Source: an uncultured Alphaproteobacteria bacterium
GTDB taxonomy: Bacteria; Pseudomonadota; Alphaproteobacteria; Rhodobacterales; Rhodobacteraceae
Direction of reading: 5' to 3'
DNA length: 64,000 bases
NCBI GenBank assembly: GCA_902537415.1
Contig: CACBBC010000005.1
Location: 14,842 to 78,841, forward strand
Notes under the pieces: model-generated
What the model was told of the DNA's origin: nothing
What the model saw: only the letters and a program-made list of their open reading frames with translations
The model's database searches: none
In this document: in pieces, positions 1 through 64,000 of the stretch
Numbering within the stretch: the stretch's first letter is position 1
Layout of the letters: each line of letters begins with the position of its first letter
Program-made: the position numbers and the translations under genes

Positions 1-759
1 GCCGGAGCAAAAAATCATATGCTGATCATGCCAGATGCAGATATGGATCAGGCAGCTGATGCGTTGGTAGGAGCTGGATATGGAGCTGCTGGCGAAAGAT
101 GTATGGCTATCTCTGTGGCGGTGCCAGTTGGGGAAAAAACAGCTGATAAATTAGTTGAAAAACTTATACCTAAGATAGAATCATTAAAAATAGGTCCCTA
201 CACGGCTGGTAAAGATATAGATTTTGGTCCCGTAGTTACAAAAGAAGCACAAAATAAAATTTTGGGACTTGTTGATAAAGGAGTAGAGCAAGGAGCCTCT
301 CTGAAAGTCGATGGAAGAAATTTCAAAATGCAGGGTTATGAAAATGGATTTTTTGTAGGTGCCTGTCTTTTTGATAATGTCACAAAAGATATGGAAATAT
401 ATAAACAAGAGATATTTGGACCCGTCCTGTCTACTGTACGAACTAAAAATTATGAGGAAGCTCTTGATCTTGTTAAAACGAACCAATATGGAAATGGTAC
501 TGCTATATTTACTCGAGATGGAGACACTGCTCGTGATTTCGCTAATAAAGTTAATGTAGGAATGGTAGGCGTGAATGTACCCATACCCGTTCCGCTAGCT
601 TACCACACTTTCGGCGGCTGGAAAAAATCTGCTTTTGGAGATCTTAACCAACATGGACCAGACGCCTTTCGTTTTTATACAAAAACAAAAACTGTTACGT
701 CCCGATGGCCTACCGGCATTAAGGAAGGAGCGAGTTTTTCAATTCCGACAATGGAGTAA
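1..759 (+). CDS. mmsA: methylmalonate-semialdehyde dehydrogenase (CoA-acylating), C-terminal part; the 5' end lies outside the window
   Basis: Frame 1 is open from base 1 (AGAKNHMLIMPDAD...). It has the aldehyde-dehydrogenase catalytic-Cys context GERCMA. The remaining valine-catabolism genes follow directly. Confidence 0.85.
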   Translation, partial: AGAKNHMLIMPDADMDQAADALVGAGYGAAGERCMAISVAVPVGEKTADKLVEKLIPKIESLKIGPYTAGKDIDFGPVVTKEAQNKILGLVDKGVEQGASLKVDGRNFKMQGYENGFFVGACLFDNVTKDMEIYKQEIFGPVLSTVRTKNYEEALDLVKTNQYGNGTAIFTRDGDTARDFANKVNVGMVGVNVPIPVPLAYHTFGGWKKSAFGDLNQHGPDAFRFYTKTKTVTSRWPTGIKEGASFSIPTME

Positions 760-762
760 CTA

Positions 763-1902
763 GTGCATTTTTCCTTATCAGAAGAACAGAACATTCTCTA
801 TAACACAGCTAGGGAATTTGGTGAAGAAACTATTGCACCAAATGCAATAGACTGGGAAAAGAAAGAAGAAATTCCCAGAGAACTTCTCAAAGAAGCTGGA
901 ACTTTGGGACTCGGAGGGATGATTGTCTCTGAGGAAGATGGTGGATCTGGAATGTCACGCTTAGACGGAACGCTTGTATTTGAGGCTCTAGCAATGTCCT
1001 GCCCCTCTGTCTCTTCTTTTATTTCAATTCACAATATGTCTGCATGGGTAATCTCAAAGAGAGGCGACCAAGCACTAAAAGATAGATTTTTAAAGAATAT
1101 TGTAAGCTTAGATGATGTTTGTTCATATTGTTTAACAGAACCTGGTTCAGGATCTGACGCAGCTGCGCTAAAAACCAAGGCAGCAATAACAAATGAGGGA
1201 TATAGCCTTAATGGATCAAAATCATTTATATCAGGTGGGGGTTTTTCAGATTTATACGTTGTACTGTGTAGGACTGGAGATCAAACACCTAACGGTATAT
1301 CAATGGTATTGGTTGAAAATGGACAGAACGGTCTCAGTTTCGGAAAAAAAGAGCAAAAAATGGGGTGGAAAGCACAACCTACTGCAATCGTGCAATTTGA
1401 TAACTGCTCAATTCCTGCTGCAAACCTTGTAGGAGAGGAAGGTGCTGGCTTCAAATACGCTATGGAGGGTTTAGATGGGGGGAGGCTTAATATTGCCGCT
1501 GCCTCATTAGGCGGCGCGCAAAAGGCCTATGAAATTGCAAAATCATATTCAAAGGAAAGGTCAGCGTTTGGTAGACCTATCAGTAAATTTCAGTCTATAG
1601 AATTTAAATTGGCAGACATGGCAACACAACTCGAGGCGGCAAGACTTTTTTTGAGGAGCGCTGCTTGGAAGTTAGATAATTCAAAACCGGATGCAACCGT
1701 CTCTGTCGCAATGGCAAAGCGGTTAGTTACTGATGTATCATTTGAAATATCTAATACCGCCCTACAAATACTTGGTGGTTATGGCTATCTTGAAGAGTAT
1801 GGCATAGAGAAAATAGTACGTGATCTTCGTGTTCATCAAATTCTGGAGGGAACAAATGAGATTATGAGAGTAATTATAGCAAGAGCCATTTTGTCTGAGT
1901 AA
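763..1902 (+). CDS. acyl-CoA dehydrogenase (isobutyryl-CoA dehydrogenase-like)
   Basis: 379 aa with a GTG start 4 nt after the mmsA stop. ACAD motifs are CLTEPGSGSDAA and the C-terminal ILEGTNEIMR. Context is the valine-degradation cluster. Confidence 0.85.
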   Translation: MHFSLSEEQNILYNTAREFGEETIAPNAIDWEKKEEIPRELLKEAGTLGLGGMIVSEEDGGSGMSRLDGTLVFEALAMSCPSVSSFISIHNMSAWVISKRGDQALKDRFLKNIVSLDDVCSYCLTEPGSGSDAAALKTKAAITNEGYSLNGSKSFISGGGFSDLYVVLCRTGDQTPNGISMVLVENGQNGLSFGKKEQKMGWKAQPTAIVQFDNCSIPAANLVGEEGAGFKYAMEGLDGGRLNIAAASLGGAQKAYEIAKSYSKERSAFGRPISKFQSIEFKLADMATQLEAARLFLRSAAWKLDNSKPDATVSVAMAKRLVTDVSFEISNTALQILGGYGYLEEYGIEKIVRDLRVHQILEGTNEIMRVIIARAILSE

Positions 1903-1904
1903 AA

Positions 1905-2915
1905 ATGTCGGAGGATATTTTTATACGAAAATCAGGCTATGTAGGCCATATAACTTTAAATCGACCCGACGTGTTAAACTCACTAACCTATTCAATGATA
2001 CTCTCTATTGAGAACGCATTGATTGAATGGGAAACCGACGAAGGCATAGCCCTTGTAATTATCGACGCTAAAGGAGATAGAGCCTTTTGTGCTGGTGGTG
2101 ATATTCAGATCCTATACGAAAATGGGTTTAATAAAAACTTTGCTTACGGTCAAAAGTTCTGGGCTGACGAGTATCGTCTAAATGAAAAGATTGCTAATTA
2201 TAAGAAACCGTTTGTAGCTTTCATGCAAGGTTTCACGATGGGAGGAGGTGTCGGTGTTTCATGCCACGGTAGTCATAGAATTGTGGGGGAAACCAGCAAA
2301 ATAGCAATGCCGGAATGTAGCATTGGTTTAGTTCCCGACGTTGGAGGCTCTTTTCTTCTTGCAAAACTACCTGGAAATATAGGTACATTTTTGGGTGTAA
2401 CTGGGAAAAGGATGAAAGCAAGTGATGCAATTTATTGTGGGTTTGCTGATTACTTCATACCAGAAACCAAGTGGGAGGATCTAAAAGTAAAACTTGTTGA
2501 AACTGGAAATATTGATTGGATAACGAAATTTCATCAAAGTACAGAGTCCTCGGAAATAGAGAACTCATTTTCACAAATTTCAGACGCTATGGTTGACGTC
2601 TCAACTAAGAATATAGAGTCCAGATTACAGCACCCATTTTTTGAAAAGGACTTGAGTGCATTAAGATTTAATTCCCCAATTTCAGTAGCTTATACAATAT
2701 CAATGCTAAAGATGGAAAAGGTTCGGAATAATATTTCAGACGCCCTAGATGCAGAATATAGTTTTACTGCTCGATCACAAGAATTTGGAGACTTCCAAGA
2801 GGGAATAAGAGCAGCTGTTATCGATAAAGACCGAACTCCGCTATGGAAAAATAGAAATCTAAATGAAGTTTCAGATGAAGACCTCAAACCGTTTTTTCAG
2901 ACTATTCACCGTTAA
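1905..2915 (+). CDS. 3-hydroxyisobutyryl-CoA hydrolase (crotonase superfamily, long form)
   Basis: 336 aa. Crotonase oxyanion motifs are AFCAGGDI and GFTMGGGVG, with the C-terminal extension typical of HIBCH-type enzymes. It sits between the ACAD gene and mmsB. Confidence 0.8.
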   Translation: MSEDIFIRKSGYVGHITLNRPDVLNSLTYSMILSIENALIEWETDEGIALVIIDAKGDRAFCAGGDIQILYENGFNKNFAYGQKFWADEYRLNEKIANYKKPFVAFMQGFTMGGGVGVSCHGSHRIVGETSKIAMPECSIGLVPDVGGSFLLAKLPGNIGTFLGVTGKRMKASDAIYCGFADYFIPETKWEDLKVKLVETGNIDWITKFHQSTESSEIENSFSQISDAMVDVSTKNIESRLQHPFFEKDLSALRFNSPISVAYTISMLKMEKVRNNISDALDAEYSFTARSQEFGDFQEGIRAAVIDKDRTPLWKNRNLNEVSDEDLKPFFQTIHR

Positions 2916-2933
2916 ACTAAGGAGTACACTGAC

Positions 2934-3791
2934 ATGAAAATAGGATTTATTGGGCTTGGGAACATGGGTGCACCCATGGCAAGAAATTTAATTAAAGCTG
3001 GTCATGAGTTATTAGGTTTTGACGTTGCTCCAACCAATGTCGGAGATATTACTCAAGACCCCATTACTGAAATAGCAAAGAAATGCAGTATTATTTTTTC
3101 TATGTTGCCTGATGGAAATATTTTGAGAAATGTATATGAGGAACTCATACCCTTGTGTACCTCTAAAACAATACTTGTTGATTGTTCAACAGTGGACGTG
3201 GAAAGTGCTTTGCATGTATCAAAAGAGGCTAAGAAAAACTCAATAGCAGTAATAGATGCTCCAGTTTCTGGTGGTGTTGTAGGTGCAGAAAATGGCACGC
3301 TGACATTTATGGTTGGGGGAGAAAAAGATGCTTATGACAAAATAGAACCATATTTTGCAATAATGGGTCAGAAATCCGTGCTATGCGGTGGGCCAGGAGC
3401 TGGTCAGTCGGCAAAGATTTGTAATAATATGATTTTGGGAATTTCAATGATAGGAGTGTGCGAAGCTTTTAATTTGGCCCAAAAACTAAATCTAAATTGG
3501 AATAGGTTATTTGATGTTGTATCAACATCATCAGGGTCTTGCTGGTCTGTGAATACATATTGCCCAGCTCCTGCTGTGGGGCCAGAAAGTCCTGCGGACA
3601 GAGACTATAAACCTGGTTTTGCAGCTGAATTGATGTTAAAAGACCTTAAGCTTTCTCAAGAAGCTGCTAACGCAGTATCAGCCCCTACTGAATTAGGTAA
3701 GCACGCTACTGAAATATATGAAACTTTCATTTCCGAGGGCGGAAAGGGTATGGATTTTTCTGCCATTTTACCGTATCTAGAAAAAAAATAG
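2934..3791 (+). CDS. mmsB: 3-hydroxyisobutyrate dehydrogenase
   Basis: 285 aa with the N-terminal Rossmann motif IGFIGLGNMGAPMARNL. Its length and context fit the beta-hydroxyacid dehydrogenase family. Confidence 0.85.
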   Translation: MKIGFIGLGNMGAPMARNLIKAGHELLGFDVAPTNVGDITQDPITEIAKKCSIIFSMLPDGNILRNVYEELIPLCTSKTILVDCSTVDVESALHVSKEAKKNSIAVIDAPVSGGVVGAENGTLTFMVGGEKDAYDKIEPYFAIMGQKSVLCGGPGAGQSAKICNNMILGISMIGVCEAFNLAQKLNLNWNRLFDVVSTSSGSCWSVNTYCPAPAVGPESPADRDYKPGFAAELMLKDLKLSQEAANAVSAPTELGKHATEIYETFISEGGKGMDFSAILPYLEKK

Positions 3792-3843
3792 TTTTATATT
3801 TGAACGTAAATATCATAGCATTAAAGAAAAATAGGAATAAAAA

Positions 3844-4821
3844 ATGAAAACTCGGATAACAGAATTATTCAACATTCAACACCCAATAATTCAGGGTGGT
3901 ATGCACTATGTGGGATTTGCCGAGCTCGCCTCTGCCGTTTCAAATGCTGGTGGATTAGGCATAATCACTGGACTTACCCAAAAAACCCCTAAGGATCTCG
4001 CAAAAGAGATAGCGAGATGCCATGAAATGACGGATAAGCCCTTTGGAGTAAATTTAACATTTCTTCCAACAGTAGCAGCTCCTGATTACCCTGGATATAT
4101 TGATGCTATTATAGATGGAGGAATTAAGATCGTAGAGACTGCGGGAAGAAATCCCCAACCTTATATGGAACAATTAAAAAAAGCAGACATAAAAGTCATT
4201 CACAAATGTACCTCTGTTAGGCACTCACTCAAAGCTGAAGCTATAGGATGTGATGCCGTGTCTGTTGATGGATTTGAATGCGGAGGACATCCTGGAGAAG
4301 ACGATATGCCGAATATGATTCTACTTCCCAGAGCAGCTGAAGAATTGAAAATCCCATTCGTCGCTTCAGGAGGCATGGCAGACGCACGAAGCTTAGTTGC
4401 CTCGCTTGCAATGGGAGCGGATGGAATGAATATGGGAACAAGATTTATGGCTACTAAGGAAGCTCCATGTCACGAAAGAGTAAAAGAGGCGATAATTAAT
4501 GCCACAGAATTAGATACGAGACTTGTTATGCGTCCACTGAGAAATACAGAAAGAGTATTAAATAATTCTGCAGTAGAAAAATTATTAGAAAAAGAAAAAG
4601 AGCTGGGCTCTAATATTAAATTTGAAGACATTATGGATGAAGTGGCAGGTGTATATCCTAAAGTAATGCTTGATGGAGAAATGGAAGCAGGGGCGTGGTC
4701 ATGCGGAATGGTAGTTGGACTTATTAATGACATACCAAGCTGTAAAGAGCTAATAGACGGAATAATGAGTGAAGCTGACAGCCTAATAACAAAGAGACTT
4801 GAAGGTATGCTTTCTGCATAA
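3844..4821 (+). CDS. nitronate monooxygenase / NPD-family FMN oxidoreductase
   Basis: 325 aa. The N-terminus HPIIQGGMHYVGFAELASAVSNAGGLG is the NMO-family signature. Confidence 0.7.
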   Translation: MKTRITELFNIQHPIIQGGMHYVGFAELASAVSNAGGLGIITGLTQKTPKDLAKEIARCHEMTDKPFGVNLTFLPTVAAPDYPGYIDAIIDGGIKIVETAGRNPQPYMEQLKKADIKVIHKCTSVRHSLKAEAIGCDAVSVDGFECGGHPGEDDMPNMILLPRAAEELKIPFVASGGMADARSLVASLAMGADGMNMGTRFMATKEAPCHERVKEAIINATELDTRLVMRPLRNTERVLNNSAVEKLLEKEKELGSNIKFEDIMDEVAGVYPKVMLDGEMEAGAWSCGMVVGLINDIPSCKELIDGIMSEADSLITKRLEGMLSA

Positions 4822-4839
4822 AAGTTTTCTACTTATCTA

Positions 4840-5598
4840 CTAAGAGTTTTTTTCTTTGATAAACTTCAGTTGACGTTCTAAGTACCGAGACTCAAGCGTT
4901 TGCTTGATACGTGAATTGAAACTTTGGGTATTCACGCTATTCATAACTATGTCATTTATAGACAGTTTCATGCCTCTTACAGCTTCAGGCGATAACTCTT
5001 TGCATAGCTTAATAAAATCAAGTGCCCTTTCAATGACATTCTCACCTTCATTTATTATCTCGTCAAAAAAACCCACATTTTTGAGTTCCTTTTCTGACAT
5101 TTTTGTTGCTGTGAGTAATAATCTCTTGGTAGTGCTTGCTCCGAAAATATATAAAAATCTTTTTATTCCGGCAGGGTGATAATGTATTCCAATCTTTGCT
5201 GGAGGCACCATAATTTCAATATTTGAGACAGCAATTCTAAAATCGCAGGCACAAGCTATTTCTACACCACCACCATATGCACTCCCATTTAAAGCACACA
5301 CAGTGGGAAGAGGAAAGTTTTGAATAGCATCACACAATTTTGACATGTCATTTGATTGTAACTCTTGATCTTTTTTATGTTTTCCAATTATTGAAATAAT
5401 CTCAGAAAGGTCAGCTCCCGAGCAAAAAACGTCACCACTTCCTGAGATAATAAGTGCATAAATATCAGATTGCGCCTCTCTAGAAAGTATGTCTCTTAGC
5501 AACAACATATCTTCTGAATTAAGCGCGTTTTTTCTCTTGGGCGAGTCTAGTATTAATATCCCGACACCATTATTCTTTGTGAATTTTACATTATTCAT
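4840..5598 (-). CDS. enoyl-CoA hydratase/isomerase family protein
   Basis: 252 aa with crotonase motifs FCSGADLSE and AYGGGVEIACACD. Confidence 0.75.
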   Translation of the reverse strand: MNNVKFTKNNGVGILILDSPKRKNALNSEDMLLLRDILSREAQSDIYALIISGSGDVFCSGADLSEIISIIGKHKKDQELQSNDMSKLCDAIQNFPLPTVCALNGSAYGGGVEIACACDFRIAVSNIEIMVPPAKIGIHYHPAGIKRFLYIFGASTTKRLLLTATKMSEKELKNVGFFDEIINEGENVIERALDFIKLCKELSPEAVRGMKLSINDIVMNSVNTQSFNSRIKQTLESRYLERQLKFIKEKNS

Positions 5599-5830
5599 TT
5601 TCGTAGTTTTTGTAGTACAATTAATCGTAATGATCTTAGTATCCTAAAAATATTAAAATAAAAATCTGAGAAATACCAAGGCATTTCGTTTTTTAATTAA
5701 CCTATTACAATTAAATAAAATATAGATACCCTGTCACCTATTTATTTGGGACTATAATTTCTCCTTCTTTTTTGAAAATAAACGCCTAGAAATTCTTTCT
5801 CTTGACTTTTAATATTAATTAGGATGTTCT

Positions 5831-5920
5831 AGTGGATTGACAGGGGTGCCTCTTTGTTTTGTGAGGCTGAGAATAACCCTCAAACTTGAACCGGGTAATG
5901 CTGGCGTAAGGAGTCACTAG
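5831..5920 (+). promoter_or_regulatory. TPP (THI-box) riboswitch
   Basis: Conserved cores are readable in order: CAGGGGUGCC, GGCUGAGA, ACCC, UUGAACC, GGUAAUGCUGGCG, AAGGAG. The outer helix is CTAG..TGAC / GTCA-CTAG. The Shine-Dalgarno AAGGAG (5908-5913), 9 nt before the thiM ATG, lies inside the 3' part of the aptamer. Confidence 0.88.
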
Positions 5921-5922
5921 AT

Positions 5923-6741
5923 ATGCGCATTCCTCACATCGGCCACAAATCATTGGAGACCTCAATGAATAGTCTTGAAGAATTAAAAGCAAAAAATCCT
6001 CTCGTGCATTGTATAACTAATTATGTTTCCATGGATATTGCAGCAAATACGCTTTTGGCAGTTGGAGCGTCTCCAGCAATGATACATACTCCAGAAGAGA
6101 GTGGAGATTTTTCTCCAGTAGCGGGTGCACTAACCGTAAATATCGGTACTATTTCACCAAATTGGCTCGAAGGTATGGAAAAAGCAATTGAGGCGGCTAA
6201 TAAAGCAAAAGTCCCTTGGGTATTGGACCCCGTAGCACACTTTGCGACACCATACCGTCAAACCTCAATAGCAAGATTGATATCCCTAGAACCCTCAGTT
6301 GTGAGAGGGAATGCGTCTGAAATTTTAGCCTTACAAGGCGAAGAGACTGAAGCAAAGGGTGTAGACTCTCAAGAAGGAGTTGAAACAGCCTTAAATGCTA
6401 GTAAGAAACTTGCAAAAAAGCATAATTGTACAATTTTTGTGACTGGAGAAATAGACATAATCACAGATGGTGTAAGGGTTACTCGAGTATCAGGCGGATC
6501 ATCTTTTATGTCGAGTGTTACAGCTATTGGATGTTCTTTAACATGTCTAGTTGGCGCCTTCACAGCGATCACTGATCCCTACACTGCTAGCGTTAGTGCT
6601 GCTACTCTGTTCGCTGAAGCAGGACATAAAGCAAAATTAAGTGCTAATGGCCCAGGTTCATTTAGAACGCATTTTTTAGATCAACTTTCCCTTGTGAACC
6701 CTCATAATTTTTCAAATTTAAAGTGGGCTGATAGTGTTTGA
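5923..6741 (+). CDS. thiM: hydroxyethylthiazole kinase
   Basis: 272 aa with the ThiM-type N-terminus PLVHCITNYVSMDIAANTLLAVGASPAM. The start at 5923 is supported by AAGGAG 9 nt upstream; an alternative Met lies at 5965. Confidence 0.85.
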   Translation: MRIPHIGHKSLETSMNSLEELKAKNPLVHCITNYVSMDIAANTLLAVGASPAMIHTPEESGDFSPVAGALTVNIGTISPNWLEGMEKAIEAANKAKVPWVLDPVAHFATPYRQTSIARLISLEPSVVRGNASEILALQGEETEAKGVDSQEGVETALNASKKLAKKHNCTIFVTGEIDIITDGVRVTRVSGGSSFMSSVTAIGCSLTCLVGAFTAITDPYTASVSAATLFAEAGHKAKLSANGPGSFRTHFLDQLSLVNPHNFSNLKWADSV

Positions 6742-7390
6742 TGCCGCTAAATTAAAACTCTATCTAGTAACTGACCCTTATCTCTGTGCAACTTTTGGGT
6801 TATTGAATACAGTTAATGCTGCAGTAAAAGGCGGGATTACGATGGTTCAACTTAGAGATAAAGAAGCATCTACGAAAGATAGGATCGGTGTTGGAAAAGA
6901 GCTACAGAAAATATTAAAGGATACTGAGATCCCATTGATAGTAAATGATGACGTTGAAGCGGCTTTAGCGATAGATGCAGATGGTATCCACGTAGGTCAA
7001 AATGATAAAAGCACCTTTGAGATAAGAGGTAAAGTTGGAAAAGATAAAATCGTCGGATTATCATGTGAAACAATTGAAGATGCAAAAGCTGCAGACCCCG
7101 CTTTAGTGGACTATATAGGTATAAGTCCAGTATTTCCAACACCAACAAAATCGGATTTCAATGCGTATATCGGGTTAGACGGTATTAGCGATATCGTAAA
7201 TGCAACATCTCTACCATCAGTAGCTATCGGTGGACTTAAAAGAGAACACTGTGGAAAGATATTTAGCACCGGCTGCCAAGGGATGGCAGTAGTATCGGCG
7301 ATCTGTGGTAAAGATGATCCTTACATGGAAACAAAATTATTGCATGATGAAATTCGACGAGTATTTGAAGATAACAAACCGGTGAACTAA
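6734..7390 (+). CDS. thiE: thiamine-phosphate synthase
   Basis: 218 aa with a GTG start overlapping the thiM stop. TMP-synthase motifs are LYLVTD, VQLRDK and [11 protein letters not shown]. Confidence 0.85.
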
Positions 7391-7392
7391 AA

Positions 7393-8205
7393 ATGTCAAA
7401 TCGAGTGAAAAATGTTCTGTCTATAGCTGGGTCTGATCCATCGGGAGGTGCAGGAATACAAGCTGATTTAAAAACATTTGCGGCAAATGGTGTATATGGC
7501 ATGGCAGCAGTTACTGCCTTAACAGTCCAAAATACTATGGGAGTGGAAGGAATTCATTTGATACCAAAAAAATTTGTTGCGTCTCAAATTAATGCTATTT
7601 TTCGTGATATTTGTGTAAGCTCAGTTAAGGTTGGAATGGTCGCTAACGCAGAAATCGCCAAAGAAGTTGGCACTACATTGGCAAAATATAAAAAAGTATT
7701 TTCAGTAGTTGACCCAGTTATGGTGGCAAAAGGAGGATCACCTTTGTTAGATAAAAAAGCAATCCAATCTGTTAAAGACCATCTGTTACCAATCGCAACA
7801 ATCATAACACCTAATTTACCTGAGGCAGCAGTTCTATTGGGTTCTTCTGTAGCAAAATCCAAAGAGGATATGGTTAATCAAGGCAAAGCTCTATTATGTT
7901 TGGGATCTAAGTCGGTTTTGATAAAAGGTGGACACTCAGGAGGCAGTACAAGTAATGATCTACTAGTAACTGAAAAAGATCATTTCTGGTTCAATGAGAA
8001 AAGAATAAATACAAAAAATACACATGGAACAGGATGTACTTTATCCTCCTCTATCGCAAGTTTTTTAGCTAAAAACTACTCAATAGAGGAGGCAGTTTCA
8101 AAGTCAAAGGAGTTTGTTACTGGTGCTATTAGAGACTCAAATAAACTATCTGTCGGGAAAGGCCATGGACCGACCAACCACTTTCACGCATTAAAAATTT
8201 TTTAA
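7393..8205 (+). CDS. thiD: hydroxymethylpyrimidine/phosphomethylpyrimidine kinase
   Basis: 270 aa. The N-terminus [22 protein letters not shown] and the C-terminal HGTGCTLSS are ThiD signatures. Confidence 0.88.
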
Positions 8206-8226
8206 CAAAATTAAAGGGACCCAATA

Positions 8227-9165
8227 ATGATCTTAAGACTTATACTCTTATTTTTACTTCTCACAGCAAATAAATTGGCTGCAAAAGATAAAATGACCCT
8301 TTTGTTGGACTGGTTTATAAATCCCGATCATGGTCCAATAATAATTGCTAAAGAAAAGGGCTATTTTTCTGATCAAAACCTAGAAATTGAAATAATCGCT
8401 CCTGCTGACCCATCAGCTCCACCAAAGCTTGTCGCTGCTGGTCAAGCTGATTTAGCCGTAAGCTATCAACCACAATTACATTTGCAACTTACACAAGGAT
8501 TGCCACTTATTCGTGTTGGAACCCTTGTGGCAACCCCACTTAATTGCCTATTAGTTTTGGAGAACGGTCCTATAAACACTCCGCAGAGTTTGTCCGGAAA
8601 GAAGATCGGTTTCTCTGTTGCAGGTGTTGAAGAAATTCTACTATCTGCAATTTTAGAAAAGTATGGTGTAAAATTAGAAGATGTAGAACTAGTAAATGTA
8701 AACTTTTCTCTTTCACCTTCTTTAATGTCTGGTCAGGTTGATGCTGTTATTGGTGCTTTTAGAAACTTTGAATTAAATCAAATGAAGATTGAGAACGTAC
8801 CCGGAAAATGTTTCTTCCTAGAGGAAGAAGGAGTTCCTCCTTACGACGAGCTTATTTATGTTGCTAATTCAAAGAATATTGATAAAGAAAAAATTCGTAA
8901 ATTTCTTAAAGCAACGGAGCTAGCAACCCAATTTATTATAAATAATCCTGAGGAAAGCTGGAAAATATTTGCGTCGACTTCTAAAGAACTAGATGATCAA
9001 TTAAATAGAATGGCATGGGCGGATACGATACCTCGTTTTGCTTTGAGACCTCCTGCATTTGATGCCGGAAGATATCTAGAATTCCAAGATTTTCTTCTTC
9101 AAAATAAGTTAATAAATAAGGCTTTTCCGATTTCTAGAATAGCTATAGATGTAACGAGGAATTAG
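8227..9165 (+). CDS. ABC transporter substrate-binding protein, NMT1/THI5 (ThiY-like pyrimidine-precursor binding) family
   Basis: 312 aa with a signal peptide. LLLDWFINPDHGPIIIAKEKGYF resembles the NMT1/THI5 fold. It lies inside the riboswitch-controlled thi operon. Confidence 0.7.
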   Translation: MILRLILLFLLLTANKLAAKDKMTLLLDWFINPDHGPIIIAKEKGYFSDQNLEIEIIAPADPSAPPKLVAAGQADLAVSYQPQLHLQLTQGLPLIRVGTLVATPLNCLLVLENGPINTPQSLSGKKIGFSVAGVEEILLSAILEKYGVKLEDVELVNVNFSLSPSLMSGQVDAVIGAFRNFELNQMKIENVPGKCFFLEEEGVPPYDELIYVANSKNIDKEKIRKFLKATELATQFIINNPEESWKIFASTSKELDDQLNRMAWADTIPRFALRPPAFDAGRYLEFQDFLLQNKLINKAFPISRIAIDVTRN

Positions 9166-9834
9166 ATGAACTACAGTGACGTTTTTTCAACTTGGAGAGA
9201 TTTGCATAAGACTGAGTGGACTTCTTATACGTGGCATCCATTTGTAGAAAGAATAGGAGATGGAACTTTACCAAAAAGCGCTTTTCTAAACTATCTGAGA
9301 CAAGACTTTATCTTTTTAAAACATTTTTCTAGAGCTTGGGGTCTTGCAATTGCAAAGTCCGGTAACATAACTGAGATGCACACTTGTTCCAAGGTGGTTC
9401 ACGCACTTTTAGACGAGGAAATAAAATTGCATATAGAATTTTGTAACAGTGAAGGCATCTCAACTGACGAACTTGAAAAGACAAATGAAATGCATCAGAA
9501 TTTAGCTTATACAAGGTTCGTTATGGATGCAGGTTTTTCAGGGGATTTTTTGGACCTTATGGCAGCACTCGCACCATGTGTGCTGGGCTATGGGGAAATA
9601 GGTAAGCGCTTAGGAGCGTCCCAATATAGTTCGGTATATGAAAAGTGGATTACTACATATGCAGGAAAGGATTATCAAAGTTTATGTGTGGAAGTAGGAA
9701 CCTTAATTGATAATGCTGTTCTTACAAGACTAGGTGGCAACTATACATCTTTAGGTAAATTTCGTGATCTTTCTCAAAAATTTAAAATAGCTACACTCCT
9801 CGAAAAAAATTTTTGGGAAATGACTAATATATGA
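9166..9834 (+). CDS. tenA: TenA-family aminopyrimidine aminohydrolase (thiaminase II)
   Basis: 222 aa. WHPFVERIGDGTLPKSAFLNYLRQDFIFL is the TenA/Thi-4 signature. Confidence 0.8.
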   Translation: MNYSDVFSTWRDLHKTEWTSYTWHPFVERIGDGTLPKSAFLNYLRQDFIFLKHFSRAWGLAIAKSGNITEMHTCSKVVHALLDEEIKLHIEFCNSEGISTDELEKTNEMHQNLAYTRFVMDAGFSGDFLDLMAALAPCVLGYGEIGKRLGASQYSSVYEKWITTYAGKDYQSLCVEVGTLIDNAVLTRLGGNYTSLGKFRDLSQKFKIATLLEKNFWEMTNI

Positions 9835-10565
9835 TGTCTTCCATCTCCCCTTCAATAGAATTGATCGGAAGTGTAAGATCAGAAAGTGAAGTTTTGTTTG
9901 GAGATCTAAGGCTTGCAGTAAGGGCTAATCAGTGGACTTGCCTTCTTGGAGCATCAGGTATTGGCAAATCGACTATTCTTCGATTAATTGCTGGGTTGCC
10001 AACCCATGTAAAACTTGACGGCAGCATAAAAAGTAATGATCACTTACCTATCTCAAATCGTGTTTCCTACATGGCCCAGAATGATTTGTTAATTCCATGG
10101 GCGACAGTAAGCGCCAATGTTTCTTTGGGCAATAAATTACGAGGAGAAAAGTTCTCGCCAGAAAAAAAACTGAAAATTATTGAAAAAGTTGGTTTGATGG
10201 ATCATAAAAAAAAATATCCCTTTCAGCTTTCTGGAGGACAACGTCAACGAGCTGCTCTCGCAAGAACGTTAATGGAAAATACACCTATAGTTTTATTAGA
10301 TGAGCCATTTGGTTCATTAGACTCAAATACCAGAGAAGAGATGATCGATCTGACATTTGAAAGTCTTAAAGGAAAAACCGTTTTGTTTGTAACTCATGAT
10401 CCCCATGAAGCTGCAAGACTGTGTGAAAGTATCTACATTCTTGGCCGGCAAAAGACAACAAGCAATAGAAGTCTCAAACCACCATTTCCTAAAACATATT
10501 CCGACAAATTGGTTTTCGATCTGCAATATTCGTTACTAGAAAAAATAAAAAGCAACCGATCATGA
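9831..10565 (+). CDS. ABC transporter ATP-binding protein (nitrate/sulfonate/taurine-type, ThiZ-like)
   Basis: 244 aa with Walker A GASGIGKST, signature LSGGQRQR and Walker B VLLDEPF. It overlaps tenA by 4 nt. Confidence 0.8.
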   Translation: MMSSISPSIELIGSVRSESEVLFGDLRLAVRANQWTCLLGASGIGKSTILRLIAGLPTHVKLDGSIKSNDHLPISNRVSYMAQNDLLIPWATVSANVSLGNKLRGEKFSPEKKLKIIEKVGLMDHKKKYPFQLSGGQRQRAALARTLMENTPIVLLDEPFGSLDSNTREEMIDLTFESLKGKTVLFVTHDPHEAARLCESIYILGRQKTTSNRSLKPPFPKTYSDKLVFDLQYSLLEKIKSNRS

Positions 10566-11305
10566 AAGCTATAATTTATATAGTCTGTACTTTTTTATCA
10601 ATTTTCTTTTTTTGGGAATTAGCGGTAAGGTTAGCAAACCCTCCACCCTATATACTTCCAACACCTTACTCTGTCTTAGTCGCATTTAAAGAAAACTCAC
10701 AGCTTATTTATGAACATTCAATTGTGACAATTGTAGAAGTCTTAATTGGGCTCACCATAGGGATAATATTAGGCATGATTACTGCTTTAACACTTGAAAT
10801 ATTCGTGACTGCACGCTTAATACTTAGACCACTGTTGATATTTAGCCAATCTATTCCAGTATTTGCAATTGCCCCATTACTTACTTTATGGCTTGGTTAT
10901 GGTATTTTGTCAAAAGTCGTTATGGCAATCTTGATTATTTATTTTCCTGTTACTTCAGCATTTCATGATGGTCTTTCTCAAACACCAAAACGATATCTTG
11001 ACCTCGCAAAGACAATGAGAGGAACAAACCGGAGAAATCTATTATATTTAAAAATTCCACATAGCATTCCTTCTTTATGTTCCGGAATAAAGTTAGCTAG
11101 CGTCTATGCACCAATCGGAGCAGTTATAGGGGAATGGGTTGGGTCATCTCAAGGCTTGGGATATCTTATGATTTTAGCAAATGGTCGAGTAAAAACTGAC
11201 CTAATGTTTGCTAGCCTTTTTACACTCGGAATTTTATCGATTACTTTATTCGGCTTAATAAGCTACTTATTACAGATTTCTCTATCTAAGTACTTGAAAG
11301 CATAG
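10562..11305 (+). CDS. ABC transporter permease (ThiX-like)
   Basis: 247 aa, polytopic hydrophobic protein that overlaps the ATPase gene by 4 nt. Composition fits a BPD-type permease. Confidence 0.75.
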   Translation: MKAIIYIVCTFLSIFFFWELAVRLANPPPYILPTPYSVLVAFKENSQLIYEHSIVTIVEVLIGLTIGIILGMITALTLEIFVTARLILRPLLIFSQSIPVFAIAPLLTLWLGYGILSKVVMAILIIYFPVTSAFHDGLSQTPKRYLDLAKTMRGTNRRNLLYLKIPHSIPSLCSGIKLASVYAPIGAVIGEWVGSSQGLGYLMILANGRVKTDLMFASLFTLGILSITLFGLISYLLQISLSKYLKA

Positions 11306-11435
11306 TTTCAGCTGAGGATGAAAAACTGTTATTAACCTCATTTTTTCAACCTTAAAAGTGATCAGTTTTCCATTTCTATATTGATTTCTTATTTTGATCA
11401 GACTATTAAAATTAAAAAGGGAAAATAAAGAAATC

Positions 11436-11846
11436 ATGAGTTTTTTGTCATCACCATATATGAGTTCTTTTGTAGGCTTTGACAGTCTTTTTGATGAAAT
11501 TGAACGCATGTCTTCTGTAAAACAGTCCACCTATCCCGCCTACGATATTAAAAAGCTTTCAAATAACAGTTTCATAATTGTTTTGGCACTCGCTGGCTTC
11601 AGTTCTAACGATCTTATTATAGAGGCAACATCAAGTGAATTGGTGGTTTGTGGCAATGGTGATAAGGATCCACAACATGAATATATTCATAAGGGAATAG
11701 CTAAACGAGCGTTTACTAAAACCTTTAGATTAGCTAACAATGTAAGAGTCAACGGAGCTGAGTTTAAAGATGGGCTATTGTCTATTCATCTTTACAGAGA
11801 AGAGCCAAAAAAAGAAACTCCGCAGAAGATTCCTATAAAATCATAA
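11436..11846 (+). CDS. Hsp20/IbpA-family small heat-shock protein
   Basis: Alpha-crystallin domain (YPAYDIKK...FIIVLALAGFS...GLLSIHL). The ATG at 11436 is preferred over the TTG at 11394 that opens the ORF. Confidence 0.8.
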   Translation: MSFLSSPYMSSFVGFDSLFDEIERMSSVKQSTYPAYDIKKLSNNSFIIVLALAGFSSNDLIIEATSSELVVCGNGDKDPQHEYIHKGIAKRAFTKTFRLANNVRVNGAEFKDGLLSIHLYREEPKKETPQKIPIKS

Positions 11847-12044
11847 ACCACTTATTAAAAGACATAGATAATTGAAAAATGACAAAGACAAGAAAAGGAT
11901 AGACAAAAAACTTCTCATGAACGAGACACTGTCTAAAAAAAGCAATTCGATTCAGGATAAAGTAATGAACTTGCGATTATCGAGACAAATTGATAAAGCA
12001 CGATTTGAAGCTGCATTTAAAACTCTCTTAAAAAAATAATAAAT

Positions 12045-13544
12045 TTAAATGATACCTTTTAATATTTTCTTCGCACTGTAAGATAGGTCTTTCAAATTTT
12101 GACCAGTATAAATATTTCTTGATATCTCTTTTCCTAGTTCGACACCCCATTGATCAAAACTATTAATTCCCCAAAGCAAGCCACATACAATAGTTGCATT
12201 TTCATACAGAGAAAGTAGTTTACCTAAAGACTTGGCATTGGTTCTATCCCAGCTTATAAAGATTGACGGCCTATTGCCTGTCATATTTCTATACTTTTCT
12301 TTATGTGTCTGTTTTCCCTTAATGAGGGCTTCTGCTTGTGCAATAGCGTTTACAACTAACCTTGAATGGGGTTCTAAATCTTTTTTATTTTTACTAACTA
12401 CATTCTTACCCTCAAGTGGAACTAAGAACTCCACTGGAATTTTTTCTATGCCTTGATGAAGTAACTGAAAAAAACTATGTTGAGACTCCGTTCCAATTTC
12501 CCCGAAAACTAAAGGTGCTGCAGGTAACTCTAGCTCGTTACCTAGAGCATCTAAGCTTTTCCCATTGCTCTCCATTTCCACTTGCTGAAACCAAGTTGGA
12601 AAAAATTTTAGACCATTCTCATAAGGAACAATTGCGAGATTTTGTAGATTTAGAACGTTTCTGTTCCATATCCTTGTTAACCCAAGAATATAGGGTAAAT
12701 TTAATTCAAGCTTTTCCTCCAAGAAATGCTTGTCCATTTTATGGGCTCCTGCGAGAAGTTGTTCGTAAACATCTATACCTAGAGACGCAACTAAGCCTAA
12801 ACCAAAATGCGACCACATTGAAAATCTACCCCCTACCCCATTAGGCACGTGAAAAACTGCATGCTCTTTAAGACCAGCTTCCAACGCTTTTTCTGGAAAT
12901 GATGTGACAGCCACCATATGGTCATTGAGATCCAAGCCCTCATTATTGAGCAAAGTTTTGACAAAGCTTAGATTAACTAGTGTTTCTTCTGTAGAAAACG
13001 ACTTGGAATTGAAGATAAAGAATGTTTCTTTGATATCTTTCATTTCTAGAGTATTTTCAAGGTTTGTGAAATCTAAATTCGATATGTTAATTAAGGAAGG
13101 TCCCTTACTTTCGTGCTTTAGTGCATGATAAACCATTTTTATGCCAAGGTCCGATCCTCCTATTCCTACATTAATTAAATTCTTTATTTTCTTTTGTTTT
13201 AGGAAAGAAATGAAAGACTTATACCTGTTGGTTTTATCTACTACTGAGTTTGAATTTCGTTCAAGAAAATGGGTTACGAACCTATTTTCAGTAACATTCA
13301 AAAAAGAACCCTCAAAAAGCTTCTTTTTTTTATCTTTAATGTCTATAGCCTCTCCAAGCATTTTAAGTTTAGAAAATTGCTTAGAGGAAATAAGCTGCCT
13401 AGTTATATCAAGTGATATATCCTCAAAACAAAAAGTGAAAGCCTTCTGTCTGTCTGGATTTTGGAGTTCGTTGGCGATAACAAACTCCAACTTTTTTTCT
13501 TCTTCTAAAATATCCCTAAAGTATTTGTTTTCATTCAGTTGCAT
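12045..13544 (-). CDS. pgi: glucose-6-phosphate isomerase
   Basis: 499 aa with PGI motifs VGIGGSDLG, GGRFSMWS and QWGVELGK. Confidence 0.88.
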   Translation of the reverse strand: MQLNENKYFRDILEEEKKLEFVIANELQNPDRQKAFTFCFEDISLDITRQLISSKQFSKLKMLGEAIDIKDKKKKLFEGSFLNVTENRFVTHFLERNSNSVVDKTNRYKSFISFLKQKKIKNLINVGIGGSDLGIKMVYHALKHESKGPSLINISNLDFTNLENTLEMKDIKETFFIFNSKSFSTEETLVNLSFVKTLLNNEGLDLNDHMVAVTSFPEKALEAGLKEHAVFHVPNGVGGRFSMWSHFGLGLVASLGIDVYEQLLAGAHKMDKHFLEEKLELNLPYILGLTRIWNRNVLNLQNLAIVPYENGLKFFPTWFQQVEMESNGKSLDALGNELELPAAPLVFGEIGTESQHSFFQLLHQGIEKIPVEFLVPLEGKNVVSKNKKDLEPHSRLVVNAIAQAEALIKGKQTHKEKYRNMTGNRPSIFISWDRTNAKSLGKLLSLYENATIVCGLLWGINSFDQWGVELGKEISRNIYTGQNLKDLSYSAKKILKGII

Positions 13545-13615
13545 TTTTCACAATCGCTTGAGTGTAGTTTCGGATAATATCTGATGCCACAACAAAGTTT
13601 TGAAGTCCAATTCTT

Positions 13616-14530
13616 TTAATACGATGTATTTTTTTCTTTATCCCCAATTACCATAAAAAGATAAACACCTAACAAAACAATGAATAATGAGATTAAATGA
13701 TAAAAGAATAACCTCTCCCCGAGCAAAAGCACTCCCAGGATCGCAGCGAAGATAGGTAGAAAATTAATAAATAACCCCGCTTTAGATGCTCCAACTAGCT
13801 CAACACCTCTTATAAAAAAAATCTGAGCTAGAAAAGAGGGGACAAAAGCTATGTAAAGTATAGTAAGCCAAGCAGTACTTGTAGCAGGAACCTGATTAAG
13901 TCCTAGATAGTATTCTATAATCAGTAGTGGAATCGAAAATATCAAGGCACTCAGCGAGAAATAAGTCATGAGTACAATAGGATCAATTACCGGTTTGTTT
14001 TTCAATCCAAGGGTAAAGCCAGAATAGAAAAAACAGGCACATAGCATCACTAAATCTCCATAATTAAAAGATAATAAAATTACTCTCTCATAGTCGCCTT
14101 GGCTTACCACTACTAGGACGCCAAAAAATGCTATTATCACTCCAGTAACCTTTGTAAAATTAACTGCCTCCTTGAACATAATTACTGACCCAACTAATAT
14201 GATTGCGGGCATGATGCCCTGAATAATACCTAAGTTTATTGCTGTTGTATTCTGAGCAGCTATGTAAAACAATGCATTAAACCCGGTGAGCCCAAGTGAG
14301 CCCATCAAGCAAAGCCAAACGAGCTTCCCACTTATTAACTTAAAAGACAAAATTAAATTCTTATTTAAAAATAAGATTAAAAAAATTGAAATAATAAACC
14401 ATCGCAAAAACACAACAACCATGGGCGAAATTTCACCAGTTGACATCCTTCCTGCGACCGTGTTGCCTGCCCAACCTAGCATTGCTAAACACAGTAAGAT
14501 AATACCATTTTTAAATATAAAAGAATACAC
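13616..14530 (-). CDS. EamA/DMT-family transporter
   Basis: 304 aa with about 10 hydrophobic segments and the two-fold EamA-like architecture. Confidence 0.7.
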   Translation of the reverse strand: MYSFIFKNGIILLCLAMLGWAGNTVAGRMSTGEISPMVVVFLRWFIISIFLILFLNKNLILSFKLISGKLVWLCLMGSLGLTGFNALFYIAAQNTTAINLGIIQGIMPAIILVGSVIMFKEAVNFTKVTGVIIAFFGVLVVVSQGDYERVILLSFNYGDLVMLCACFFYSGFTLGLKNKPVIDPIVLMTYFSLSALIFSIPLLIIEYYLGLNQVPATSTAWLTILYIAFVPSFLAQIFFIRGVELVGASKAGLFINFLPIFAAILGVLLLGERLFFYHLISLFIVLLGVYLFMVIGDKEKNTSY

Positions 14531-14571
14531 TGGCTAACCCACTGAGCGACTTTCTTTAGTCAAAACAAAAA

Positions 14572-14648
14572 TGGTGACCCCGGTACGATTCGAACGTACG
14601 ACCTACTGATTAGAAGTCAGTTGCTCTATCCAGCTGAGCTACGGGGCC
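14572..14648 (-). tRNA. tRNA-Arg (anticodon UCU)
   Basis: The reverse complement reads GGCCCCGTAGCTCAGCTGGATAGAGCAACTGACTTCTAATCAGTAGGTCGTACGTTCGAATCGTACCGGGGTCACCA. The cloverleaf folds by hand, the anticodon loop is CUUCUAA, and CCA is encoded. Confidence 0.9.
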
Positions 14649-14748
14649 ACGTATGGGCAGTGGTATCATAGGAACACTTTATAGTAAATTAAATTTAATT
14701 GAGTCAGTATAGATTATAGCTAAACAGTTTAAGAGTTTCATAATAATG

Positions 14749-15060
14749 CTAGTGAGTCCAAGGTCTTCTTCTGCTGTAATCAAAATTATCACCGTAACCA
14801 TTCTTTCGGATATTCATCTTTTTTTCTGAGCCCTCGTCAATAAAATATAAGAGCTTATTGCTTTTAGCGTATTGAATTGCCTCCTCCTTAGTTTCAAATT
14901 TTAATTTTATTTGACTGGTGGTATCACTAGAGCCAATCCAACTCATAACCTGGTCTATCGGTTTATGATCGTTTTTTTCAAATTCTAAAAACCACTGATT
15001 TGTATTACCCGTGCCCGACTGCATCGCGGTCTTCGATGTTTTAAATATTCGCGCTACCAT
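14749..15060 (-). CDS. ETC complex I subunit conserved-region protein (NDUFS4-like)
   Basis: 103 aa. SGTGNTNQWFLEF...MSWIGSSDT...LKFETKEEAIQYA matches the small alphaproteobacterial NDUFS4 homologues. Confidence 0.7.
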   Translation of the reverse strand: MVARIFKTSKTAMQSGTGNTNQWFLEFEKNDHKPIDQVMSWIGSSDTTSQIKLKFETKEEAIQYAKSNKLLYFIDEGSEKKMNIRKNGYGDNFDYSRRRPWTH

Positions 15061-15176
15061 AAAATTTCCTAAAAATCAGTTTAAATTTCTCGAATGATAC
15101 TATATTGAATTACAGAAGTTTTAAATAGCAAAATCATAAACCAACGATAAAAGTAACCTTATAAAGTCTGTCCAAT

Positions 15177-17210
15177 ATGAATGAGTTAATCATCGAAAAA
15201 AATGAATTGCGTGTTGTTTCAGAGTTTAAACCTGCCGGTGATCAACCTACCGCGATTGACGAGTTGGTTGAGGGGCTATGTAAGGGCGAAAAGAACCAAG
15301 TTTTACTTGGGGCCACTGGCACGGGCAAAACTTTTACAATGGCTAAAATTATTGAGTCAACACAACGTCCCGCGCTTATTCTTGCTCCTAACAAAACATT
15401 GGCAGGGCAACTTTTTGGAGAATTCCAAAAATTCTTTCCAGAAAATGCAGTGGAATATTTTGTCTCATATTATGACTACTATCAACCAGAGGCTTACGTT
15501 CCAAGATCCGATACTTACATTGAAAAAGAAGCTCAAATAAATGAGCAAATTGACAGAATGCGGCACTCAGCGACAAGATCCCTGTTGGAACGAAAAGACG
15601 TAGTTATTGTCGCATCCGTTTCTTGTATTTATGGTATAGGTTCAGTTGAAACTTACAGCTCCATGACACAAAGTTTAAATAAAGGAGGTACTTTTAATCA
15701 AAGGCAAGTAGTTAAAAACTTGGTTGAGCAACAGTATCGGAGAAATGACAAAAATTTTCAAAGAGGGAATTTTCGAGTGCGCGGTGACACGCTAGATGTA
15801 TGGCCAGCTCATTTAGAAGATCGAGCGTGGAGATTTTTGTTCTTTGGTGACGAGCTTGAAAAAATTGTTGAATTTGATCCGTTAACTGGGAAAAAGCTTG
15901 CGGAACTGTCCCAAGCAAAAATCTATGCAAATTCGCATTATGTGACACCTAGACCGACTCTACAACAGGCAATAAAAAATATAAAAGCAGAGCTAGTGAT
16001 CAGACTTAAACAGCTCAATAACGAAAATAAACTTCTTGAGGCACAAAGATTAGAACAAAGAACTAACTTCGACTTAGAGATGATCGAGGCAACAGGTATG
16101 TGTAATGGTATTGAGAATTACTCAAGGTATCTTACAGGTAGGAAACCAGGGGAGCCACCCCCTACACTTTTCGAGTATATTCCCGACAATGCAATTGTTT
16201 TTGCAGATGAAAGCCATGTGAGTATACCACAGCTTGGTGGTATGTTTAAAGGAGATTTCAGAAGGAAAAGTACTCTTTCGGAGTATGGTTTTAGACTTCC
16301 TTCGTGTACCGATAATAGACCATTAAAATTTGAAGAGTGGGATGCTATGAGGCCCCATACAATTTATGTATCTGCTACTCCTGGGGCTTGGGAATTAGAC
16401 CAAACACAGGGGGTTTTCACTGAGCAAATTATCAGACCTACCGGTCTAATAGATCCCGAAATTGAGGTTCGACCTACTGACTCTCAAATAGATGATTTGA
16501 TATTAGAGGTTAGCAAAGTAACAGCGAGAAATCTTAGGACTCTTTGCACTGTACTGACAAAAAAAATGGCTGAAGATCTCACCGAATATCTTCATGAGAA
16601 GGGCATTAGAGTTAGATATATGCACTCTGATATAGATACTTTAGAAAGATTAGAAATTCTTCGTGATTTACGAATAGGCACTTTTGATGTTTTGGTGGGT
16701 ATCAATCTTCTAAGAGAGGGTTTAGATATTCCAGAATGTGGATTAGTTGCAATATTAGATGCTGATAAGGAAGGGTTTTTGCGTTCTGAAACCTCATTGA
16801 TACAAACAATTGGAAGGGCCGCTAGAAATATTGACGGAAAGGTCCTAATGTATGCCGACACAATCACCAAAAGCATGAAGAAAGCAATAGACGAAACTGA
16901 TAGACGCCGTGATAAACAAAAAAAGTACAACGTTGAGAACAGCATAACACCTAAAACAATCGAGAAAAATGTTAACGATATATTGGAGGGTCTATATAAA
17001 GGGGACACTGACCAAGCTAGAGTAACGGCTGATTTGGAGAAAACACCTGGGATTGGTCATAATCTATCCAGTCATCTGGAAGATTTAAAATCGCAAATGC
17101 TTAAGGCTGCAGAAAATCTTGAGTTTGAAGAAGCGGCTAAATTAAGAGACCAAATACAGAAGCTTGAAAAAACAGAATTAGAAATAAAAAAAGATCCTTT
17201 TGCGAGATAA
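15177..17210 (+). CDS. uvrB: excinuclease ABC subunit B
   Basis: 677 aa with Walker A GATGTGKT, the YYDYYQPEAY beta-hairpin region, helicase motifs and a C-terminal UVR domain (FEEAAKLRDQI). Confidence 0.95.
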   Translation: MNELIIEKNELRVVSEFKPAGDQPTAIDELVEGLCKGEKNQVLLGATGTGKTFTMAKIIESTQRPALILAPNKTLAGQLFGEFQKFFPENAVEYFVSYYDYYQPEAYVPRSDTYIEKEAQINEQIDRMRHSATRSLLERKDVVIVASVSCIYGIGSVETYSSMTQSLNKGGTFNQRQVVKNLVEQQYRRNDKNFQRGNFRVRGDTLDVWPAHLEDRAWRFLFFGDELEKIVEFDPLTGKKLAELSQAKIYANSHYVTPRPTLQQAIKNIKAELVIRLKQLNNENKLLEAQRLEQRTNFDLEMIEATGMCNGIENYSRYLTGRKPGEPPPTLFEYIPDNAIVFADESHVSIPQLGGMFKGDFRRKSTLSEYGFRLPSCTDNRPLKFEEWDAMRPHTIYVSATPGAWELDQTQGVFTEQIIRPTGLIDPEIEVRPTDSQIDDLILEVSKVTARNLRTLCTVLTKKMAEDLTEYLHEKGIRVRYMHSDIDTLERLEILRDLRIGTFDVLVGINLLREGLDIPECGLVAILDADKEGFLRSETSLIQTIGRAARNIDGKVLMYADTITKSMKKAIDETDRRRDKQKKYNVENSITPKTIEKNVNDILEGLYKGDTDQARVTADLEKTPGIGHNLSSHLEDLKSQMLKAAENLEFEEAAKLRDQIQKLEKTELEIKKDPFAR

Positions 17211-17213
17211 CCA

Positions 17214-17633
17214 CTAAGTTTCACCTGCTAAATTTATTGTTAAAACCCCCGCTATTTTCCACAGATCATCATATTTTTCAAGAATATAGTCATATGTCTC
17301 CAGGCGGCCATCATAGGATTGGAATAACACTCTTTGAATAGATTTATTGCCAAGGTCTCGAAATTTTGTGAATTTAAAGCTCTTTGGCCTCCATATAATA
17401 GGGTATCCGTTCTTGACCATCATACCAAAAACTTCTGGGTTTGAGAACTGTGCTTGAATGTTGGGCGCCGCAAATGTATATGCTTTCTCAATATTATTTT
17501 CTTTGAAAGCCTCGATCTGTGAACTTATGGTATTACGTACCATTTCACTTTCATCAGCAAAGACTAAAGTGCCCAATAAAGAAATAAATAATGCGATGAT
17601 CCACACTTTTTTTATACCAAGTCTCAACCTCAT
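17214..17633 (-). CDS. secreted DUF4864-like protein
   Basis: 139 aa with a signal peptide. QIEAFKENNIEKAYTFAAPNIQAQFSNPEVFGMMV resembles DUF4864. Its start overlaps the lysK stop by 4 nt. Confidence 0.45.
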   Translation of the reverse strand: MRLRLGIKKVWIIALFISLLGTLVFADESEMVRNTISSQIEAFKENNIEKAYTFAAPNIQAQFSNPEVFGMMVKNGYPIIWRPKSFKFTKFRDLGNKSIQRVLFQSYDGRLETYDYILEKYDDLWKIAGVLTINLAGET

Positions 17634-19198
17634 TGTGATACCTCATTCAACTTTTCGACTGTTTTTTCTTTACCTAAGAGAGCAAAAAAACTGCCTAGCC
17701 TAGGACCACTTTGACTTCCCAATAGAACTTCATATATCAATTTGAACCAATCCCTAGTGTTTTCAAATCCATTTGTTTTACCCACATCTAAAATAATTTG
17801 CTGAATTTCACTCGCATCCCAGCTTTCATGTAATCCTTCTAGTTTTTTTGTAAGCTCAACAAAAGGGATACGCTCAGTAGCTGAGGGCTGCTTAAAAACT
17901 AGCTTGGATTCAAGAAAATCACGAAAATAATTTATGGCATTTTGTAAAGCTCCGCGCATTGTGGCGTTCATAGGATCACCTTTTTCGTTAACATACTGCC
18001 TTACGAATGAAAGAAGAGTTTCTATACTTGTTGATCCAGTTGCCCCCGCTAAGTTCATTAGCATAGAAAAAGAAACAAGTAATTCTGACTTAGGAGGATT
18101 GGCTCGATGAAGGTGCCAAACAGGGTTTTGATATTTATCCTCCTCGCTCTGTTGGTGATACACTTCTAAAAACTTATGGTAATCATCAACAGCTCTTGGA
18201 ATGGAGTCAAAATAAAGTCTTTTTGCGGTCTTTGGCTTTTGAAACATAAAGAGGCTCAAAGACTCCTTTGATCCATATCTTAGCCACTCTTCAACTGACA
18301 GGCCATTACCTTTTGATTTTGAAATTTTTTGCCCTTGGTCATCAAGGAATAACTCATAAAAAAACTGATACGGCGCATTTCTCCCTAGCACTCTGCATAT
18401 TTTTGATGCTAAATTTGCAGATGGAATTAAGTCTTTGCCGTACATTTCATAATCTACAGACAATGCAAACCATCTCATTGCCCAATCGGCTTTCCATTGT
18501 AGTTTTACATTCCCATCAGTGACTGAAGTTTTAACTTTTTCCCCGTCAACATCTTTATACACTATCGAATGTGTTGAAGTATCAATTTCGAGGGTTGGAA
18601 CTTGCAAAACTTTACCAGACTTTCTACTTATTGGTAAAAAAGGCGAGTAGGTTAATTTTCTTTCGGGTCCGAGAGAAGGTAAAACTATTTCCATAATATC
18701 ATTATATTTAGCTAGGACTTGTACTAATGCTTCGTTGAAAACACCTGTAGTGTAACATTCGGTTGACGAAATAAAGTTATAGTCAAAATTAAAACTATCT
18801 AGAAACTCACATAACTTACTATTGTTGTGATCAGCAAAGCTTTTGTGGGTACCAAAGGGATCGGTTACCCTTGAAAGGGGTAAATCTAAATCTCGTTCTA
18901 CTAACTCTTTATTTGGTATATTGTCAGGAACTTTTCGAAGACCATCCAAATCATCTGAAAAACACAAGAGATTGGTTTTAATTCCATATAGTTTTTCAAA
19001 GGAATGCATAACCATTGAGGTTCTCATAACCTCACCGAATGTTCCAATGTGAGGTAATCCAGATGGACCATACCCAGTCTGAAAAGTAACCTTATCTTTA
19101 CTTTCATTGATATTTTGCAAATATTTGTTTAGACCAACTGCTTCTTGTACAGGCCAAACTTTAATATTATTGGGTATATTTTCCATAAGGTTCACCAA
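17630..19198 (-). CDS. lysK: lysine--tRNA ligase, class I
   Basis: 522 aa with a HIGH-type motif (PSGLPHIGTFGE) and a KMSKS-type motif (KISKSKGNG). Length and architecture fit class I LysRS. Confidence 0.85.
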   Translation of the reverse strand: MVNLMENIPNNIKVWPVQEAVGLNKYLQNINESKDKVTFQTGYGPSGLPHIGTFGEVMRTSMVMHSFEKLYGIKTNLLCFSDDLDGLRKVPDNIPNKELVERDLDLPLSRVTDPFGTHKSFADHNNSKLCEFLDSFNFDYNFISSTECYTTGVFNEALVQVLAKYNDIMEIVLPSLGPERKLTYSPFLPISRKSGKVLQVPTLEIDTSTHSIVYKDVDGEKVKTSVTDGNVKLQWKADWAMRWFALSVDYEMYGKDLIPSANLASKICRVLGRNAPYQFFYELFLDDQGQKISKSKGNGLSVEEWLRYGSKESLSLFMFQKPKTAKRLYFDSIPRAVDDYHKFLEVYHQQSEEDKYQNPVWHLHRANPPKSELLVSFSMLMNLAGATGSTSIETLLSFVRQYVNEKGDPMNATMRGALQNAINYFRDFLESKLVFKQPSATERIPFVELTKKLEGLHESWDASEIQQIILDVGKTNGFENTRDWFKLIYEVLLGSQSGPRLGSFFALLGKEKTVEKLNEVSQ

Positions 19199-19285
19199 TC
19201 CACATCAAAGGAAATAAAAATATAAATGTTGTTCAAATAAGTGAGATCCGTATAATATAAAAGTCAAAGAATTGCTAGCATTTAA

Positions 19286-19714
19286 ATGGATATAAACTCA
19301 AGTACAACAATATTGAGCCCTCAAGATGCGTTGGTAGCTATTATGATAGCAGAAGGAACGTCGCACCAAGGTGTCACGAAAATTGAATTTGCCTCGATAA
19401 TCAAAATTGTTGAACATTTACCAATATTTAAAGATTATGATGTAGCCCGTGTAAAAACTATAGCCGAGACTGTGTTTGACATATTTGAAGAGGAAGATGG
19501 ACTGGATGCGCTTTTTGGTTTGATAAGGGTCTCTCTACCTGAGCATCTCTATGAAACAGCTTACGCTTTAGCTTGCGATGTAGCTGCCGCAGACGGGCGC
19601 CTTAAAGAAATTGAGCTACAATTATTAAGAGAAATAAGATACGAACTCAACATAGACCGCCTACATGGAGCCGCTATAGAAAGAGGTGCTAGAGCAAGAC
19701 ACCTTACTGTCTAA
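19286..19714 (+). CDS. TerB-like (tellurite-resistance TerB family) protein
   Basis: 142 aa. ACDVAAADGRLKEIELQLLREI is a TerB-type helical motif. Confidence 0.5.
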   Translation: MDINSSTTILSPQDALVAIMIAEGTSHQGVTKIEFASIIKIVEHLPIFKDYDVARVKTIAETVFDIFEEEDGLDALFGLIRVSLPEHLYETAYALACDVAAADGRLKEIELQLLREIRYELNIDRLHGAAIERGARARHLTV

Positions 19715-19723
19715 AATCAACAC

Positions 19724-21181
19724 CTATATACTATCTATTATTTTTCGAACTATTTGTCTTTCTTGGATTACAGCTCTGGAGAGCCAAGATGACGATCCCT
19801 TTGGCTTTTCAAAGTTATTGCTAGAGTTTTCTTTTCTTTTTTTTAAATCAGCTGAAAATATGGAAAATGCCATCACGGGAATATCCTCCTTACATACGTA
19901 TCCTGCTAATCCTCTAATATAATGCATGGTTCCAGATTTACCTTTAACCGTTATATTGCCAATCGAGTTAACTTTTCCTTTTGATGTGTAAATTGGAATA
20001 CGTTTTAAAACTGGCAAAAGACTCTTTTGAACATTGTCTTGCATTAAAAACCTTCTAAAATCTTCTGAGGTGGAAAAACTACCTGCAGATAACCCACTAT
20101 GATTTAGGAATAAAGAGTTTTGTTTGCCAATGATGTTACGAAACCATCTGGTCATAATTATGGCAGACTGGTCAAGGTCATAAAGATTTTCTGAAACGAG
20201 TCTGCTTGTAATGAGTCCGAGTGACTCTGTAACCATATTCTTTGAGTATTTTAATGCGCTTTTCAATATTATTTTGTTATCGACAGAGTAGTGTGTACAC
20301 AGTAGCCTACTATTCTCGGATACTTTTTTTCTGCTTATATTCGTAATCTCAATACCTCTATCAACCAGAAGCTGTTTCAAAGCTTCGGTAGCATAGTAGG
20401 AACTTTCTCGAACTGGTAACCATCGACTACCTTTTTTACCTAATATCCTCCTATTTACCGACCATTTCTCAACGAATTTCTTCTCACCAAGCTCATAATC
20501 ATATACTGGACCTTTATTGTTTTCTAAATCAATGGTGATATTTGTTACTTGTGCAATATTTTTTAAGCCTGGAGCAGTTAGTGATGTCTTATATTTCTCC
20601 TTTTCCAACCTTTTCCACTTAAATAGAATGCGGTTCTCATTAAGATTAATCGCTCCCATACCTGGATTATATGCATACTGAGGAAGCTGATTCCTATTTA
20701 TGTAATTTATGTCAGGCAGATAGCTATTATCGTAGAAAAGGCTTCCATCAACTTTTGTTACATCCAAATTTTTAACAGAGTCAATAAAAACGGAAAGATC
20801 ATCCGTTTTTAGCGTAGGGTCTCCGTAACCTTTAAGGTATAAATCACCATGCAGTATATTGTCTTTTATAAATCCATCAATGAACAATTCAGTTTTAAAT
20901 CTGTCAAGTTTGTGATTATTAAGATAATAAAATGCAGTCACCATTTTAGTAACGGAAGCAATAGGTAACCTAAGTTTCTCATTATGCCGACCAACAAGCT
21001 TATTCGATCTAAGGTCTACTGCCATAAAACTTGTATTATTTTCAAAGCCAGATTTTTTAATTAAATTGGTAAAAATATTTGTTGTTTTTGCTAAAGCATT
21101 TGAGGGAATGAAGCCTGTAAGTGCCGATAAAGCACTCAACTTAATAAATCTTCTTTTACTAAGCATTTGATCTAAGATCAC
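19724..21181 (-). CDS. dacB: D-alanyl-D-alanine carboxypeptidase/endopeptidase (PBP4, peptidase S13)
   Basis: 485 aa with a signal peptide, SxxK (SVTK) and a KSG box (KGKSGTM). Length is PBP4-like. Confidence 0.75.
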   Translation of the reverse strand: MILDQMLSKRRFIKLSALSALTGFIPSNALAKTTNIFTNLIKKSGFENNTSFMAVDLRSNKLVGRHNEKLRLPIASVTKMVTAFYYLNNHKLDRFKTELFIDGFIKDNILHGDLYLKGYGDPTLKTDDLSVFIDSVKNLDVTKVDGSLFYDNSYLPDINYINRNQLPQYAYNPGMGAINLNENRILFKWKRLEKEKYKTSLTAPGLKNIAQVTNITIDLENNKGPVYDYELGEKKFVEKWSVNRRILGKKGSRWLPVRESSYYATEALKQLLVDRGIEITNISRKKVSENSRLLCTHYSVDNKIILKSALKYSKNMVTESLGLITSRLVSENLYDLDQSAIIMTRWFRNIIGKQNSLFLNHSGLSAGSFSTSEDFRRFLMQDNVQKSLLPVLKRIPIYTSKGKVNSIGNITVKGKSGTMHYIRGLAGYVCKEDIPVMAFSIFSADLKKRKENSSNNFEKPKGSSSWLSRAVIQERQIVRKIIDSI

Positions 21182-21761
21182 TTGAGGAAAGATTTAGTCT
21201 TTTTGAGTCCACAATGCACCATATTGGAGGCTTAAAATGCTGTAGTTGTGTCGATTGCCCACTTATAAGTCTAAAACTCCTATACTTCAAAGCAAAAGTT
21301 GATGAATTCACCAATGATCTACTGTTCCCTCTGGCTACCACAGCAATTCTCACGTTATTAGCTATCCATTTCCAGTTTTTCCAAAGATGGAAATGAATAA
21401 TATTATCTTCACCCATCACCCAAATAAATTTTATATGTCTATGTCTTTTTTTTATAAACTTCAAAAGCTGGAAACTGTACTGAAAATTGTGTCTTATCTC
21501 AATTGAGGAAAGTTTAATATTGGGTGATTCAACCAGTTTTTTGGTTTCCTCGACCCTATCATGAAAACTCGATGGACTTACTTTTTTAAGAGGATTTTTT
21601 TTTGTGTAGACCCAATATATCTGTCCTAGATCAAACATTCTTAAGGATACTTTGCTTATATGAACATGGCCTAGGTGAGGAGGGTTGAATGAACCTCCTA
21701 ATATCCCTATAGACCTTCTATACCCAATCCTACCAAGCATTGCCTCCAGCCCTAGTTGCAA
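21159..21761 (-). CDS. nadD: nicotinate-nucleotide adenylyltransferase
   Basis: 200 aa with the GGSFNPPHLGHVHI nucleotidyltransferase motif. It overlaps dacB by 23 nt. Confidence 0.8.
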   Translation of the reverse strand: MQLGLEAMLGRIGYRRSIGILGGSFNPPHLGHVHISKVSLRMFDLGQIYWVYTKKNPLKKVSPSSFHDRVEETKKLVESPNIKLSSIEIRHNFQYSFQLLKFIKKRHRHIKFIWVMGEDNIIHFHLWKNWKWIANNVRIAVVARGNSRSLVNSSTFALKYRSFRLISGQSTQLQHFKPPIWCIVDSKRLNLSSSDLRSNA

Positions 21762-21826
21762 GTCTTTTTTACTCCTTCAATAAAAAACATATGACAAAAC
21801 GATAATACTATTATAGCAATTAGGAC

Positions 21827-23494
21827 ATGAGTTCATACCAATATATATATACGCTAAAAGAATTGACGAAAACCTTCCCAAATGGGAAAAAGTGCTTTGA
21901 AAATATAACATTATCATTTTTGCCTGGCGTTAAAATTGGTTTGGTGGGAGTGAATGGTGCTGGGAAATCAACTCTATTAAAAATAATGGCAGGAATAGAA
22001 AGAGAATTCAACGGTGAAGCTTACCCAGCTCAAGGCATAAAAGTAGGTTACCTTCCACAAGAACCAAAGCTCGACGAAAGCAAAACCGTAAGAGAGAATG
22101 TTTTAGCGTCTGTATCCAACAAAAAATCACTTCTTGATCAGTTTAATAACTTAGCCGCATCACTAGCAGATGATTACTCAGATGAAAAAATGACAGAAAT
22201 GACACAGCTTCAAGATGAAATTGACTCACTCCAAATTTGGGATATCGACTCAAAAGTTGATATGGCTATGGGGGCATTGAGATGTCCTGATGACTCCTCG
22301 CTTGTTTCTACACTATCTGGAGGTGAGATTAGAAGAGTTGCCTTATGCAAGTTACTACTGGAAGAACCTGATTTGCTTTTACTAGACGAACCTACCAACC
22401 ATCTAGATGCAGAAACGGTAAGTTGGCTTCAACAACATTTGATAGCTTATAAAGGTACAATCTTGATTGTAACTCATGACAGATATTTTCTAGATCAAAT
22501 CACTGGGTGGATACTGGAACTTGATAGAGGAAAAGGTTTTCCTTTCGAAGGAAATTATTCTAGCTGGTTAGAAAATAAAAGTACGAGACTAGAATTGGAA
22601 GAAAAAACTGAAAAAGCTAAAAATAACATATTAAAAAAAGAGCTTGATTGGATTAGACAAGGAGCTAAAGCTAGGCAGGCTAAACAGAAGGCTAGAATTA
22701 GTGCTTATCAGGATTTGCTGAATGAAGATAAAAAAGAAAAAATATCAACTTCCCAAATTATAATTCCCAATGGCTCACGTTTAGGCTCAAAAGTTATAGA
22801 TGCTGAAAAGATAACAAAAACTTTTGAGAATAAAATGCTATTTGAGGACTTTAGTTTTTCTATTCCTCCAGGAGCGATTATAGGAGTAGTGGGCGCTAAT
22901 GGTGCTGGAAAATCAACTCTTTTAAAAATTTTAACAGGCGGCGACTCTCTCACTAGCGGTCACATTAGTATTGGAGAGACCGTTGAGTTAAGTTATGTCG
23001 ATCAAAGTAGAGATAAGCTCGATGATAGAAAGACTGTATGGGAAGAAATTTCAGGTGGCTTAGACATAATTGAATTGGGTGATTTGGAAGTAAATTCCAG
23101 AGCATATGTTGGTGCATTCAATTTTAAAGGCCCTGACCAACAGAAACGAGTAGGTCAATTGTCAGGTGGAGAACGAAACAGAGTACATCTTGCAAAATTA
23201 CTTAAATCAGGCGGAAATGTATTATTATTAGATGAACCGACTAACGATCTCGACATTGAAACACTTCGTGCACTTGAAGAAGCTATACTAGATTTTGCAG
23301 GCTGCGTAATAGTTGTATCACATGACAGATTCTTCATGGATAGACTGTGCACACATATCCTAGGCTTTGAGGGAGAGAGCAATATGACATTCTTTGAAGG
23401 TAACTTTAATGATTACGAAGATGATAAAAAAAGAAGGTTGGGAGATGCTGCGGTTATTCCTCAAAGAGTCAAATACAGGAAATTCTCAACTTAG
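21827..23494 (+). CDS. ettA: energy-dependent translational throttle protein EttA (ABC-F)
   Basis: 555 aa with two ABC cassettes (GVNGAGKST, GANGAGKST) and no TM domain. The N-terminus is collinear with EttA. Confidence 0.85.
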   Translation: MSSYQYIYTLKELTKTFPNGKKCFENITLSFLPGVKIGLVGVNGAGKSTLLKIMAGIEREFNGEAYPAQGIKVGYLPQEPKLDESKTVRENVLASVSNKKSLLDQFNNLAASLADDYSDEKMTEMTQLQDEIDSLQIWDIDSKVDMAMGALRCPDDSSLVSTLSGGEIRRVALCKLLLEEPDLLLLDEPTNHLDAETVSWLQQHLIAYKGTILIVTHDRYFLDQITGWILELDRGKGFPFEGNYSSWLENKSTRLELEEKTEKAKNNILKKELDWIRQGAKARQAKQKARISAYQDLLNEDKKEKISTSQIIIPNGSRLGSKVIDAEKITKTFENKMLFEDFSFSIPPGAIIGVVGANGAGKSTLLKILTGGDSLTSGHISIGETVELSYVDQSRDKLDDRKTVWEEISGGLDIIELGDLEVNSRAYVGAFNFKGPDQQKRVGQLSGGERNRVHLAKLLKSGGNVLLLDEPTNDLDIETLRALEEAILDFAGCVIVVSHDRFFMDRLCTHILGFEGESNMTFFEGNFNDYEDDKKRRLGDAAVIPQRVKYRKFST

Positions 23495-24838
23495 CCGATA
23501 TCTTTGTATTTTTTGCATTAAAGGAAAAAGCTTCTTCATATCAGGTCCATCGCTCTTTCCCGTAAGGAAATAACGAAGAGGCATAAACAAATTTTTACCT
23601 GATCTTCCAGTTAAATTATTTAACTTATCCGTTAATGTTTTCCAGCTGTCATTGTCGCGTGGATATTCACCAATTAAGGTCATTGCTACTTCAATGAATT
23701 GCTTGTCTTCAGGGGCTATTATCGGGTTATTAGTGCCCTCTTTACATAGTTTCCATATCTCAACTAAGTCGTCCTTAGAGTTTATATTGTCTTTTGCCAT
23801 TATCCAAAAATTTTCTTTTATATTGTCTGGAACACCAATCAGGTCAAGATAGGGAAAAATTTCGCTAACAGACAAATTGGCTATAAGTTTACGAGAAATG
23901 GTTTGTAAAACTTCCTTTTCAAATTTGACCGGAGCTGTACTAAATTTTCTTAATTCGAATTTTGGGGTTAACTCATCAATATTATTTTTTAAGTCGAGGC
24001 CATCTCCAGTCCCCAGAGAAACTAATTTCGAAACAATAGCTCCTGCTTCTATTCCTGCTTCTTTTAAACTTTTAATTGATAAACTACCGCTTCTCTTGGA
24101 AAAATTCTCTCCAGAATTATCTACAATCAAAGAGTGGTGTCCAAAAACTGGCAGACCTGCAGATAAACTCCTAAAAACTTCTATTTGAACTGCCGTATTA
24201 GTCAAATGATCAATACCTCTAACGACGTCAGTAACACCAAAATCTGAGTCATCAATAACGGAAGCTAAAGTATAGAGAAACTGACCATTTCCCTTAACCA
24301 ATATAGGGTCTGACACTACAGAAGTCCGGACATTTATTTCTCCTGCAATTTCATCTCTCCAAGTTACAGTTTCACCGTTCAACAAAAATCGCCAATAACT
24401 GTCAGTTTTGTCTCTCAAAGCATTTTTCTCCGCAACATTCAATTTTAAGGCTGCTCTATCATATACTGGAGGCTTGCCCTGATTATGCTGCTTTTTCCTT
24501 TTAAGCTCCAACTCTAAAGAAGTTTCAAAACACTCATAAACTACTTTTTGCTCTTTAAATTTATTTAACACCTCTCTATATCTTTCTATTCTAAAAGACT
24601 GCTGTTCAACTCTATCCCAATTTATTCCTAACCACTCCAAATCTCTCTTTATTTGATCAATAAAATGCTGAGAAGATCTTTCCGTATCCGTATCATCCAA
24701 TCTTAGAATAAACTCAGCACCAACTTTTTTTGCTTGCAAGTAATTGAACAAAGCTGTTCTGATATTTCCAACATGCAAATAACCTGTGGGAGACGGAGCA
24801 AATCTCAAAACTCTTTTTGTCAAATCTAATCTCTCCAA
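23486..24838 (-). CDS. gltX: glutamate--tRNA ligase
   Basis: 450 aa with a HIGH motif (PSPTGYLHVGN) and a KMSKS-like motif (FSKRSGS). Confidence 0.85.
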   Translation of the reverse strand: MERLDLTKRVLRFAPSPTGYLHVGNIRTALFNYLQAKKVGAEFILRLDDTDTERSSQHFIDQIKRDLEWLGINWDRVEQQSFRIERYREVLNKFKEQKVVYECFETSLELELKRKKQHNQGKPPVYDRAALKLNVAEKNALRDKTDSYWRFLLNGETVTWRDEIAGEINVRTSVVSDPILVKGNGQFLYTLASVIDDSDFGVTDVVRGIDHLTNTAVQIEVFRSLSAGLPVFGHHSLIVDNSGENFSKRSGSLSIKSLKEAGIEAGAIVSKLVSLGTGDGLDLKNNIDELTPKFELRKFSTAPVKFEKEVLQTISRKLIANLSVSEIFPYLDLIGVPDNIKENFWIMAKDNINSKDDLVEIWKLCKEGTNNPIIAPEDKQFIEVAMTLIGEYPRDNDSWKTLTDKLNNLTGRSGKNLFMPLRYFLTGKSDGPDMKKLFPLMQKIQRYRLS

Positions 24839-26487
24839 TGGTTTACTATTGGTATACGTCTACCAAGCGAAAAGGGCCTCCTAGATATTTTGGGTCCAGG
24901 ACAGGCTTGATATCTTTTGTATTCACTCAAGTAAAGAAGATTTTTAACCTTTACAACTGTCTTTTCTAAAAAGCCTTTGTTAACAACTTCCTGAACCGCT
25001 AGATCATCCTCGATAAGATACTCCAAAATGGTATCAAGTTCATCATAACTTGGTAGAGAGTCAGTATCTTTTTGATCGAAGGCTAACTCAGCAGAAGGCT
25101 CTTTAAGTAAAATATTTTCGGGAATGGGTTTTTCCACTCTAAACTCATCGGTTTTAGCGACAAGATTTCTCCATTTACTCAGTTTGTAAACTTTTGTCTT
25201 ATATATATCTTTAAGAGGATTGTAAGCCCCTGCCATATCGCCATAAATAGTTGAGTAACCCACTGCAATTTCAGACTTATTACCAGTAGACAAAAGCAGG
25301 TGCTTTTCTTTATTCGAAAATGCCATCAACAAAACAGCTCTTAATCTGGATTGGATATTCTCTTCTGTTACATCTCTTTTCTTACCTTGGAACAACCGTG
25401 ATAAACGTTGATCCACTTTGTCTATAATCTCTTGTATACCTATTGTCTCAAGCGTAATGCCAAGATTTTCAGACAACTGTTTTGCATCATCTAAGGAAGC
25501 ACTCGAATTAAACTTTGAAGGCAATGCCAAACAGACTACGTTCTCGGCGCCCAATGCATCCACCGCCATAACCGCTACAAGGGCACTATCGATTCCTCCT
25601 GACAAGCCAATAACAACTTTGTGAAAATTTGACTTCAAAACATAATCTCTTAGCCCAAGCACAACAGCCTTATAGTCTTGGCTTTCACCAGAACCAATTT
25701 CCGCTACTAATTCAGGTAATGGAACCCAACCGTTTTTTCTCTGCTCAAAAATAACTTGCTCAGTTTTTTCTAAAAACTGTGGAAATTGACAGACAATAGT
25801 ACCTCTATTGTCATATACAAATGAGCCACCATCAAATACTAAATCATCTTGGCCACCAACCAAATTTAAGTAAATGATAGGTAGGTTAGACTCCTCACAT
25901 CGACTTTTAATTATCTGCTGTCTTTCAGATAGTTTGTTGGATTCATATGGCGAACCGTTGGGAATAATTATTATATCGGCTCCCATATCTTTAAGTTTGG
26001 AAATGATATCTGGATGCCACGCATCTTCACATATAGGAAACCCAATCTTTAGTGTACCTAGATCTAAGAGTTCTAATTCATTTCCTGCGACGAAAAACCT
26101 TTTCTCGTCAAAAACATCATAGTTAGGCAAGTGCGATTTCTTGCTGACTATTTTTATAAATCCTTTGTGAATAGAGATAAATGCATTATAAATCTTTCCA
26201 TCCAAAAGCCATGGACCTCCAATTAAAATTCTAACACCAAGACTCTTTGTTTTCTGAGCAATTTGTTGAACCTGAATAGAGATATTTTCCAAAAAAGAAC
26301 GTTTAGAAACGAGATCCAGAGGCTGGTATCCACTTAGAAACATTTCAGGAAAAACTATCAGATCTGATCCTTTTTTTTCTGCCTCATTAGCTTTGGTCAA
26401 AACACATTCCGAATTGAGATCTATTCCTCCAACGGTAGGATTAGACTGGACTAAAGAAATTTTAAGCTGATAAACACTCATCACCAA
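24826..26487 (-). CDS. nadE: NAD+ synthase (glutamine-hydrolysing)
   Basis: 553 aa with an N-terminal CN-hydrolase domain and a C-terminal PP-loop (GLSGGIDSA). Confidence 0.85.
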   Translation of the reverse strand: MVMSVYQLKISLVQSNPTVGGIDLNSECVLTKANEAEKKGSDLIVFPEMFLSGYQPLDLVSKRSFLENISIQVQQIAQKTKSLGVRILIGGPWLLDGKIYNAFISIHKGFIKIVSKKSHLPNYDVFDEKRFFVAGNELELLDLGTLKIGFPICEDAWHPDIISKLKDMGADIIIIPNGSPYESNKLSERQQIIKSRCEESNLPIIYLNLVGGQDDLVFDGGSFVYDNRGTIVCQFPQFLEKTEQVIFEQRKNGWVPLPELVAEIGSGESQDYKAVVLGLRDYVLKSNFHKVVIGLSGGIDSALVAVMAVDALGAENVVCLALPSKFNSSASLDDAKQLSENLGITLETIGIQEIIDKVDQRLSRLFQGKKRDVTEENIQSRLRAVLLMAFSNKEKHLLLSTGNKSEIAVGYSTIYGDMAGAYNPLKDIYKTKVYKLSKWRNLVAKTDEFRVEKPIPENILLKEPSAELAFDQKDTDSLPSYDELDTILEYLIEDDLAVQEVVNKGFLEKTVVKVKNLLYLSEYKRYQACPGPKISRRPFSLGRRIPIVNHWRD

Positions 26488-26617
26488 CGATCCAAAATAA
26501 ATTTGCTGTTTTCCTAATTTTAGTTAAAATGGCACTCGAAGTCTATCTAGTTTTGATGATGTGCAGAAGTATTGAAGGGTTTTCCTTCAGTTTGAAATCG
26601 AAACTTCAGAAGCAAAA

Positions 26618-28060
26618 ATGTACTCGGAGGTTCTATTGAAAATTTATACTGGGAAGTTGTGGTCACTAGTAGTTTTGATATTTATTTTGCAAAATCCAGC
26701 AGCAACTTTAGCTCAAGATCAAGTCAAACAATATGATGAAGGTAGCGTTTATGAAGGATCGTTTAAAAATGGGCTAAGAAATGGTTTAGGGAAATATACG
26801 ATGCCGGATGGTTTTACATATGAAGGAGAATGGAAAGACGATCAGATTCAAGGAAAGGGAGTTGCCAGATATCCAACTGGTCAAATTTTTGAAGGCTTTT
26901 TCGAGCAAGGTGTACCCGATGGAGAAGGAACGATGACTTTTTCGGACGGAACAAAATATGAAGGAAGCTGGCTAGACGGTAAAATGGAGGGCGATGGTGT
27001 GCTTTCTATGACAGATGGCTCAATATTTAAAGGAAAATTCTCTAATAATAATCGAGACGGTTATGGAGAGATGAATTATTCAGATGGTTCCATTTTTAGA
27101 GGTAATTGGAAAAATAACGAAAAACAGGGTAACGGAACATTAATTTATGCAGATAACTCTACTTATGAAGGAAATTGGGAAAAAGGTCTGCAGCAAGGGT
27201 TTGGCAAACTGACTACAAAAGATGGAGTAGTTCTCGAGGGAGAATGGAAAAACGGAAAAATTAATGGAATTGGAAAACTTATCCAGTCAAATGGAGATAG
27301 ATATGAAGGTAGATTAGTAAACTGGAAGAGAAATGGTAAAGGAGTATCGATCTACACCACTGGGGAAAAGTATGATGGAAATTTCAAAGATGACCTAAGA
27401 CATGGACAAGGTATTCTTACAGGTCTAGACGGCTTCAGATATGAGGGGAATTGGTTGCTCGGGAAAATGAATGGATCTGGTAAAATCACGTATTCTTCAG
27501 GGTCTGAGTATGAGGGAAATTTTAAAGATAATCAACCAAACGGAATAGGCAAAATTTTCTTCAGTGATGGAGGTTCGTATGAGGGCTCTTGGGTTAATGG
27601 AGTTATTGAAGGTAAAGGTACAGCAAAATATGCTAATGGATTAGTGTATGAAGGTGAATTTTCCCGTGGAAAAAACAACGGTTTTGGAACGATGACTTAC
27701 TCGGATGGTTACGTATATAAAGGGAATTGGAAAAACGGAATTCAAGAAGGAGAGGGAGAAGAAATATTTCCAAACGGTACCGTTTATAAAGGCACATTTA
27801 AAAATAATCAAAGACATGGAAAAGGAAGCATGGAAATGGAAGATGGCTTCTCATATAGTGGAGACTGGGTATCTGGGGAGATGAGTGGAAAAGGCATTGC
27901 CATCTATGCTAACGGAGATAGATATGAGGGCTACTTTCTTAATGGTAAGAGAGAAGGAAAAGGTGTCATGACGTTCCAAGATGGAAAGATAATTGATGCT
28001 ATTTGGAAAGATGGTAAAGAGATACAGACAGATCCAAGCAGTTCAATTGATAGAGACTAA
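26618..28060 (+). CDS. MORN-repeat protein with N-terminal signal/anchor sequence
   Basis: 480 aa. After a hydrophobic N-terminus there are about 18-19 consecutive 23-aa units of the form YEGxWxxGxxxGxGxxxxxxG. Confidence 0.8.
   Translation: MYSEVLLKIYTGKLWSLVVLIFILQNPAATLAQDQVKQYDEGSVYEGSFKNGLRNGLGKYTMPDGFTYEGEWKDDQIQGKGVARYPTGQIFEGFFEQGVPDGEGTMTFSDGTKYEGSWLDGKMEGDGVLSMTDGSIFKGKFSNNNRDGYGEMNYSDGSIFRGNWKNNEKQGNGTLIYADNSTYEGNWEKGLQQGFGKLTTKDGVVLEGEWKNGKINGIGKLIQSNGDRYEGRLVNWKRNGKGVSIYTTGEKYDGNFKDDLRHGQGILTGLDGFRYEGNWLLGKMNGSGKITYSSGSEYEGNFKDNQPNGIGKIFFSDGGSYEGSWVNGVIEGKGTAKYANGLVYEGEFSRGKNNGFGTMTYSDGYVYKGNWKNGIQEGEGEEIFPNGTVYKGTFKNNQRHGKGSMEMEDGFSYSGDWVSGEMSGKGIAIYANGDRYEGYFLNGKREGKGVMTFQDGKIIDAIWKDGKEIQTDPSSSIDRD
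26741..28030 (+). repeat. coding tandem periodicity (69 nt = 23 aa) of the MORN units
   Basis: The YEG/YKG...G.G pattern recurs every 23 residues through nearly the whole ORF. The repeat units are diverged at the nucleotide level. Confidence 0.7.
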
Positions 28061-28127
28061 TTTTCAAATGTTTAATTTGAAAGTTGATAAATTTTGATAA
28101 ATCAATATAAGTGATAAAAAATTATAG

Positions 28128-29177
<1,050 letters not shown>

Positions 29178-29197
29178 AAGCTTATTTATTAAGGAAA

Positions 29198-30058
29198 ATG
29201 GCTAATAAGTCTAAACCCTATAGATCTAAGTCATGGAGCATACCAATTACTACATTTATATTTGTATGCCTCACTCTTATTTTTATTTTGTGGCGAGTAG
29301 ATAATACTAGAACAGAGCTAATAAGAACAAAAATCATTGATTTTGTTTCCCCCCTTACAATACCTCTAAACTACCCGATTAAAGTGGTTGGGGACTTAGT
29401 AACGTATTTTGAAATTTACTCAACACTTTTAGAAGAGAATAAAGAACTTAAGAGAGATCTGCAGAATATGACTGGTTGGAAAGAAAAAGCCTTACAGCTG
29501 GAACAAAAAAATGCACAGCTCAGAGCGTTAAATAATGTAAAGCTGAGTGAAGATCTCATATGGGTAACAGGAGAAATGATGGCTGACAGTGGTAGTCCCT
29601 TTTATCAATCGGGTGTTATAAATATTGGATCGAAGGATGGGATAAAAAATGGCTCTGCGGCGGTAGACGGGCTTGGGCTTGTTGGTCGAATTTCTGGCGT
29701 TGGACAGAAGGTCGCTAGGGTATTATTTTTAACGGACATTTCCTCTGCAATACCCATAAAGATAAAGCGAAGTAACCAAAAAGGTCTTATGATCGGAGAT
29801 AATAGTCCATGGCCTTTGTTAGAGTTTGTTGAGGAAAAAGGTCTTATTAATATTGGGGATAGGGTATTCACGTCAGGTGACGGCAATGTTTTCCCCTCCG
29901 ATATTCTTATAGGAACTATCTTGATTGATAATAAAAAAAAGTTGAGAGTAAAGCCAGTTGCTAATTTTGAGTCTTTGGAATTTCTGCGAATTTTGAACAC
30001 AAAAAAAATAGTTGTGGACTGGACAGAACCCGACTTGGTAGGAATGGAAAATTTTTAG
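29198..30058 (+). CDS. mreC: rod shape-determining protein MreC
   Basis: 286 aa with an N-terminal TM helix, a coiled-coil (LQLEQKNAQLRALN) and a beta-rich C-terminal domain. It sits between mreB and mreD. Confidence 0.8.
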   Translation: MANKSKPYRSKSWSIPITTFIFVCLTLIFILWRVDNTRTELIRTKIIDFVSPLTIPLNYPIKVVGDLVTYFEIYSTLLEENKELKRDLQNMTGWKEKALQLEQKNAQLRALNNVKLSEDLIWVTGEMMADSGSPFYQSGVINIGSKDGIKNGSAAVDGLGLVGRISGVGQKVARVLFLTDISSAIPIKIKRSNQKGLMIGDNSPWPLLEFVEEKGLINIGDRVFTSGDGNVFPSDILIGTILIDNKKKLRVKPVANFESLEFLRILNTKKIVVDWTEPDLVGMENF

Positions 30059-30067
30059 TATTAGAAA

Positions 30068-30568
30068 ATGAAATTTTATCAATCGAATCTTTTGACTAAT
30101 ACTCTTGTTTTTGCTTTGGGACTTTTATTTATTATTTTCCCTACCGCATTAACAAGTAAGGGTTTGAACAACACTAACTCATTTTACCCAGATCTTTTTT
30201 TATGCTTAATCTTTGCTTCTGCTTTAAATAGACCAAAGATAATAAACTTGTATGCAATTTTGACATTATTGCTCTTTTCAGATGTTCTACATATGAAGCC
30301 TATCGGACTATTTACAATTCTCATGTTTACGAGTCTTGTAATTATAAGACGCTATAAAATACAAATAGAGCAGTTACCATTCTACATTCATTATTTGATA
30401 TTTTTGATCTTGCTCTCTTGTGTTCAAACACTCAATCTTTTCCTACACCACTTATTATTTTTACCAAAACTTAGCTTGCTTACAATTGTCAATCAGACAA
30501 TTTTTACTTTAATTTGCTATCCCTTATTTGATATACCTTATAAATTGGTAAGAGCGAATAAAAGATAA
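30068..30568 (+). CDS. mreD: rod shape-determining protein MreD
   Basis: 166 aa polytopic membrane protein in the canonical position between mreC and mrdA. Confidence 0.6.
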   Translation: MKFYQSNLLTNTLVFALGLLFIIFPTALTSKGLNNTNSFYPDLFLCLIFASALNRPKIINLYAILTLLLFSDVLHMKPIGLFTILMFTSLVIIRRYKIQIEQLPFYIHYLIFLILLSCVQTLNLFLHHLLFLPKLSLLTIVNQTIFTLICYPLFDIPYKLVRANKR

Positions 30569-32505
30569 TGTCAAAATTTAAAGACACCACCCTAAAATCA
30601 AAGCTAATCAGGCGAGTACATAGAAGGATAGTGCTTGCTGGATTATTAAAAGCGAGCACGGTAGCACTTTTGGGATGGAATATCAGAAAACTACAAATTG
30701 AAGACTCTGAGGATTACAAGTTACTAGCAGATGCTAATAGAGTGAACCTAAGACTTATTCCTCCTTCAAGAGGGCTTATTTTTGATAGATTGGGTACGCC
30801 AATTGCCTTAAATGAACAAAATTACAAAATAGTTTTCATTAGAGAACAAGCTGGTGATCCTAGAAAAGTATTAAAGAAGCTTGCAAGCATTATAGAGTTA
30901 GACAAAAAGCGTCAAGAGAAAATATTGCAAGATATGAAAAAAAGAAGTTCTTTCATACCGATTACCGTCGCCGAAAACCTTACCTGGAAAGATTTTGCGC
31001 ACATATCAGTAAATTTACCAAGTCTTCCAGGCATAATTCCAGAGGTAGGGTTAACCCGCCACTACCAAGAATACGAGTCATACGCTCATATTGTAGGTTA
31101 TGTTGGACCGATATCCGATAAAGACCTCGAATCTGAGAAACCAGTTGACCCAGTTCTTCAAATCCCAAAGTTTCAAATAGGGAAAGTAGGGGTTGAGAAA
31201 AAATTAGAGGCCCATTTACGAGGAAGAGCAGGGGTCAGTAAAGTTGAGGTTAACGCCTCAGGACGAGTAATGAGAGAACTAAACAGAACTCAAGGTAAAT
31301 CTGGAGAAAACATACACCTGACTATAGCAACCAATCTTCAGAAGTTTGCATCAGAAAGATTGAAGGGGATGAGCGCATCATCGGTTCTTATTGATATAAA
31401 GAGTGGAGATATATTATCACTAGTATCAACCCCTAGCTATAATCCAAATAACTTTGTATTAGGAATATCGCAGTCTGATTGGAACGCTTTACTGAATGAT
31501 GAGCGAAAACCTTTACTGAACAAAGCTACTTCTGGAGCCTATCCCCCAGGCTCAACATTTAAAATGGTAGTAGCTGCAGCAGCTCTCGAACTAGGACTTA
31601 TTGGATTAAATGATAAAATATTTTGTGCCGGATTCTATGAGTTAGGAAGCAGAAATTTTCACTGCTGGCTTAAGGGTGGGCACGGAAAACTAACCCTCCA
31701 AGAAGCTATTCAGAAGTCATGCGACGTCTATTTTTATGAGCTTGCTCGTAAAGTCGGAGTGAAAAGAATTGGGGATATGGCAAGACAGCTAGGTCTTGGT
31801 CAAGCATACAACCTACCATTGACCGGTTTAAGTAAGGGTTTTGTACCCACAAAAAAATGGAAAAAAGAAAGATTTGGCACCAGCTGGCTTGTCGGAGACA
31901 CTCTCAATGTGGGCATCGGACAAGGATTTAGCTTAGCAACGCCTTTACAGTTAGCTGTTATGACAGCCAGACTGGCATCTGGGAAAGAGGTGACCCCAAA
32001 CATTATTAAAAACTCTAATAAAAACCTAGATAATCCCAAAGCTCTTTCGATAAAAGAAAATACTCTGGTTGCTATTAGAAAGGGAATGTTTGACGTTTTA
32101 AATGAAAAAGACGGTACAGCATTTAACTTTAGAACTACTAATCAGAATTTCTTAATTGCAGGTAAAACAGGCACCTCTCAAGTAAGGAGAATAACGCGAG
32201 AGGAGAGAGAGGAAGGCGTGATCAAAAATGAAGATTTGCCATGGAAAATGAGAGATCATGCTCTGTTCACATGTTTTGCTCCATTTAAAAATCCTAAATA
32301 CGCGCTTAGCGTAGTAGTTGAGCATGGAGGAAGTGGTTCCAAGGTAGCTGCTCCAATTGCAAGGGATATAATGCTTTTTCAACTTTACGGAGGTATTCCT
32401 CCTGTCACTGCTTATCCAGAAAAACAACAAGTAGAGGCACGTAATAGGCTTTTGGATATTGAGAAAAAAATAAATTCTAAAACTAACATAAATCCAAATA
32501 TTTAA
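30568..32505 (+). CDS. mrdA: penicillin-binding protein 2 (elongasome transpeptidase)
   Basis: 645 aa with SxxK (STFK), SxD (SCD) and KTG (GKTGTS) boxes. Its start overlaps the mreD stop. Confidence 0.9.
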   Translation: MSKFKDTTLKSKLIRRVHRRIVLAGLLKASTVALLGWNIRKLQIEDSEDYKLLADANRVNLRLIPPSRGLIFDRLGTPIALNEQNYKIVFIREQAGDPRKVLKKLASIIELDKKRQEKILQDMKKRSSFIPITVAENLTWKDFAHISVNLPSLPGIIPEVGLTRHYQEYESYAHIVGYVGPISDKDLESEKPVDPVLQIPKFQIGKVGVEKKLEAHLRGRAGVSKVEVNASGRVMRELNRTQGKSGENIHLTIATNLQKFASERLKGMSASSVLIDIKSGDILSLVSTPSYNPNNFVLGISQSDWNALLNDERKPLLNKATSGAYPPGSTFKMVVAAAALELGLIGLNDKIFCAGFYELGSRNFHCWLKGGHGKLTLQEAIQKSCDVYFYELARKVGVKRIGDMARQLGLGQAYNLPLTGLSKGFVPTKKWKKERFGTSWLVGDTLNVGIGQGFSLATPLQLAVMTARLASGKEVTPNIIKNSNKNLDNPKALSIKENTLVAIRKGMFDVLNEKDGTAFNFRTTNQNFLIAGKTGTSQVRRITREEREEGVIKNEDLPWKMRDHALFTCFAPFKNPKYALSVVVEHGGSGSKVAAPIARDIMLFQLYGGIPPVTAYPEKQQVEARNRLLDIEKKINSKTNINPNI

Positions 32506-32506
32506 G

Positions 32507-33619
32507 ATGAACCCATTCATAAAGATAATTTACATTAATTGGCCACTACAGATCCTAATTCTGGCAACAGCCTTATTTGGATTTTTAATGCTGTATTCTG
32601 TTAGTGGTGGGAGTTGGGAGCCTTGGACTAAACCTCAAATAAATAGGTTTTTTATAAGCTTCATATTAATCTTTGTAATGTCAGCGATCAGTATTTCCTT
32701 TTGGCAGAAGATATCTCCTTTTTGCTATATACTAGGTTTAGCATTACTAATAGCTGTCTATTTTTATGGTGATACGGGAATGGGTGCAAAAAGGTGGTTA
32801 GATTTAAGAATAATAAAATTACAGCCATCGGAAGCTTTCAAAATATCAATGGTAATGGCCCTTGCTTATTATTATCATAAGCTTCCTGTCAATAAGGTAT
32901 CACATCCGTTTTATGTTTTAGTTCCACTTTTACTAATAATAATTCCTGCATTAATAGTTTTTCGACAGCCAGACCTTGGCACAGCGTTGGTTATAATTAT
33001 GATAGGTATTTTTGTAATGTTCATTGCTGGGGTACATTTTGGATATTTTTTATTTGGAGGATTTAGCTTCTTTACTCTACTTTTTACCCTATTTCAGAGT
33101 AGAGGTACAGATTGGCAGCTACTTAAGGATTATCACTTTAGAAGAATAGATACATTTCTAGACCCATCAGCGGACCCTTTAGGAGCAGGTTATCACATTA
33201 CACAATCAAAAATTGCCTTAGGTTCAGGGGGTCTTTTTGGACGCGGCTATATGCAAGGCTCACAAAGTCAGCTTAATTTCTTACCGGAGAAACATACCGA
33301 TTTTATATTTACTACTCTTGCAGAGGAGTTTGGATTTTTTGGTACAATTGGTCTTCTTATCATATATAGCCTTATTGTTGCTTTTTGCATTTTTTCAGCA
33401 CTAGCAACTACGGACAAATATTCTCGATTATTGATAACAGGTCTTTGCATGACTTTTTTTACTTATTTCTCTATAAATATCGCAATGGTTATGGGCCTAT
33501 TGCCAGTTGTGGGTATCCCTTTACCGCTAGTTTCCTATGGAGGATCTTCAATGATTGTAATCATGTTGAGCTTTGGACTTATTCAAAGTGCACACGTGCA
33601 CAAGAATGTTGGCTTCTGA
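32507..33619 (+). CDS. rodA: peptidoglycan glycosyltransferase RodA (SEDS family)
   Basis: 370 aa polytopic SEDS protein (LDLRIIKLQPSE, PEKHTDFIF, PLPLVSYGGSS). Confidence 0.9.
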   Translation: MNPFIKIIYINWPLQILILATALFGFLMLYSVSGGSWEPWTKPQINRFFISFILIFVMSAISISFWQKISPFCYILGLALLIAVYFYGDTGMGAKRWLDLRIIKLQPSEAFKISMVMALAYYYHKLPVNKVSHPFYVLVPLLLIIIPALIVFRQPDLGTALVIIMIGIFVMFIAGVHFGYFLFGGFSFFTLLFTLFQSRGTDWQLLKDYHFRRIDTFLDPSADPLGAGYHITQSKIALGSGGLFGRGYMQGSQSQLNFLPEKHTDFIFTTLAEEFGFFGTIGLLIIYSLIVAFCIFSALATTDKYSRLLITGLCMTFFTYFSINIAMVMGLLPVVGIPLPLVSYGGSSMIVIMLSFGLIQSAHVHKNVGF

Positions 33620-34553
33620 TTTGAACATTTTTATCTCAACTGGATCTAAAACTGCAGAATACAAGAAGGCTCTTGCAGAAGAAATCGAAGCCCAATCTTT
33701 GAACTATAACATAGTAGAAGACATATCCAGAAGCAATGAGGTTAATGCAATAATATATGCTGATGATAGTGACATCGCCGACTTTTCCATTTTCCCAGAT
33801 GATACGGTGATATTCTCAATATTTGCAGGTGTTGAAAAAACGCTTTTAAACAAAACAATCCAGCAACCGTTGGTGAGATTAATTGATCTAGAAATGACCG
33901 AATGCATGGCCGAATGGTGCACCGCTCATGTATTGAGATATCATCTTGACCTCGATAAATATATTAAGCCAGTAAAAAAAGAATGGAAAGCGCACAACAA
34001 AGAAAGGCTACTTGCAAATCAAATTGACATAGGAGTCTTAGGTCTTGGGACTCTTGGATCAGCCACCGCAGAAAAACTTCAGAAACTTGATTTTAAGGTA
34101 ACAGGTTGGTCTGCAACAGAAAAAAATATTCCGGGAGTACGATCATTAATAGGACCGGAAGGTTTGACAAAAATACTCTCCACTTCCGATTACTTAATAC
34201 TACTACTACCACTCACAGAGAAAACAAAAACCATTATCAACTCGGATTCGCTTAAAATCGTTAAGACTGGAGCAATTTTGATCAATGCTGGGAGAGGAGG
34301 ATTAATCGAAGACAATGACCTTCTAAAAGCACTTGATAGTGGGAAGCTTTCAGGGTGTACTTTAGACGTCTTTAACGAAGAGCCTTTGCCACCAGAACAC
34401 CCCTTTTGGTTCCATGATAAAGTGACTGTTACTCCTCATATATCTGCTCCGACACGATTGAGAAGTTCTATTAAATCTATTCTGATAAATATCGACAGAA
34501 TAAAAAAAGGTCTGCAGCCCTCAGGTTTGGTAAAGAAAAAGAGGTTCTATTAA
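33606..34553 (+). CDS. D-isomer-specific 2-hydroxyacid dehydrogenase (glyoxylate/hydroxypyruvate reductase A-like)
   Basis: NAD-binding GVLGLGTLGS, catalytic region INAGRGGLI...LDVF...TPHISA. The ATG at 33606 overlaps the rodA stop and is preferred over the start at 33573. Confidence 0.75.
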   Translation: MLASDLNIFISTGSKTAEYKKALAEEIEAQSLNYNIVEDISRSNEVNAIIYADDSDIADFSIFPDDTVIFSIFAGVEKTLLNKTIQQPLVRLIDLEMTECMAEWCTAHVLRYHLDLDKYIKPVKKEWKAHNKERLLANQIDIGVLGLGTLGSATAEKLQKLDFKVTGWSATEKNIPGVRSLIGPEGLTKILSTSDYLILLLPLTEKTKTIINSDSLKIVKTGAILINAGRGGLIEDNDLLKALDSGKLSGCTLDVFNEEPLPPEHPFWFHDKVTVTPHISAPTRLRSSIKSILINIDRIKKGLQPSGLVKKKRFY

Positions 34554-36244
34554 AAAAGAATAATTCCCAGAACGACTAATAGTACAATTGCAATGAAGAG
34601 AACCATAGTTCCAGAGGTAAGTATTCTTGTCATAACACCTTCTGGACCAGATACATGATATACTTTATCTAAAACCAACCGCAAAGACTTATTGAAAAGC
34701 CTTAGTCCTTTTTGTTCTACTAATTCGAGAATAAATATTATCTTACGTAATAAAAATGGTAGGAACACGCGATAGGTCCAATCAAAATCAAGATTTATTG
34801 AACGTGTTTCAGAAGGCAGCTGCCTGAGTTTGCTCAAAATAATGAATGCTAAAATAGCAAAGCATAATAGTTGCAACTGCGTTAAAATATGTTCAAACGT
34901 ATATGGGTTATATTTCACTTCAAAAGGCATAATTGCATACAAATTATTTGGGAAAATACCTATATAAATACAAAGAATTGCCGTCAATCCCATCGCTAAT
35001 AACATGTGAGCAGGTGCTTCGTTCGGTCTTTTGCCTGAGTCATGATGAAAAAAAGTAAAGTAGGGAACTTTTATCCCAGAATGCGATAAAACACCAGCGG
35101 ACGCAAAAACAAGGATTAACCAAATAAACTGATAGTGTTCCTTTCCTGCTCCACTCATAATTAGTGATTTACTAACAAATCCAGAAAACAGAGGAAAAGC
35201 AGATATCGATGCGGCTCCAATAAGGCAAAAGGTTGCTGTTAAGGGCATAGTTCTATACAAGCCTCCTAACTCCGATGCTCTAGAAGTACCCGTTCTAAAA
35301 AGAACGGCGCCAACGCTCATAAAGAGCAGTGCTTTATACAATATATGAGAGAAAGCGTGTGCCGCAGTGCCATTAAGCGCTAATTCCGTTCCCACACCTA
35401 CTCCAACGACCATAAAACCAAGTTGATTATTGAGGCTATACGCTAATACCTTTCTTAAATCATTCTCAACTTCTGCAAAGAAAATAGGAAATATTGTCAT
35501 AGCTGCGCCAATATAAATGAGAAGTTCTGTTCCTGGAAACCCTCGTGCCAAAGCGTAAACTGCAAGCTTTGTTGTAAAAGCAGAGAGTATAACTGTACCC
35601 GTTATAGTAGCCGACGGATAGCTGTCTTGAAGCCAATTATGCAGAAATGGAAAAGCACACTTTATGCCGAAAGCAACAAAAATTAAAGCTGTAGCTAAAC
35701 TATCTAGTTCCATTTTACTAAAAGATATTGATCCCTTCTCAAAGTAAAAAAGAGCAACACCGAAAAGCAAAACGACCCCGGACAATACTTGAATGATAAG
35801 GTAGCGCATACCGGAGTGGTAGGAGCCCTCGGTTTTCCGAGCCCATATTAGAAAAACAGATGATATAGCGGTAAGCTCCCAATAAACAAAAAGCGTAACA
35901 AGATCCCCAGCGAAAACTGCTCCTACAGCTGCTCCTGAATAAATAAGAGCTACAAAGGGCTGTGTACTTTCGCGAAGATGGAATGCGAATATATTTCCTA
36001 AAAAAGCAGCTATACAGAAAATAATTCCGAATACAGTCGAAAGCTTATCTACTCTCATAAAGTTCAGTTCAAGATCCAAAAATTGCACCTTGAAACCATC
36101 ATCCCAACCTCCATTAAGTAACACTAACAGCGCTATAACAGGAACTAGGCAGACGAAAGAAGACTTTACAGCTCCTTTAGGCAAAAAGATTGATATTAGT
36201 CCTCCTATCAAAAAGTAAATTGGGAGAGGAAGTGTTGCTAACAT
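34550..36244 (-). CDS. NuoL/MrpA-MrpD-type antiporter subunit (Proton_antipo_M fold) with an extended C-terminus
   Basis: Polytopic protein with conserved stretches of the NuoL/M/N family (WELTAISS, AAHAFSHILYKALLFM). The Met at 36244 lies 1 nt after the stop of the upstream small ORF. The C-terminal ~110 aa is a long charged/amphipathic segment plus a final TM helix. Confidence 0.75.
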   Translation of the reverse strand: MLATLPLPIYFLIGGLISIFLPKGAVKSSFVCLVPVIALLVLLNGGWDDGFKVQFLDLELNFMRVDKLSTVFGIIFCIAAFLGNIFAFHLRESTQPFVALIYSGAAVGAVFAGDLVTLFVYWELTAISSVFLIWARKTEGSYHSGMRYLIIQVLSGVVLLFGVALFYFEKGSISFSKMELDSLATALIFVAFGIKCAFPFLHNWLQDSYPSATITGTVILSAFTTKLAVYALARGFPGTELLIYIGAAMTIFPIFFAEVENDLRKVLAYSLNNQLGFMVVGVGVGTELALNGTAAHAFSHILYKALLFMSVGAVLFRTGTSRASELGGLYRTMPLTATFCLIGAASISAFPLFSGFVSKSLIMSGAGKEHYQFIWLILVFASAGVLSHSGIKVPYFTFFHHDSGKRPNEAPAHMLLAMGLTAILCIYIGIFPNNLYAIMPFEVKYNPYTFEHILTQLQLLCFAILAFIILSKLRQLPSETRSINLDFDWTYRVFLPFLLRKIIFILELVEQKGLRLFNKSLRLVLDKVYHVSGPEGVMTRILTSGTMVLFIAIVLLVVLGIILF

Positions 36245-36245
36245 C

Positions 36246-36536
36246 TTACTTTTCCTCCATGCCTGGATAATCTTCACTATCCACTGCTTTTTTGGCATAG
36301 AAATTTTCTGGCCTTCCCAAAAGCAACCTTAGCAATCGTGATCCAAATATTATAATTGAAAACATTATGAACCCATAAATACTATAAAAATTATAGGTAC
36401 TCTCAATTTCAAAATAGACATATCTCTTAACAAAAAAATCTATTACGAATAAGCAAAGACACAGAATTAAAAAAACAATCAGTAGAACTCGAAGTCGATT
36501 AGCTTTCTCAAAAAATATGAATGGGTTAAATCTCAT
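36246..36536 (-). CDS. small two-TM membrane protein of unknown function embedded in the Mrp-like operon
   Basis: 96 aa with two hydrophobic helices, packed between two D-type subunit genes with gaps of 9 nt or less. Confidence 0.45.
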   Translation of the reverse strand: MRFNPFIFFEKANRLRVLLIVFLILCLCLFVIDFFVKRYVYFEIESTYNFYSIYGFIMFSIIIFGSRLLRLLLGRPENFYAKKAVDSEDYPGMEEK

Positions 36537-36545
36537 GTTCTCTCC

Positions 36546-38018
36546 TCAGCTCACTAAACCGAAATTAATCATAAAATCTCTTATATGACCTACATAAAAA
36601 AACAAAAGTAATGAGATACTAGCCGTTATTGCGGGCGGTAGCCAAACAAATGCGCTCGGCTCTTTAAAACTTTTAAACTCTTTTTGATCTGAAGGGTTAA
36701 GATAAAAGCCCTTTGCCACTAATGGCAAAAGATATGCGATATTAAGAAGGGAACTTATCAATAGGACTAAAACCACGAATTGTTTATCTGCCTCAAGAGA
36801 TGATAATATTAAAAACCATTTTGCCCAAGACCCCCCCATCGGAGGAAGTCCTATGATCGATATGGCACCTATAAGAAAACTTAAAAACGTAATTGGCATC
36901 ACTCTTCCCAATCCCTGCATATCACTAATATTTGTTTTCTTGGTTGCTACATAGATAGAACCAGCACACATAAATAGAGTGATTTTCCCAAACGCGTGAG
37001 TAACTATTTGTAGAGCTCCACCCAAAACGCCCAGACTATTCGCAAGAGAGAAAGCAAGCACAACATAAGCCAATTGACTAATAGTAGAATAAGCGAGTCT
37101 AGCTTTTAAATTATCTTTAGTCATCGCGACCAGAGAAGCGAATAAAATCGAAAAACAAGCTAACCAAGTTAGCCAATCTGTTGCCCCCGATACTGACAAA
37201 CTCTCTACACCAAATATGTAAACACCTACTTTAAGAACTGTGAAAACTCCCGCTTTAACCACAGCAACAGCATGCAGCAAAGCACTAACAGGTGTAGGAG
37301 CGACCATAGCAGCAGGCAGCCACCTATGGAACGGAAATAGAGCTGCCTTCCCTATCCCAAAGGCAAATAACGCGACGAGGAGTGTTAATTCTAATGATCC
37401 AAAGGAGCCATTTAAAATTCCACCTTTTACAAAATCCAACGTGCCAATAGAAAAATAAATCCAAATTATGCCTAGCAACTGTAGACCAATTGACGTTCCT
37501 AGTAATATTGATAGGTAAACTCTTGCACCTCTCAACGCTTCATTCGAGCCCTTATGAGAAACTAATGGAAAGGTAATGAGAGTTAGTATTTCGTAGAATA
37601 GAAATAAGGTGAAAAGATTTCCAGAGAATGAGATCCCCATAACACTGGCTATTGACAGGGAAAAAAAGAAAAAGAACCTCGAATGGTTTTTCTCCTTTGC
37701 TCCTCTCATATATCCAATCGCGTAAATATGAGTAAGTATCCAAAGTCCTGAGGCCAACATTGAGAATATAATGCCCAGAGGCTCAATATGAAAAGAAATA
37801 TCAATCCCGGGCATTATGGTAGCCAGTTTATATTGTGTTGCCTGACCATCAAAGCCGAGAAAAATGTTTGCACTAAAATAAAATGTTATCAGTGCACCTA
37901 GTAGAGTAACAGTATCCCTGACATTTGGTTTTTTATTAAAAATTAAATTAAACCCGCCCACTAATGCCGGAGTAAAAACTGTTAAAAATATCAAAAACTC
38001 TATCGGCATAAAATACAC
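36546..38018 (-). CDS. MrpD/NuoN-type antiporter subunit
   Basis: 490 aa polytopic protein with Proton_antipo_M-like motifs (FFLFYEILTLITF, PTPVSALLHAVAVVKAG). Confidence 0.8.
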   Translation of the reverse strand: MYFMPIEFLIFLTVFTPALVGGFNLIFNKKPNVRDTVTLLGALITFYFSANIFLGFDGQATQYKLATIMPGIDISFHIEPLGIIFSMLASGLWILTHIYAIGYMRGAKEKNHSRFFFFFSLSIASVMGISFSGNLFTLFLFYEILTLITFPLVSHKGSNEALRGARVYLSILLGTSIGLQLLGIIWIYFSIGTLDFVKGGILNGSFGSLELTLLVALFAFGIGKAALFPFHRWLPAAMVAPTPVSALLHAVAVVKAGVFTVLKVGVYIFGVESLSVSGATDWLTWLACFSILFASLVAMTKDNLKARLAYSTISQLAYVVLAFSLANSLGVLGGALQIVTHAFGKITLFMCAGSIYVATKKTNISDMQGLGRVMPITFLSFLIGAISIIGLPPMGGSWAKWFLILSSLEADKQFVVLVLLISSLLNIAYLLPLVAKGFYLNPSDQKEFKSFKEPSAFVWLPPAITASISLLLFFYVGHIRDFMINFGLVS

Positions 38019-38019
38019 C

Positions 38020-39519
38020 CTACTTGAAAAGGATTTCTGTGGCCATGTTAGCTACATCCACTGTTAAACCAGTATTAATGCCTAGAAAAATACAAAAAAA
38101 GGCGAGTATCCAAATAGGCATCAATGTAAGAACGCTTACTTCACTGTAAGTTTCTGTACTTTCTGCAAAGTATAAAACTTCGATTATCTTCCATATATAA
38201 ATAACTGCGAAGAGCGACGACACTATAATAAGAATTGCTAATAACCAATACCCGGTTTCAAGTGCTGCTTCTAGAAGCAGCCATTTGCTAATAAATCCAG
38301 CTGTACCAGGCACACCAATCAAACTTAAACCCCCAATTACGAAAGCACCTGAGGTAAATGGCATTGATTTTCCTAAACCTCTTAAACTTTTAATATATAC
38401 ATTTTTTGTATTAAACATAAAAGCACCTAGCGACATAAACAGCGCTGCTTTAGTGAAGCCATGATTAACCATATGCACTAATGAAGATGAAAGGCCTTTT
38501 TGACTCATTAACGATAATCCAAGGAGCATATACCCTATTTGTGCGAGGCTAGAATAAGCGAGTAGCTTCTTTAGGTTCTGTTTGAAAATGGCAATAACTG
38601 ATGCCGCGATCATTGCGATTACTGCAAGAGGCATTAAAAGGAGAAAAAAGAGCTCACTTACAAAGTTCTCTTCATAATTGAACACAGAAAATACAAATCG
38701 GATCAAAACATAAAGTGCAACTTTGGTCGCTGTTGCAGCCAAAAAGCAGGTAACTACAGTGGGAGCAAAGGTATAAGCATTAGGCAACCAAACATGAAGA
38801 GGAACCATAGCAAGCTTAAGCCCCATACCCACAACAATAAAGGCGAATCCCGCTTGAATAGTTCTGTTATCACCTAATTGGCTAACTCTTTCCGCAATGT
38901 CCATCATATTTAGAGATCCAGTCGCCATATATATATAACCAATTCCAATTACAAAAAAAGTTGCACCAATAGTGCCCATTATTAGATAATTGAAGGATGC
39001 AGAAAGTGCCCTTCTATCAAGATAGGACCCTTGTGCTACCAAAACATAGGTGGATAAACTTGAAATCTCTAAGAAGACAAAAACGTTAAAAATATCTGCT
39101 GTCGCTACTACACCTAACAAACCGGTAAGGCATAAAAGAAAGCAGGCGTAGAACAAAGTATGTTTTTCTTCAGGAATTTCTGCGTGAAGTGAAGAATACG
39201 AAAAAATCAGTACAATTGCACTTATAATTGATATCAGAAACAATAATATAGCGTTGGCGGCGTCTATTCTGTATTCAATTCCGATTGGCGGCACCCATCC
39301 CCCAAGGTAATAAGTGAGAATGCTGCCGTCACTGACAGCTTGTATTAGTAAGATTGATATAAATAAAGACGCTAAAGTGCCTACAAAGCTTAGCAACCAA
39401 GACAATGTCTTATTGTTAAGTACAACCAATATAGGTGCTATCAACATCGGAATGATCACTTGCAAAATTGGTAAATGATTAACCAACTCTAAAGTGCCCT
39501 GTTTAATTTCTGAAGCCAT
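38020..39519 (-). CDS. MrpD/NuoM-type antiporter subunit
   Basis: 499 aa polytopic protein (VFLEISSLSTY, HVWLPNAY, LVHMVNHGFTKAALFM). Confidence 0.8.
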   Translation of the reverse strand: MASEIKQGTLELVNHLPILQVIIPMLIAPILVVLNNKTLSWLLSFVGTLASLFISILLIQAVSDGSILTYYLGGWVPPIGIEYRIDAANAILLFLISIISAIVLIFSYSSLHAEIPEEKHTLFYACFLLCLTGLLGVVATADIFNVFVFLEISSLSTYVLVAQGSYLDRRALSASFNYLIMGTIGATFFVIGIGYIYMATGSLNMMDIAERVSQLGDNRTIQAGFAFIVVGMGLKLAMVPLHVWLPNAYTFAPTVVTCFLAATATKVALYVLIRFVFSVFNYEENFVSELFFLLLMPLAVIAMIAASVIAIFKQNLKKLLAYSSLAQIGYMLLGLSLMSQKGLSSSLVHMVNHGFTKAALFMSLGAFMFNTKNVYIKSLRGLGKSMPFTSGAFVIGGLSLIGVPGTAGFISKWLLLEAALETGYWLLAILIIVSSLFAVIYIWKIIEVLYFAESTETYSEVSVLTLMPIWILAFFCIFLGINTGLTVDVANMATEILFK

Positions 39520-39944
39520 TAACTATTGGTCTCCAGAACATTCTTTTTATTGTATTTCTTTAGGTCTTTTTGATCCATTTTTTGGATATCATCTTCTTCA
39601 ACCGAGTCGTACTCTTCTCGAATTTTTATTATTAGAGCTAAACCTAAAGCAGTAGTCGCTATACCGACAACAATTGCGGTAAGAATAAGAACATGTGGAA
39701 GCGGATTAGAATAAATAACTGCCGAATTATTAGCGGACTTATCAAGCAGAATTGGGGCCGTGCCACCCTTCATTTTACCTATTGATATATAAAACATAAA
39801 AACTGATGTTTGGAAAATATTTAATCCCACAATTTTCTTAATGAGATTTCCTCTTGAAACAACTATAAAGAGGCCTGACAGCATCAGGATAATGAATAAC
39901 CAGTAAGGCAAGTGCCCATATATGAAGTTTAAATTACTGTCCAT
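39519..39944 (-). CDS. mnhC: Mrp/Mnh subunit C (NuoK-like)
   Basis: 141 aa. GLNIFQTSVFMFYISIG...NPLPHVLILTAIVVGIATTALGLAL is the MnhC signature. Confidence 0.8.
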   Translation of the reverse strand: MDSNLNFIYGHLPYWLFIILMLSGLFIVVSRGNLIKKIVGLNIFQTSVFMFYISIGKMKGGTAPILLDKSANNSAVIYSNPLPHVLILTAIVVGIATTALGLALIIKIREEYDSVEEDDIQKMDQKDLKKYNKKNVLETNS

Positions 39945-39947
39945 GGC

Positions 39948-40424
39948 TTACCACTCTTTATCGTCTAGACGCGGAGTGCGCCCAGCAAACCCATAATAAA
40001 TAGCGATCATCACAAAGGTCACCGTTATTCCAACACCAAGCTCAACTAATATGATCCCGTAGTGCTGTCCATGTTTTGGGTGTTCGGGGCTAATTGCGTG
40101 ATAGTTTAAGAATTCAAATCCAACAATAATTGAGAAAACACCCGTTAGTGCGTATACTAAAACGCCCACAGCTGCCGCCTTCTGTGCAAACCAAATAGGC
40201 ATTACTTTTTGTACATTCTCCAGACCCATGACTATACCATAAAGGATAAAGGCTGCCGCGATGATTACGCCAGCTTGGAAACCTCCTCCAGGAGAGTAAT
40301 CTCCATGAAACTGCACATATAGTCCGAACAAAACAATAACTCCGACCATGAATTTTGTAATAACTTTTAAAATTAAATGATGTTTCATAGTCTCACTCTT
40401 TATCTTTTCTTCCTTTGAGACCAC
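39948..40424 (-). CDS. mnhB: Mrp/Mnh subunit B domain protein
   Basis: 158 aa with the MnhB hallmark HGDYSPGGGFQAG. Confidence 0.8.
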   Translation of the reverse strand: MVSKEEKIKSETMKHHLILKVITKFMVGVIVLFGLYVQFHGDYSPGGGFQAGVIIAAAFILYGIVMGLENVQKVMPIWFAQKAAAVGVLVYALTGVFSIIVGFEFLNYHAISPEHPKHGQHYGIILVELGVGITVTFVMIAIYYGFAGRTPRLDDKEW

Positions 40425-40896
40425 TCAATAATAGAATAACTCCGAGGCCTGCTGTTAGCACAACCACTGTTTCGCCAAGCGTATCATATCCTCGATAGCT
40501 CGCCAATATACCTGTTACAACATTTGGTATTCCCATATCTTTGTAAGTGATACTCAGATATGTAGATCCCAGATGTAATTGAGCAGGTGAGTCAAAAGCT
40601 CCAAAGTTCGGCATATCAAGAGTTCCATAAATTAGCAAAACACCAACAAGGCAAACAACTACAAGCGGAAATAAAATAGGTCTTTTTGTCTCTTTCTGAA
40701 CTCGAACCGTGAGCGCCATTGTTGCAAGCATCAAAACAGTAGACACCCCTGCCCCGACAGCGGCTTCAGTAAAAGCGACATCGACAGCATCCATCACCAC
40801 AAAAAGCATTGCAGACACTAAGCTAAAAGCACCCGATAACATTATTACTGCAAAGAGATGCTTTAACGTCAATGCCATAATTGCGATGGTAACCAA
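40393..40896 (-). CDS. DUF4040-type membrane protein (stand-alone equivalent of the MrpA C-terminal / MbhD-like module)
   Basis: 167 aa. FVVMDAVDVAFTEAAVGAGVSTVL resembles DUF4040. It sits between mnhG and mnhB. Confidence 0.65.
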   Translation of the reverse strand: MVTIAIMALTLKHLFAVIMLSGAFSLVSAMLFVVMDAVDVAFTEAAVGAGVSTVLMLATMALTVRVQKETKRPILFPLVVVCLVGVLLIYGTLDMPNFGAFDSPAQLHLGSTYLSITYKDMGIPNVVTGILASYRGYDTLGETVVVLTAGLGVILLLSGLKGRKDKE

Positions 40897-40928
40897 AACT
40901 ATGAAGAAACATATTATAATAAATAACT

Positions 40929-41243
40929 CTATTTTCTTTCCCCCTTCTTTTTTTTGTATCCCAGAGTAACAAATGCTGCATTAGCAATGGCATGCGAAGC
41001 CGTGGGTGAGGAAATAAAAATAAATATAGCTATAGCTAAAAGTTTAAAAAAGACCCATATGGTCGTGACTTGCAACATCATTCCCAAAATTAAAAACAGC
41101 ACACCTCCTGTATCACTAATAGATGCACCGTGTAGTCTTGACCAAAAATCAGGTAACCTTATTAAGCCTAAGCTTCCGGTTAAAAGCAAAAATGATCCTA
41201 AGAGGATAAATATCCAACTACATATGTCTATCAATAAACTCAT
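40929..41243 (-). CDS. mnhG: Mrp/Mnh subunit G
   Basis: 104 aa with the MnhG signature GSLGLIRLPDFWSRLHGAS. Confidence 0.8.
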   Translation of the reverse strand: MSLLIDICSWIFILLGSFLLLTGSLGLIRLPDFWSRLHGASISDTGGVLFLILGMMLQVTTIWVFFKLLAIAIFIFISSPTASHAIANAAFVTLGYKKKKGERK

Positions 41244-41527
41244 TACGCTTTCTTTCTACTCAAGGCTTTTTTGTCACCAATTTCTTTATATCTAAAGAAT
41301 TTAAGGATCGCGATTGTGCCAATAAAATTAAGTAGTGCATATAATAAGGCGATATCGAGAAAATCGGGTCTGCCAAATAAAAAACCAACGACGCTAATCA
41401 TTAAAACGGCTAGTGTGCCAAATGCATTTAACGCTAGAACTCTGTCATATAATGTTGGGCCTAAAAATAATCTTACAAGCACCAATATAAATGAAATCAG
41501 GATTGAGATGGTTGCAACGTAAAACAT
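41243..41527 (-). CDS. mnhF: Mrp/Mnh subunit F
   Basis: 94 aa with the MnhF signature LGPTLYDRVLALNAFGT. Confidence 0.8.
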   Translation of the reverse strand: MFYVATISILISFILVLVRLFLGPTLYDRVLALNAFGTLAVLMISVVGFLFGRPDFLDIALLYALLNFIGTIAILKFFRYKEIGDKKALSRKKA

Positions 41528-41531
41528 AAAT

Positions 41532-42011
41532 TTATGCTTCCCTTCTTTCGCATCTACTTACTCTCTTACCCATCTCTGCTATTTCATCTTCAGTGCTACC
41601 GGAGAAATTTAGAGAGTGTACCAAAAGACTGTTTTTCTCAGTTTCAACCGTTATAGTCCCTGGAGTGAGTGTAATAGAATTTGCAAATATTACCTGAGCC
41701 GCTTCACTTTTGGGAGATAGAGGTACATCAAACATATTTTGTTTAATCTTTATTTGTGGACTTAATATTGTCTTAGTCACCGCGATATTGGATTTCAATA
41801 TTTCTTTGAGGAGCCAAAAACAATAAGTCACAAAGCTGAATAAATTCATTTGGAACTTAATAGGAGTTTCATCAATTACTCGCATACGTCGAAGTATATA
41901 TAAGACTATCAGAACTGATATAACACCAAAAGATAGCAACAGAAAATCAAAATGTCCTGAAAAGGAAATCCAAATCAGACCGTATAATATTGCTAGCACA
42001 AAGATTTTCAA
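41532..42011 (-). CDS. mnhE: Mrp/Mnh subunit E
   Basis: 159 aa with the MnhE signature ANSITLTPGT. It is the first gene of the minus-strand operon. Confidence 0.8.
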   Translation of the reverse strand: MKIFVLAILYGLIWISFSGHFDFLLLSFGVISVLIVLYILRRMRVIDETPIKFQMNLFSFVTYCFWLLKEILKSNIAVTKTILSPQIKIKQNMFDVPLSPKSEAAQVIFANSITLTPGTITVETEKNSLLVHSLNFSGSTEDEIAEMGKRVSRCERREA

Positions 42012-42102
42012 AATAATTTTAACCTATTCAAGAATAAAGAAATGCCGTAAATATATAATTAATTTATTAATAATAATAAGTAAATTAAAACAAGAGATTT
42101 AT

Positions 42103-42948
42103 ATGAATAACACTGAACTTACTGATCATACAATTGAACTAAATGGTCTCAAAATCTCAAATAAGAACCAATTGACGCTTATTTCTGGTCCATGCCAGCT
42201 TGAAAGCCTTGAGCATGCTATGATGATCGCCGAAAAATTAATAGAAATCTGTGATCGTAATGCTATCAAATTTGTCTTTAAATCGTCATTTGATAAGGCC
42301 AATCGAACTTCACATTTATCAAAGCGTGGCCTTGGAATTGAAGAAGGTCTTAAAATCTTCCAAAAATTGAAGAGCAGTCTACACATATCCACATTGACGG
42401 ATGTGCACACACCAGAACAATGCGAGCTTGTAGCAAAAGAAGTCGATATTCTGCAAATACCTGCTTTTCTATGCCGACAGACGGATTTAATCATTGCAGC
42501 TAGTAAAACGAATAAACCCGTCAATATAAAGAAGGGGCAATTTCTATCCCCCGCTGAGATGCAGCAGGTGGCCGGAAAGTTTATATCTACAGGTAACAAA
42601 AATTTACTCCTTTGTGAACGAGGCACTACTTTTGGCTACAATGATTTGGTTTGCGACATGCGTTCCATAGAAATTCTTAGACAAAGTGGGTTCCCAACCG
42701 TTTTAGATATTACTCATTCTATTCAACAACCAGGAGGAAAAGGCTCAGAGAGTGGAGGCTCAAGAGAGTTCATTGAAACTTTAGCAAAAGCTGGCACAGC
42801 AGTTGGTATCGCTGGTGTGTTCATTGAGACCCACGAGAAGCCTGAGACAGCGCCGTCAGATGGTGCTTCTATGCTTCCTCTTGACCAGTTATCAGGGCTA
42901 TTAAGTAAAATTAAAGCAATTGATGATGTCGTAAAATCTTTTGACTGA
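42103..42948 (+). CDS. kdsA: 3-deoxy-8-phosphooctulonate (KDO-8-P) synthase
   Basis: 281 aa with KdsA motifs LISGPCQLES, FKSSFDKANR and DITHSIQQPGG. Confidence 0.9.
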   Translation: MNNTELTDHTIELNGLKISNKNQLTLISGPCQLESLEHAMMIAEKLIEICDRNAIKFVFKSSFDKANRTSHLSKRGLGIEEGLKIFQKLKSSLHISTLTDVHTPEQCELVAKEVDILQIPAFLCRQTDLIIAASKTNKPVNIKKGQFLSPAEMQQVAGKFISTGNKNLLLCERGTTFGYNDLVCDMRSIEILRQSGFPTVLDITHSIQQPGGKGSESGGSREFIETLAKAGTAVGIAGVFIETHEKPETAPSDGASMLPLDQLSGLLSKIKAIDDVVKSFD

Positions 42949-43001
42949 GCTACTATTAATTTTCTTGAATCCTATGCTCTAAGATATTACAACAATACTG
43001 T

Positions 43002-43076
43002 TGGGGTGTAGCCAAGTGGTAAGGCAGCGGGTTTTGATCCCGTGTACCGTAGGTTCGAATCCTACCACCCCAGCCA
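43002..43076 (+). tRNA. tRNA-Gln (anticodon UUG)
   Basis: TGGGGTGTAGCCAAGTGGTAAGGCAGCGGGTTTTGATCCCGTGTACCGTAGGTTCGAATCCTACCACCCCAGCCA. The cloverleaf folds by hand (U1-A72, discriminator G73, anticodon loop UUUUGAU). CCA is encoded. Confidence 0.9.
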
Positions 43077-43300
43077 CTCCTAACATTAGCTGAAGTGCTA
43101 TGTTTTCTTTGATATTGCTGATTAACTACTTACCCAATCAAAATCTATAGTCTATAGAATAATCTGTTTTTGATAACACTTTGACAACATTTACTTTCAG
43201 TGGGCGATTTTGACTTCCAATTTAGAAAATGTAAGCTTCAAGTTATGGATGGTTTCATTTAATATCTCGTATAAGAAGCTAATATCTAACTAGGATCCAT

Positions 43301-43645
43301 TTGATGATTAAAAATTTTATGGCTATTCATGACGTTCACAATGATGAAGCTGCAAAAGCATATAAATCGTATTTTAGGGAAACGTATGCAGATGTAGTAA
43401 CCCACGGAGAATGGGCTAAAACTACTGTTGGCGAATTTGCTACTGTAATTCAAGTATGGCAAGGTACTAAAAGCAACTTTTATTGCACTCATTTCCAAGC
43501 CGTTAGCGAGGAACATGTTTATAAACAGCTAGATGCTTGGGGTATGGATCGCTTTTTTAATTCAATGGTGATGGAGACAGAACGTTTCACTTCGGCTCTA
43601 CTTCCTGAAAATGAAGAGATCGATAAAACCTACTTTAAATCGTAA
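43301..43645 (+). CDS. hypothetical protein (114 aa), first ORF after tRNA-Gln
   Basis: This is an open frame only. There is a vague resemblance to small alpha/beta DUF4242-type proteins (FMAIHDVH...) that I cannot confirm. A 76-aa antisense ORF overlaps it. Confidence 0.4.
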   Translation: MMIKNFMAIHDVHNDEAAKAYKSYFRETYADVVTHGEWAKTTVGEFATVIQVWQGTKSNFYCTHFQAVSEEHVYKQLDAWGMDRFFNSMVMETERFTSALLPENEEIDKTYFKS

Positions 43646-43842
43646 CCCAATTCTTGCAAATGCCACTCCATAGATTTTTGACAACGCTTTCAACGCTATG
43701 GTTAAAAAATCATTGAACATTTTTACCACTTAAAACTCCAGCCATTTTCTTTAAGAAGATAAGTTTGCTGTTTCCTTAGAATGTTCTTCAGATTTTGAAA
43801 GCTATGAAATGTTTTTGAATAAGGATCACATTCTCTTTAAAA

Positions 43843-44784
43843 TCAATTAAATTTTATTACAAGTCGACCTCTGACCCCGCCACTTTCAAATCGTTTATGT
43901 GCTTCCGACACTTGAAACGGACTAAATGTATCGGCCAACCTCAATGAAAGTTTATTTGCGTTTACAAGCTTCCTTAAATCATCCAATTTTTCATACATGC
44001 AATCTTGAGTTCTTACCCATGTTTGCGTAAAATTTATATCACGCTCACCTGTCCCTTGATAACCTCTTACTGCGGTAAAAGAGCCTCCATTTTTGACTGC
44101 TGCAACTGCTTTTTCATTTAATAAAGCGCCGTCTGCTAAGCCGTCTACTCCCTCGGGAAACCGGTCCAATATGTGTTTAATAAATTCTTCTCCTCTTGGA
44201 AGCGATAGATCTGCACCAAGTGATTTAATTAAATTTTGATCTTTTTCTGACGTATCTGCTATCACATATAGACCTAAAGTTTTTGCAATTTGGATTATGT
44301 AACCTCCGTAGGCTCCTGCAGAGCCAGTAACTGCTAACTTATCGCCTGGGTTCAAGTTCAAAAGTTCTAGAGAAAGCTTTGCCGTTAAGCCATTCATTGG
44401 TAAAGTACACGCTTCTTCAAAACTGACCCCTTCGGGAATTGGAACCACTGCTCCTGATTTTAGAGCAATTTGTTCGCGGTATGCCCCGTGTTGACCATTT
44501 GGTACGACCATTGCCATGACCGCGTCGCCTTTTTTGAGATGAGTTTTGACGTTTTCTCCAATCTCCATTACTTTCCCAGAAACATCCATTCCCGGAACAT
44601 ATGGAGGATCATAAGGTTTTTGTCTCTCAGCTATACCTCCATTACGAGCTAAAATATCTGTAGGATTTATAGCTGCGCAAAACACCTGTAGCAGTATCTC
44701 ATCTGCTTCAGCTTTTACCTCAGGCACTTCAATAAGCTCTAGCACTTCAGGTCCGCCGTGCCTCATTAAACCAATCGCACGCAT
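43843..44784 (-). CDS. NADPH:quinone oxidoreductase / zinc-independent MDR-family oxidoreductase
   Basis: 313 aa with an MDR N-terminus (EVLELIEVPEVKAEADEILLQVFCAAINPTD) and a cofactor loop (VTGSAGAYGG). Confidence 0.8.
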   Translation of the reverse strand: MRAIGLMRHGGPEVLELIEVPEVKAEADEILLQVFCAAINPTDILARNGGIAERQKPYDPPYVPGMDVSGKVMEIGENVKTHLKKGDAVMAMVVPNGQHGAYREQIALKSGAVVPIPEGVSFEEACTLPMNGLTAKLSLELLNLNPGDKLAVTGSAGAYGGYIIQIAKTLGLYVIADTSEKDQNLIKSLGADLSLPRGEEFIKHILDRFPEGVDGLADGALLNEKAVAAVKNGGSFTAVRGYQGTGERDINFTQTWVRTQDCMYEKLDDLRKLVNANKLSLRLADTFSPFQVSEAHKRFESGGVRGRLVIKFN

Positions 44785-44850
44785 CTGTACTCCTTTGGTT
44801 ATGATAGATAGTTGGTTAAGTTATGTTACACTATAAAAAAAGAATTTTAA

Positions 44851-45603
44851 ATGATGTTACCAGACGATCTTACACCTGAGCAATTTAGTAAAAAACCGGC
44901 AGTCCTGAAAGCTCTTAATAATCCTCGTTCTCCGAGCAGTGTTTTAAATTATATGTGTGGCTGCGATATTAATAATCCTATTGATAGAAAAAGCCTTTTT
45001 TACGATGAAACAGTGGAACTACTATTAGGCATATGGTTTAGAAGTGGAACTGCTTTAGACGATATTTGCAAACCATTTTCATCTGTTATTCGTGAACTGA
45101 AAGCTGATCCACAAACTTTGGTGGAGGATAAATGGTTCACAATTGAGGGCCAGGTTGCTAGAGTGCTCTTAGCAGATCAACTATCTCGCTCATGTTTTCG
45201 AGGGACGGCTGAAGCTTTTTCGTATGACTACATAGGACGCGAGCTCGTTCGAGACCTAGTTAGTAAAGAGAAAATCAAACAAACTTTAAAATTGCCTCCA
45301 GCACTACTGTATTTACTTCCCTGGGCTTTGGCCCATTCAGAAGAAATAATCGACCTTGTTCGCGCACGCGAAATAATTGACATGGCAATTGGTGCTTATC
45401 CTGACTTCAGTTTATTTGAAGAGAGAAATAAGAAAGCGGTAGATCAACATAGGCAGGTTTTAGAAAAATTTGGGCGTTACCCGCAAAGAAATTCAGAGTT
45501 AGGAAGAGCTAATACCCCTGACGAAGAAAAATGGCTCAATGATAAAGAGAATTTACCAATTTGGGCAGGTGGCAGTCTTTCTTTTGATCAAAAAATTAGA
45601 TAA
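44851..45603 (+). CDS. DUF924-family protein
   Basis: 250 aa with the DUF924 signature FGRYPQRNSELGRANTPDEEKWL. Confidence 0.7.
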   Translation: MMLPDDLTPEQFSKKPAVLKALNNPRSPSSVLNYMCGCDINNPIDRKSLFYDETVELLLGIWFRSGTALDDICKPFSSVIRELKADPQTLVEDKWFTIEGQVARVLLADQLSRSCFRGTAEAFSYDYIGRELVRDLVSKEKIKQTLKLPPALLYLLPWALAHSEEIIDLVRAREIIDMAIGAYPDFSLFEERNKKAVDQHRQVLEKFGRYPQRNSELGRANTPDEEKWLNDKENLPIWAGGSLSFDQKIR

Positions 45604-45655
45604 GACGAAATTTATAAATCTTAGCTATATCTTTATTTTTATTATTCTATAGATT

Positions 45656-47065
45656 GTGCGAATGCTTGAAACAAAATCTATTCCTAAAGAATTACAATCT
45701 TCAATAAAAGAAAAAGGGTATGACAAACTAACGACAGTTCAAAGCTTAGTGCTTGATCCTGGCAACAAAGATAAAGATCTCCTGGTGAGCTCCCAAACAG
45801 GCTCTGGCAAAACACTTGCTTATGGGTTGTCAATATCGGTTGCTGGACTTAAAGAAATTCTGGATACAGATAACAAACTTCAAACCCTAATCGTTACCCC
45901 CACGCGTGAATTAGCTTTACAGGTTTTTAATGAGTTAGCATGGCTGTATTCTAAGACTGAGATCAGAATCTCAACGGCGATCGGCGGGATGGATATAAAA
46001 AAAGAAAGGAAAAATATTTCTAAAGGAGTTGATCTTTTAATAGGAACACCAGGAAGGATTAATGACCATGTACGTCGAAAAACTTTCCACTTAAATTATC
46101 TAAGATCGCTTGTCCTAGATGAAGCTGATGAAATGCTTGATTTGGGCTTTAAACAAGACTTAGATATGATTGTAAATCAAAGTCCCGCAAATAAGAGGGT
46201 ACTTATGTTTTCAGCAACCATCCCAAAAAAAATAATGTCATTAGCATCAAAGTACCAAAAAAACGCTGTCAGAATTGAAGCTACTAGTCTTGGCAAAGCC
46301 CATACTGATATTTCTTATGAAACATATTTAGTAAAAAAACATGATATTGAAAACGCAATATTCAACTTTCTCCGATTTCATGATGATAAGACTATTATTA
46401 TTTTTTGCTCTACTCGGAATGCTGTAACGCATATCTCTTCAAGAATATTAAATAGAGGTTTTTCTGTTGTCTCCTTATCTGGCGCATTGAATCAATCGGA
46501 GAGGTTCAAGGCATTACAATCCATAAAAAATGGTAGGTGTAAAATATGTGTTGCGACAGACGTAGCTGCTAGAGGTATTGACCTGGTTAACTTGGATATA
46601 GTGATACATGCTGAGCTCCCTCATAATCCAGAAACCTTAATACACAGAAGCGGGCGAACTGGGAGAGCTGGGAATAAGGGTCGAAGTATTCTTTTTTGTT
46701 CACCTAGCGAGAAGAGAAAATATGAAAAATTGATCAATTCTGCAAAGGTAAGACCGGCTATCAATAAATTCCTTTCTCAGGAAGAAATAGAACTTAAAGA
46801 TAATGAAAAGATCATAAACTACCTTTCAAGAAGCCAAAAAAATAGTTCTAGTGAACTCAAGTTTGCTAATGAGCTATTAACTCGATTTTCTAATGAAGAT
46901 TTGGCCTTAGCGCTAATTGAAAATTTCAAAGGAAAACTACCTCCTATAGAGGAGGTGGAAAGTCTTGGCGAAGATCAAATTGTTCAAATGAAAAATGATC
47001 GAAAAAAAAAGAAAAGAAGCAAACAAAATTCCAGGCGTAACTTTAGAAAAAGACGGGAATATTGA
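45656..47065 (+). CDS. DEAD-box ATP-dependent RNA helicase
   Basis: Motifs present are I (SQTGSGKT), II (DEAD), III (SAT) and VI (HRSGRTGRAG), with a basic C-terminal tail. The start may be GTG 45656 or ATG 45662. Confidence 0.85.
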   Translation: MRMLETKSIPKELQSSIKEKGYDKLTTVQSLVLDPGNKDKDLLVSSQTGSGKTLAYGLSISVAGLKEILDTDNKLQTLIVTPTRELALQVFNELAWLYSKTEIRISTAIGGMDIKKERKNISKGVDLLIGTPGRINDHVRRKTFHLNYLRSLVLDEADEMLDLGFKQDLDMIVNQSPANKRVLMFSATIPKKIMSLASKYQKNAVRIEATSLGKAHTDISYETYLVKKHDIENAIFNFLRFHDDKTIIIFCSTRNAVTHISSRILNRGFSVVSLSGALNQSERFKALQSIKNGRCKICVATDVAARGIDLVNLDIVIHAELPHNPETLIHRSGRTGRAGNKGRSILFCSPSEKRKYEKLINSAKVRPAINKFLSQEEIELKDNEKIINYLSRSQKNSSSELKFANELLTRFSNEDLALALIENFKGKLPPIEEVESLGEDQIVQMKNDRKKKKRSKQNSRRNFRKRREY

Positions 47066-47172
47066 CAACACTTTTGACAACGGTTTTCGTGATTTTCCTG
47101 ATAACGCATAAGGAAAATGAGAAGCATAAGAACTATTTTAAAGAGTTATGAGAATCCTGATAACAAATTCCA
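47062..47172 (+). repeat. conserved ~105-nt arm-like element, copy 1 (TTGACAAC x2, CGTGATTTTCCTG, GATAACG, CCTGATAACAAA)
   Basis: Aligns by eye with 49588-49698 and 52147-52256. It directly abuts the tRNA-half copy. Its first TTGACAAC contains the helicase stop codon. Confidence 0.8.
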
Positions 47173-47221
47173 CGGGTTTCGATCCCGTGTACCGTAGGTT
47201 CCAATCATACCACCCCAGCCA
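47173..47221 (+). repeat. copy of the tRNA-Gln 3' half (attR-like), 49 nt
   Basis: CGGGTTTCGATCCCGTGTACCGTAGGTTCCAATCATACCACCCCAGCCA aligned to tRNA positions 43028-43076 shows 3 mismatches by my count. Confidence 0.85.
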
Positions 47222-47277
47222 TCTATTGCTAACATGACGGTAAGTGATCACTTTTCAAAGCAAAATCAAATAAAAAT

Positions 47278-47985
47278 TTAATTAGCCATTTTTATGAAAA
47301 TGTCCCCCATACCTCCCCTGACCTCTTTGAATGGTGTATTATTTCTAAGTGGACAGTAGCTTCCTGTTATGACTTCTCTATTTATCTTTTCAATATCCTT
47401 AGGTGAACAGATTTTGCTTTCGAATAGCACTCCAACCACTAGCCTTCCATTTATTTCAGTCACTCGTTTTTTATTTAGTGAAGTGCCAACACAAATGGAC
47501 TCTCTATCGACCTCTTCAGGAAAATCTGGTTTTTCACACGGGTTTTTTATTGTTAATACGTTGATTAATTCCCTCTTATCATCAAATGTTTTTTCAAGGG
47601 CCTGAACCTGAACAAATTTCATCACATCACAAGAGCAGGGCCAACAACATCTGTAAAGCGAGCCACAAATTAATTCTTCATCCTGGCCTCTGACAGAAAC
47701 AAATTCAGGTTGAGAACCGGGCCGTACAAGTGACCCAGAGACACTACAATACATCTTATTCTTCTCGAAAAACTCATCTCTAGAATTTGAATTATCTAAA
47801 ATATATTTAAAAAATAGAGCACCGCCAGCATTTCTGTTTTTGTTTGGAAATATTTTCCCCCAATCTGCTCGTAACTCTTCATAATAACGTATCAATTTTA
47901 AACTATCAGAACTTCGAGACTCTCCTAAGCTTATTGGGGGGATTATTAAGCACATTACAAAAAGTGTGAAAATATACCGAGTCAT
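47278..47985 (-). CDS. secreted cysteine-rich protein of unknown function
   Basis: The Met at 47985 gives a signal peptide (MTRYIFTLFVMCLIIPPISLG) and lies 1 nt after the stop of the upstream FG-GAP gene. The cluster CGSLYRCCWPCSCD plus further Cys residues is present. I recognise no family. Confidence 0.55.
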   Translation of the reverse strand: MTRYIFTLFVMCLIIPPISLGESRSSDSLKLIRYYEELRADWGKIFPNKNRNAGGALFFKYILDNSNSRDEFFEKNKMYCSVSGSLVRPGSQPEFVSVRGQDEELICGSLYRCCWPCSCDVMKFVQVQALEKTFDDKRELINVLTIKNPCEKPDFPEEVDRESICVGTSLNKKRVTEINGRLVVGVLFESKICSPKDIEKINREVITGSYCPLRNNTPFKEVRGGMGDIFIKMAN

Positions 47986-47986
47986 A

Positions 47987-49483
47987 TCAATTTGTTTTAC
48001 CTTGGTTGAAAACATATTGGTGGTTCAGCTTTTGAATTTTGTATTTTGATTTTTGACCGTCAGTCCAAGTTATCTGAATGTATTCAATCTCTTCATTTTT
48101 ACGGATTCCAAAATGGGCTACTGGTTCCATTTGGCATAAATACCCGGAGCCTGCATCTATAGTTTTAGCGTGGGTTCTGAAATTTGTCTTAAGTGTTACA
48201 GTAGCACCTCTTGCTGGCGCATCGTAAGAGTTTTTAGGTTCTATTCTTAAATATTGAAAATCGTCCTTAACATTAGCTGAAAAAAGGCTTAGTGGTTCAG
48301 GAGCACTTTCACCATGAGCAATAAGTAGCTCCAAAATTCCGTCACCATTTAAATCCGCTACTGCTCCACCAGTACCCAGACCGGTCCTTTCTAGAGCATT
48401 TGTCAATTCCAACTGTTCGAGTTTATTGTTATCTAGAATTCTAAATAATTTATTTGGTTGACCAATATTGTTCAAAAATATCTCATCAAACCCATCATTA
48501 TCGAAATCGGCGGATATAACGGTTCTTATTTTCGAAGGTTGTCTAAAATTTAAAGACGCTGTATCGACAAATGTGTTGTTTGCATGGGTGTATATTCTGT
48601 GAAAACCATTCCAATTTCCTGTAATAAGGTCTAAGCTTCCATTATATCCAATATCTGATAAGGCCGTTCCTCTCCCATTTTGGAGAGTGTCATCGATGCC
48701 GTACTCTAAAGCTTTGTCAGTGTATGTGCCATCCTTGTTTATCAGTAAAAAATTAGGTCCTCGTTCATTCGCAGCGAAAATATCGACTTTTCCTGATAGA
48801 ATATGCCCTGCTACAACAGCACGACCACCGGTCGTAGAATTTATTCCAAGTGAAGGTGCTATGTCTTGAATAATACCAGTTTTCAGTTCGTAAAATCTTG
48901 TTGGACCCCCATAGTTGGAGACATAAATTCCATAGTTACCGTTGCCATGTCTATCAACGCAAGCCACTGACCTACCCGCCGTAAGGTTCAAGTTTGCCTG
49001 ATTTTTTTTCAAACTGAAGATATCGTAATTCGTTTTATCCAAATCTATCAGACGATCTGAATATTTTTTCGTTCCACTATAAGTGTCGGTATTCAAGAAA
49101 TAAATTTCCTCGTATCCATCCTGATCCACATCACAAGCAACAACTCCAATCGAAGATCTTTTTTCATCAGCAAATAGTTCACTAGAATTAATATTTGTAT
49201 ATGAACCATTCTCATAGCTCAGTGCGAGATTAGGATATCGAAACCCTGCAACTATGAACTCCATTTTTCCATCATCGTTAAAATCGGTTACGGCCACGCC
49301 ATAAGACAATCTTGGTACGTTATTTTCTATTTTATCTGTAATGTTTTGAAAAAACTGAGCATTAGCTGAATGATTGTTTTCAGATACACCGAAATAGACA
49401 GCAAAAATGGCTGTAACAAACGTACTTTTTTTGACCAAGACAATATATGCGGCAACTTTCTTAAACAATTTTTTTAAATCCAT
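47987..49483 (-). CDS. FG-GAP/VCBS-repeat protein with C-terminal ASPIC/UnbV domain (CRTAC1 family)
   Basis: 498 aa with a signal/anchor sequence and repeated Ca-binding-like DxDxDG motifs (DFNDDGKMEF, DVDQDGYEEIY, DFDNDGFDEIF, DLNGDGILELL). The C-terminus is GSGYLCQMEPVAHFGI...ITWTDGQ. Confidence 0.8.
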   Translation of the reverse strand: MDLKKLFKKVAAYIVLVKKSTFVTAIFAVYFGVSENNHSANAQFFQNITDKIENNVPRLSYGVAVTDFNDDGKMEFIVAGFRYPNLALSYENGSYTNINSSELFADEKRSSIGVVACDVDQDGYEEIYFLNTDTYSGTKKYSDRLIDLDKTNYDIFSLKKNQANLNLTAGRSVACVDRHGNGNYGIYVSNYGGPTRFYELKTGIIQDIAPSLGINSTTGGRAVVAGHILSGKVDIFAANERGPNFLLINKDGTYTDKALEYGIDDTLQNGRGTALSDIGYNGSLDLITGNWNGFHRIYTHANNTFVDTASLNFRQPSKIRTVISADFDNDGFDEIFLNNIGQPNKLFRILDNNKLEQLELTNALERTGLGTGGAVADLNGDGILELLIAHGESAPEPLSLFSANVKDDFQYLRIEPKNSYDAPARGATVTLKTNFRTHAKTIDAGSGYLCQMEPVAHFGIRKNEEIEYIQITWTDGQKSKYKIQKLNHQYVFNQGKTN

Positions 49484-49587
49484 CTTATTTATTCATCATG
49501 ACACAGAGGAACTTTTTTAATCTTATTTCTGAGACGGTGGCTCAAAGCTCCACGGGTGCAAAGTACCAGATAGACTAAAAAGGAAAA

Positions 49588-49698
49588 TTGACAACAAATT
49601 TGACAACACTCTCCGTGATTTTCACGATAACGCAAAAAAACTATCAGAAGGATAAAAAATATTTTTAAGGGTTTTATAAAACCTGATAACAAAATATA
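49588..49698 (+). repeat. conserved ~105-nt arm-like element, copy 2 (TTGACAAC x2, palindrome CGTGATTTTCACG, GATAACG, CCTGATAACAAA)
   Basis: Collinear with copy 1, with 8 differences in the first 50 nt by my count. Confidence 0.75.
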
Positions 49699-49735
49699 CA
49701 GATTTTATGTCAAGTACCAATGTTGAGAAATTGAA
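49699..49735 (+). repeat. strongly decayed copy of the tRNA-Gln 3' half
   Basis: CAGATTTTATGTCAAGTACCAATGTTGAGAAATTG retains GATTTT..., the GTACC core and TTGAGAA. The call rests mainly on the conserved element to the left and the conserved GCTAAC...TCACTT flank to the right. Confidence 0.45.
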
Positions 49736-49904
49736 AAGCTAACCGTTAAATCACTTACATTTAATACACACCAATGAATAAATTATTTTGTTTACGTTAC
49801 GTAATCATTGCAAGAAATAAATTTTGCAAATACCTTAACTATGTTGTGTTAATAATACATTTCTTTGCTTTTTGCGTGCTAGATCAACTGCATGAATTCA
49901 TAAT

Positions 49905-50699
49905 TTGGATAGATTACCCCGTTTCAATCAAGAATACGAACCCTTGAACGTGGCGTCACCATTCTCTGTAAAATTACTTCCGAAAGATATTCAACAAGTA
50001 GCTCTATTCCTAGACGTTGATGGCACTCTATATGAGATTGAAAACAGTCCAGGCTTAATCAAGCCTTGTTTTAGTTTGCAGAAAAAACTGCTCACCATCC
50101 GTAATAGACTTCAAGGTGCGTTAGGGCTTATAAGTGGCAGGACTTTAGATGATCTAGATAGGCTTTTTGATAAAAATAAAATTTCTTTTGCTGGGAACCA
50201 CGGAGCACAATTGAGAGATGCACTCCGAATTAAGGAGCACCAGGCCAATACCGAAAACATAAAGGATATTGCCCATAAAATTAAAGAATTACTTATTGGA
50301 CAAAAAAATATTGAGATTGAAAACAAGGGTTCAAATTTAACTGTTCATTTTCGAAATTCAACGATCGATAGGAAAAAAATCAATCGAATAATAATGGAGC
50401 TTGTCAAATCTGACCCTAGTTTAACTTTCCTAAAAGGAAAGGAAGTTTTGGAAGTTAAACCCCTGAGCCATAATAAAGGAACGGCAATTTCATATTTTAT
50501 GAAAACTAAACCTTTTATAAAACGGAGACCTATCTTTATCGGTGATGATGTAACCGATGAGGATGGTTTTGAAACTGTCAACAATAAAGGTGGCTGGTCA
50601 GTTCGTGTTGGAAATTATAAAAGGAGTAAGGCCAACTTCTTTTTACCTAATGTTAAATCCGTTCACGGAGTAATGAAGCAACTTCTAAAATCAAGGTAA
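49905..50699 (+). CDS. otsB: trehalose-phosphatase
   Basis: 264 aa with HAD motifs FLDVDGTL and GDDVTDEDGF. The ORF opens with a TTG start, and the true start is uncertain. Confidence 0.8.
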   Translation: MDRLPRFNQEYEPLNVASPFSVKLLPKDIQQVALFLDVDGTLYEIENSPGLIKPCFSLQKKLLTIRNRLQGALGLISGRTLDDLDRLFDKNKISFAGNHGAQLRDALRIKEHQANTENIKDIAHKIKELLIGQKNIEIENKGSNLTVHFRNSTIDRKKINRIIMELVKSDPSLTFLKGKEVLEVKPLSHNKGTAISYFMKTKPFIKRRPIFIGDDVTDEDGFETVNNKGGWSVRVGNYKRSKANFFLPNVKSVHGVMKQLLKSR

Positions 50700-50715
50700 A
50701 TCAAATAGGAGAGTT

Positions 50716-52098
50716 ATGAGTAGAGTAGTCGTTATTTCTAATAGGGTCATGCATCCCAACGAAAAAAAACCTGAGGCATCTGGCGGACTTGCCGTTGCAT
50801 TATATGATACGTTGAAGGAAACAAACGGTCTTTGGTTTGGTTGGAGTGGAAGAATTACCACAAAAGAAATCAAACCAAATGTAAAAAAGGATGAAGGAAT
50901 AACTTATGCCATAGTTGATTTAACCAAAAAAGATTACGAAAATTACTATAACGGTTATTGTAACGAAGTACTATGGCCTATTTTTCACTACAGATTGGAC
51001 TTGGTAGCTTATTCTAAATTAAAATTTGAAAGTTATAAGACCGTAAATGAGTCATTTTCATTTAAAGTCAAAAAACTTCTCAATAATGAAGATTTGATAT
51101 GGGTGCATGATTATCATTTTTTATTGATGGCAAGAGAGTTGAGAAAGCTTAAATGTACACAAAAAATAGGCTTCTTTTTACACATTCCATGGCCATCAAA
51201 AGAAATTTTGACTGCATTACCTGATCATCGAGAACTTGTTGATGCACTCTTAGAGTTTGACTTGATAGGCTTTCAAACTAGAAAACATGTACTTACCTTT
51301 TTAGATTATATCATTAGTGAGCTAGGAGGATCAGTTGAACCAGATGGATCAATATTTGCTTTAGGTAAAAAGGCTAAGGTAAAGCATTTTCCAATATCTA
51401 TAGATACGAACAAAATTATAAAAATATCAGAAGAGACTGATAACTCTCCTCAGGTAAAAAGACTAGTCAAAAGTATTAAAACGGACAAACTAATTATCGG
51501 CGTCGATAGGCTAGACTATTCGAAGGGACTTGAGCTTAGATTCGCAGCGTATAATCATCTTCTAAAAAATCATAGTGACCACATCGGATCAACAACTTTG
51601 CTTCAAATAGCCCCTACCTCAAGAGGTTCTGTTTTTCAATATAAAGAAATAAGAAAAAAATTAGAGCTTAGTGCTGGACAAATAAATAGTGCGTATGGTG
51701 ACTTTGATTGGACGCCAATAAGGTATCTCAACAAAGGATTCCAGCAAAAAAGTCTTATGGGATTTTTTAGAAATAGTAGAATTGGACTTGTAACACCACT
51801 AAGAGATGGAATGAATTTGGTGGCAAAGGAATATATAGCGGCTCAACGCGCGAGTGATCCAGGAGTGCTAATTTTGTCAAGATTTGCAGGCGCAGCAGAA
51901 GAATTGCCAGACGCATTGATTGTTAACCCCCATGATCCGGAGGGAGTAGCAAAAACATTGAATTATGCACTAAAAATGCCTAAGCAGGAACGCTTGAGGA
52001 GATGGCTAAATGCTTTTGATCAATTACATTCGTTTAATATAAATATTTGGAGGACTCACTTTATCGACGCATTGGAAACATCCATAATTACAAAGTAA
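50716..52098 (+). CDS. otsA: alpha,alpha-trehalose-phosphate synthase (GT20)
   Basis: 460 aa with OtsA signatures VVISNR...GGLAVAL...WFGWSG and IWVHDYHFLL. Confidence 0.88.
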   Translation: MSRVVVISNRVMHPNEKKPEASGGLAVALYDTLKETNGLWFGWSGRITTKEIKPNVKKDEGITYAIVDLTKKDYENYYNGYCNEVLWPIFHYRLDLVAYSKLKFESYKTVNESFSFKVKKLLNNEDLIWVHDYHFLLMARELRKLKCTQKIGFFLHIPWPSKEILTALPDHRELVDALLEFDLIGFQTRKHVLTFLDYIISELGGSVEPDGSIFALGKKAKVKHFPISIDTNKIIKISEETDNSPQVKRLVKSIKTDKLIIGVDRLDYSKGLELRFAAYNHLLKNHSDHIGSTTLLQIAPTSRGSVFQYKEIRKKLELSAGQINSAYGDFDWTPIRYLNKGFQQKSLMGFFRNSRIGLVTPLRDGMNLVAKEYIAAQRASDPGVLILSRFAGAAEELPDALIVNPHDPEGVAKTLNYALKMPKQERLRRWLNAFDQLHSFNINIWRTHFIDALETSIITK

Positions 52099-52146
52099 TA
52101 AGGTTATAAACAAAAAGAAGGCACTTTATTCTTTTAAGTTAACTTT

Positions 52147-52256
52147 TTGACAACACTATTCGTGATTTTCACGGTAACTCATTAGAGGCATCAGAAGTAT
52201 AAGAATAACATTAAAAAGTTATTAGAAACCTTATAACTCCTTGTAACAATAACTAC
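52147..52256 (+). repeat. conserved ~105-nt arm-like element, copy 3 (single TTGACAAC, palindrome CGTGATTTTCACG, GGTAAC)
   Basis: Collinear with copies 1 and 2, but its distal half is more diverged. Confidence 0.7.
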
Positions 52257-52302
52257 GTTTTGATCCAGTGTACCGTAGGTTCGAATTCTACCATCCTAGC
52301 CA
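52257..52302 (+). repeat. copy of the tRNA-Gln 3' half (attR-like), 46 nt
   Basis: GTTTTGATCCAGTGTACCGTAGGTTCGAATTCTACCATCCTAGCCA shows 4 mismatches to the tRNA by my count. Confidence 0.8.
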
Positions 52303-52366
52303 TTTGTCCGTAAGTGCTTAGTGATTCTCTAGAATTTATTTTCCTGCACTACTCCATTTTTGAATT

Positions 52367-52780
52367 TTACTCATACATTCGCGCAACTGCAGGTATCACT
52401 CCTCTGTGGTTCAGGCTTTGATCAACTGAAGATGGCTTCAATATCTCTTGTAAATAGTCCAATGCATTCCGCGGATCACAATGCCCACACATGAAAATAT
52501 CAAGTGAAGCAAAATTACGTTCTGGCCAAGTATGTATACTTATGTGACTTTCAGATAAAACTGTTACACCGCTTACGCCCATACCTTCGCCAAAAGGATG
52601 ATAGTAAGAATGCAGGATCATCGCGCCAGCCTTGCGAGCACTTTCTTCTATTGTTTCTTTTATAAAATCTAAATCACCCATTCGTTCCACATCCCAAAAA
52701 TCAGCAAGTATATGCCTTCCTGCAAATTGATCACCTGTTTTTGAACATGTTACGAAATAGTCGCTATCGAGATGGTTCAT
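52367..52780 (-). CDS. speD: S-adenosylmethionine decarboxylase proenzyme (small bacterial class)
   Basis: Contains the canonical self-processing and active-site motif LSESHISIHTWPE. The Met at 52780 lies 1 nt after the speE stop. The longer ORF reaching 52849 overlaps speE and is not needed. Confidence 0.85.
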   Translation of the reverse strand: MNHLDSDYFVTCSKTGDQFAGRHILADFWDVERMGDLDFIKETIEESARKAGAMILHSYYHPFGEGMGVSGVTVLSESHISIHTWPERNFASLDIFMCGHCDPRNALDYLQEILKPSSVDQSLNHRGVIPAVARMYE

Positions 52781-52781
52781 T

Positions 52782-53693
52782 TTATACTGCCTCCTCTTCT
52801 TTCTTGGATCTTCTATTAATGTCATCTCGGATCCATGGAGGAAGAACAAAAGATGCCAAATGCATTTCTGGACTGTAATGTCTAGTTTTAAAACATGCTC
52901 TTTTAAAACGTTTGTTTAGTGTTTCTAAAAGGGGTAGTGACCAAGTAGAATTAAGAACTCCAAAACCGAGTGTCATGTATCCGCCATAATACGTTGGGAT
53001 CGCAGCAATATAACAACTAGCGCTCAATCCTGCATTCTTTAGGCAAGATAAAGTACCTCCAACCTCACCTGGCTGGAATTGAGGGACACCTCCTTGGGTC
53101 GAAACCACAGCATTTTCCCTAAGAATTTTTACTAAGTTTTTATAAAATTCATGGCTGAATAATTTCTCCCCAGGGCCAATAGGATCAGTTGAGTCAATTA
53201 TAACCGCATCAAACTTTAAATCTGTTTCTTTCACATACATAAAAGCATCACCAACGATTAGTTGCACTCTAGTATCTTTGTAAACTTCACCTCCATTATT
53301 AACGCTAGGTATATAGTCCACACAGGCATCAATCACCATCTGATCAATTTCTGCCATGACAACCCTTTTTATGCCTTCATGCCGAAGAACTTCGCGCAAA
53401 ATCCCACCATCACCACCGCCAATAATAAGAACATTCTCTGGTTTTTCATGCGAAAAAAGGGGTACATGCGTCATCATCTCTTGATAAACGAATTCATCAC
53501 ATTCTGTGATCTGAATTGCACCATCAATGGCTAATACACGACCAAGTGTATCGTTCTCGTAAATTGCAATATCTTGATATTCGCTCTTTCCTTCAAATAA
53601 GGTTCTATTGATTTCGAAACCCTGGAATGCCTTACTCCCTTTAAGGGTATAAATGCTTTCAACATCTTCTATAAAATTACGCCGCGCGCTCAT
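52782..53693 (-). CDS. speE: spermidine synthase / polyamine aminopropyltransferase
   Basis: 303 aa with the SpeE signature VLIIGGGDGGILREVLRH and DSTDPIGPG. Confidence 0.88.
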   Translation of the reverse strand: MSARRNFIEDVESIYTLKGSKAFQGFEINRTLFEGKSEYQDIAIYENDTLGRVLAIDGAIQITECDEFVYQEMMTHVPLFSHEKPENVLIIGGGDGGILREVLRHEGIKRVVMAEIDQMVIDACVDYIPSVNNGGEVYKDTRVQLIVGDAFMYVKETDLKFDAVIIDSTDPIGPGEKLFSHEFYKNLVKILRENAVVSTQGGVPQFQPGEVGGTLSCLKNAGLSASCYIAAIPTYYGGYMTLGFGVLNSTWSLPLLETLNKRFKRACFKTRHYSPEMHLASFVLPPWIRDDINRRSKKEEEAV

Positions 53694-54129
53694 TTCTTTC
53701 CTCCTCGGTAAAGTTTCTTACATTACACTGATTTGCCTTGTGAAACCCCCTGTCCATATTATGCATATTGGCTTGAGTAGGTTTGAAATATTTTTTACAA
53801 ATTTCAAGCGCTACTTCTACGTCAAATGCTTTACAAGAGAAAACATCAATATACACCTGTCCAATATTTTCAGCAAAATGTGCGGCAACGTTGGAAGTTT
53901 CAATCATCTGAAGTAAAGTGTAGCCCGCAGCCTCATGGGAATGCGTGGCAAAATGCTCGATTATTGGTTCACCGTAAGCTACCATGTCAATAGCCTGTAC
54001 TAGCTCTTTACTCCAATCCAGTATATTTTCTTTATCTGCTAGTAACTCTTTGGGACAACCGTTGAAGTCTAATACTAAATGCTGACCCCACGGTGCTCGC
54101 GCCGAATTAGTTTCATTTTGTGTCGTCAT
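53677..54129 (-). CDS. divergent AdoMetDC-fold paralogue (function unresolved)
   Basis: 150 aa. GQHLVLDFNGC...YTLLQMIETSNVAAHFAE...IDVFSCK is collinear with small SpeD proteins, but the ESH...HTWPE core is replaced by ETS...AHFAE. Confidence 0.65.
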   Translation of the reverse strand: MTTQNETNSARAPWGQHLVLDFNGCPKELLADKENILDWSKELVQAIDMVAYGEPIIEHFATHSHEAAGYTLLQMIETSNVAAHFAENIGQVYIDVFSCKAFDVEVALEICKKYFKPTQANMHNMDRGFHKANQCNVRNFTEEERNERAA

Positions 54130-54541
54130 TTCTTTCTCCTTTAATGATTGGCATGGACCAAAGTTCTAAAAAGAAAAAGCTCGCGATAAAAGGCTTAAAA
54201 CGTTCAATGCTTCAATGGCAGTAATACCGGCTATGGCATACAACGTTATTTAATAACGCAAACCCTCTCAAAACTAGGCGGATGGGACTTTATGCAGCAA
54301 GCATCGAACAAAGCCCGCCCCGAATTAAAAACATTTACGCCGTTGCATAACCATTATCTGAAATTTTCAGGGGTTAGAGACACGTGCGTAACCGAATGTA
54401 TACAAAATTTTTAAAAAAAAGAAATAAAAAAATTCTTCTGCGTAAATTAATTATTTAAGTCTTGATAATTAAAAACACATTTTTGCCAGATAATGGAAAT
54501 AATAAATATGAGTTAGAATTAAAGAGAGAAGATTTTTTCAG

Positions 54542-54748
54542 TTAAAAATACTTAGAATTTACCCAAACAAAATCCTCAGCGTCACTAAAAAATTCGAAAG
54601 ACATTTCAGGTACAATTAAAGAAGTAATGGGTCTACTGCAACCGCTCCAATAGTATGTGTTGGCATCTTGTTTATTTTCTGCAGTATCCATCCCTATATA
54701 AATATATGTGTTATCAGTATCTTTATAATCCCACATAACAATTTTCAT
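54542..54748 (-). CDS. hypothetical small protein (68 aa)
   Basis: Open frame only. The composition is not low-complexity, and I recognise no motif. Confidence 0.3.
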   Translation of the reverse strand: MKIVMWDYKDTDNTYIYIGMDTAENKQDANTYYWSGCSRPITSLIVPEMSFEFFSDAEDFVWVNSKYF

Positions 54749-54850
54749 AATTTCATTTTTTTATATTTACTTCCAGCCTTAGTTACATTCCATTTTCTCA
54801 AGATACATCGATATAAAACAAACTAATATCCCTTGAAGATAATTCCTGTT

Positions 54851-55738
54851 TTACATTTTACTGTTTCTAGAAATCAAAATCCCACCAAAAACAATTAGAC
54901 CACTCCCAGCAACGGTTGAAATCGTTAAAGGGTCTTGGAAAAATATAATTCCTACTATAGATGCAAAGAAAAGATGAAAATATGAAAATGGTTGTAATAC
55001 ACTAGCCTCTGTATGGCGATAGGCATTGGTAAGCAAAAAGTGGCCTACTAGGCTAAACATACACAACAAAATAAGAAAGTATAAATCAGATAATTCTATC
55101 GGCTGATAAAATAAAGGGCTAGGTATTGTGATCGCAATTGCGGAAACTAGAGATACCCAAAAAAAACTCGTTTCAGTATTATCTGTAGAAGCTACCTTTC
55201 TTGTAAGTACCACATAAATTGCGAAGTTAACTGCAGCGATCAAAGGTAAGGCAGATACTAACGAGAATTCCAGATTTACAGGATTAATAATAATAGTTAC
55301 TCCTAAAAAGCCTACCCCCACTGCTACTATTTTTGTTCTTGTAATTTCCTCTTCTAAAAACAGCCCAGACAGCAGCACGGTTAGGAGAGGGAAAACCGCC
55401 ATTAGTGCGTGTGTAACTATTAATCCAACTTGAGTATATGAATAGATAGCCATTAATAAAGACGAAATAAATAAGAGGCCCCTAAAAATCTGGGCAATTG
55501 GTTGCTTTGTCTTTAAAATTGAGAGTAAAACACCCGGGCCTCTTAAGCTGACTAAAATTACAAAACTGCCAATTACCCAAAATCGGAACATATTGATGTT
55601 TAATACATCATAAAGTTCAGCCATGTACCGCGACATACCATCCATCAATGCTAGAAAGAAGGTCGCTATAATTAGAGTAATTATTCCTTTTTTTGATGAA
55701 GTGGTCATAATTATTGCTATAAATGGAAAACACTCCAA
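54851..55738 (-). CDS. EamA/DMT-family transporter
   Basis: 295 aa with about 10 TM segments. Confidence 0.7.
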   Translation of the reverse strand: MECFPFIAIIMTTSSKKGIITLIIATFFLALMDGMSRYMAELYDVLNINMFRFWVIGSFVILVSLRGPGVLLSILKTKQPIAQIFRGLLFISSLLMAIYSYTQVGLIVTHALMAVFPLLTVLLSGLFLEEEITRTKIVAVGVGFLGVTIIINPVNLEFSLVSALPLIAAVNFAIYVVLTRKVASTDNTETSFFWVSLVSAIAITIPSPLFYQPIELSDLYFLILLCMFSLVGHFLLTNAYRHTEASVLQPFSYFHLFFASIVGIIFFQDPLTISTVAGSGLIVFGGILISRNSKM

Positions 55739-55778
55739 CTAATGGACTATTTAAAAAAATTTAGCAATATATTTAAAA

Positions 55779-56069
55779 CTAGTACCCCTCTACCATAAGT
55801 ATATATCCTGTTGAGTTTTCTTTGCGTATATCAATTATTTTTGCATACTCTTCTGACTCATAGAATTGCTTTGCTTTTTCAAGAGTATCAAATTCAACTA
55901 CTACATCACGATTACCCTGCGGGGTTCCTTCAGCAATAATTTGATCGCCACCTCTTATTAAGTACCTACCCCCAAATCTTTTTATTATGTTTTCTGTTTC
56001 AGAAGCGTATTGTTGATATTTTTTTGGATTTGTAATTGTTATTTGTCCAATCAGATAGCCTTTTTTCAT
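55779..56069 (-). CDS. DUF1330-domain protein
   Basis: 96 aa. The pattern Y...I.I.N...Y..Y......I..FGGRYL.RGG...EG is typical of DUF1330. Confidence 0.7.
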   Translation of the reverse strand: MKKGYLIGQITITNPKKYQQYASETENIIKRFGGRYLIRGGDQIIAEGTPQGNRDVVVEFDTLEKAKQFYESEEYAKIIDIRKENSTGYILMVEGY

Positions 56070-56102
56070 AGTTCAACCTTAGTATTCTCAATTAAATTTA
56101 TA

Positions 56103-56519
56103 TTAGTTTAATTTTGGCTGTGTCTCAAATGTCCGATCTGTTTCGATACATTGCACCCAGTCCAAACAAGACTTTTTCCACACTTGCCTCGTCGGATGAA
56201 GGCTCTTTCTTTGTCTAATTGTCCCGACTCTCAACCCAAAAAAACCCGATTTTCCATTTTCAGGTTTAGCATAAATTCTTGTTCCACACTTTCCACAAAA
56301 TGCCAACTCACGTTTTGCTCCACTGTCTGCTAATTTAATATAAAAGCTCAATTCTCCTTTTAAAAGATTGAAACTATCATTAATAGCACCAACAACATAA
56401 CCAAATGCAGTGCCAGAATTTATCTGACAATCCGTACAGTGACAGATTGTTGTCGTCTCTGGGTCAACAATAGCTTCAAACTGAATTTGCCCACATAGAC
56501 ATGTCCCATCTATATTCAT
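56103..56519 (-). CDS. GFA-family (CENP-V/glutathione-dependent formaldehyde-activating) protein
   Basis: 138 aa with the zinc ligand pattern CLCG...CHCTDCQ...FCGKCG. Confidence 0.75.
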   Translation of the reverse strand: MNIDGTCLCGQIQFEAIVDPETTTICHCTDCQINSGTAFGYVVGAINDSFNLLKGELSFYIKLADSGAKRELAFCGKCGTRIYAKPENGKSGFFGLRVGTIRQRKSLHPTRQVWKKSCLDWVQCIETDRTFETQPKLN

Positions 56520-56634
56520 TCAATACCTTTCTAATCCTTAAATGCTTCAGAGTATGGATCCTTGAATCATAAGAGTACAACTATTTTTTAAAAATAACCC
56601 TAGAAAGTTCTTTGAATATATATAGAAATAACTC

Positions 56635-57588
56635 ATGCTTTGGTTAGATCATCGATATTTAGGAATTATTGTTGCTTTCATGACAGTTTCTATCTGGGCT
56701 GTCTTCATAGTTGCTACTAGATTTTCTGTAAGCACTAACTTTACGGTCGAGGAGATTTTATTTTTAAGATTAGTACCGAGTACCTTGATCATGGCACCTT
56801 TTATGATCAAATATGATTTGATCCCCAGAGGTCTGTCTTGGTTAAAAGCTGGAATGTTAATGATTGGTGCTAGTGCTGTTTTCCCATACATTGTTTCAAG
56901 TGGACTATCGTTTGCACCAGCTTCCGACGGTGGAGTGCTTGCTCCCGGTATGCTACCTTTCTGGACCGCACTAGCTGCTTTTTTGATTTTAGGTGAAAAG
57001 TTAGACCAAATTCGTCGAGCCGGATTGTTTGTTATACTTATCGGGGCGCTATTGGTTGGCTTATGGCAAATATTATTTAATTCTGATGAAGGAGTATGGA
57101 GGGGCCATATTCTTTTTCTTATTGGGTCTGGATTATTTGCTGTCTATTCAGTTGTTTTTCGGCAAAGTGGACTTACTCCTCTTCACGGTCTTTTAATAGG
57201 TTTGTTTTGGGGCACTCTATTTTTAACCCCAATACTACTTCTCACAGGAAAGGTAAACTTCAACAATGTATCTCTATTGGATATAGGCATAACTATTGTC
57301 ATTCAAAGTTTAATAATCGGTATTTTAGCCACCATTCTTTTCAACTACGGGGTTCGATTAATAGGAGCATCAGAGATGGGAGCCTTTGGTGCGTTAACGC
57401 CAATACTTGCAATGCTAGGAGGAATTATATTTTTAAATGAGACCGTGCCAGCAATCAAAATGGTAGGCGTTTTTCTGGTAGCCATCGGCGTATTTTTGGC
57501 ATCTGGCATCCTGAAGCTAAAGAGCCACAAAAACGAAAAATCATTGGGGAAAGAACATTACCAAAATGATATAAGGAACCAAATTTGA
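56635..57588 (+). CDS. EamA/DMT-family transporter
   Basis: 317 aa polytopic protein with two EamA-like halves. Confidence 0.7.
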   Translation: MLWLDHRYLGIIVAFMTVSIWAVFIVATRFSVSTNFTVEEILFLRLVPSTLIMAPFMIKYDLIPRGLSWLKAGMLMIGASAVFPYIVSSGLSFAPASDGGVLAPGMLPFWTALAAFLILGEKLDQIRRAGLFVILIGALLVGLWQILFNSDEGVWRGHILFLIGSGLFAVYSVVFRQSGLTPLHGLLIGLFWGTLFLTPILLLTGKVNFNNVSLLDIGITIVIQSLIIGILATILFNYGVRLIGASEMGAFGALTPILAMLGGIIFLNETVPAIKMVGVFLVAIGVFLASGILKLKSHKNEKSLGKEHYQNDIRNQI

Positions 57589-57637
57589 CTGAATATCTTT
57601 TAAAACTACTCTTTAGTCAATAATAGAGGAATGAAAC

Positions 57638-59173
57638 TTGGAAACGATACTCTTATGGATGGCTGGTGCACTTTTTGCTGGGTATTTGTGTAGGTTAATA
57701 TATATCCCTACGATAGTGGGATTTATTTTATCCGGTTACTTATTCTCACTTTATGATGGAAGCGGACAATCATTATTAGACTTACCATCTGAAATTGGCG
57801 TAGAGCTTCTTCTATTTTCAATAGGTCTGAAAATCAAACCATCATCACTTCTAAATACCTCATTATTTTTAGTATTTTTGATGCACTCTTCTGCTGTTTT
57901 TTTAATTTTTCTTCTACTTCTCAATCTTGGTTTAAGCCTGGAAATCAAATTGCTCATCTGTGTAGCCTTTACCTTCTCCAGTACAATTATAGCTTCAAAG
58001 GCTCTTGAAAATCGAAATGAACTAACAACCTTTCATGGCAGACTGGCTATATCATTGTTAATTTTTCAAGATATCTTAGCGCTGATAGTACTGTTACTTA
58101 CAAATGACACATCATGGACGCCTTCAACTCTCTACCTTCTTGCTTTACCCTTATTAATCCCAATACTAAAAATATTATTAGAGAAATTTAATCCTAGTGA
58201 GGAATTAGAGCTTATTGCTACAATCTTACTTGCTCTGCTATTAGGCTCTGCTCTTTTTAAATATGCTGGATTGTCAGGAGAAATAGGTGCCCTCACTTTA
58301 GGTATGTTAATGGCTAGCTATAAGTCTGCAAAACAGCTCGGGGAAAGAATATGGACGATAAGAGAGATCTTATTAGTAGCATTTTTCTTCTCGTTGGGGA
58401 TGAGCTTAGATCTAAATTTACAAATTATTCAAAGTGCATTCTTGCTAACAATCCTCATTTTTATTAAATCGATTATTTTATTTGGCCTTCTGTTGGTATT
58501 TAAGCTAAGAGCATATACAGCTTTTTTAATAGTTATTTCGTTAGCTACTTACTCAGAATTCTCATTGATACTTATATCGTCTTGGGAACAAAGTGGGCTT
58601 TTAAATTCAGAGACATTCTCCGTTCTAATCTGCACTATATGCTTTAGCTTTGCCCTAGGCGCTATCTTGAATAACTCAGTGCACGAGATTTTTGTGGCTG
58701 TTGAGAAGTATTTGGTTAACTTTGAAAGACCTCAACACCATCCAGATGAGCAACCTCATACATGTGGTGAAGCCGATGTTATGGTGTTGGGTATGGGAAG
58801 AGTAGGTAGTGCGATTTTTGATAATTTGTCAGCTAAAAATGTAAAAGTCGTGGGTTTTGATGCTGATACTAATCTTGTTAAGGAACAGTTAAAATTTGGG
58901 AAAAGGGTTACATTTGCTGATGCAGAGGATCCAGGGTTTTGGTCAAAGCTAAGGTTTGGCAAATTAAAAGCCATTATCCTAGCTTTACCAGAATTTCACG
59001 CTCAAAATTGGTCTACACAGCAAGCAAGGCGCTACGGTTTCAAAGGAAAAATAATTGTGCCAACACGATCCCAAGGTAATCCCGAGACGCTAAAAATTTC
59101 CGGAGCTGATGAAATATATGATGCTTATCAAGCAACAGGTATTGGTGTAACTGAAATTTTTCTAAAGGACTAA
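57638..59173 (+). CDS. CPA2-type cation:proton antiporter with C-terminal TrkA-N (RCK) domain
   Basis: 511 aa with an N-terminal ~370-aa polytopic exchanger domain, then the Rossmann motif VMVLGMGRVGSAIFDNL. The ORF opens with a TTG start. Confidence 0.75.
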   Translation: METILLWMAGALFAGYLCRLIYIPTIVGFILSGYLFSLYDGSGQSLLDLPSEIGVELLLFSIGLKIKPSSLLNTSLFLVFLMHSSAVFLIFLLLLNLGLSLEIKLLICVAFTFSSTIIASKALENRNELTTFHGRLAISLLIFQDILALIVLLLTNDTSWTPSTLYLLALPLLIPILKILLEKFNPSEELELIATILLALLLGSALFKYAGLSGEIGALTLGMLMASYKSAKQLGERIWTIREILLVAFFFSLGMSLDLNLQIIQSAFLLTILIFIKSIILFGLLLVFKLRAYTAFLIVISLATYSEFSLILISSWEQSGLLNSETFSVLICTICFSFALGAILNNSVHEIFVAVEKYLVNFERPQHHPDEQPHTCGEADVMVLGMGRVGSAIFDNLSAKNVKVVGFDADTNLVKEQLKFGKRVTFADAEDPGFWSKLRFGKLKAIILALPEFHAQNWSTQQARRYGFKGKIIVPTRSQGNPETLKISGADEIYDAYQATGIGVTEIFLKD

Positions 59174-59226
59174 ACTGATTTTAAGAAACTGAGGAATACC
59201 GAAATATAATTTTAAGAGGTGAATTG

Positions 59227-60216
59227 ATGGAGAAAAAGTTATTAACTATTTTTGGGGCTAGCGGTTTAGTTGGTTCAAGCATTTTAAGAGAGGCACTAGA
59301 TAGAGGGTATCGTGTCAATGGCACACTTAGAGATATCGAGAAGCAAGAGAGAATTACCAGATTAAAAAGCCTTCCTTTGGGAAATAATGCCAAATTTTTC
59401 CCGGCAGATATGGCGAAAATTTCTTCATTAAATAATCCTCTCATCAATTCCGATGCAGCTATTATCTGTTGTCTTATACCTACATATAAAGGCTTTGACG
59501 GAACACCTGCAAAAGAGCTTGATGATGAAAGAGGCTATAATGAAATCATTAAGCCCACAGTGGATGGGTGCCTCAATATTCTTAAGTCAGCAAAAATAAA
59601 TAACGTTAAGAATATCTTAATTTGTTCTTCTACTTCTAGTACAAACCCCATTCCCCAAGTTCTAATAAAAAACGAGCTGGATCATTGGTCTGATGAAAAA
59701 GAGCAATGCAATTCAAAAAAGTATACGTCAGCTGCTAAAACATATATGGAGAGAGCAGCGCTCAAATTTTGTAATGAAAATAATTTGCGCCTGTCCATCT
59801 TTCTGCCCACTGGATTGTACGGGCCGGCCATATTACCAGAGCATTTAAAACATAATCCATTTTTATGGATTAAAAGTGTTCTAGAAGGGGGACCTCCAAG
59901 ACACCAAAAAGTGCCAAATGACTCAGCTTCGTTAATACACCTCCAAGACTTAGCAAAGCTATTTATGGCAGCATACGAAAACCCTTCAGCTTCTGGTCGA
60001 TACTTTGGGGTCTTGGAAAGTTTCCATTGGAATGACATTTATAAGGAGTGTCAGAAGTTAATACCAGACATGCAAATGCCTGAACCGATGTCAGGAGATC
60101 CCGTACCACCAACACAATTTGATTTTAAACGAAGAGATAGTCTTGGAATTAAGATAAGGGATTTCCCCACGATCATGCGTGAAACTGTTGAATGGATAAA
60201 AAGTAAGCCATTTTAA
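59227..60216 (+). CDS. NAD(P)-dependent epimerase/dehydratase-family reductase (extended SDR, cinnamoyl-CoA/aldehyde-reductase-like)
   Basis: Rossmann motif LTIFGASGLVGSS. The ATG at 59227 is preceded by AGAGGTG. Confidence 0.7.
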   Translation: MEKKLLTIFGASGLVGSSILREALDRGYRVNGTLRDIEKQERITRLKSLPLGNNAKFFPADMAKISSLNNPLINSDAAIICCLIPTYKGFDGTPAKELDDERGYNEIIKPTVDGCLNILKSAKINNVKNILICSSTSSTNPIPQVLIKNELDHWSDEKEQCNSKKYTSAAKTYMERAALKFCNENNLRLSIFLPTGLYGPAILPEHLKHNPFLWIKSVLEGGPPRHQKVPNDSASLIHLQDLAKLFMAAYENPSASGRYFGVLESFHWNDIYKECQKLIPDMQMPEPMSGDPVPPTQFDFKRRDSLGIKIRDFPTIMRETVEWIKSKPF

Positions 60217-60513
60217 AGCAATAATCGATACACTATTATTCAACGCTTTTTCTTAAATTTAGGTCAGTCACTAGCAAATAGATACTACAACTGTTGTCGA
60301 GATTGCTATTTACCAATTCAAAGGATTTAAAATTGAAACTAAAATCCAAAGAAATACAAAATTGGCTTTTTCTTGGTGGTGAAAATTGTATTCAAGCACT
60401 CAATTAGCTATGTTATTGATAATATCGTAATCATTGCAGGCAGCATAATTTTTAAATAAAATTTTAAAACAACCTAAAAATAAGTTTAATAAAAAGAAAG
60501 CTTTCTCTGTAAG

Positions 60514-62127
60514 GTGCTAATGCGAAAAAATAGTTCAATAGGATTAAAAAAAAAATTCGAAACTCATTATGATGATCGAGACCTTTTATGTTTTGGTAAT
60601 AGACCAAATGACTTTCTTGAAATTTATAAAAACGTCGTTGACAAATATCCAAAACGAACGGCTCTAGTTTTCAAAGATAAAACTGTAAGTTATAAAAAAC
60701 TCGATGAGTTGTCCGATAGCTTTGCTGTAGGGTTGTTGAAATCTGGACTAAAAGAGAAAAATATCCTTGTTATCAATCTCGCAAATAGCATTGAGTTTGT
60801 AGTCGCTCTATTTGCTTCATTCAAAATCGGGTTACTTGCTATGCCTGTTGGTCATAGACATAAAAAAGAGGAGCTTATTTCTCTTTATGATGATGCAGGG
60901 GTACACGCGGTTTTATTTGATAAAGAAACCGAGAAGGAACAGCCTTTTAGCGAAGATGGTAACTCTATTCTTTTTATAACTACGCAAGCTGAGACCCAAA
61001 CTGGATGTCTTAAATTTAATGAATTACTTGAAAAAGGCGGTGAGAAGAACATCACTTTAAAACATATCGATGAGGAGGACCCAGCCATATTATTATATAC
61101 CTCTGGTACTACCGGTCGCCCAAAAGGAGCTATATTAACCCATCTTGGGCTAGTCCATTCTTTTCTTCATTTCCAAATGGAGCTCGGACTTAAAGATGGT
61201 GAATGCACTATTCTTGCTGTACCTGCAAGCCATGTTACTGGATTAGTAGCTCAAATTCTGACCTTAATTGGATGTGCGGGGAAAATTGTAATAATGGAGC
61301 ATTTTGAAGTGCAAGAGTTTGCAAGTCTTGCAAAGAAACATGGATTAACATATTCAATACTTGTTCCAGCAATGTACGCGTTACTACTTCATCGCAATGC
61401 GTTAATTGCTGAAGATCTACAATCGTGGAGAATAGGTGCTTTTGGGGGAGCTCCAATGCCTGATGCCGTTAGAAAGAAATTGGCTTCAAAGTTGCCATTC
61501 CTTAGTTTAAATAATGCATACGGTGCAACTGAAACCACTTCCCCTACCACTATCATTCCAATTAATTGCGATGACCCAGGTGATAGCGTAGGTCTTGTAG
61601 TACCTTGCGGGAAGATTAAGATTGTTAACGAAAATAATGAAGAGACAAATCAAGGTGAGCCTGGAGAGCTATGGATTAAAGGTCCTATGGTTGTACCAGG
61701 ATATTGGAAAAACAAAAAGGCTACTCAGGACTCCTTCGAAAATGGTTACTGGAAGTCTGGTGATATCGCCAGCCAGGATGAAAATGGTTTTATACGAATT
61801 CATGATAGAAAAAAAGATATGATAAATCGTGGAGGATATAAAATTTTTAGTGCCGAAATAGAAAACCTAATGATGTTAATGGATGAAGTCCAAGAGGCCG
61901 CTCTGGTGCCCTACCCTTGCCCCATACTTGGCGAAAGATCACATGCTTTTGTGTTTCCCTCATCAGCCTCGCTCGAGCCTAATGAAATTCGGCTCCAACT
62001 GTCGGAAAAAGTTGCCGACTACAAGGTTCCCGATAAGATTACAATCACCACAGAACCACTTCCACGGAATGTAAATGGTAAAATTACTAAGGCTCCTCTT
62101 AGAGAGAGGGCACACAAAGAATTATGA
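60514..62127 (+). CDS. AMP-dependent acyl-CoA synthetase/ligase
   Basis: AMP-binding motif LLYTSGTTGRPKGA, followed by GYWKSGD and the hinge DRKKDMI. The start may be GTG 60514 or ATG 60520. Confidence 0.85.
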   Translation: MLMRKNSSIGLKKKFETHYDDRDLLCFGNRPNDFLEIYKNVVDKYPKRTALVFKDKTVSYKKLDELSDSFAVGLLKSGLKEKNILVINLANSIEFVVALFASFKIGLLAMPVGHRHKKEELISLYDDAGVHAVLFDKETEKEQPFSEDGNSILFITTQAETQTGCLKFNELLEKGGEKNITLKHIDEEDPAILLYTSGTTGRPKGAILTHLGLVHSFLHFQMELGLKDGECTILAVPASHVTGLVAQILTLIGCAGKIVIMEHFEVQEFASLAKKHGLTYSILVPAMYALLLHRNALIAEDLQSWRIGAFGGAPMPDAVRKKLASKLPFLSLNNAYGATETTSPTTIIPINCDDPGDSVGLVVPCGKIKIVNENNEETNQGEPGELWIKGPMVVPGYWKNKKATQDSFENGYWKSGDIASQDENGFIRIHDRKKDMINRGGYKIFSAEIENLMMLMDEVQEAALVPYPCPILGERSHAFVFPSSASLEPNEIRLQLSEKVADYKVPDKITITTEPLPRNVNGKITKAPLRERAHKEL

Positions 62128-62221
62128 TTTTCCGATATTAATTTTTAAGTTTTTAAAACTAAGATCATGTATTGATTTGAAAATTTTTATTAAAACTTAT
62201 TTTGATTGTTAAGGAGATGTT

Positions 62222-62467
62222 TTGAACGATAACTACGAAAATCTATTATATAATGTAAATGAGCCCATCGTCTGCGAAGCCTGTCTCAAAGAATATAAAA
62301 ATTTAGATAACCCAGACATAGCTCTGAGAGATTATATAAAGGTAGATGTCGGGTTTACTCAAATTGGCATTCAAGTTTGGTGCCAACGTCATGAGAAAAA
62401 TATCTGTCATATTGATTTTGAAGGAAATAGACCTCCAGCTGACTTCAGATGCTTAGAAAAGAGCTAA
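62222..62467 (+). CDS. small Cys/His-rich (zinc-ribbon-like) protein, paralogue 1
   Basis: 81 aa with a TTG start. It has a CxxC pair (CEAC) plus downstream C/H residues (CQRHEKNICH). Confidence 0.45.
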   Translation: MNDNYENLLYNVNEPIVCEACLKEYKNLDNPDIALRDYIKVDVGFTQIGIQVWCQRHEKNICHIDFEGNRPPADFRCLEKS

Positions 62468-62469
62468 AA

Positions 62470-62736
62470 ATGCAAAACTTTATTTATAACCAACCTGAAG
62501 CAATGTGTGATTTTTGTAAGGCAACAGAAAATCCTCATCCTGATTATGATGAAACAATTCCAATAACCAGAATAGATATTGGAAAAAAAAGAAAATTAAC
62601 CCTATGTATAAATTGCTTTTTTATGCATAAAGAATGTTCTGAAAAAAAAGGTCACCCCCTCATTGCTTATTTATCAAAATTGAATAACTTATCTCTTATT
62701 TTGAATAAATCTAACAAAAAAAACCCTCAAACCTGA
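62470..62736 (+). CDS. small zinc-ribbon-like protein, paralogue 2
   Basis: The ATG lies 2 nt after the preceding stop. It has CxxC (CDFC) and CxxC (CINC) pairs, and its N-terminus is collinear with paralogue 1 (N.PxxxCxxC). Confidence 0.45.
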   Translation: MQNFIYNQPEAMCDFCKATENPHPDYDETIPITRIDIGKKRKLTLCINCFFMHKECSEKKGHPLIAYLSKLNNLSLILNKSNKKNPQT

Positions 62737-62749
62737 TTGTGATCTATAT

Positions 62750-63697
62750 ATGAACGAAAAAAAAATTGTAGTAATTGGCGCTGGAGTCTCCGGATTATTA
62801 TGTGGCAAAAGATTAGCCGAAGCTGGTCATTCAGTTCTTATACTTGATAAAGGCAGGAATATAGGTGGAAGGCTGAGTACACGACGAACTGATGGAGCTG
62901 TATTTCATCATGGTGCAAGTTCCTTACCTGATTTTTACAGTCATAAAGAATTGCCAAAATTTGGGTTAGAAATATTCAAAAGAGCAGAGAAAGAAAAAAT
63001 AATTCAGCGTAAAGGAAATCTATTTGAGCCCATAAATTCAGTTGCCGACCTTGTTAATTATTGCGGGACAAATTTAAATACACGGAAGAGCTGTGAGGCT
63101 ATCTCCTTAAATTTACACAATAAGACAATTGTTATGGAATGTAGGGATGGAGTTCATGAAAAAACGCCTTATGATCTCTTGGTCCTTTCAATACCTCCAA
63201 ATCAAGCTAAATCTCTAATTAATAAACAAATTAATAAGTTTGACAGTCTAATAGAGAAAGTCCAAATGAGGAGCTCTGCAGCAGCTCTCTTTTCCTTTGA
63301 CATAAATCCAGAACCTGTAAAAGAAAAACACTTCTCGAACGAAAAAGTTCTTATTCAGGTAGAAAATAATCGATTCAAATGTGAGCAGCAGTTATTCTGC
63401 TTAACTGTTCACACAAAAGAACCTTTTGCCAAGAAAGTCGTTAAAAATGACAAAGACACAATTAAAGAGCTATTGCTTAAAGAGGTAGTAGATGCCGTCC
63501 CCTTTTCCTTACCTAAACCAACTTACGAAGCTGGCCACCGTTGGCTTTATGGATTCACCGAACGATCTTTGGGGAAATCTTGGCTATTTTATAACGAAGA
63601 AAATGTCGGCATTTGCGGCGATTGGTGTTTAGGTGGAACAATTCTAGATGCCGCCTCGAGTGGAATAAAGTTAGCGGAACATATATTAGCTCGTTAA
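62750..63697 (+). CDS. NAD(P)/FAD-dependent oxidoreductase (renalase/COG3380-like)
   Basis: 315 aa with the dinucleotide-binding N-terminus KIVVIGAGVSGLLCGKRLAEAGHSVLILDKGRNIGGRL. Confidence 0.7.
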   Translation: MNEKKIVVIGAGVSGLLCGKRLAEAGHSVLILDKGRNIGGRLSTRRTDGAVFHHGASSLPDFYSHKELPKFGLEIFKRAEKEKIIQRKGNLFEPINSVADLVNYCGTNLNTRKSCEAISLNLHNKTIVMECRDGVHEKTPYDLLVLSIPPNQAKSLINKQINKFDSLIEKVQMRSSAAALFSFDINPEPVKEKHFSNEKVLIQVENNRFKCEQQLFCLTVHTKEPFAKKVVKNDKDTIKELLLKEVVDAVPFSLPKPTYEAGHRWLYGFTERSLGKSWLFYNEENVGICGDWCLGGTILDAASSGIKLAEHILAR

Positions 63698-63726
63698 AAT
63701 TTTTTTAGACTTGTTTATTTAAGCCT

Positions 63727-63972
63727 TTAAAAAAGACTTTCAGCAAACTCTATTAGCGACTCTTTTGCTCCTTCATTATTGAGCCGAAAGCTATCAACTT
63801 CAGCTGCCCAATCTTTATCATTAAACTCTTCCTTTCCGCGTTTATACCAATCCTCTTCTGTTATATCGTGTTCCTCATCACTACAGAGCTTTGCAGTTAA
63901 AAGCCATGATTTAGAGTCTATATCTTCTAATTTTTCTACTAACTCGAGACAATTATCTTTATTTCTAGCCAA
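63727..63972 (-). CDS. hypothetical acidic small protein (81 aa)
   Basis: Open frame only, rich in D/E, with no motif I recognise. Confidence 0.35.
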   Translation of the reverse strand: MARNKDNCLELVEKLEDIDSKSWLLTAKLCSDEEHDITEEDWYKRGKEEFNDKDWAAEVDSFRLNNEGAKESLIEFAESLF

Positions 63973-64000
63973 AAACTCTCCAAATATTACCGGAGCTGTT

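Follow-up and report, generated by a model that had tools for sequence, protein, structure and literature searches.

A probable additive genomic island of integrase-less cargo cassettes at tRNA-Gln in an uncultured alphaproteobacterium

Introduction

Behind the tRNA-Gln(UUG) gene of an uncultured marine member of the Rhodobacteraceae, partial copies of the tRNA recur between stretches of unrelated genes, raising the question of how this cargo was delivered and whether it can still move. A preliminary description of the locus, made from the DNA alone, took it for a tandem array resulting from recurrent site-specific integration at tRNA-Gln. We analyzed the window, i.e. the whole 64-kb stretch of DNA, together with 11 related single-cell genomes, giving 12 loci for comparison. 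The 9.3 kb from kdsA–tRNA-Gln to speD quite likely form an additive genomic island of at least five small integrase-less cargo cassettes, comparable to CIMEs or tycheposon remnants. It is a fresh, clean example of an already known way of building islands, and the mechanism is not new.

Anatomy of the att site

As described before, the tRNA-Gln gene is intact, ARAGORN and Rfam agreeing on it. Its positions 27–75 are repeated on the same strand at 47173–47221 (46/49 identical) and 52254–52302 (42/49). Recounting reproduced the three mismatches in 49 reported for the first copy and the four in 46 reported for the second, whose extent had been given as 52257–52302. The first nucleotide of the repeat is tRNA position 27. 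This belongs to the 5′ strand of the anticodon stem and not, as had been thought, to the 3′ strand, so that the repeat includes the anticodon loop. The badly eroded core copy suspected between these two, at about 49699–49746, proved real, since the att profile introduced below matches its site and a less eroded homologous copy occupies the equivalent junction in the relative L001. A 35-nt core pattern with at most 3 mismatches occurs at three places in the 64 kb, namely the tRNA and the two well-preserved copies, and yields no match in 100 shuffles.

Upstream of each copy we found an arm of about 120 nt carrying up to five TGAYAAC repeats, which constitutes the main conserved flank and is absent from the preliminary description. 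The similarity reported there to run on for roughly 30 nt beyond the tRNA at four places is not borne out for all of them, only one of six pairs beating shuffles (tRNA versus 47221, p=0.007, uncorrected). Arm and tRNA-derived part together make up a 169-nt att site, whose profile matches the window, always on the plus strand, at 43027–43076, 47063–47221 (E=5e-50), 49589–49703 (E=1.5e-16) and 52145–52302 (E=2e-34) and nowhere else. Sixteen full att sites can be aligned over arm and core with similarity stopping at the tRNA 3′ end; in the 15 full sites from relatives conservation ends exactly at ...CCAGCCA. All att repeats are direct and 90–100% identical over about 170 nt. The arm has a sharp 5′ edge, which coincides with the first TTGACAAC, and its five repeats are conserved whatever the cargo. 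Arm identity (92.5%) is on par with that of the coding flanks (90.0%), the two being uncorrelated (r=0.03), and this conservation together with the retention of five repeats suggests selection for protein binding.

It is barely conceivable that no mobile element is involved and that the repeats arose by duplication as tRNA pseudogenes, are alike by chance, or form a conserved regulatory or RNA element punctuating operons. The arm does hold TTGACA hexamers resembling a −35 box, but neither promoter-like nor terminator-like sites are enriched, the arm folds no better than shuffles (z from −0.1 to −1.8) and the tRNA is the sole Rfam match. The empty shuffles and profile E-values reaching 1e-50 speak against chance, while the presence/absence polymorphism and the integrase adjacency described below point to an att site. 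We read the TGAYAAC repeats as putative binding sites for the arm-binding domain of the integrase and predict that strands are exchanged within the anticodon loop, which the inverted CGGG/CCCG stem halves enclose. The repeats could alternatively be iterons for an HTH_36 protein, a reading made possible by a further TGAYAAC pair within the L010 element presented below.

Cassettes and cargo

The features of the locus are collected in Table 1. The gene content of the three modules distinguished previously stands, their number does not: the array consists of at least five cassettes (orf114 / QOR+DUF924 / DEAD helicase / orf245+FG-GAP / otsBA), the former first module comprising three with collapsed junctions. 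Cassettes occur in both orientations, and all cargo genes show dN/dS values of 0.07–0.31 (orf114, 0.12–0.24).

Table 1. Features of the tRNA-Gln island and its flanks (window coordinates; a dot marks no single strand).
Feature	Position	Strand	Evidence or remark
kdsA, left flank	42103–42948	+	DAHP_synth_1 family, Pfam 6e-68
tRNA-Gln(UUG), intact	43002–43076	+	ARAGORN, Rfam
att core (attL/attB side), tRNA-Gln positions 27–75	43028–43076	+	att HMM positions 120–169, E=5e-14
TGAYAAC repeat pair, putative P′ arm-type site pair	43171–43188	+	+95/+106 from tRNA end
Cassette 1: orf114 (43301–43645)	43077–43744	+	collapsed att 43674–43744
Cassette 2	43745–45606	.	att deleted in window genome
Quinone oxidoreductase (QOR), cassette 2	43843–44784	-	Pfam, NCBIfam
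DUF924, cassette 2	44851–45603	+	Pfam, NCBIfam
Cassette 3: DEAD-box RNA helicase (45656–47065)	45607–47221	+	arm 47063–47172, core 47173–47221
Cassette 4	47222–49746	-	arm 49589–49698, core remnant about 49699–49746
orf245, cassette 4	47278–48015	-	translation: hydrophobic N-terminus, Cys-rich
FG-GAP/UnbV protein, cassette 4	47987–49483	-	Pfam
Cassette 5	49747–52302	+	terminal att: arm 52145–52253, core 52254–52302
otsB, cassette 5	49905–50699	+	NCBIfam trehalose-phosphatase T6PP, above cutoff
otsA, cassette 5	50716–52098	+	NCBIfam OtsA 1.9e-167; 557.6 bits, just under 564.85 cutoff
speD (AdoMet decarboxylase), right flank	52367–52849	-	Pfam 2e-31

The collapsed att closing cassette 1 is an arm stub joined to the last 9 nt of the core; homologues of this cassette are present in L004 and L009, and the L009 version closes with a full arm and core. 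The QOR+DUF924 cassette also occurs in four relatives (L001, L002, L005, L007). A 32-nt truncated core without arm is joined to the stop codon of DUF924 in L001 and L002, and L007 carries a similar remnant; in the window genome the truncated core has been lost through a 36-nt deletion, and the junction with cassette 3 is collapsed at 45606/45607. The orf245+FG-GAP cassette is shared with L001, L002 and L004, the otsBA cassette with L001 only among the 11 relatives.

The distal att sites of the window are eroded. Its cores retain 46/49 and 42/49 positions compared with 49/49 in most relatives, the mismatches of the first including a T-to-C change at an anticodon-loop position, and its arms hold 4, 3 and 1 TGAYAAC repeats instead of the full set of five.

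Array variation among relatives

Gene kdsA precedes tRNA-Gln in all 11 relatives. Left-flank homology stops at the tRNA 3′ end (43076–43085) in ten of them, the exception being L004, where it runs on into the common orf114 cassette. What follows is an att-bounded array that differs in cassette set and order in 11/11 relatives. The breakpoints coincide with the tRNA-derived core, and the arrays comprise, by our count, at least 17 cassette types. On the right, homology picks up again at 52363 in L003 and L007, and speD is visible as the flank in 2/11 relatives.

Even between the window genome, L001 and L002, whose flanks are 98–99% identical, the cassette order is permuted. The DEAD cassette directly follows the tRNA in L009 and stands behind two different cassettes in L003 and L006; in all three its homology with the window starts at 45607, 7 nt past the core or tRNA. 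Divergence is discordant as well: between the window and L001, dS is 0.011 for kdsA and 0.14–0.42 for the cassettes common to both, while between the window and L006 it is 0.167 for DEAD and 0.30 for kdsA, a horizontal signal to which the missing correlation of arm with flank identity also belongs.

The non-monotonic decay of the copies, noted earlier as at odds with simple stacking, is accounted for by L001, in which the orf245/FG-GAP and otsBA pair forms one block whose internal junction is already eroded. Composite blocks thus travel or survive as units, and the place of a cassette in the array does not give its age.

A cognate integrase in one relative

The stack contains no recombinase, as had been stated, according to Pfam searches of every ORF of at least 114 aa, and a tyrosine-recombinase HMM run on the six-frame translation of the whole 64-kb window gave a best match of E=1.2. 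The earlier proposal that the modules are fossils or mobilized in trans gains substance from L010, where tRNA-Gln is likewise followed by an element of about 6.4 kb that has this arm and encodes a tyrosine integrase and an excisionase. Behind the tRNA come, in this order, the P′ repeat pair, HTH_36 proteins, excisionase (TIGR01764, above cutoff), integrase (PF00589 3e-22, phrog_1 2e-65, with matches to the N-terminal arm-binding domain), flagellin and arm, so that the cargo lies exactly between integrase gene and arm. No primase or helicase was seen in it, the HTH_36 proteins being the whole replication module. The TGAYAAC pair follows the tRNA at the same +95/+106 spacing in L010, L002, L004 and the window, and no internal core is followed by one.

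The integrase is present at one of the 12 loci, and none was found in the window or the retrieved portion of the other relatives. IMG/VR viral contigs contained neither att site nor integrase; the arm–core junction pattern had no matches in a metagenome contig collection. In distant homologues, at 40–60% identity, the integrase gene leads straight into a repeat pair, a spacer of about 95 nt and a tRNA 3′ part, and the repeat sequence varies along with the integrase.

The layout can be compared with attP architecture of the lambda type and with tRNA integration at the anticodon loop (Williams 2002 classification). Shared features are arm-type repeats on the side of the core nearer the integrase, at a distance of about 10–120 nt, a further repeat pair about 95 nt away on the other side, an identity block spanning anticodon stem to tRNA 3′ end, and the arm-binding N-terminus of the integrase. 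Most cassettes, however, have one arm only, and the binding and crossover positions here are predicted.

As the arrays vary at the repeats and a matching integrase exists in L010, the original interpretation of the locus is supported, our corrections touching detail only.

Proposed working and present state

We propose that each cassette was delivered by site-specific recombination at the 169-nt att site, in which a P arm of about 120 nt with five same-orientation TGAYAAC repeats precedes the 49-nt core identical to tRNA-Gln 27–75. The cognate enzyme would be a lambda-type tyrosine integrase with arm-binding N-terminus, whose gene lies on the cargo-carrying element of about 6.4 kb beside those of an excisionase and of small HTH proteins resembling replication initiators. 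The cassettes would have kept arm and core and lost, or never possessed, the integrase module, making them candidate cis/trans-mobilizable units. With a helper element present, any two cores could recombine, single cassettes or composite blocks might be excised as circles, and these may integrate again at the tRNA, be it in the cell of origin or in another one; direct repeats would also give rise to deletions. Most cassettes lack the P′ pair, which by the lambda paradigm would leave their circles with an incomplete attP. No excised circle or empty site was encountered, and helper-dependent mobilization is what genome comparison suggests.

A pure fossil record, in which each cassette is the remnant of a separate integrase-bearing element that later lost integrase and replication module, nothing integrase-less ever moved, and strain differences reflect independent integrations and deletions, seems unlikely to us. 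Deletion of the left part of an L010-type element would indeed leave cargo, arm and core, the collapsed and truncated att sites imply that deletion is common in arrays, and the window sites are eroded. Yet the DEAD cassette begins at the identical base in three contexts with no trace of P′ arm or integrase, which calls for identical precise deletions before each spread or for an integrase-less unit spreading anyway. Many distal cores in relatives are 49/49 with intact arms, unexpected for old wrecks.

We likewise give little credence to a portable-homology model with the 169-nt repeats as nothing but substrates for RecA-dependent recombination, through which cassettes are swapped, deleted or gained from incoming related DNA via att copies or flanks, the integrase having no present role. 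Direct repeats of such length and identity would serve this well, and the L002 order is derivable from a window-like order by deletion of the DEAD cassette between two cores. The armless QOR+DUF924 cassette, moreover, has different right-hand neighbors in L002 and L007 at its truncated core, suggesting that homologous or illegitimate recombination accounts for at least some events. The permuted blocks of window and L001, however, call for more than deletion, either excision followed by re-insertion or a separate gain at the tRNA; nor does homology explain the sharp arm edge, the five repeats kept across cargos, the arm conservation suggestive of protein binding, or the existence of a cognate integrase and excisionase.

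Helper-dependent movement is our preferred reading: a helper integrase present in the population probably mobilizes the cassettes, while their sites erode in this genome. Lesions sit at predicted binding or crossover positions in every distal att of the window and no helper is encoded in the 64 kb, which suggests that the array is being fixed, its genes becoming ordinary chromosomal genes under continuing purifying selection.

Comparison with known systems

The closest parallels are tycheposons and tycheposon remnants of Prochlorococcus genomic islands, related elements of which are reported in marine Alphaproteobacteria (Hackl et al., bioRxiv 10.1101/2020.12.28.424599). Tycheposons too are small and tRNA-targeting and combine ecological cargo with a tyrosine integrase, an excisionase and a small module of replication type; as integrations recur at one tRNA, older elements are displaced outward and partial tRNAs stay behind, and the islands are mostly integrase-less material with an intact element in a minority of cells. 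Host and target tRNA differ here, and the L010 replication module consists of HTH_36 proteins only. Tycheposon integrases form a monophyletic clade. The tycheposon paper describes no integrase-less cassettes each keeping a complete, highly conserved 120-nt arm, as present here.

CIMEs, known from site-specific accretion (Pavlovic 2004; Bellanger 2011; review PMC5704250), have similarly lost integration and transfer genes while keeping att sites. They form tandems with a related autonomous element at a tRNA 3′ end, and the integrase of this helper can excise them singly or as composites. Known CIMEs stem from conjugative ICEs or IMEs of Firmicutes with few per locus, whereas our arrays hold many cassettes of 1–7 genes each and no conjugation genes. 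Additive flexible islands with recurring tRNA 3′-end repeats, such as fGI-2 of 'Ca. Methylopumilus' at tRNA-Lys (PMC10872708) and the Dehalococcoides ssrA islands (PMC3146451), share strain-variable cassette stacks beside a tRNA or tmRNA gene with 3′-end direct repeats in between, an integrase in some units only, and integrase-less units proposed to be cis-mobilizable. Their repeats measure about 20 nt, compared with 49 nt plus a 120-nt arm here, and the Dehalococcoides enzyme is a serine recombinase rather than a heterobivalent-type tyrosine integrase.

Integrons resemble the locus in their arrays of small, mostly promoterless-looking cassettes each closed by a recombination site, in the preferred insertion at one anchor and in the shuffled cassette order between strains. 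They differ in that no IntI is found here (29.5 bits for the L010 integrase, with the cutoff at 265 bits), the cassette site combines direct repeats with a tRNA part instead of being a folded attC, both cassette orientations occur, and a tRNA gene serves as anchor in place of attI/Pc.

Attachment sites at tRNA-Gln

ARAGORN and Rfam find one tRNA-Gln(UUG), the intact anchor of the array, and repeats of its 3' part stand on the same strand at the boundaries of the following units. The preliminary description had read this arrangement as a tandem array built on the tRNA gene, and both its observation, which was largely correct, and that interpretation are supported here. A 35-nt core pattern allowing at most three mismatches matched the tRNA and the 47173 and 52254 sites and nothing else in the 64 kb, while 100 shuffled controls gave no match. 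Some details of the repeat have to be revised. It corresponds to tRNA positions 27–75 and thus starts in the 5' strand of the anticodon stem, of which it includes four of five bases together with the entire anticodon loop, and not in the 3' strand as had been described. An arm of about 120 nt upstream of the three distal cores, which had largely been overlooked, contains two TTGACAAC repeats, one CGTGATTTTC motif and up to three CTGATAAC repeats. The similarity said to continue for some 30 nt past the tRNA end is not supported, as it beats shuffles in only one of six pairs, and in the full attachment (att) sites of relatives conservation ends exactly at the tRNA 3' end.

Features of the tRNA-Gln island in the window and, in order from the tRNA, of the integrase element in relative L010
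Feature	Position	Strand	Remarks
tRNA-Gln(UUG)	43002-43076	+	ARAGORN and Rfam
Core copy	47173-47221	+	46/49 match to tRNA-Gln end, direct repeat (repeat finding)
Middle eroded core copy	about 49699-49746	+	
Core copy	52254-52302	+	42/49 match to tRNA-Gln end, direct repeat (repeat finding)
Upstream arms, ~120 nt	47063-47172, 49589-49698, 52145-52253		common to the three distal sites
Island flanks			kdsA left, speD right
Island genes	between kdsA and speD		orf114, PIG3-type quinone oxidoreductase (QOR), DUF924, DEAD-box RNA helicase, orf245, FG-GAP/UnbV protein, otsB, otsA
L010 element, 1st	+95/+106 from tRNA end		TGACAAC repeat pair
L010 element, 2nd			small ORFs, two of them HTH_36 proteins whose N-termini are phage RepO-like
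L010 element, 3rd			66-aa excisionase-family protein (TIGR01764, above its cutoff)
L010 element, 4th			209-aa ORF
L010 element, 5th			389-aa tyrosine integrase (PF00589 3e-22; phrog_1 2e-65; weak match to arm-binding domain)
L010 element, 6th			flagellin gene (cargo)
L010 element, 7th			arm, inside which the contig ends

A profile of the complete att site, made with 15 full sites of which 14 lie in relatives and one in the window, matches the window at four places only, all on the same strand: the tRNA, 47063–47221 (E=5e-50), 49589–49703 (E=1.5e-16, arm only) and 52145–52302 (E=2e-34). The middle core is nearly unrecognisable, yet relative L001 has a homologous and less eroded copy at this junction. 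Every distal att site of the window is damaged, as the arms keep four, three and one of the five repeats, the 47173 copy carries a T-to-C change at an anticodon-loop position and the 52254 copy has mutations in both halves of the stem. With TTTCGAT in place of TTTTGAT, the anticodon loop in which we predict the crossover, the 47173 copy is expected to be inactive.

Cassettes of the window and of related genomes

A kdsA scan of GTDB species representatives yielded eleven single-cell or metagenome-assembled genomes classified as 'uncultured Alphaproteobacteria' (L001–L011), whose kdsA genes are 85–99 % identical to that of the window; a look-up of the window's own kdsA by exact sequence gave no record. 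All eleven have kdsA–tRNA-Gln, and in ten of them the left-flank homology to the window stops at most 9 nt from the tRNA 3' end; in L004 it runs on into a shared orf114 cassette. L003 and L007, the two relatives for which the retrieved locus extends across the whole array, have speD as common right flank. Between these flanks the series of cassettes differs in every genome, each cassette being closed by arm and core. In most relatives the core is identical to the tRNA at 49 of 49 positions and the arm has all five repeats. We counted at least 17 cassette types across the arrays, with cargo that includes methyltransferases, an ABC transporter operon, adenylate cyclase, an EamA transporter and a copper chaperone. 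The comparison with relatives that the preliminary description had proposed as a check on presence/absence polymorphism therefore came out in its favour, as cassette content and order differ and the homology blocks begin and end at the cores.

The division of the window's stack into three modules is replaced by at least five cassettes, since alignment to the relatives splits the first module into three. The orf114 cassette carries a full arm and core in L009, and the QOR+DUF924 cassette occurs in L001, L002, L005 and L007. The DEAD cassette begins at window base 45607 in three contexts, each time 7 nt past a core. In L009 it directly follows the tRNA; in L003 and L006 it is preceded by two unrelated cassettes. 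In the window, the orf114/QOR junction (43674–43744) is a collapsed att site consisting of an arm stub and the last 9 nt of the core. The DUF924/DEAD junction lacks even the 32-nt truncated core that is kept in L001 and L002, where the final 32 nt of the core adjoin the DUF924 stop codon without a gap (L001:12975-13008 and L002:19637-19670); L007:16260-16289 keeps a remnant resembling it. These collapsed junctions were resolved solely via alignment to the relatives, as local alignment alone of the att remnants at 43640–43860 and 45560–45700 was not significant. The QOR+DUF924 cassette never has an arm, yet its right-hand neighbours differ between genomes.

Pfam, PHROGs-guided and HMM searches detected neither a recombinase ORF nor a transfer gene in the stack, and an HMM of 78 tyrosine integrases searched against the six-frame translation of the whole window gave a best match of E=1.2. 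The absence of a recombinase noted earlier is thus borne out for the stack by Pfam and for the 64 kb by the integrase HMM. The cassettes are flanked by cores, several of which belong to damaged att sites in the window, and they contain no integration or transfer genes. Among the cargo proteins, that of orf245 is Cys-rich with a hydrophobic N-terminus. A promoter and terminator scan of the stack showed no enrichment.

An integrase element at the same tRNA

In L010 (SAG AG-895-K23), tRNA-Gln is followed first by an element of about 6.4 kb that combines a tyrosine integrase with the same arm at the same tRNA. Since its contig stops within the arm, cassettes beyond the element are not visible. No primase or helicase was found in it, and its PHROGs matches are limited to the integrase and to excisionase-like and replication-initiator-like HTH proteins, with no packaging genes. 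The repeat pair of this element also follows the tRNA in the window (43171–43188), L002 and L004, and it follows no internal core. A possible arm remnant at 43169–43299 of the window (z about 3) was accepted for its first 20 nt only, which we read as this P' pair, given that L010, L002 and L004 have it at an identical offset.

Integrases 94–96 % identical to that of L010 lie on short ocean metagenome contigs, two of them from Tara assemblies and one from the metagenome scan. Some ten codons short of the integrase stop, homology to the L010 element breaks off, and the cargo beyond is different. The divergence point lies at L010:15150-15290 and, on the metagenome contigs, at L084:1450-1530, L085:1796-1880 and L086:1115-1392; beyond the integrase, these four nearly identical elements carry flagellin (L010), an RTX-like repeat protein (L084, L086) and a secreted unknown protein (L085). 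In a 44 %-identical relative (L087:2750-2820), the first repeats of the arm overlap the integrase 3' end. From these alignments, the integrase/arm boundary looks like a recurrent point of cargo insertion.

In metagenomic homologues with 40–60 % identity, the integrase gene is directly followed by a pair of direct repeats of about 8 nt, a spacer of about 95 nt and a tRNA 3' part, which we take to be the ancestral layout. The tRNA part is tRNA-Gln-like in four of these cases, and the repeat sequence varies with the integrase (TGACAAC, GTTGCCCAAA, GGTGGGA, GGGGCCCAAA, AAGTGACAC). Adjacency in the homologues ties the arm to the L010 integrase family, and the co-variation of repeat and integrase fits putative arm-type binding sites. 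An iteron role of the repeats is a further possibility because another pair lies inside the element. This additional, element-specific direct-repeat pair is found near the small HTH genes, about 1.4–1.5 kb upstream of the integrase gene (L010:12647-12665, L087:220-238 and, on a further homologue contig, L088:8515-8533), and might serve as iterons or in regulation and not as arm sites of the integrase.

Integrases with 38–53 % identity (L092:901-2259, L088:11137-11360, L094 and L162) adjoin tRNA-Pro(UGG) or the 3' part of a non-Gln tRNA, so the family appears to have switched to other tRNA targets with its arrangement of integrase, repeat pair and tRNA part preserved. On the JGI contig of P0007, which encodes a 44 %-identical integrase, an AAA_25 protein, small ORFs, HTH_36, a 70-aa ORF, a 247-aa ORF and the integrase follow in the same gene order; its cargo differs, with a 1168-aa DEAD/Helicase_C protein and an ECF sigma factor adjoining the integrase. 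None of the named homologues of the L010 integrase comes from Prochlorococcus.

Probable exchange of cassettes and state of the window array

The 3.9-kb flanks of the window, L001 and L002 are 97.8–99.0 % identical, while their arrays are different. The window has the order QOR-DUF924, DEAD, orf245-FGGAP, otsBA, and L001 the order MT, orf245-FGGAP, otsBA, QOR-DUF924, DEAD. Between these two, kdsA shows a dS of 0.011 and the seven shared cassette genes a dS of 0.14–0.42, the cassettes being more diverged than the host. The opposite is seen between the window and L006, where the DEAD gene (dS 0.167) is less diverged than kdsA (0.30), and QOR shows a dS of 0.072 between the window and L005 despite a flank identity of only 92 %. 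Compared across genomes, the arms are on average 92.5 % identical, with no correlation to the identity of the flanks (90.0 %; r=0.03). For every cargo gene, both orphans included, dN/dS lies between 0.07 and 0.31, which marks the cargo of the cassettes as functional.

The pristine cores and arms in relatives, the identical cassette starts across contexts and the discordant dS values argue that integrase-less units would still move when a helper, meaning an integrase-bearing element, is present. Simple deletion, or homologous recombination between repeats, shapes the arrays as well, as the collapsed junctions and the QOR+DUF924 cassette with its missing arm show. The window array fits a course in which cargo units with P arm and core, lacking an integrase, would have accreted at tRNA-Gln. 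Within it, orf245/FG-GAP and otsBA form a composite block whose internal junction was already dead on arrival or inheritance in both the window and L001. Such a common block accounts for the non-monotonic decay noted in the preliminary description, in which the middle copy is the worst. As its distal att sites are damaged and no integrase is encoded in the 64 kb, the window array is most likely becoming fixed.

A more far-reaching reading, which we consider possible but rather unlikely, is that the cassettes are no wrecks but form a working integron-like system on a lambda-type integrase, in which a rare helper present in roughly one tenth of genomes would excise single units of nothing but cargo and a one-armed 169-nt site (P arm and tRNA core, lacking a P' arm), pass them from cell to cell and insert them again at tRNA-Gln. 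If this were true, an abundant streamlined lineage of marine alphaproteobacteria would have a population-wide pool of single-gene cassettes. The window gene at 34550–36298, within the region 34550–39519 (− strand), matches MrpD (Na+/H+ antiporter subunit D), and the MrpD-like protein is 98 % identical to an ocean-metagenome protein cluster of 525 members; the host lineage is therefore common in ocean metagenomes. Named organisms come no closer for MrpD than 65 % identity (Rhodobacteraceae), so that the lineage is still to be called 'uncultured marine Alphaproteobacteria'. The two integrase clusters comprise 18 and 32 members, sizes that hint very roughly at one cell in ten carrying the helper.

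Relation to known systems

An integron in the strict sense, with an IntI-type integrase beside attI and a Pc promoter and with uniformly oriented cassettes whose attC sites are imperfect palindromes that fold as single strands, was rejected. No IntI is present: the window lacks an integrase, and the score of the related integrase falls far short of the NCBIfam integron-integrase cutoffs. Cassette genes are found on either strand, and the arm consists of direct repeats that do not fold like attC, its single-strand folding being no better than that of shuffles (z from −0.1 to −1.8). A prophage or PICI-like satellite was likewise dismissed, as there are no packaging genes and att and integrase were not found in IMG/VR, where neither the arm–core junction pattern nor the integrase protein gave a match. 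Three IMG/VR contigs (L081–L083) match the arm pattern, with no other similarity to att or cassettes, and represent chance hits at the expected rate. The junction pattern also gave no match in metagenome contigs, for which the breaking of short-read assemblies at the repeated att site may be one reason.

The window units, which keep att and have no integrase, match the definition of CIMEs. CIMEs undergo excision or transfer driven by a related autonomous element integrated in tandem; the signs here are comparative, namely permuted orders and discordant dS. The units also resemble the 'remnants' of islands built by tycheposons. A tycheposon has an integrase of a monophyletic tyrosine-recombinase clade and comprises integration functions, a replication module of primase, helicase or polymerase, and cargo, with capsid and conjugation genes lacking. 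The L010 element has integrase, excisionase, two HTH_36 proteins and flagellin; an AAA_25 gene stands at the equivalent position on the contig of a 44 %-identical relative. The closest systems further include additive flexible islands in which repeats of a tRNA end recur, and the ssrA islands of Dehalococcoides.

The locus is an unusually clean, sequence-defined case of flexible-genome building in a streamlined uncultured ocean bacterium, in which the att site is defined to precisely 169 nt, a candidate integrase/excisionase pair is at hand and genomes sharing 98–99 % identity beside the island carry at least 17 cassette types in shuffled form. With these components defined, helper-dependent mobilisation of integrase-less cargo, the same process as proposed for Prochlorococcus islands and additive islands generally, becomes directly testable at the tRNA-Gln island. 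As tRNA-anchored accretion, CIMEs and tycheposon remnants are already established, the gain is a good model locus, and the island is a well-resolved example of an established kind rather than a new principle; it would become more interesting if single one-armed cassettes without an integrase proved to be mobile in trans.

The window's tRNA-Arg(UCU) (14572–14648, − strand) has no repeated 3' parts elsewhere in the window and therefore seeds no island here. A TPP riboswitch (Rfam RF00059, 60.8 bits) is located at 5832–5929 (+ strand), directly upstream of the ORF at 5923–6741.

Follow-up and report, generated by a model that had tools for sequence, protein, structure and literature searches.

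A conserved arm joined to a tRNA-Gln half closes the cassettes of a tRNA-anchored island in low-GC marine Alphaproteobacteria

Streamlined marine bacteria exchange accessory genes efficiently and carry few recognisable mobile elements. Among the closest described systems are the additive flexible genomic islands found at tRNA genes in Alteromonas (PMC4898812), in 'Ca. Actinomarinales' (PMC7771536) and, at tRNA-Lys, in 'Ca. Methylopumilus' (PMC10872708). As excerpted, these reports describe a fixed chromosomal site beside a tRNA, cassettes variable in number and order, a partial tRNA direct repeat ending each cassette, and near-identical cassettes in divergent genomes, and our locus is like them in each respect. 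The Tycheposons of Prochlorococcus (bioRxiv 10.1101/2020.12.28.424599), whose hallmark is an integrase of their own, often together with a replication module, are likewise tRNA-anchored islands with metabolic cargo in streamlined marine bacteria, and share with it tandem inserts split by partial tRNAs, newcomers displacing older ones from the tRNA. The island that we analyse here, in a 64-kb stretch of DNA (the window), is of the tRNA-anchored additive kind already known: it occupies a fixed tRNA-adjacent site between core genes, its variable cassettes carry partial tRNA repeats, and its array is 98.9-99.8% identical to that of a SAG locus (L051) whose flanks are 88-93% identical to those of the window. 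What sets it apart is that the additive-island reports, in the parts excerpted, mention the tRNA repeat only (about 20 nt in Methylopumilus), whereas here an extra arm of ~122 nt is present and conserved across genera. In the literature searched, we came across neither this host group, low-GC marine Alphaproteobacteria, nor the tRNA-Gln site, and we found no description of the ~170-base unit that the arm helps to form.

The array (43077..52302, delimited by Pfam assignments and BLAST segment ends) is anchored by an intact tRNA-Gln(UUG) gene on the + strand (43002..43076; ARAGORN and Rfam), whose anticodon stem-loop lies at 43027-43043 on the same strand, with the loop at 43032-38. Its conserved left flank is kdsA (42103..42948, + strand; Pfam), a flank common to L008, L016, L020, L027, L033, L047, L051-L053, L197, L200 and L201, with kdsA-tRNA-Gln on the left side in 13 loci; close homologues of the kdsA product are named 'Paracoccaceae bacterium'. 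The conserved right flank is speD, encoding AdoMet decarboxylase (52367..52849, - strand; Pfam), with speE next; this speD/speE flank occurs in the window and in L016, L026, L028 and L051. By Pfam, the cargo comprises, in order, a 114-aa ORF, a quinone oxidoreductase (QOR) with DUF924, and a DEAD-box helicase, then further cassettes with a 245-aa ORF and an FG-GAP/ASPIC protein, and lastly otsB and otsA; further left, the genes at 29-42 kb (cell-shape genes, Mrp antiporter) were assigned via the Pfam tags of homologous loci. BLAST segments shared with other loci end at 43076, 43735/43748, 45605/45607, 47221/47222 and 52304/52305. Between kdsA/tRNA-Gln and speD, every cassette in the array is closed by the same composite unit of ~170 bp, an arm of about 110-122 nt followed by the last 49 nt of tRNA-Gln.

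An earlier note on this DNA had drawn attention to an element, ~110 nt long in our analysis, in three collinear + strand copies, each directly 5' of a tRNA-Gln 3' copy. Both a repeat finder (47056-47179, 49582-49705 and 52129-52252, at 100/76/63% identity) and a profile search (47061-47225, 49588-49746 and 52143-52306) recover these copies, and each is followed by the 3' 49 nt of tRNA-Gln. All three therefore stand, and a fourth, internally deleted and decayed, had been overlooked at about 43677-43746 on the + strand. We recognised it from synteny with two other loci, its 5' flank aligning with a cassette-unit junction in L027 and its 3' flank with a unit-QOR junction in L013, and it forms the boundary between the cassette of the 114-aa ORF and that of the quinone oxidoreductase and DUF924. 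Within the first cassette, the arm words noticed downstream of the intact tRNA are present at 43171-43188 and could be a vestige of an arm start (TTTGATAACAC-TTTGACAACA, 43168..43190, + strand, in a weak local alignment), but the similarity of 43168-43300 to the arm is borderline (local score 45, shuffle maximum 44).

In unit 1, the arm (47062..47172, + strand) is 94.6% identical to the family consensus and carries, all on the + strand, TTGACAAC at 47062-69 and 47074-81, CCTGATAAC at 47097-105 and 47156-164, and AT[A/G]AGAA-type repeats from about 47106 to 47133. The DEAD-box helicase gene terminates within the first TTGACAAC, its stop codon being at 47063-65. At the arm/half junction lies what we call the core, CACGGG and CCCGTG around a 7-nt copy of the anticodon loop (47171..47189, + strand), read from the sequence and also reported as a hairpin in a terminator scan; the tRNA-Gln 3' half (47173..47221, + strand) is 94% identical to the gene. 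Unit 2 (49588..49746, + strand) has an arm at 49588-49698, 81% identical to the consensus, and a tRNA half (49699-49746) that is decayed, as had been noted before; L021, L033 and L051 carry this unit too, decayed in the same way. Unit 3 (52143..52302, + strand) is the last in the array, and speD comes next. Its arm (52143-52253) is 80% identical to the consensus and indeed has a single TTGACAAC, and its tRNA half (52254-52302) is 86% identical to the gene. By our recount, copies 1 and 2 mismatch at nine of the first 50 positions, not eight. Motif matches in the window exceed chance: TTGACAAC is present eight times against 2.4 expected, a count reached in 0/100 shuffles, and the 18-mer CGTGATTTTCACGATAAC, with up to three mismatches (<=3), occurs three times against 0.04 expected.

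A pattern of the arm alone matched at 21 loci among 185,579 species genomes and at 22 in metagenomes, and the resulting 43 loci contain 92 arm-bearing units in 280 kb, none of them on the strand opposite to the tRNA. Arms stand at cassette boundaries throughout, oriented with the tRNA; every complete unit joins its arm to a tRNA-Gln half, which follows at a fixed distance wherever the sequence continues. This tie across 43 loci is not what a generic dispersed repeat would show, and an identity as a dispersed intergenic repeat (REP/MITE-like) was rejected, since the window copies and the visibly flanked loci all lie in a tRNA-Gln array and in one orientation. Units are spaced at a median of 2.0 kb (range 0.7-7.3 kb), and a single array can reiterate the site at least five times. 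Conservation begins at the first TTGACAAC and ends exactly at the tRNA CCA end, and we found no sequence conservation beyond the unit in either the 5' or the 3' direction. Right after the CCA end there is at most a weak [T/C]C[T/C]TAAA.

Motifs and structure were counted in a set of 58 distinct full-length units, in which mean identity between units is 90%. The conserved direct repeats of the arm are TTGACAAC x2, CCTGATAAC x3 and AT[A/G]AGAA x3-4, and window copies 1 and 2 lack one of the tandem pair of CCTGATAAC that belongs to the consensus. Conservation of motifs in relatives is thus strong, but it does not extend to every feature first seen in the window. The perfect palindrome CGTGA-TTT-TCACG, proposed earlier as the dyad of the element, does exist as a lineage variant; it occurs in 1 of the 58 family members, whereas 48 of the 58 read ...TTCCTGATAAC, and the dyad that the family keeps is instead the anticodon stem at the arm/half junction.

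The arms might be inert scars, remnants of past integrations of one element family that have no present function, and truncated or decayed copies are indeed many (in the window, unit 2, unit 3 and the remnant at 43677), with no enzyme found in the arrays examined. However, these non-coding arms are 90-96% identical between genomes in which the kdsA-tRNA flank is only 68-70% identical, so their conservation is not that of neutral decay, and the same motifs are retained in 58 distinct full-length units; we regard the inert-scar explanation as improbable. The unit has an open frame on its reverse strand. We rejected a coding function, as units that look functional are set apart by indels of 1 nt and 10 nt and the variable columns lack codon periodicity.

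The arm could also be read as a promoter, a small RNA or a tRNA-like processing signal belonging to each cassette, given that TTGACA is the -35 consensus and that the unit ends in a tRNA-like 3' part. The promoter and the small RNA were alternatives in the earlier note, and neither gained ground. A sigma-70 promoter would have -35 and -10 hexamers 16-18 nt apart; none is called on the + strand of any arm, and promoter-like sites are not enriched in the region, where 31 were counted and 31.5 expected. Folding is no better than that of shuffles (z = -1.2 for RNA and about -0.9 for DNA), RNAalifold on the 58 units gives -0.7 kcal/mol with no helix in the arm and no consensus structure, and an Rfam match is absent. 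Cassettes comprise one to seven genes; that these point either way relative to the unit also speaks against such a signal. We consider this family of readings very improbable indeed.

Cassettes have been independently reshuffled and recently exchanged. The same cassettes are found in varying orders and with varying neighbours across genomes, and their homology ends exactly at unit ends. Recent exchange is seen between the window and L051: flank identity is 88% (kdsA) and 93% (speD), whereas identity reaches 99.76% over 43018-47221 and 98.9% over 47222-51100. Mismatches of the flank type stop at 43017, which places the left breakpoint inside the tRNA, shortly before the anticodon stem begins. 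Divergence changes stepwise at unit 1 (p = 2e-6), the maximum-likelihood change point being placed only loosely, at 46838-48988, and the tRNA-proximal block is the youngest, as would be expected if newcomers enter at the tRNA. The right end of this recent exchange falls inside otsA, away from any unit, and homologous recombination therefore certainly acts here.

A rival hypothesis is that the units, once attachment sites, now serve mainly as ~170-bp homology anchors that need no site-specific enzyme. RecA-type recombination, pairing two units or a unit with the tRNA, would then let DNA taken up from relatives enter, leave or change position. In its favour are the homologous crossover in otsA, the lack of any recombinase near the arrays examined, and the average mutual identity of 90% between units. 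Also in line with it are deletions that run from one CCTGATAAC repeat to another or have their ends elsewhere in the unit, and the linkage between arm variant and upstream cargo, which fades gradually from the left edge with no switch at the core. Mapping of the crossover from polymorphisms had too few informative variants in the tRNA half. Yet homology of this sort predicts even conservation along the unit, whereas in the arm invariant blocks (such as TTTTGACAACAGTTTTCGTGATTTTCCTGATAAC) alternate with clusters of variable columns, at which 13-27 of the 58 units differ. It also leaves unexplained both the perfect inverted repeat across the arm/half junction and the sharp left boundary of the arm, and 170 bp at 90% identity would be a poorer substrate than the cargo genes themselves. 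We thus judge it unlikely as the main account of the units.

A site-specific explanation calls for an enzyme, and the arrays examined do not supply one. Every ORF cluster of the 43 loci was read, Pfam was run on the array genes, right flank and unknown ORFs of the window, and precomputed Pfam tags were used for six further kdsA contigs; the arrays examined yielded no gene for a recombinase or excisionase and no phage or plasmid gene. When 1,303 ORF segments were searched by phmmer, with a genuine tRNA-Gln phage integrase as the query, no match was better than E = 1.4. In the window, no recombinase was seen in the array and right flank by Pfam, or in 1-29 kb by eye. What adjoins an arm match is a tRNA-Gln half where the unit is complete, and a recombinase gene in no array examined. 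Nor do the arrays examined have the integrase or replication module of Tycheposons, in which a tyrosine or large serine recombinase is expected tRNA-proximally; here the ORFs beside the tRNA encode cargo functions (helicase, oxidoreductases, adenylate cyclase-TPR proteins, FG-GAP proteins).

Patterns of the arm, the arm-half junction and the tRNA half did not reveal the arm in IMG/VR viral contigs. A viral origin was therefore rejected: the matches there were chance ones in coding DNA, phage tRNA-Gln genes, proviruses beside full tRNA-Gln genes, and a single group of phages whose attP is unrelated and serves another tRNA-Gln variant. In GenBank phages and PLSDB plasmids the arm was equally absent, with matches limited to the tRNA part of the unit, and these searches therefore yielded neither a donor element nor an enzyme. 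The 20-mer TTGACAACACTTTTGACAAC is also found after tRNA-Lys in the flanks of high-GC proviruses (L079, L104, L115, L154, L155), in the opposite orientation and with nothing else in common, which we judged a coincidence.

The geometry of the core points to site-specific recombination. In 35 of the 58 units, a perfect CACGGG-TTTTGAT-CCCGTG inverted repeat surrounds the anticodon loop; tRNA identity starts at the 5' strand of the anticodon stem, and the arm lengthens that stem to the 6-bp inverted repeat. A tyrosine-recombinase crossover site has this layout. Such geometry reportedly belongs to the anticodon-loop sites of tRNA-targeting tyrosine integrases, as Williams is said to have described in 2002. 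A phage attP for another tRNA-Gln has the same layout, with an integrase adjoining it. Judging from sequence, we think the element is probably the P arm of an attP-type site carried on integrase-free cassettes that would be mobilised in trans. Besides the core, this reading draws on the constant link to the tRNA half, the single orientation, the sharp ends and strong conservation of the arm, and the mobility and recent exchange of cassettes. The earlier note had proposed a recombination-site arm that unites the modules in a single element family with its enzyme missing from this DNA, and the comparison of 43 loci backs that proposal. Speaking against an attP is the fact that the conserved arm stands on one side of the core only, unlike in many well-studied attP sites; no conserved sequence or arm-motif enrichment that could represent a second (P') arm was found in the 200 nt after CCA in 55 distinct cassettes.

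If the units are attP-type sites, the tRNA-Gln gene at 43002..43076 would serve as attB/attL, and the repeats of the arm (TTGACAAC x2, CCTGATAAC x3, AT[A/G]AGAA x3-4) would position a tyrosine-type recombinase together with accessory proteins. The two inverted 6-bp sites at the arm/half junction, CACGGG and CCCGTG with their 7-bp anticodon-loop spacer, would form the core, 47171..47189 being the likely crossover region in unit 1. Recombination would take place between a circular cassette bearing one unit and the anticodon-loop region of either the tRNA gene or a second unit. Integration would restore the tRNA, and the arm with the displaced half would come to lie at the insert's distal end. 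As the cassettes carry no recombinase, the enzyme would have to act in trans. Protein binding, recombinase type, crossover position and circular intermediates are our inferences; no locus among those examined showed a circular junction, in which a unit would run directly into the first bases of its own cassette.

The arm (~120 nt) is a specific marker of every cassette and thus a handle with which the cassette pool, so far comprising transporters, trehalose synthesis, helicases, oxidoreductases and signalling proteins, can be retrieved from metagenomes and gene flow between lineages measured. It could also be used as bait for the missing recombinase. If no enzyme exists, the system would show that fossil attachment sites can persist as homology anchors for cassette exchange.

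Compared with lambda-type or anticodon-loop attP and attR sites, the unit similarly duplicates the 3' part of the tRNA, from the stem-loop of the anticodon to the CCA end, with inverted core sites around a 7-bp spacer (6-8 bp in attP sites) and direct repeats, candidate binding sites, in the adjoining arm. It differs in having no adjoining integrase gene, one conserved arm and a reiterated site, and a cognate integrase encoded by the element itself was found neither in the arrays examined nor in the window. Cis-mobilizable elements (CIMEs) are att-flanked elements that have no recombination genes of their own, depend on a related element and take part in accretion with ICEs. Dehalococcoides has tandem islands at ssrA (PMC3146451). 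Our cassettes resemble both, as far as the excerpted accounts go, in being att-flanked dependent elements in tandem accretion at one RNA gene; they differ from them in that no cognate integrase-bearing partner was found here and in being much smaller. Integron arrays offer the remaining comparison. An integron proper was rejected, as the array head is kdsA and tRNA-Gln: there is no intI, attI or Pc, and a tRNA gene anchors the array. attC sites are imperfect palindromes, conserved in structure and variable in sequence. The unit does not qualify as one, with a DNA fold at z = -0.87, no consensus structure and sequence identity averaging 90%. Like integrons, however, these arrays string together cassettes that lack a recombinase, are closed by a probable recombination site and are shuffled between genomes; some cargo ORFs terminate where that site begins or just inside it. 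It is a tentative possibility, which we would not put higher, that the tRNA-Gln of low-GC marine Alphaproteobacteria hosts an integron-like cassette platform with one-armed 170-bp units, where a trans-acting recombinase, possibly encoded by the host, captures, reorders and exchanges cassettes across genera with the arm as its recognition element. A chromosomal enzyme acting in trans would make the system an equivalent of integrons built on a tRNA.

The ~110-nt element described here occurs three times downstream of the one intact tRNA-Gln(UUG) gene in the window (43002-43076, + strand), on the same strand, and each time a copy of the tRNA's final 49 nt follows it without a gap. Copy 1 has its arm at 47062-47172 and a tRNA-Gln 3' half at 47173-47221 that is 94% identical to the gene, copy 2 its arm at 49588-49698 and a decayed half at about 49699-49746, and copy 3 its arm at 52143-52253 and a half at 52254-52302 with 86% identity, all on the + strand. 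The earlier note, written from the sequence alone, had reported three collinear + strand copies, each upstream of a tRNA half, and was accurate save on small points: the first 50 positions of copies 1 and 2 differ at 9 by count, not 8, and a fourth, internally deleted unit at 43677-43746 was missed. The latter is recognized as a unit because its left flank matches a cassette–unit junction in one related locus (L027) and its right flank a unit–cassette junction in another (L013). The unit between the DUF924 and helicase cassettes has been wholly lost in the window, whose array consists of five cassettes. The feature is genuine, not random, with repeats far above chance: 2.4 occurrences of TTGACAAC are expected and 8 are present, a count reached in no shuffle, and the 18-mer around the "palindrome" of the earlier note occurs 3 times with up to three mismatches against 0.04 expected. 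The best reading is that this feature forms the arm of an attachment unit, one that delimits mobile cassettes lacking a recombinase within an additive island at tRNA-Gln. We infer the binding, the enzyme, and the crossover point, and consider it somewhat probable that the arm is recognized by a recombinase.

The consensus from 39 copies aligned with their flanks reads, arm then tRNA half, TTGACAACACTTTTGACAACAGTTTTCGTGATTTTCCTGATAACGCATAAGAAGCATGAGAAGGATAAGAACTATTTTAAAGGGTTATGAGAATCCTGATAACTCCTGATAACAATATCCA followed by CGGGTTTTGATCCCGTGTACCGTAGGTTCGAATCCTACCACCCCAGCCA. Conservation extends from the first TTGACAAC to exactly the CCA end of the tRNA half, with no conserved sequence upstream or downstream of these limits in the 39 copies. 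The arm, ~122 nt long on every tRNA repeat of the family, contains as direct repeats two copies of TTGACAAC, three of CCTGATAAC, and three or four of AT[A/G]AGAA. Phased repeats and a perfect palindrome had been proposed as a recombinase layout; the direct repeats are indeed conserved, while 48 of the 58 distinct units read TTCCTGATAAC at the supposed palindrome, which is palindromic in just one. The conserved dyad is instead the anticodon stem at the arm/half junction. Identity to the tRNA starts at the 5' strand of this stem, and the last two bases of the arm lengthen it into the inverted repeat CACGGG-TTTTGAT-CCCGTG, perfect in 35/58 units. Two inverted sites with a 7-bp spacer and a direct-repeat arm make up the plan of tyrosine-recombinase attachment sites, as in lambda-type sites, and Williams, in 2002, is said to have described the anticodon loop as the crossover region of tRNA-targeting sites of this type. 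In the unit core, the inverted repeat would provide the sites of a tyrosine-type recombinase and the 7-bp anticodon loop the crossover region. Separately, at least four seemingly independent arm truncations or deletions (among L034, L035, L037, L038, L039, and L049) stop at one point after GAACTATTTT, at column ~80 of the arm profile (about 47139/47140 in the window); this may mark another hot spot of breakage or recombination, or be a local-alignment artefact. The final cargo gene can also have its stop codon within the first TTGACAAC, as for the DEAD-box helicase of the window (47063-47065) and elsewhere a methyltransferase (also L011, L017, and L035), so that cargo adjoins the arm without a spacer.

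The arm may alternatively have a regulatory or RNA role, as an outward promoter or as a small RNA with a tRNA-like module, both of which the earlier note had entertained. A scan finds no + strand promoter in any arm and no regional enrichment, there is no Rfam match, folding is no better than for shuffles (z = -1.2 as RNA, -0.9 as DNA), and RNAalifold yields no arm helix; we regard such roles as very improbable.

One genome per species (185,579 species) was scanned with the arm-only pattern TTGACAAC-N6-CGTGATTTTC-NN-G-N-TAAC, giving 21 loci, all in uncultured marine Alphaproteobacteria (single-cell genomes and MAGs), and metagenomes gave 22; the collection scans needed an exact match to this one pattern, which places more divergent relatives outside the sample. 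The tRNA-Gln half follows the arm at a fixed distance in every match with continuing sequence, and a profile, a check that had been suggested at the outset, built here from the collected copies, finds 92 arm-bearing units in 280 kb, all on the strand of the tRNA (median spacing 2.0 kb, range 0.7-7.3 kb). The association of arm and tRNA-Gln half in 43 loci, wherever the unit is complete, supports the initial proposal of a recombination-site arm linking the modules to one element family, and a generic dispersed repeat, also considered then, was rejected since the window copies and all loci with visible flanks share one array, in a single orientation. Chimeras are possible in many of the loci, which stem from single-cell or metagenome assemblies. 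We take the hosts, named only indirectly, for a marine lineage of low G+C and of Rhodobacterales or Paracoccaceae type, because close homologues of the window's kdsA protein bear the NCBI name "Paracoccaceae bacterium" and the window has ~37% G+C. A truncated arm in L038 (104-175) lies beside ctpA-like, rppH, and atpCD genes, outside the kdsA/speD context, on a contig of 29% G+C; this may come from another lineage, be rearranged, or be chimeric. An exact copy of the 20-mer TTGACAACACTTTTGACAAC is also found after a tRNA-Lys terminator in high-GC provirus flanks (L079, L104, L115, L154, and L155); being in reverse orientation and with nothing else in common, it was judged a coincidence.

At all loci with visible flanks, the units form an array between kdsA/tRNA-Gln and speD/speE. 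The cargo between units comprises 1-7 genes in either orientation, among them a DEAD-box helicase, quinone oxidoreductase with DUF924, adenylate cyclase-TPR and FG-GAP proteins, otsBA, ABC and TRAP transporters, EamA exporters, methyltransferases, hydrolases, and SnoaL-like proteins. One cassette can have different positions and neighbours across genomes, and in BLAST comparisons of the window with other loci, the aligned segments stop precisely where a unit or the tRNA ends (43076, 43735/43748, 45605/45607, 47221/47222, and 52304/52305). At the right border of the array, two S-adenosylmethionine decarboxylase-family ORFs (52367-52849 and 53677-54129, -) flank a spermidine synthase gene. Two 75-kb metagenome scaffolds (L052 and L200) end ~130 nt past kdsA, at tRNA-Gln, as expected if the array varies in natural populations and breaks assemblies. 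A stretch of at least 12 kb at 50-55% G+C (L044 1-12500, L048, and L040) immediately precedes a unit whose surroundings have 32-37% G+C, and was either imported from a relative of high G+C or assembled chimerically; it encodes tdh, kbl, thrC, a creatinase, dimethylglycine-dehydrogenase-like and MttB-like proteins, a LysR regulator, and an HGGxSTG-motif protein.

Between the window and genomes that share just 68-70% DNA identity with it in the kdsA-tRNA flank, the non-coding arm retains 90-96% identity, and mean identity among the 58 distinct units is 90%. Invariant motif blocks alternate with columns that differ in 13-27 units, a pattern that points to constraint on specific sites rather than neutral decay or uniform homogenisation; that the units are inert scars appears to us highly unlikely. 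A comparison of 43018-51100 and its flanks with a single-cell contig (L051, CACAUB010000010.1) gave 88% identity for kdsA and 93% for speD, against 99.76% for 43018-47221 and 98.9% for 47222-51100, which indicates recent block transfer between diverged flanks. Mismatches of the flank type end at 43017, in the D-loop of tRNA-Gln, which puts the left breakpoint of the exchange within the tRNA gene and no earlier than the anticodon stem. The step in divergence between the two inner segments falls at unit 1 (p = 2e-6 at this boundary, with a wide likelihood interval of 46838-48988). The tRNA-adjacent block is the youngest, consistent with new arrivals at the tRNA displacing older cassettes away from it, a pattern also described for tandem elements of Prochlorococcus islands (bioRxiv 10.1101/2020.12.28.424599). 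The outer, right breakpoint lies within otsA, and so ordinary homologous recombination is also active here.

A serious rival, to which we nevertheless give a rather low probability, is that the units were once attachment sites and are now homology anchors for RecA-mediated cassette exchange. The crossover inside otsA, deletions between internal repeats, and a linkage of arm variants to upstream cargo that fades gradually all speak for it, as does the failure to find an enzyme, whereas the motif-structured conservation, the sharp left boundary of the arm, and the perfect dyad built across the arm/half junction fit it less well. As to the enzyme, the arrays examined yielded no gene for an integrase, excisionase, or transposase and no phage or plasmid gene, in agreement with the earlier note on the window, from reading all ORF clusters of the 43 loci, Pfam searches of the window array, right flank, and unknown ORFs, and precomputed Pfam tags on 6 more kdsA contigs; in a phmmer search with a genuine tRNA-Gln phage integrase as query, the best E-value was 1.4. 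In the window, the left 42 kb hold housekeeping functions (1-29 kb read by eye, 29-42 kb from Pfam tags of homologous loci), with a TPP riboswitch (5832-5929, +) before a thiamine gene cluster (thiM, thiE, thiD, ABC transporter, and TenA-like genes). The arm is also absent from IMG/VR, GenBank phages, and PLSDB plasmids in pattern or sequence scans, and the enzyme of the attachment-unit reading would thus be elsewhere in the genome, on an unsampled element, or gone.

Six IMG/VR contigs (L054, L059, L060, L063, L065, and L074; e.g. L063 2158-3426) carry a phage attP for another tRNA-Gln variant, with an unrelated arm, a perfect ACGCT-N7-AGCGT dyad, and the tRNA 3' part. It follows the same plan as the unit, but its own 358-aa tyrosine integrase adjoins it directly after the CCA end. 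The unit may function as do the att sites of tRNA-integrating elements, and as do cis-mobilizable elements, which borrow their enzyme; it is not filed in any specific integrase-att family because the defining cognate integrase was sought and not found. The array is not a tycheposon in the defined sense, since it lacks its own integrase and replication module, and it differs from integrons in lacking intI/attI, in units conserved in sequence, not structure, and in multi-gene, bidirectional cassettes. We found no description in the literature of a ~122-nt arm on every tRNA repeat, conserved across genera of low-GC marine Alphaproteobacteria at tRNA-Gln. Its value is practical, as a specific handle on the cassette pool and on a putative recombinase in streamlined marine bacteria. 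Additive flexible genomic islands occupy tRNA hot spots, contain cassettes varying in number and kind, each marked by a partial tRNA repeat, and share near-identical cassettes between divergent genomes, with hosts in Alteromonas (PMC4898812), "Ca. Actinomarinales" (PMC7771536), and "Ca. Methylopumilus" (PMC10872708). The array here has every one of these features.
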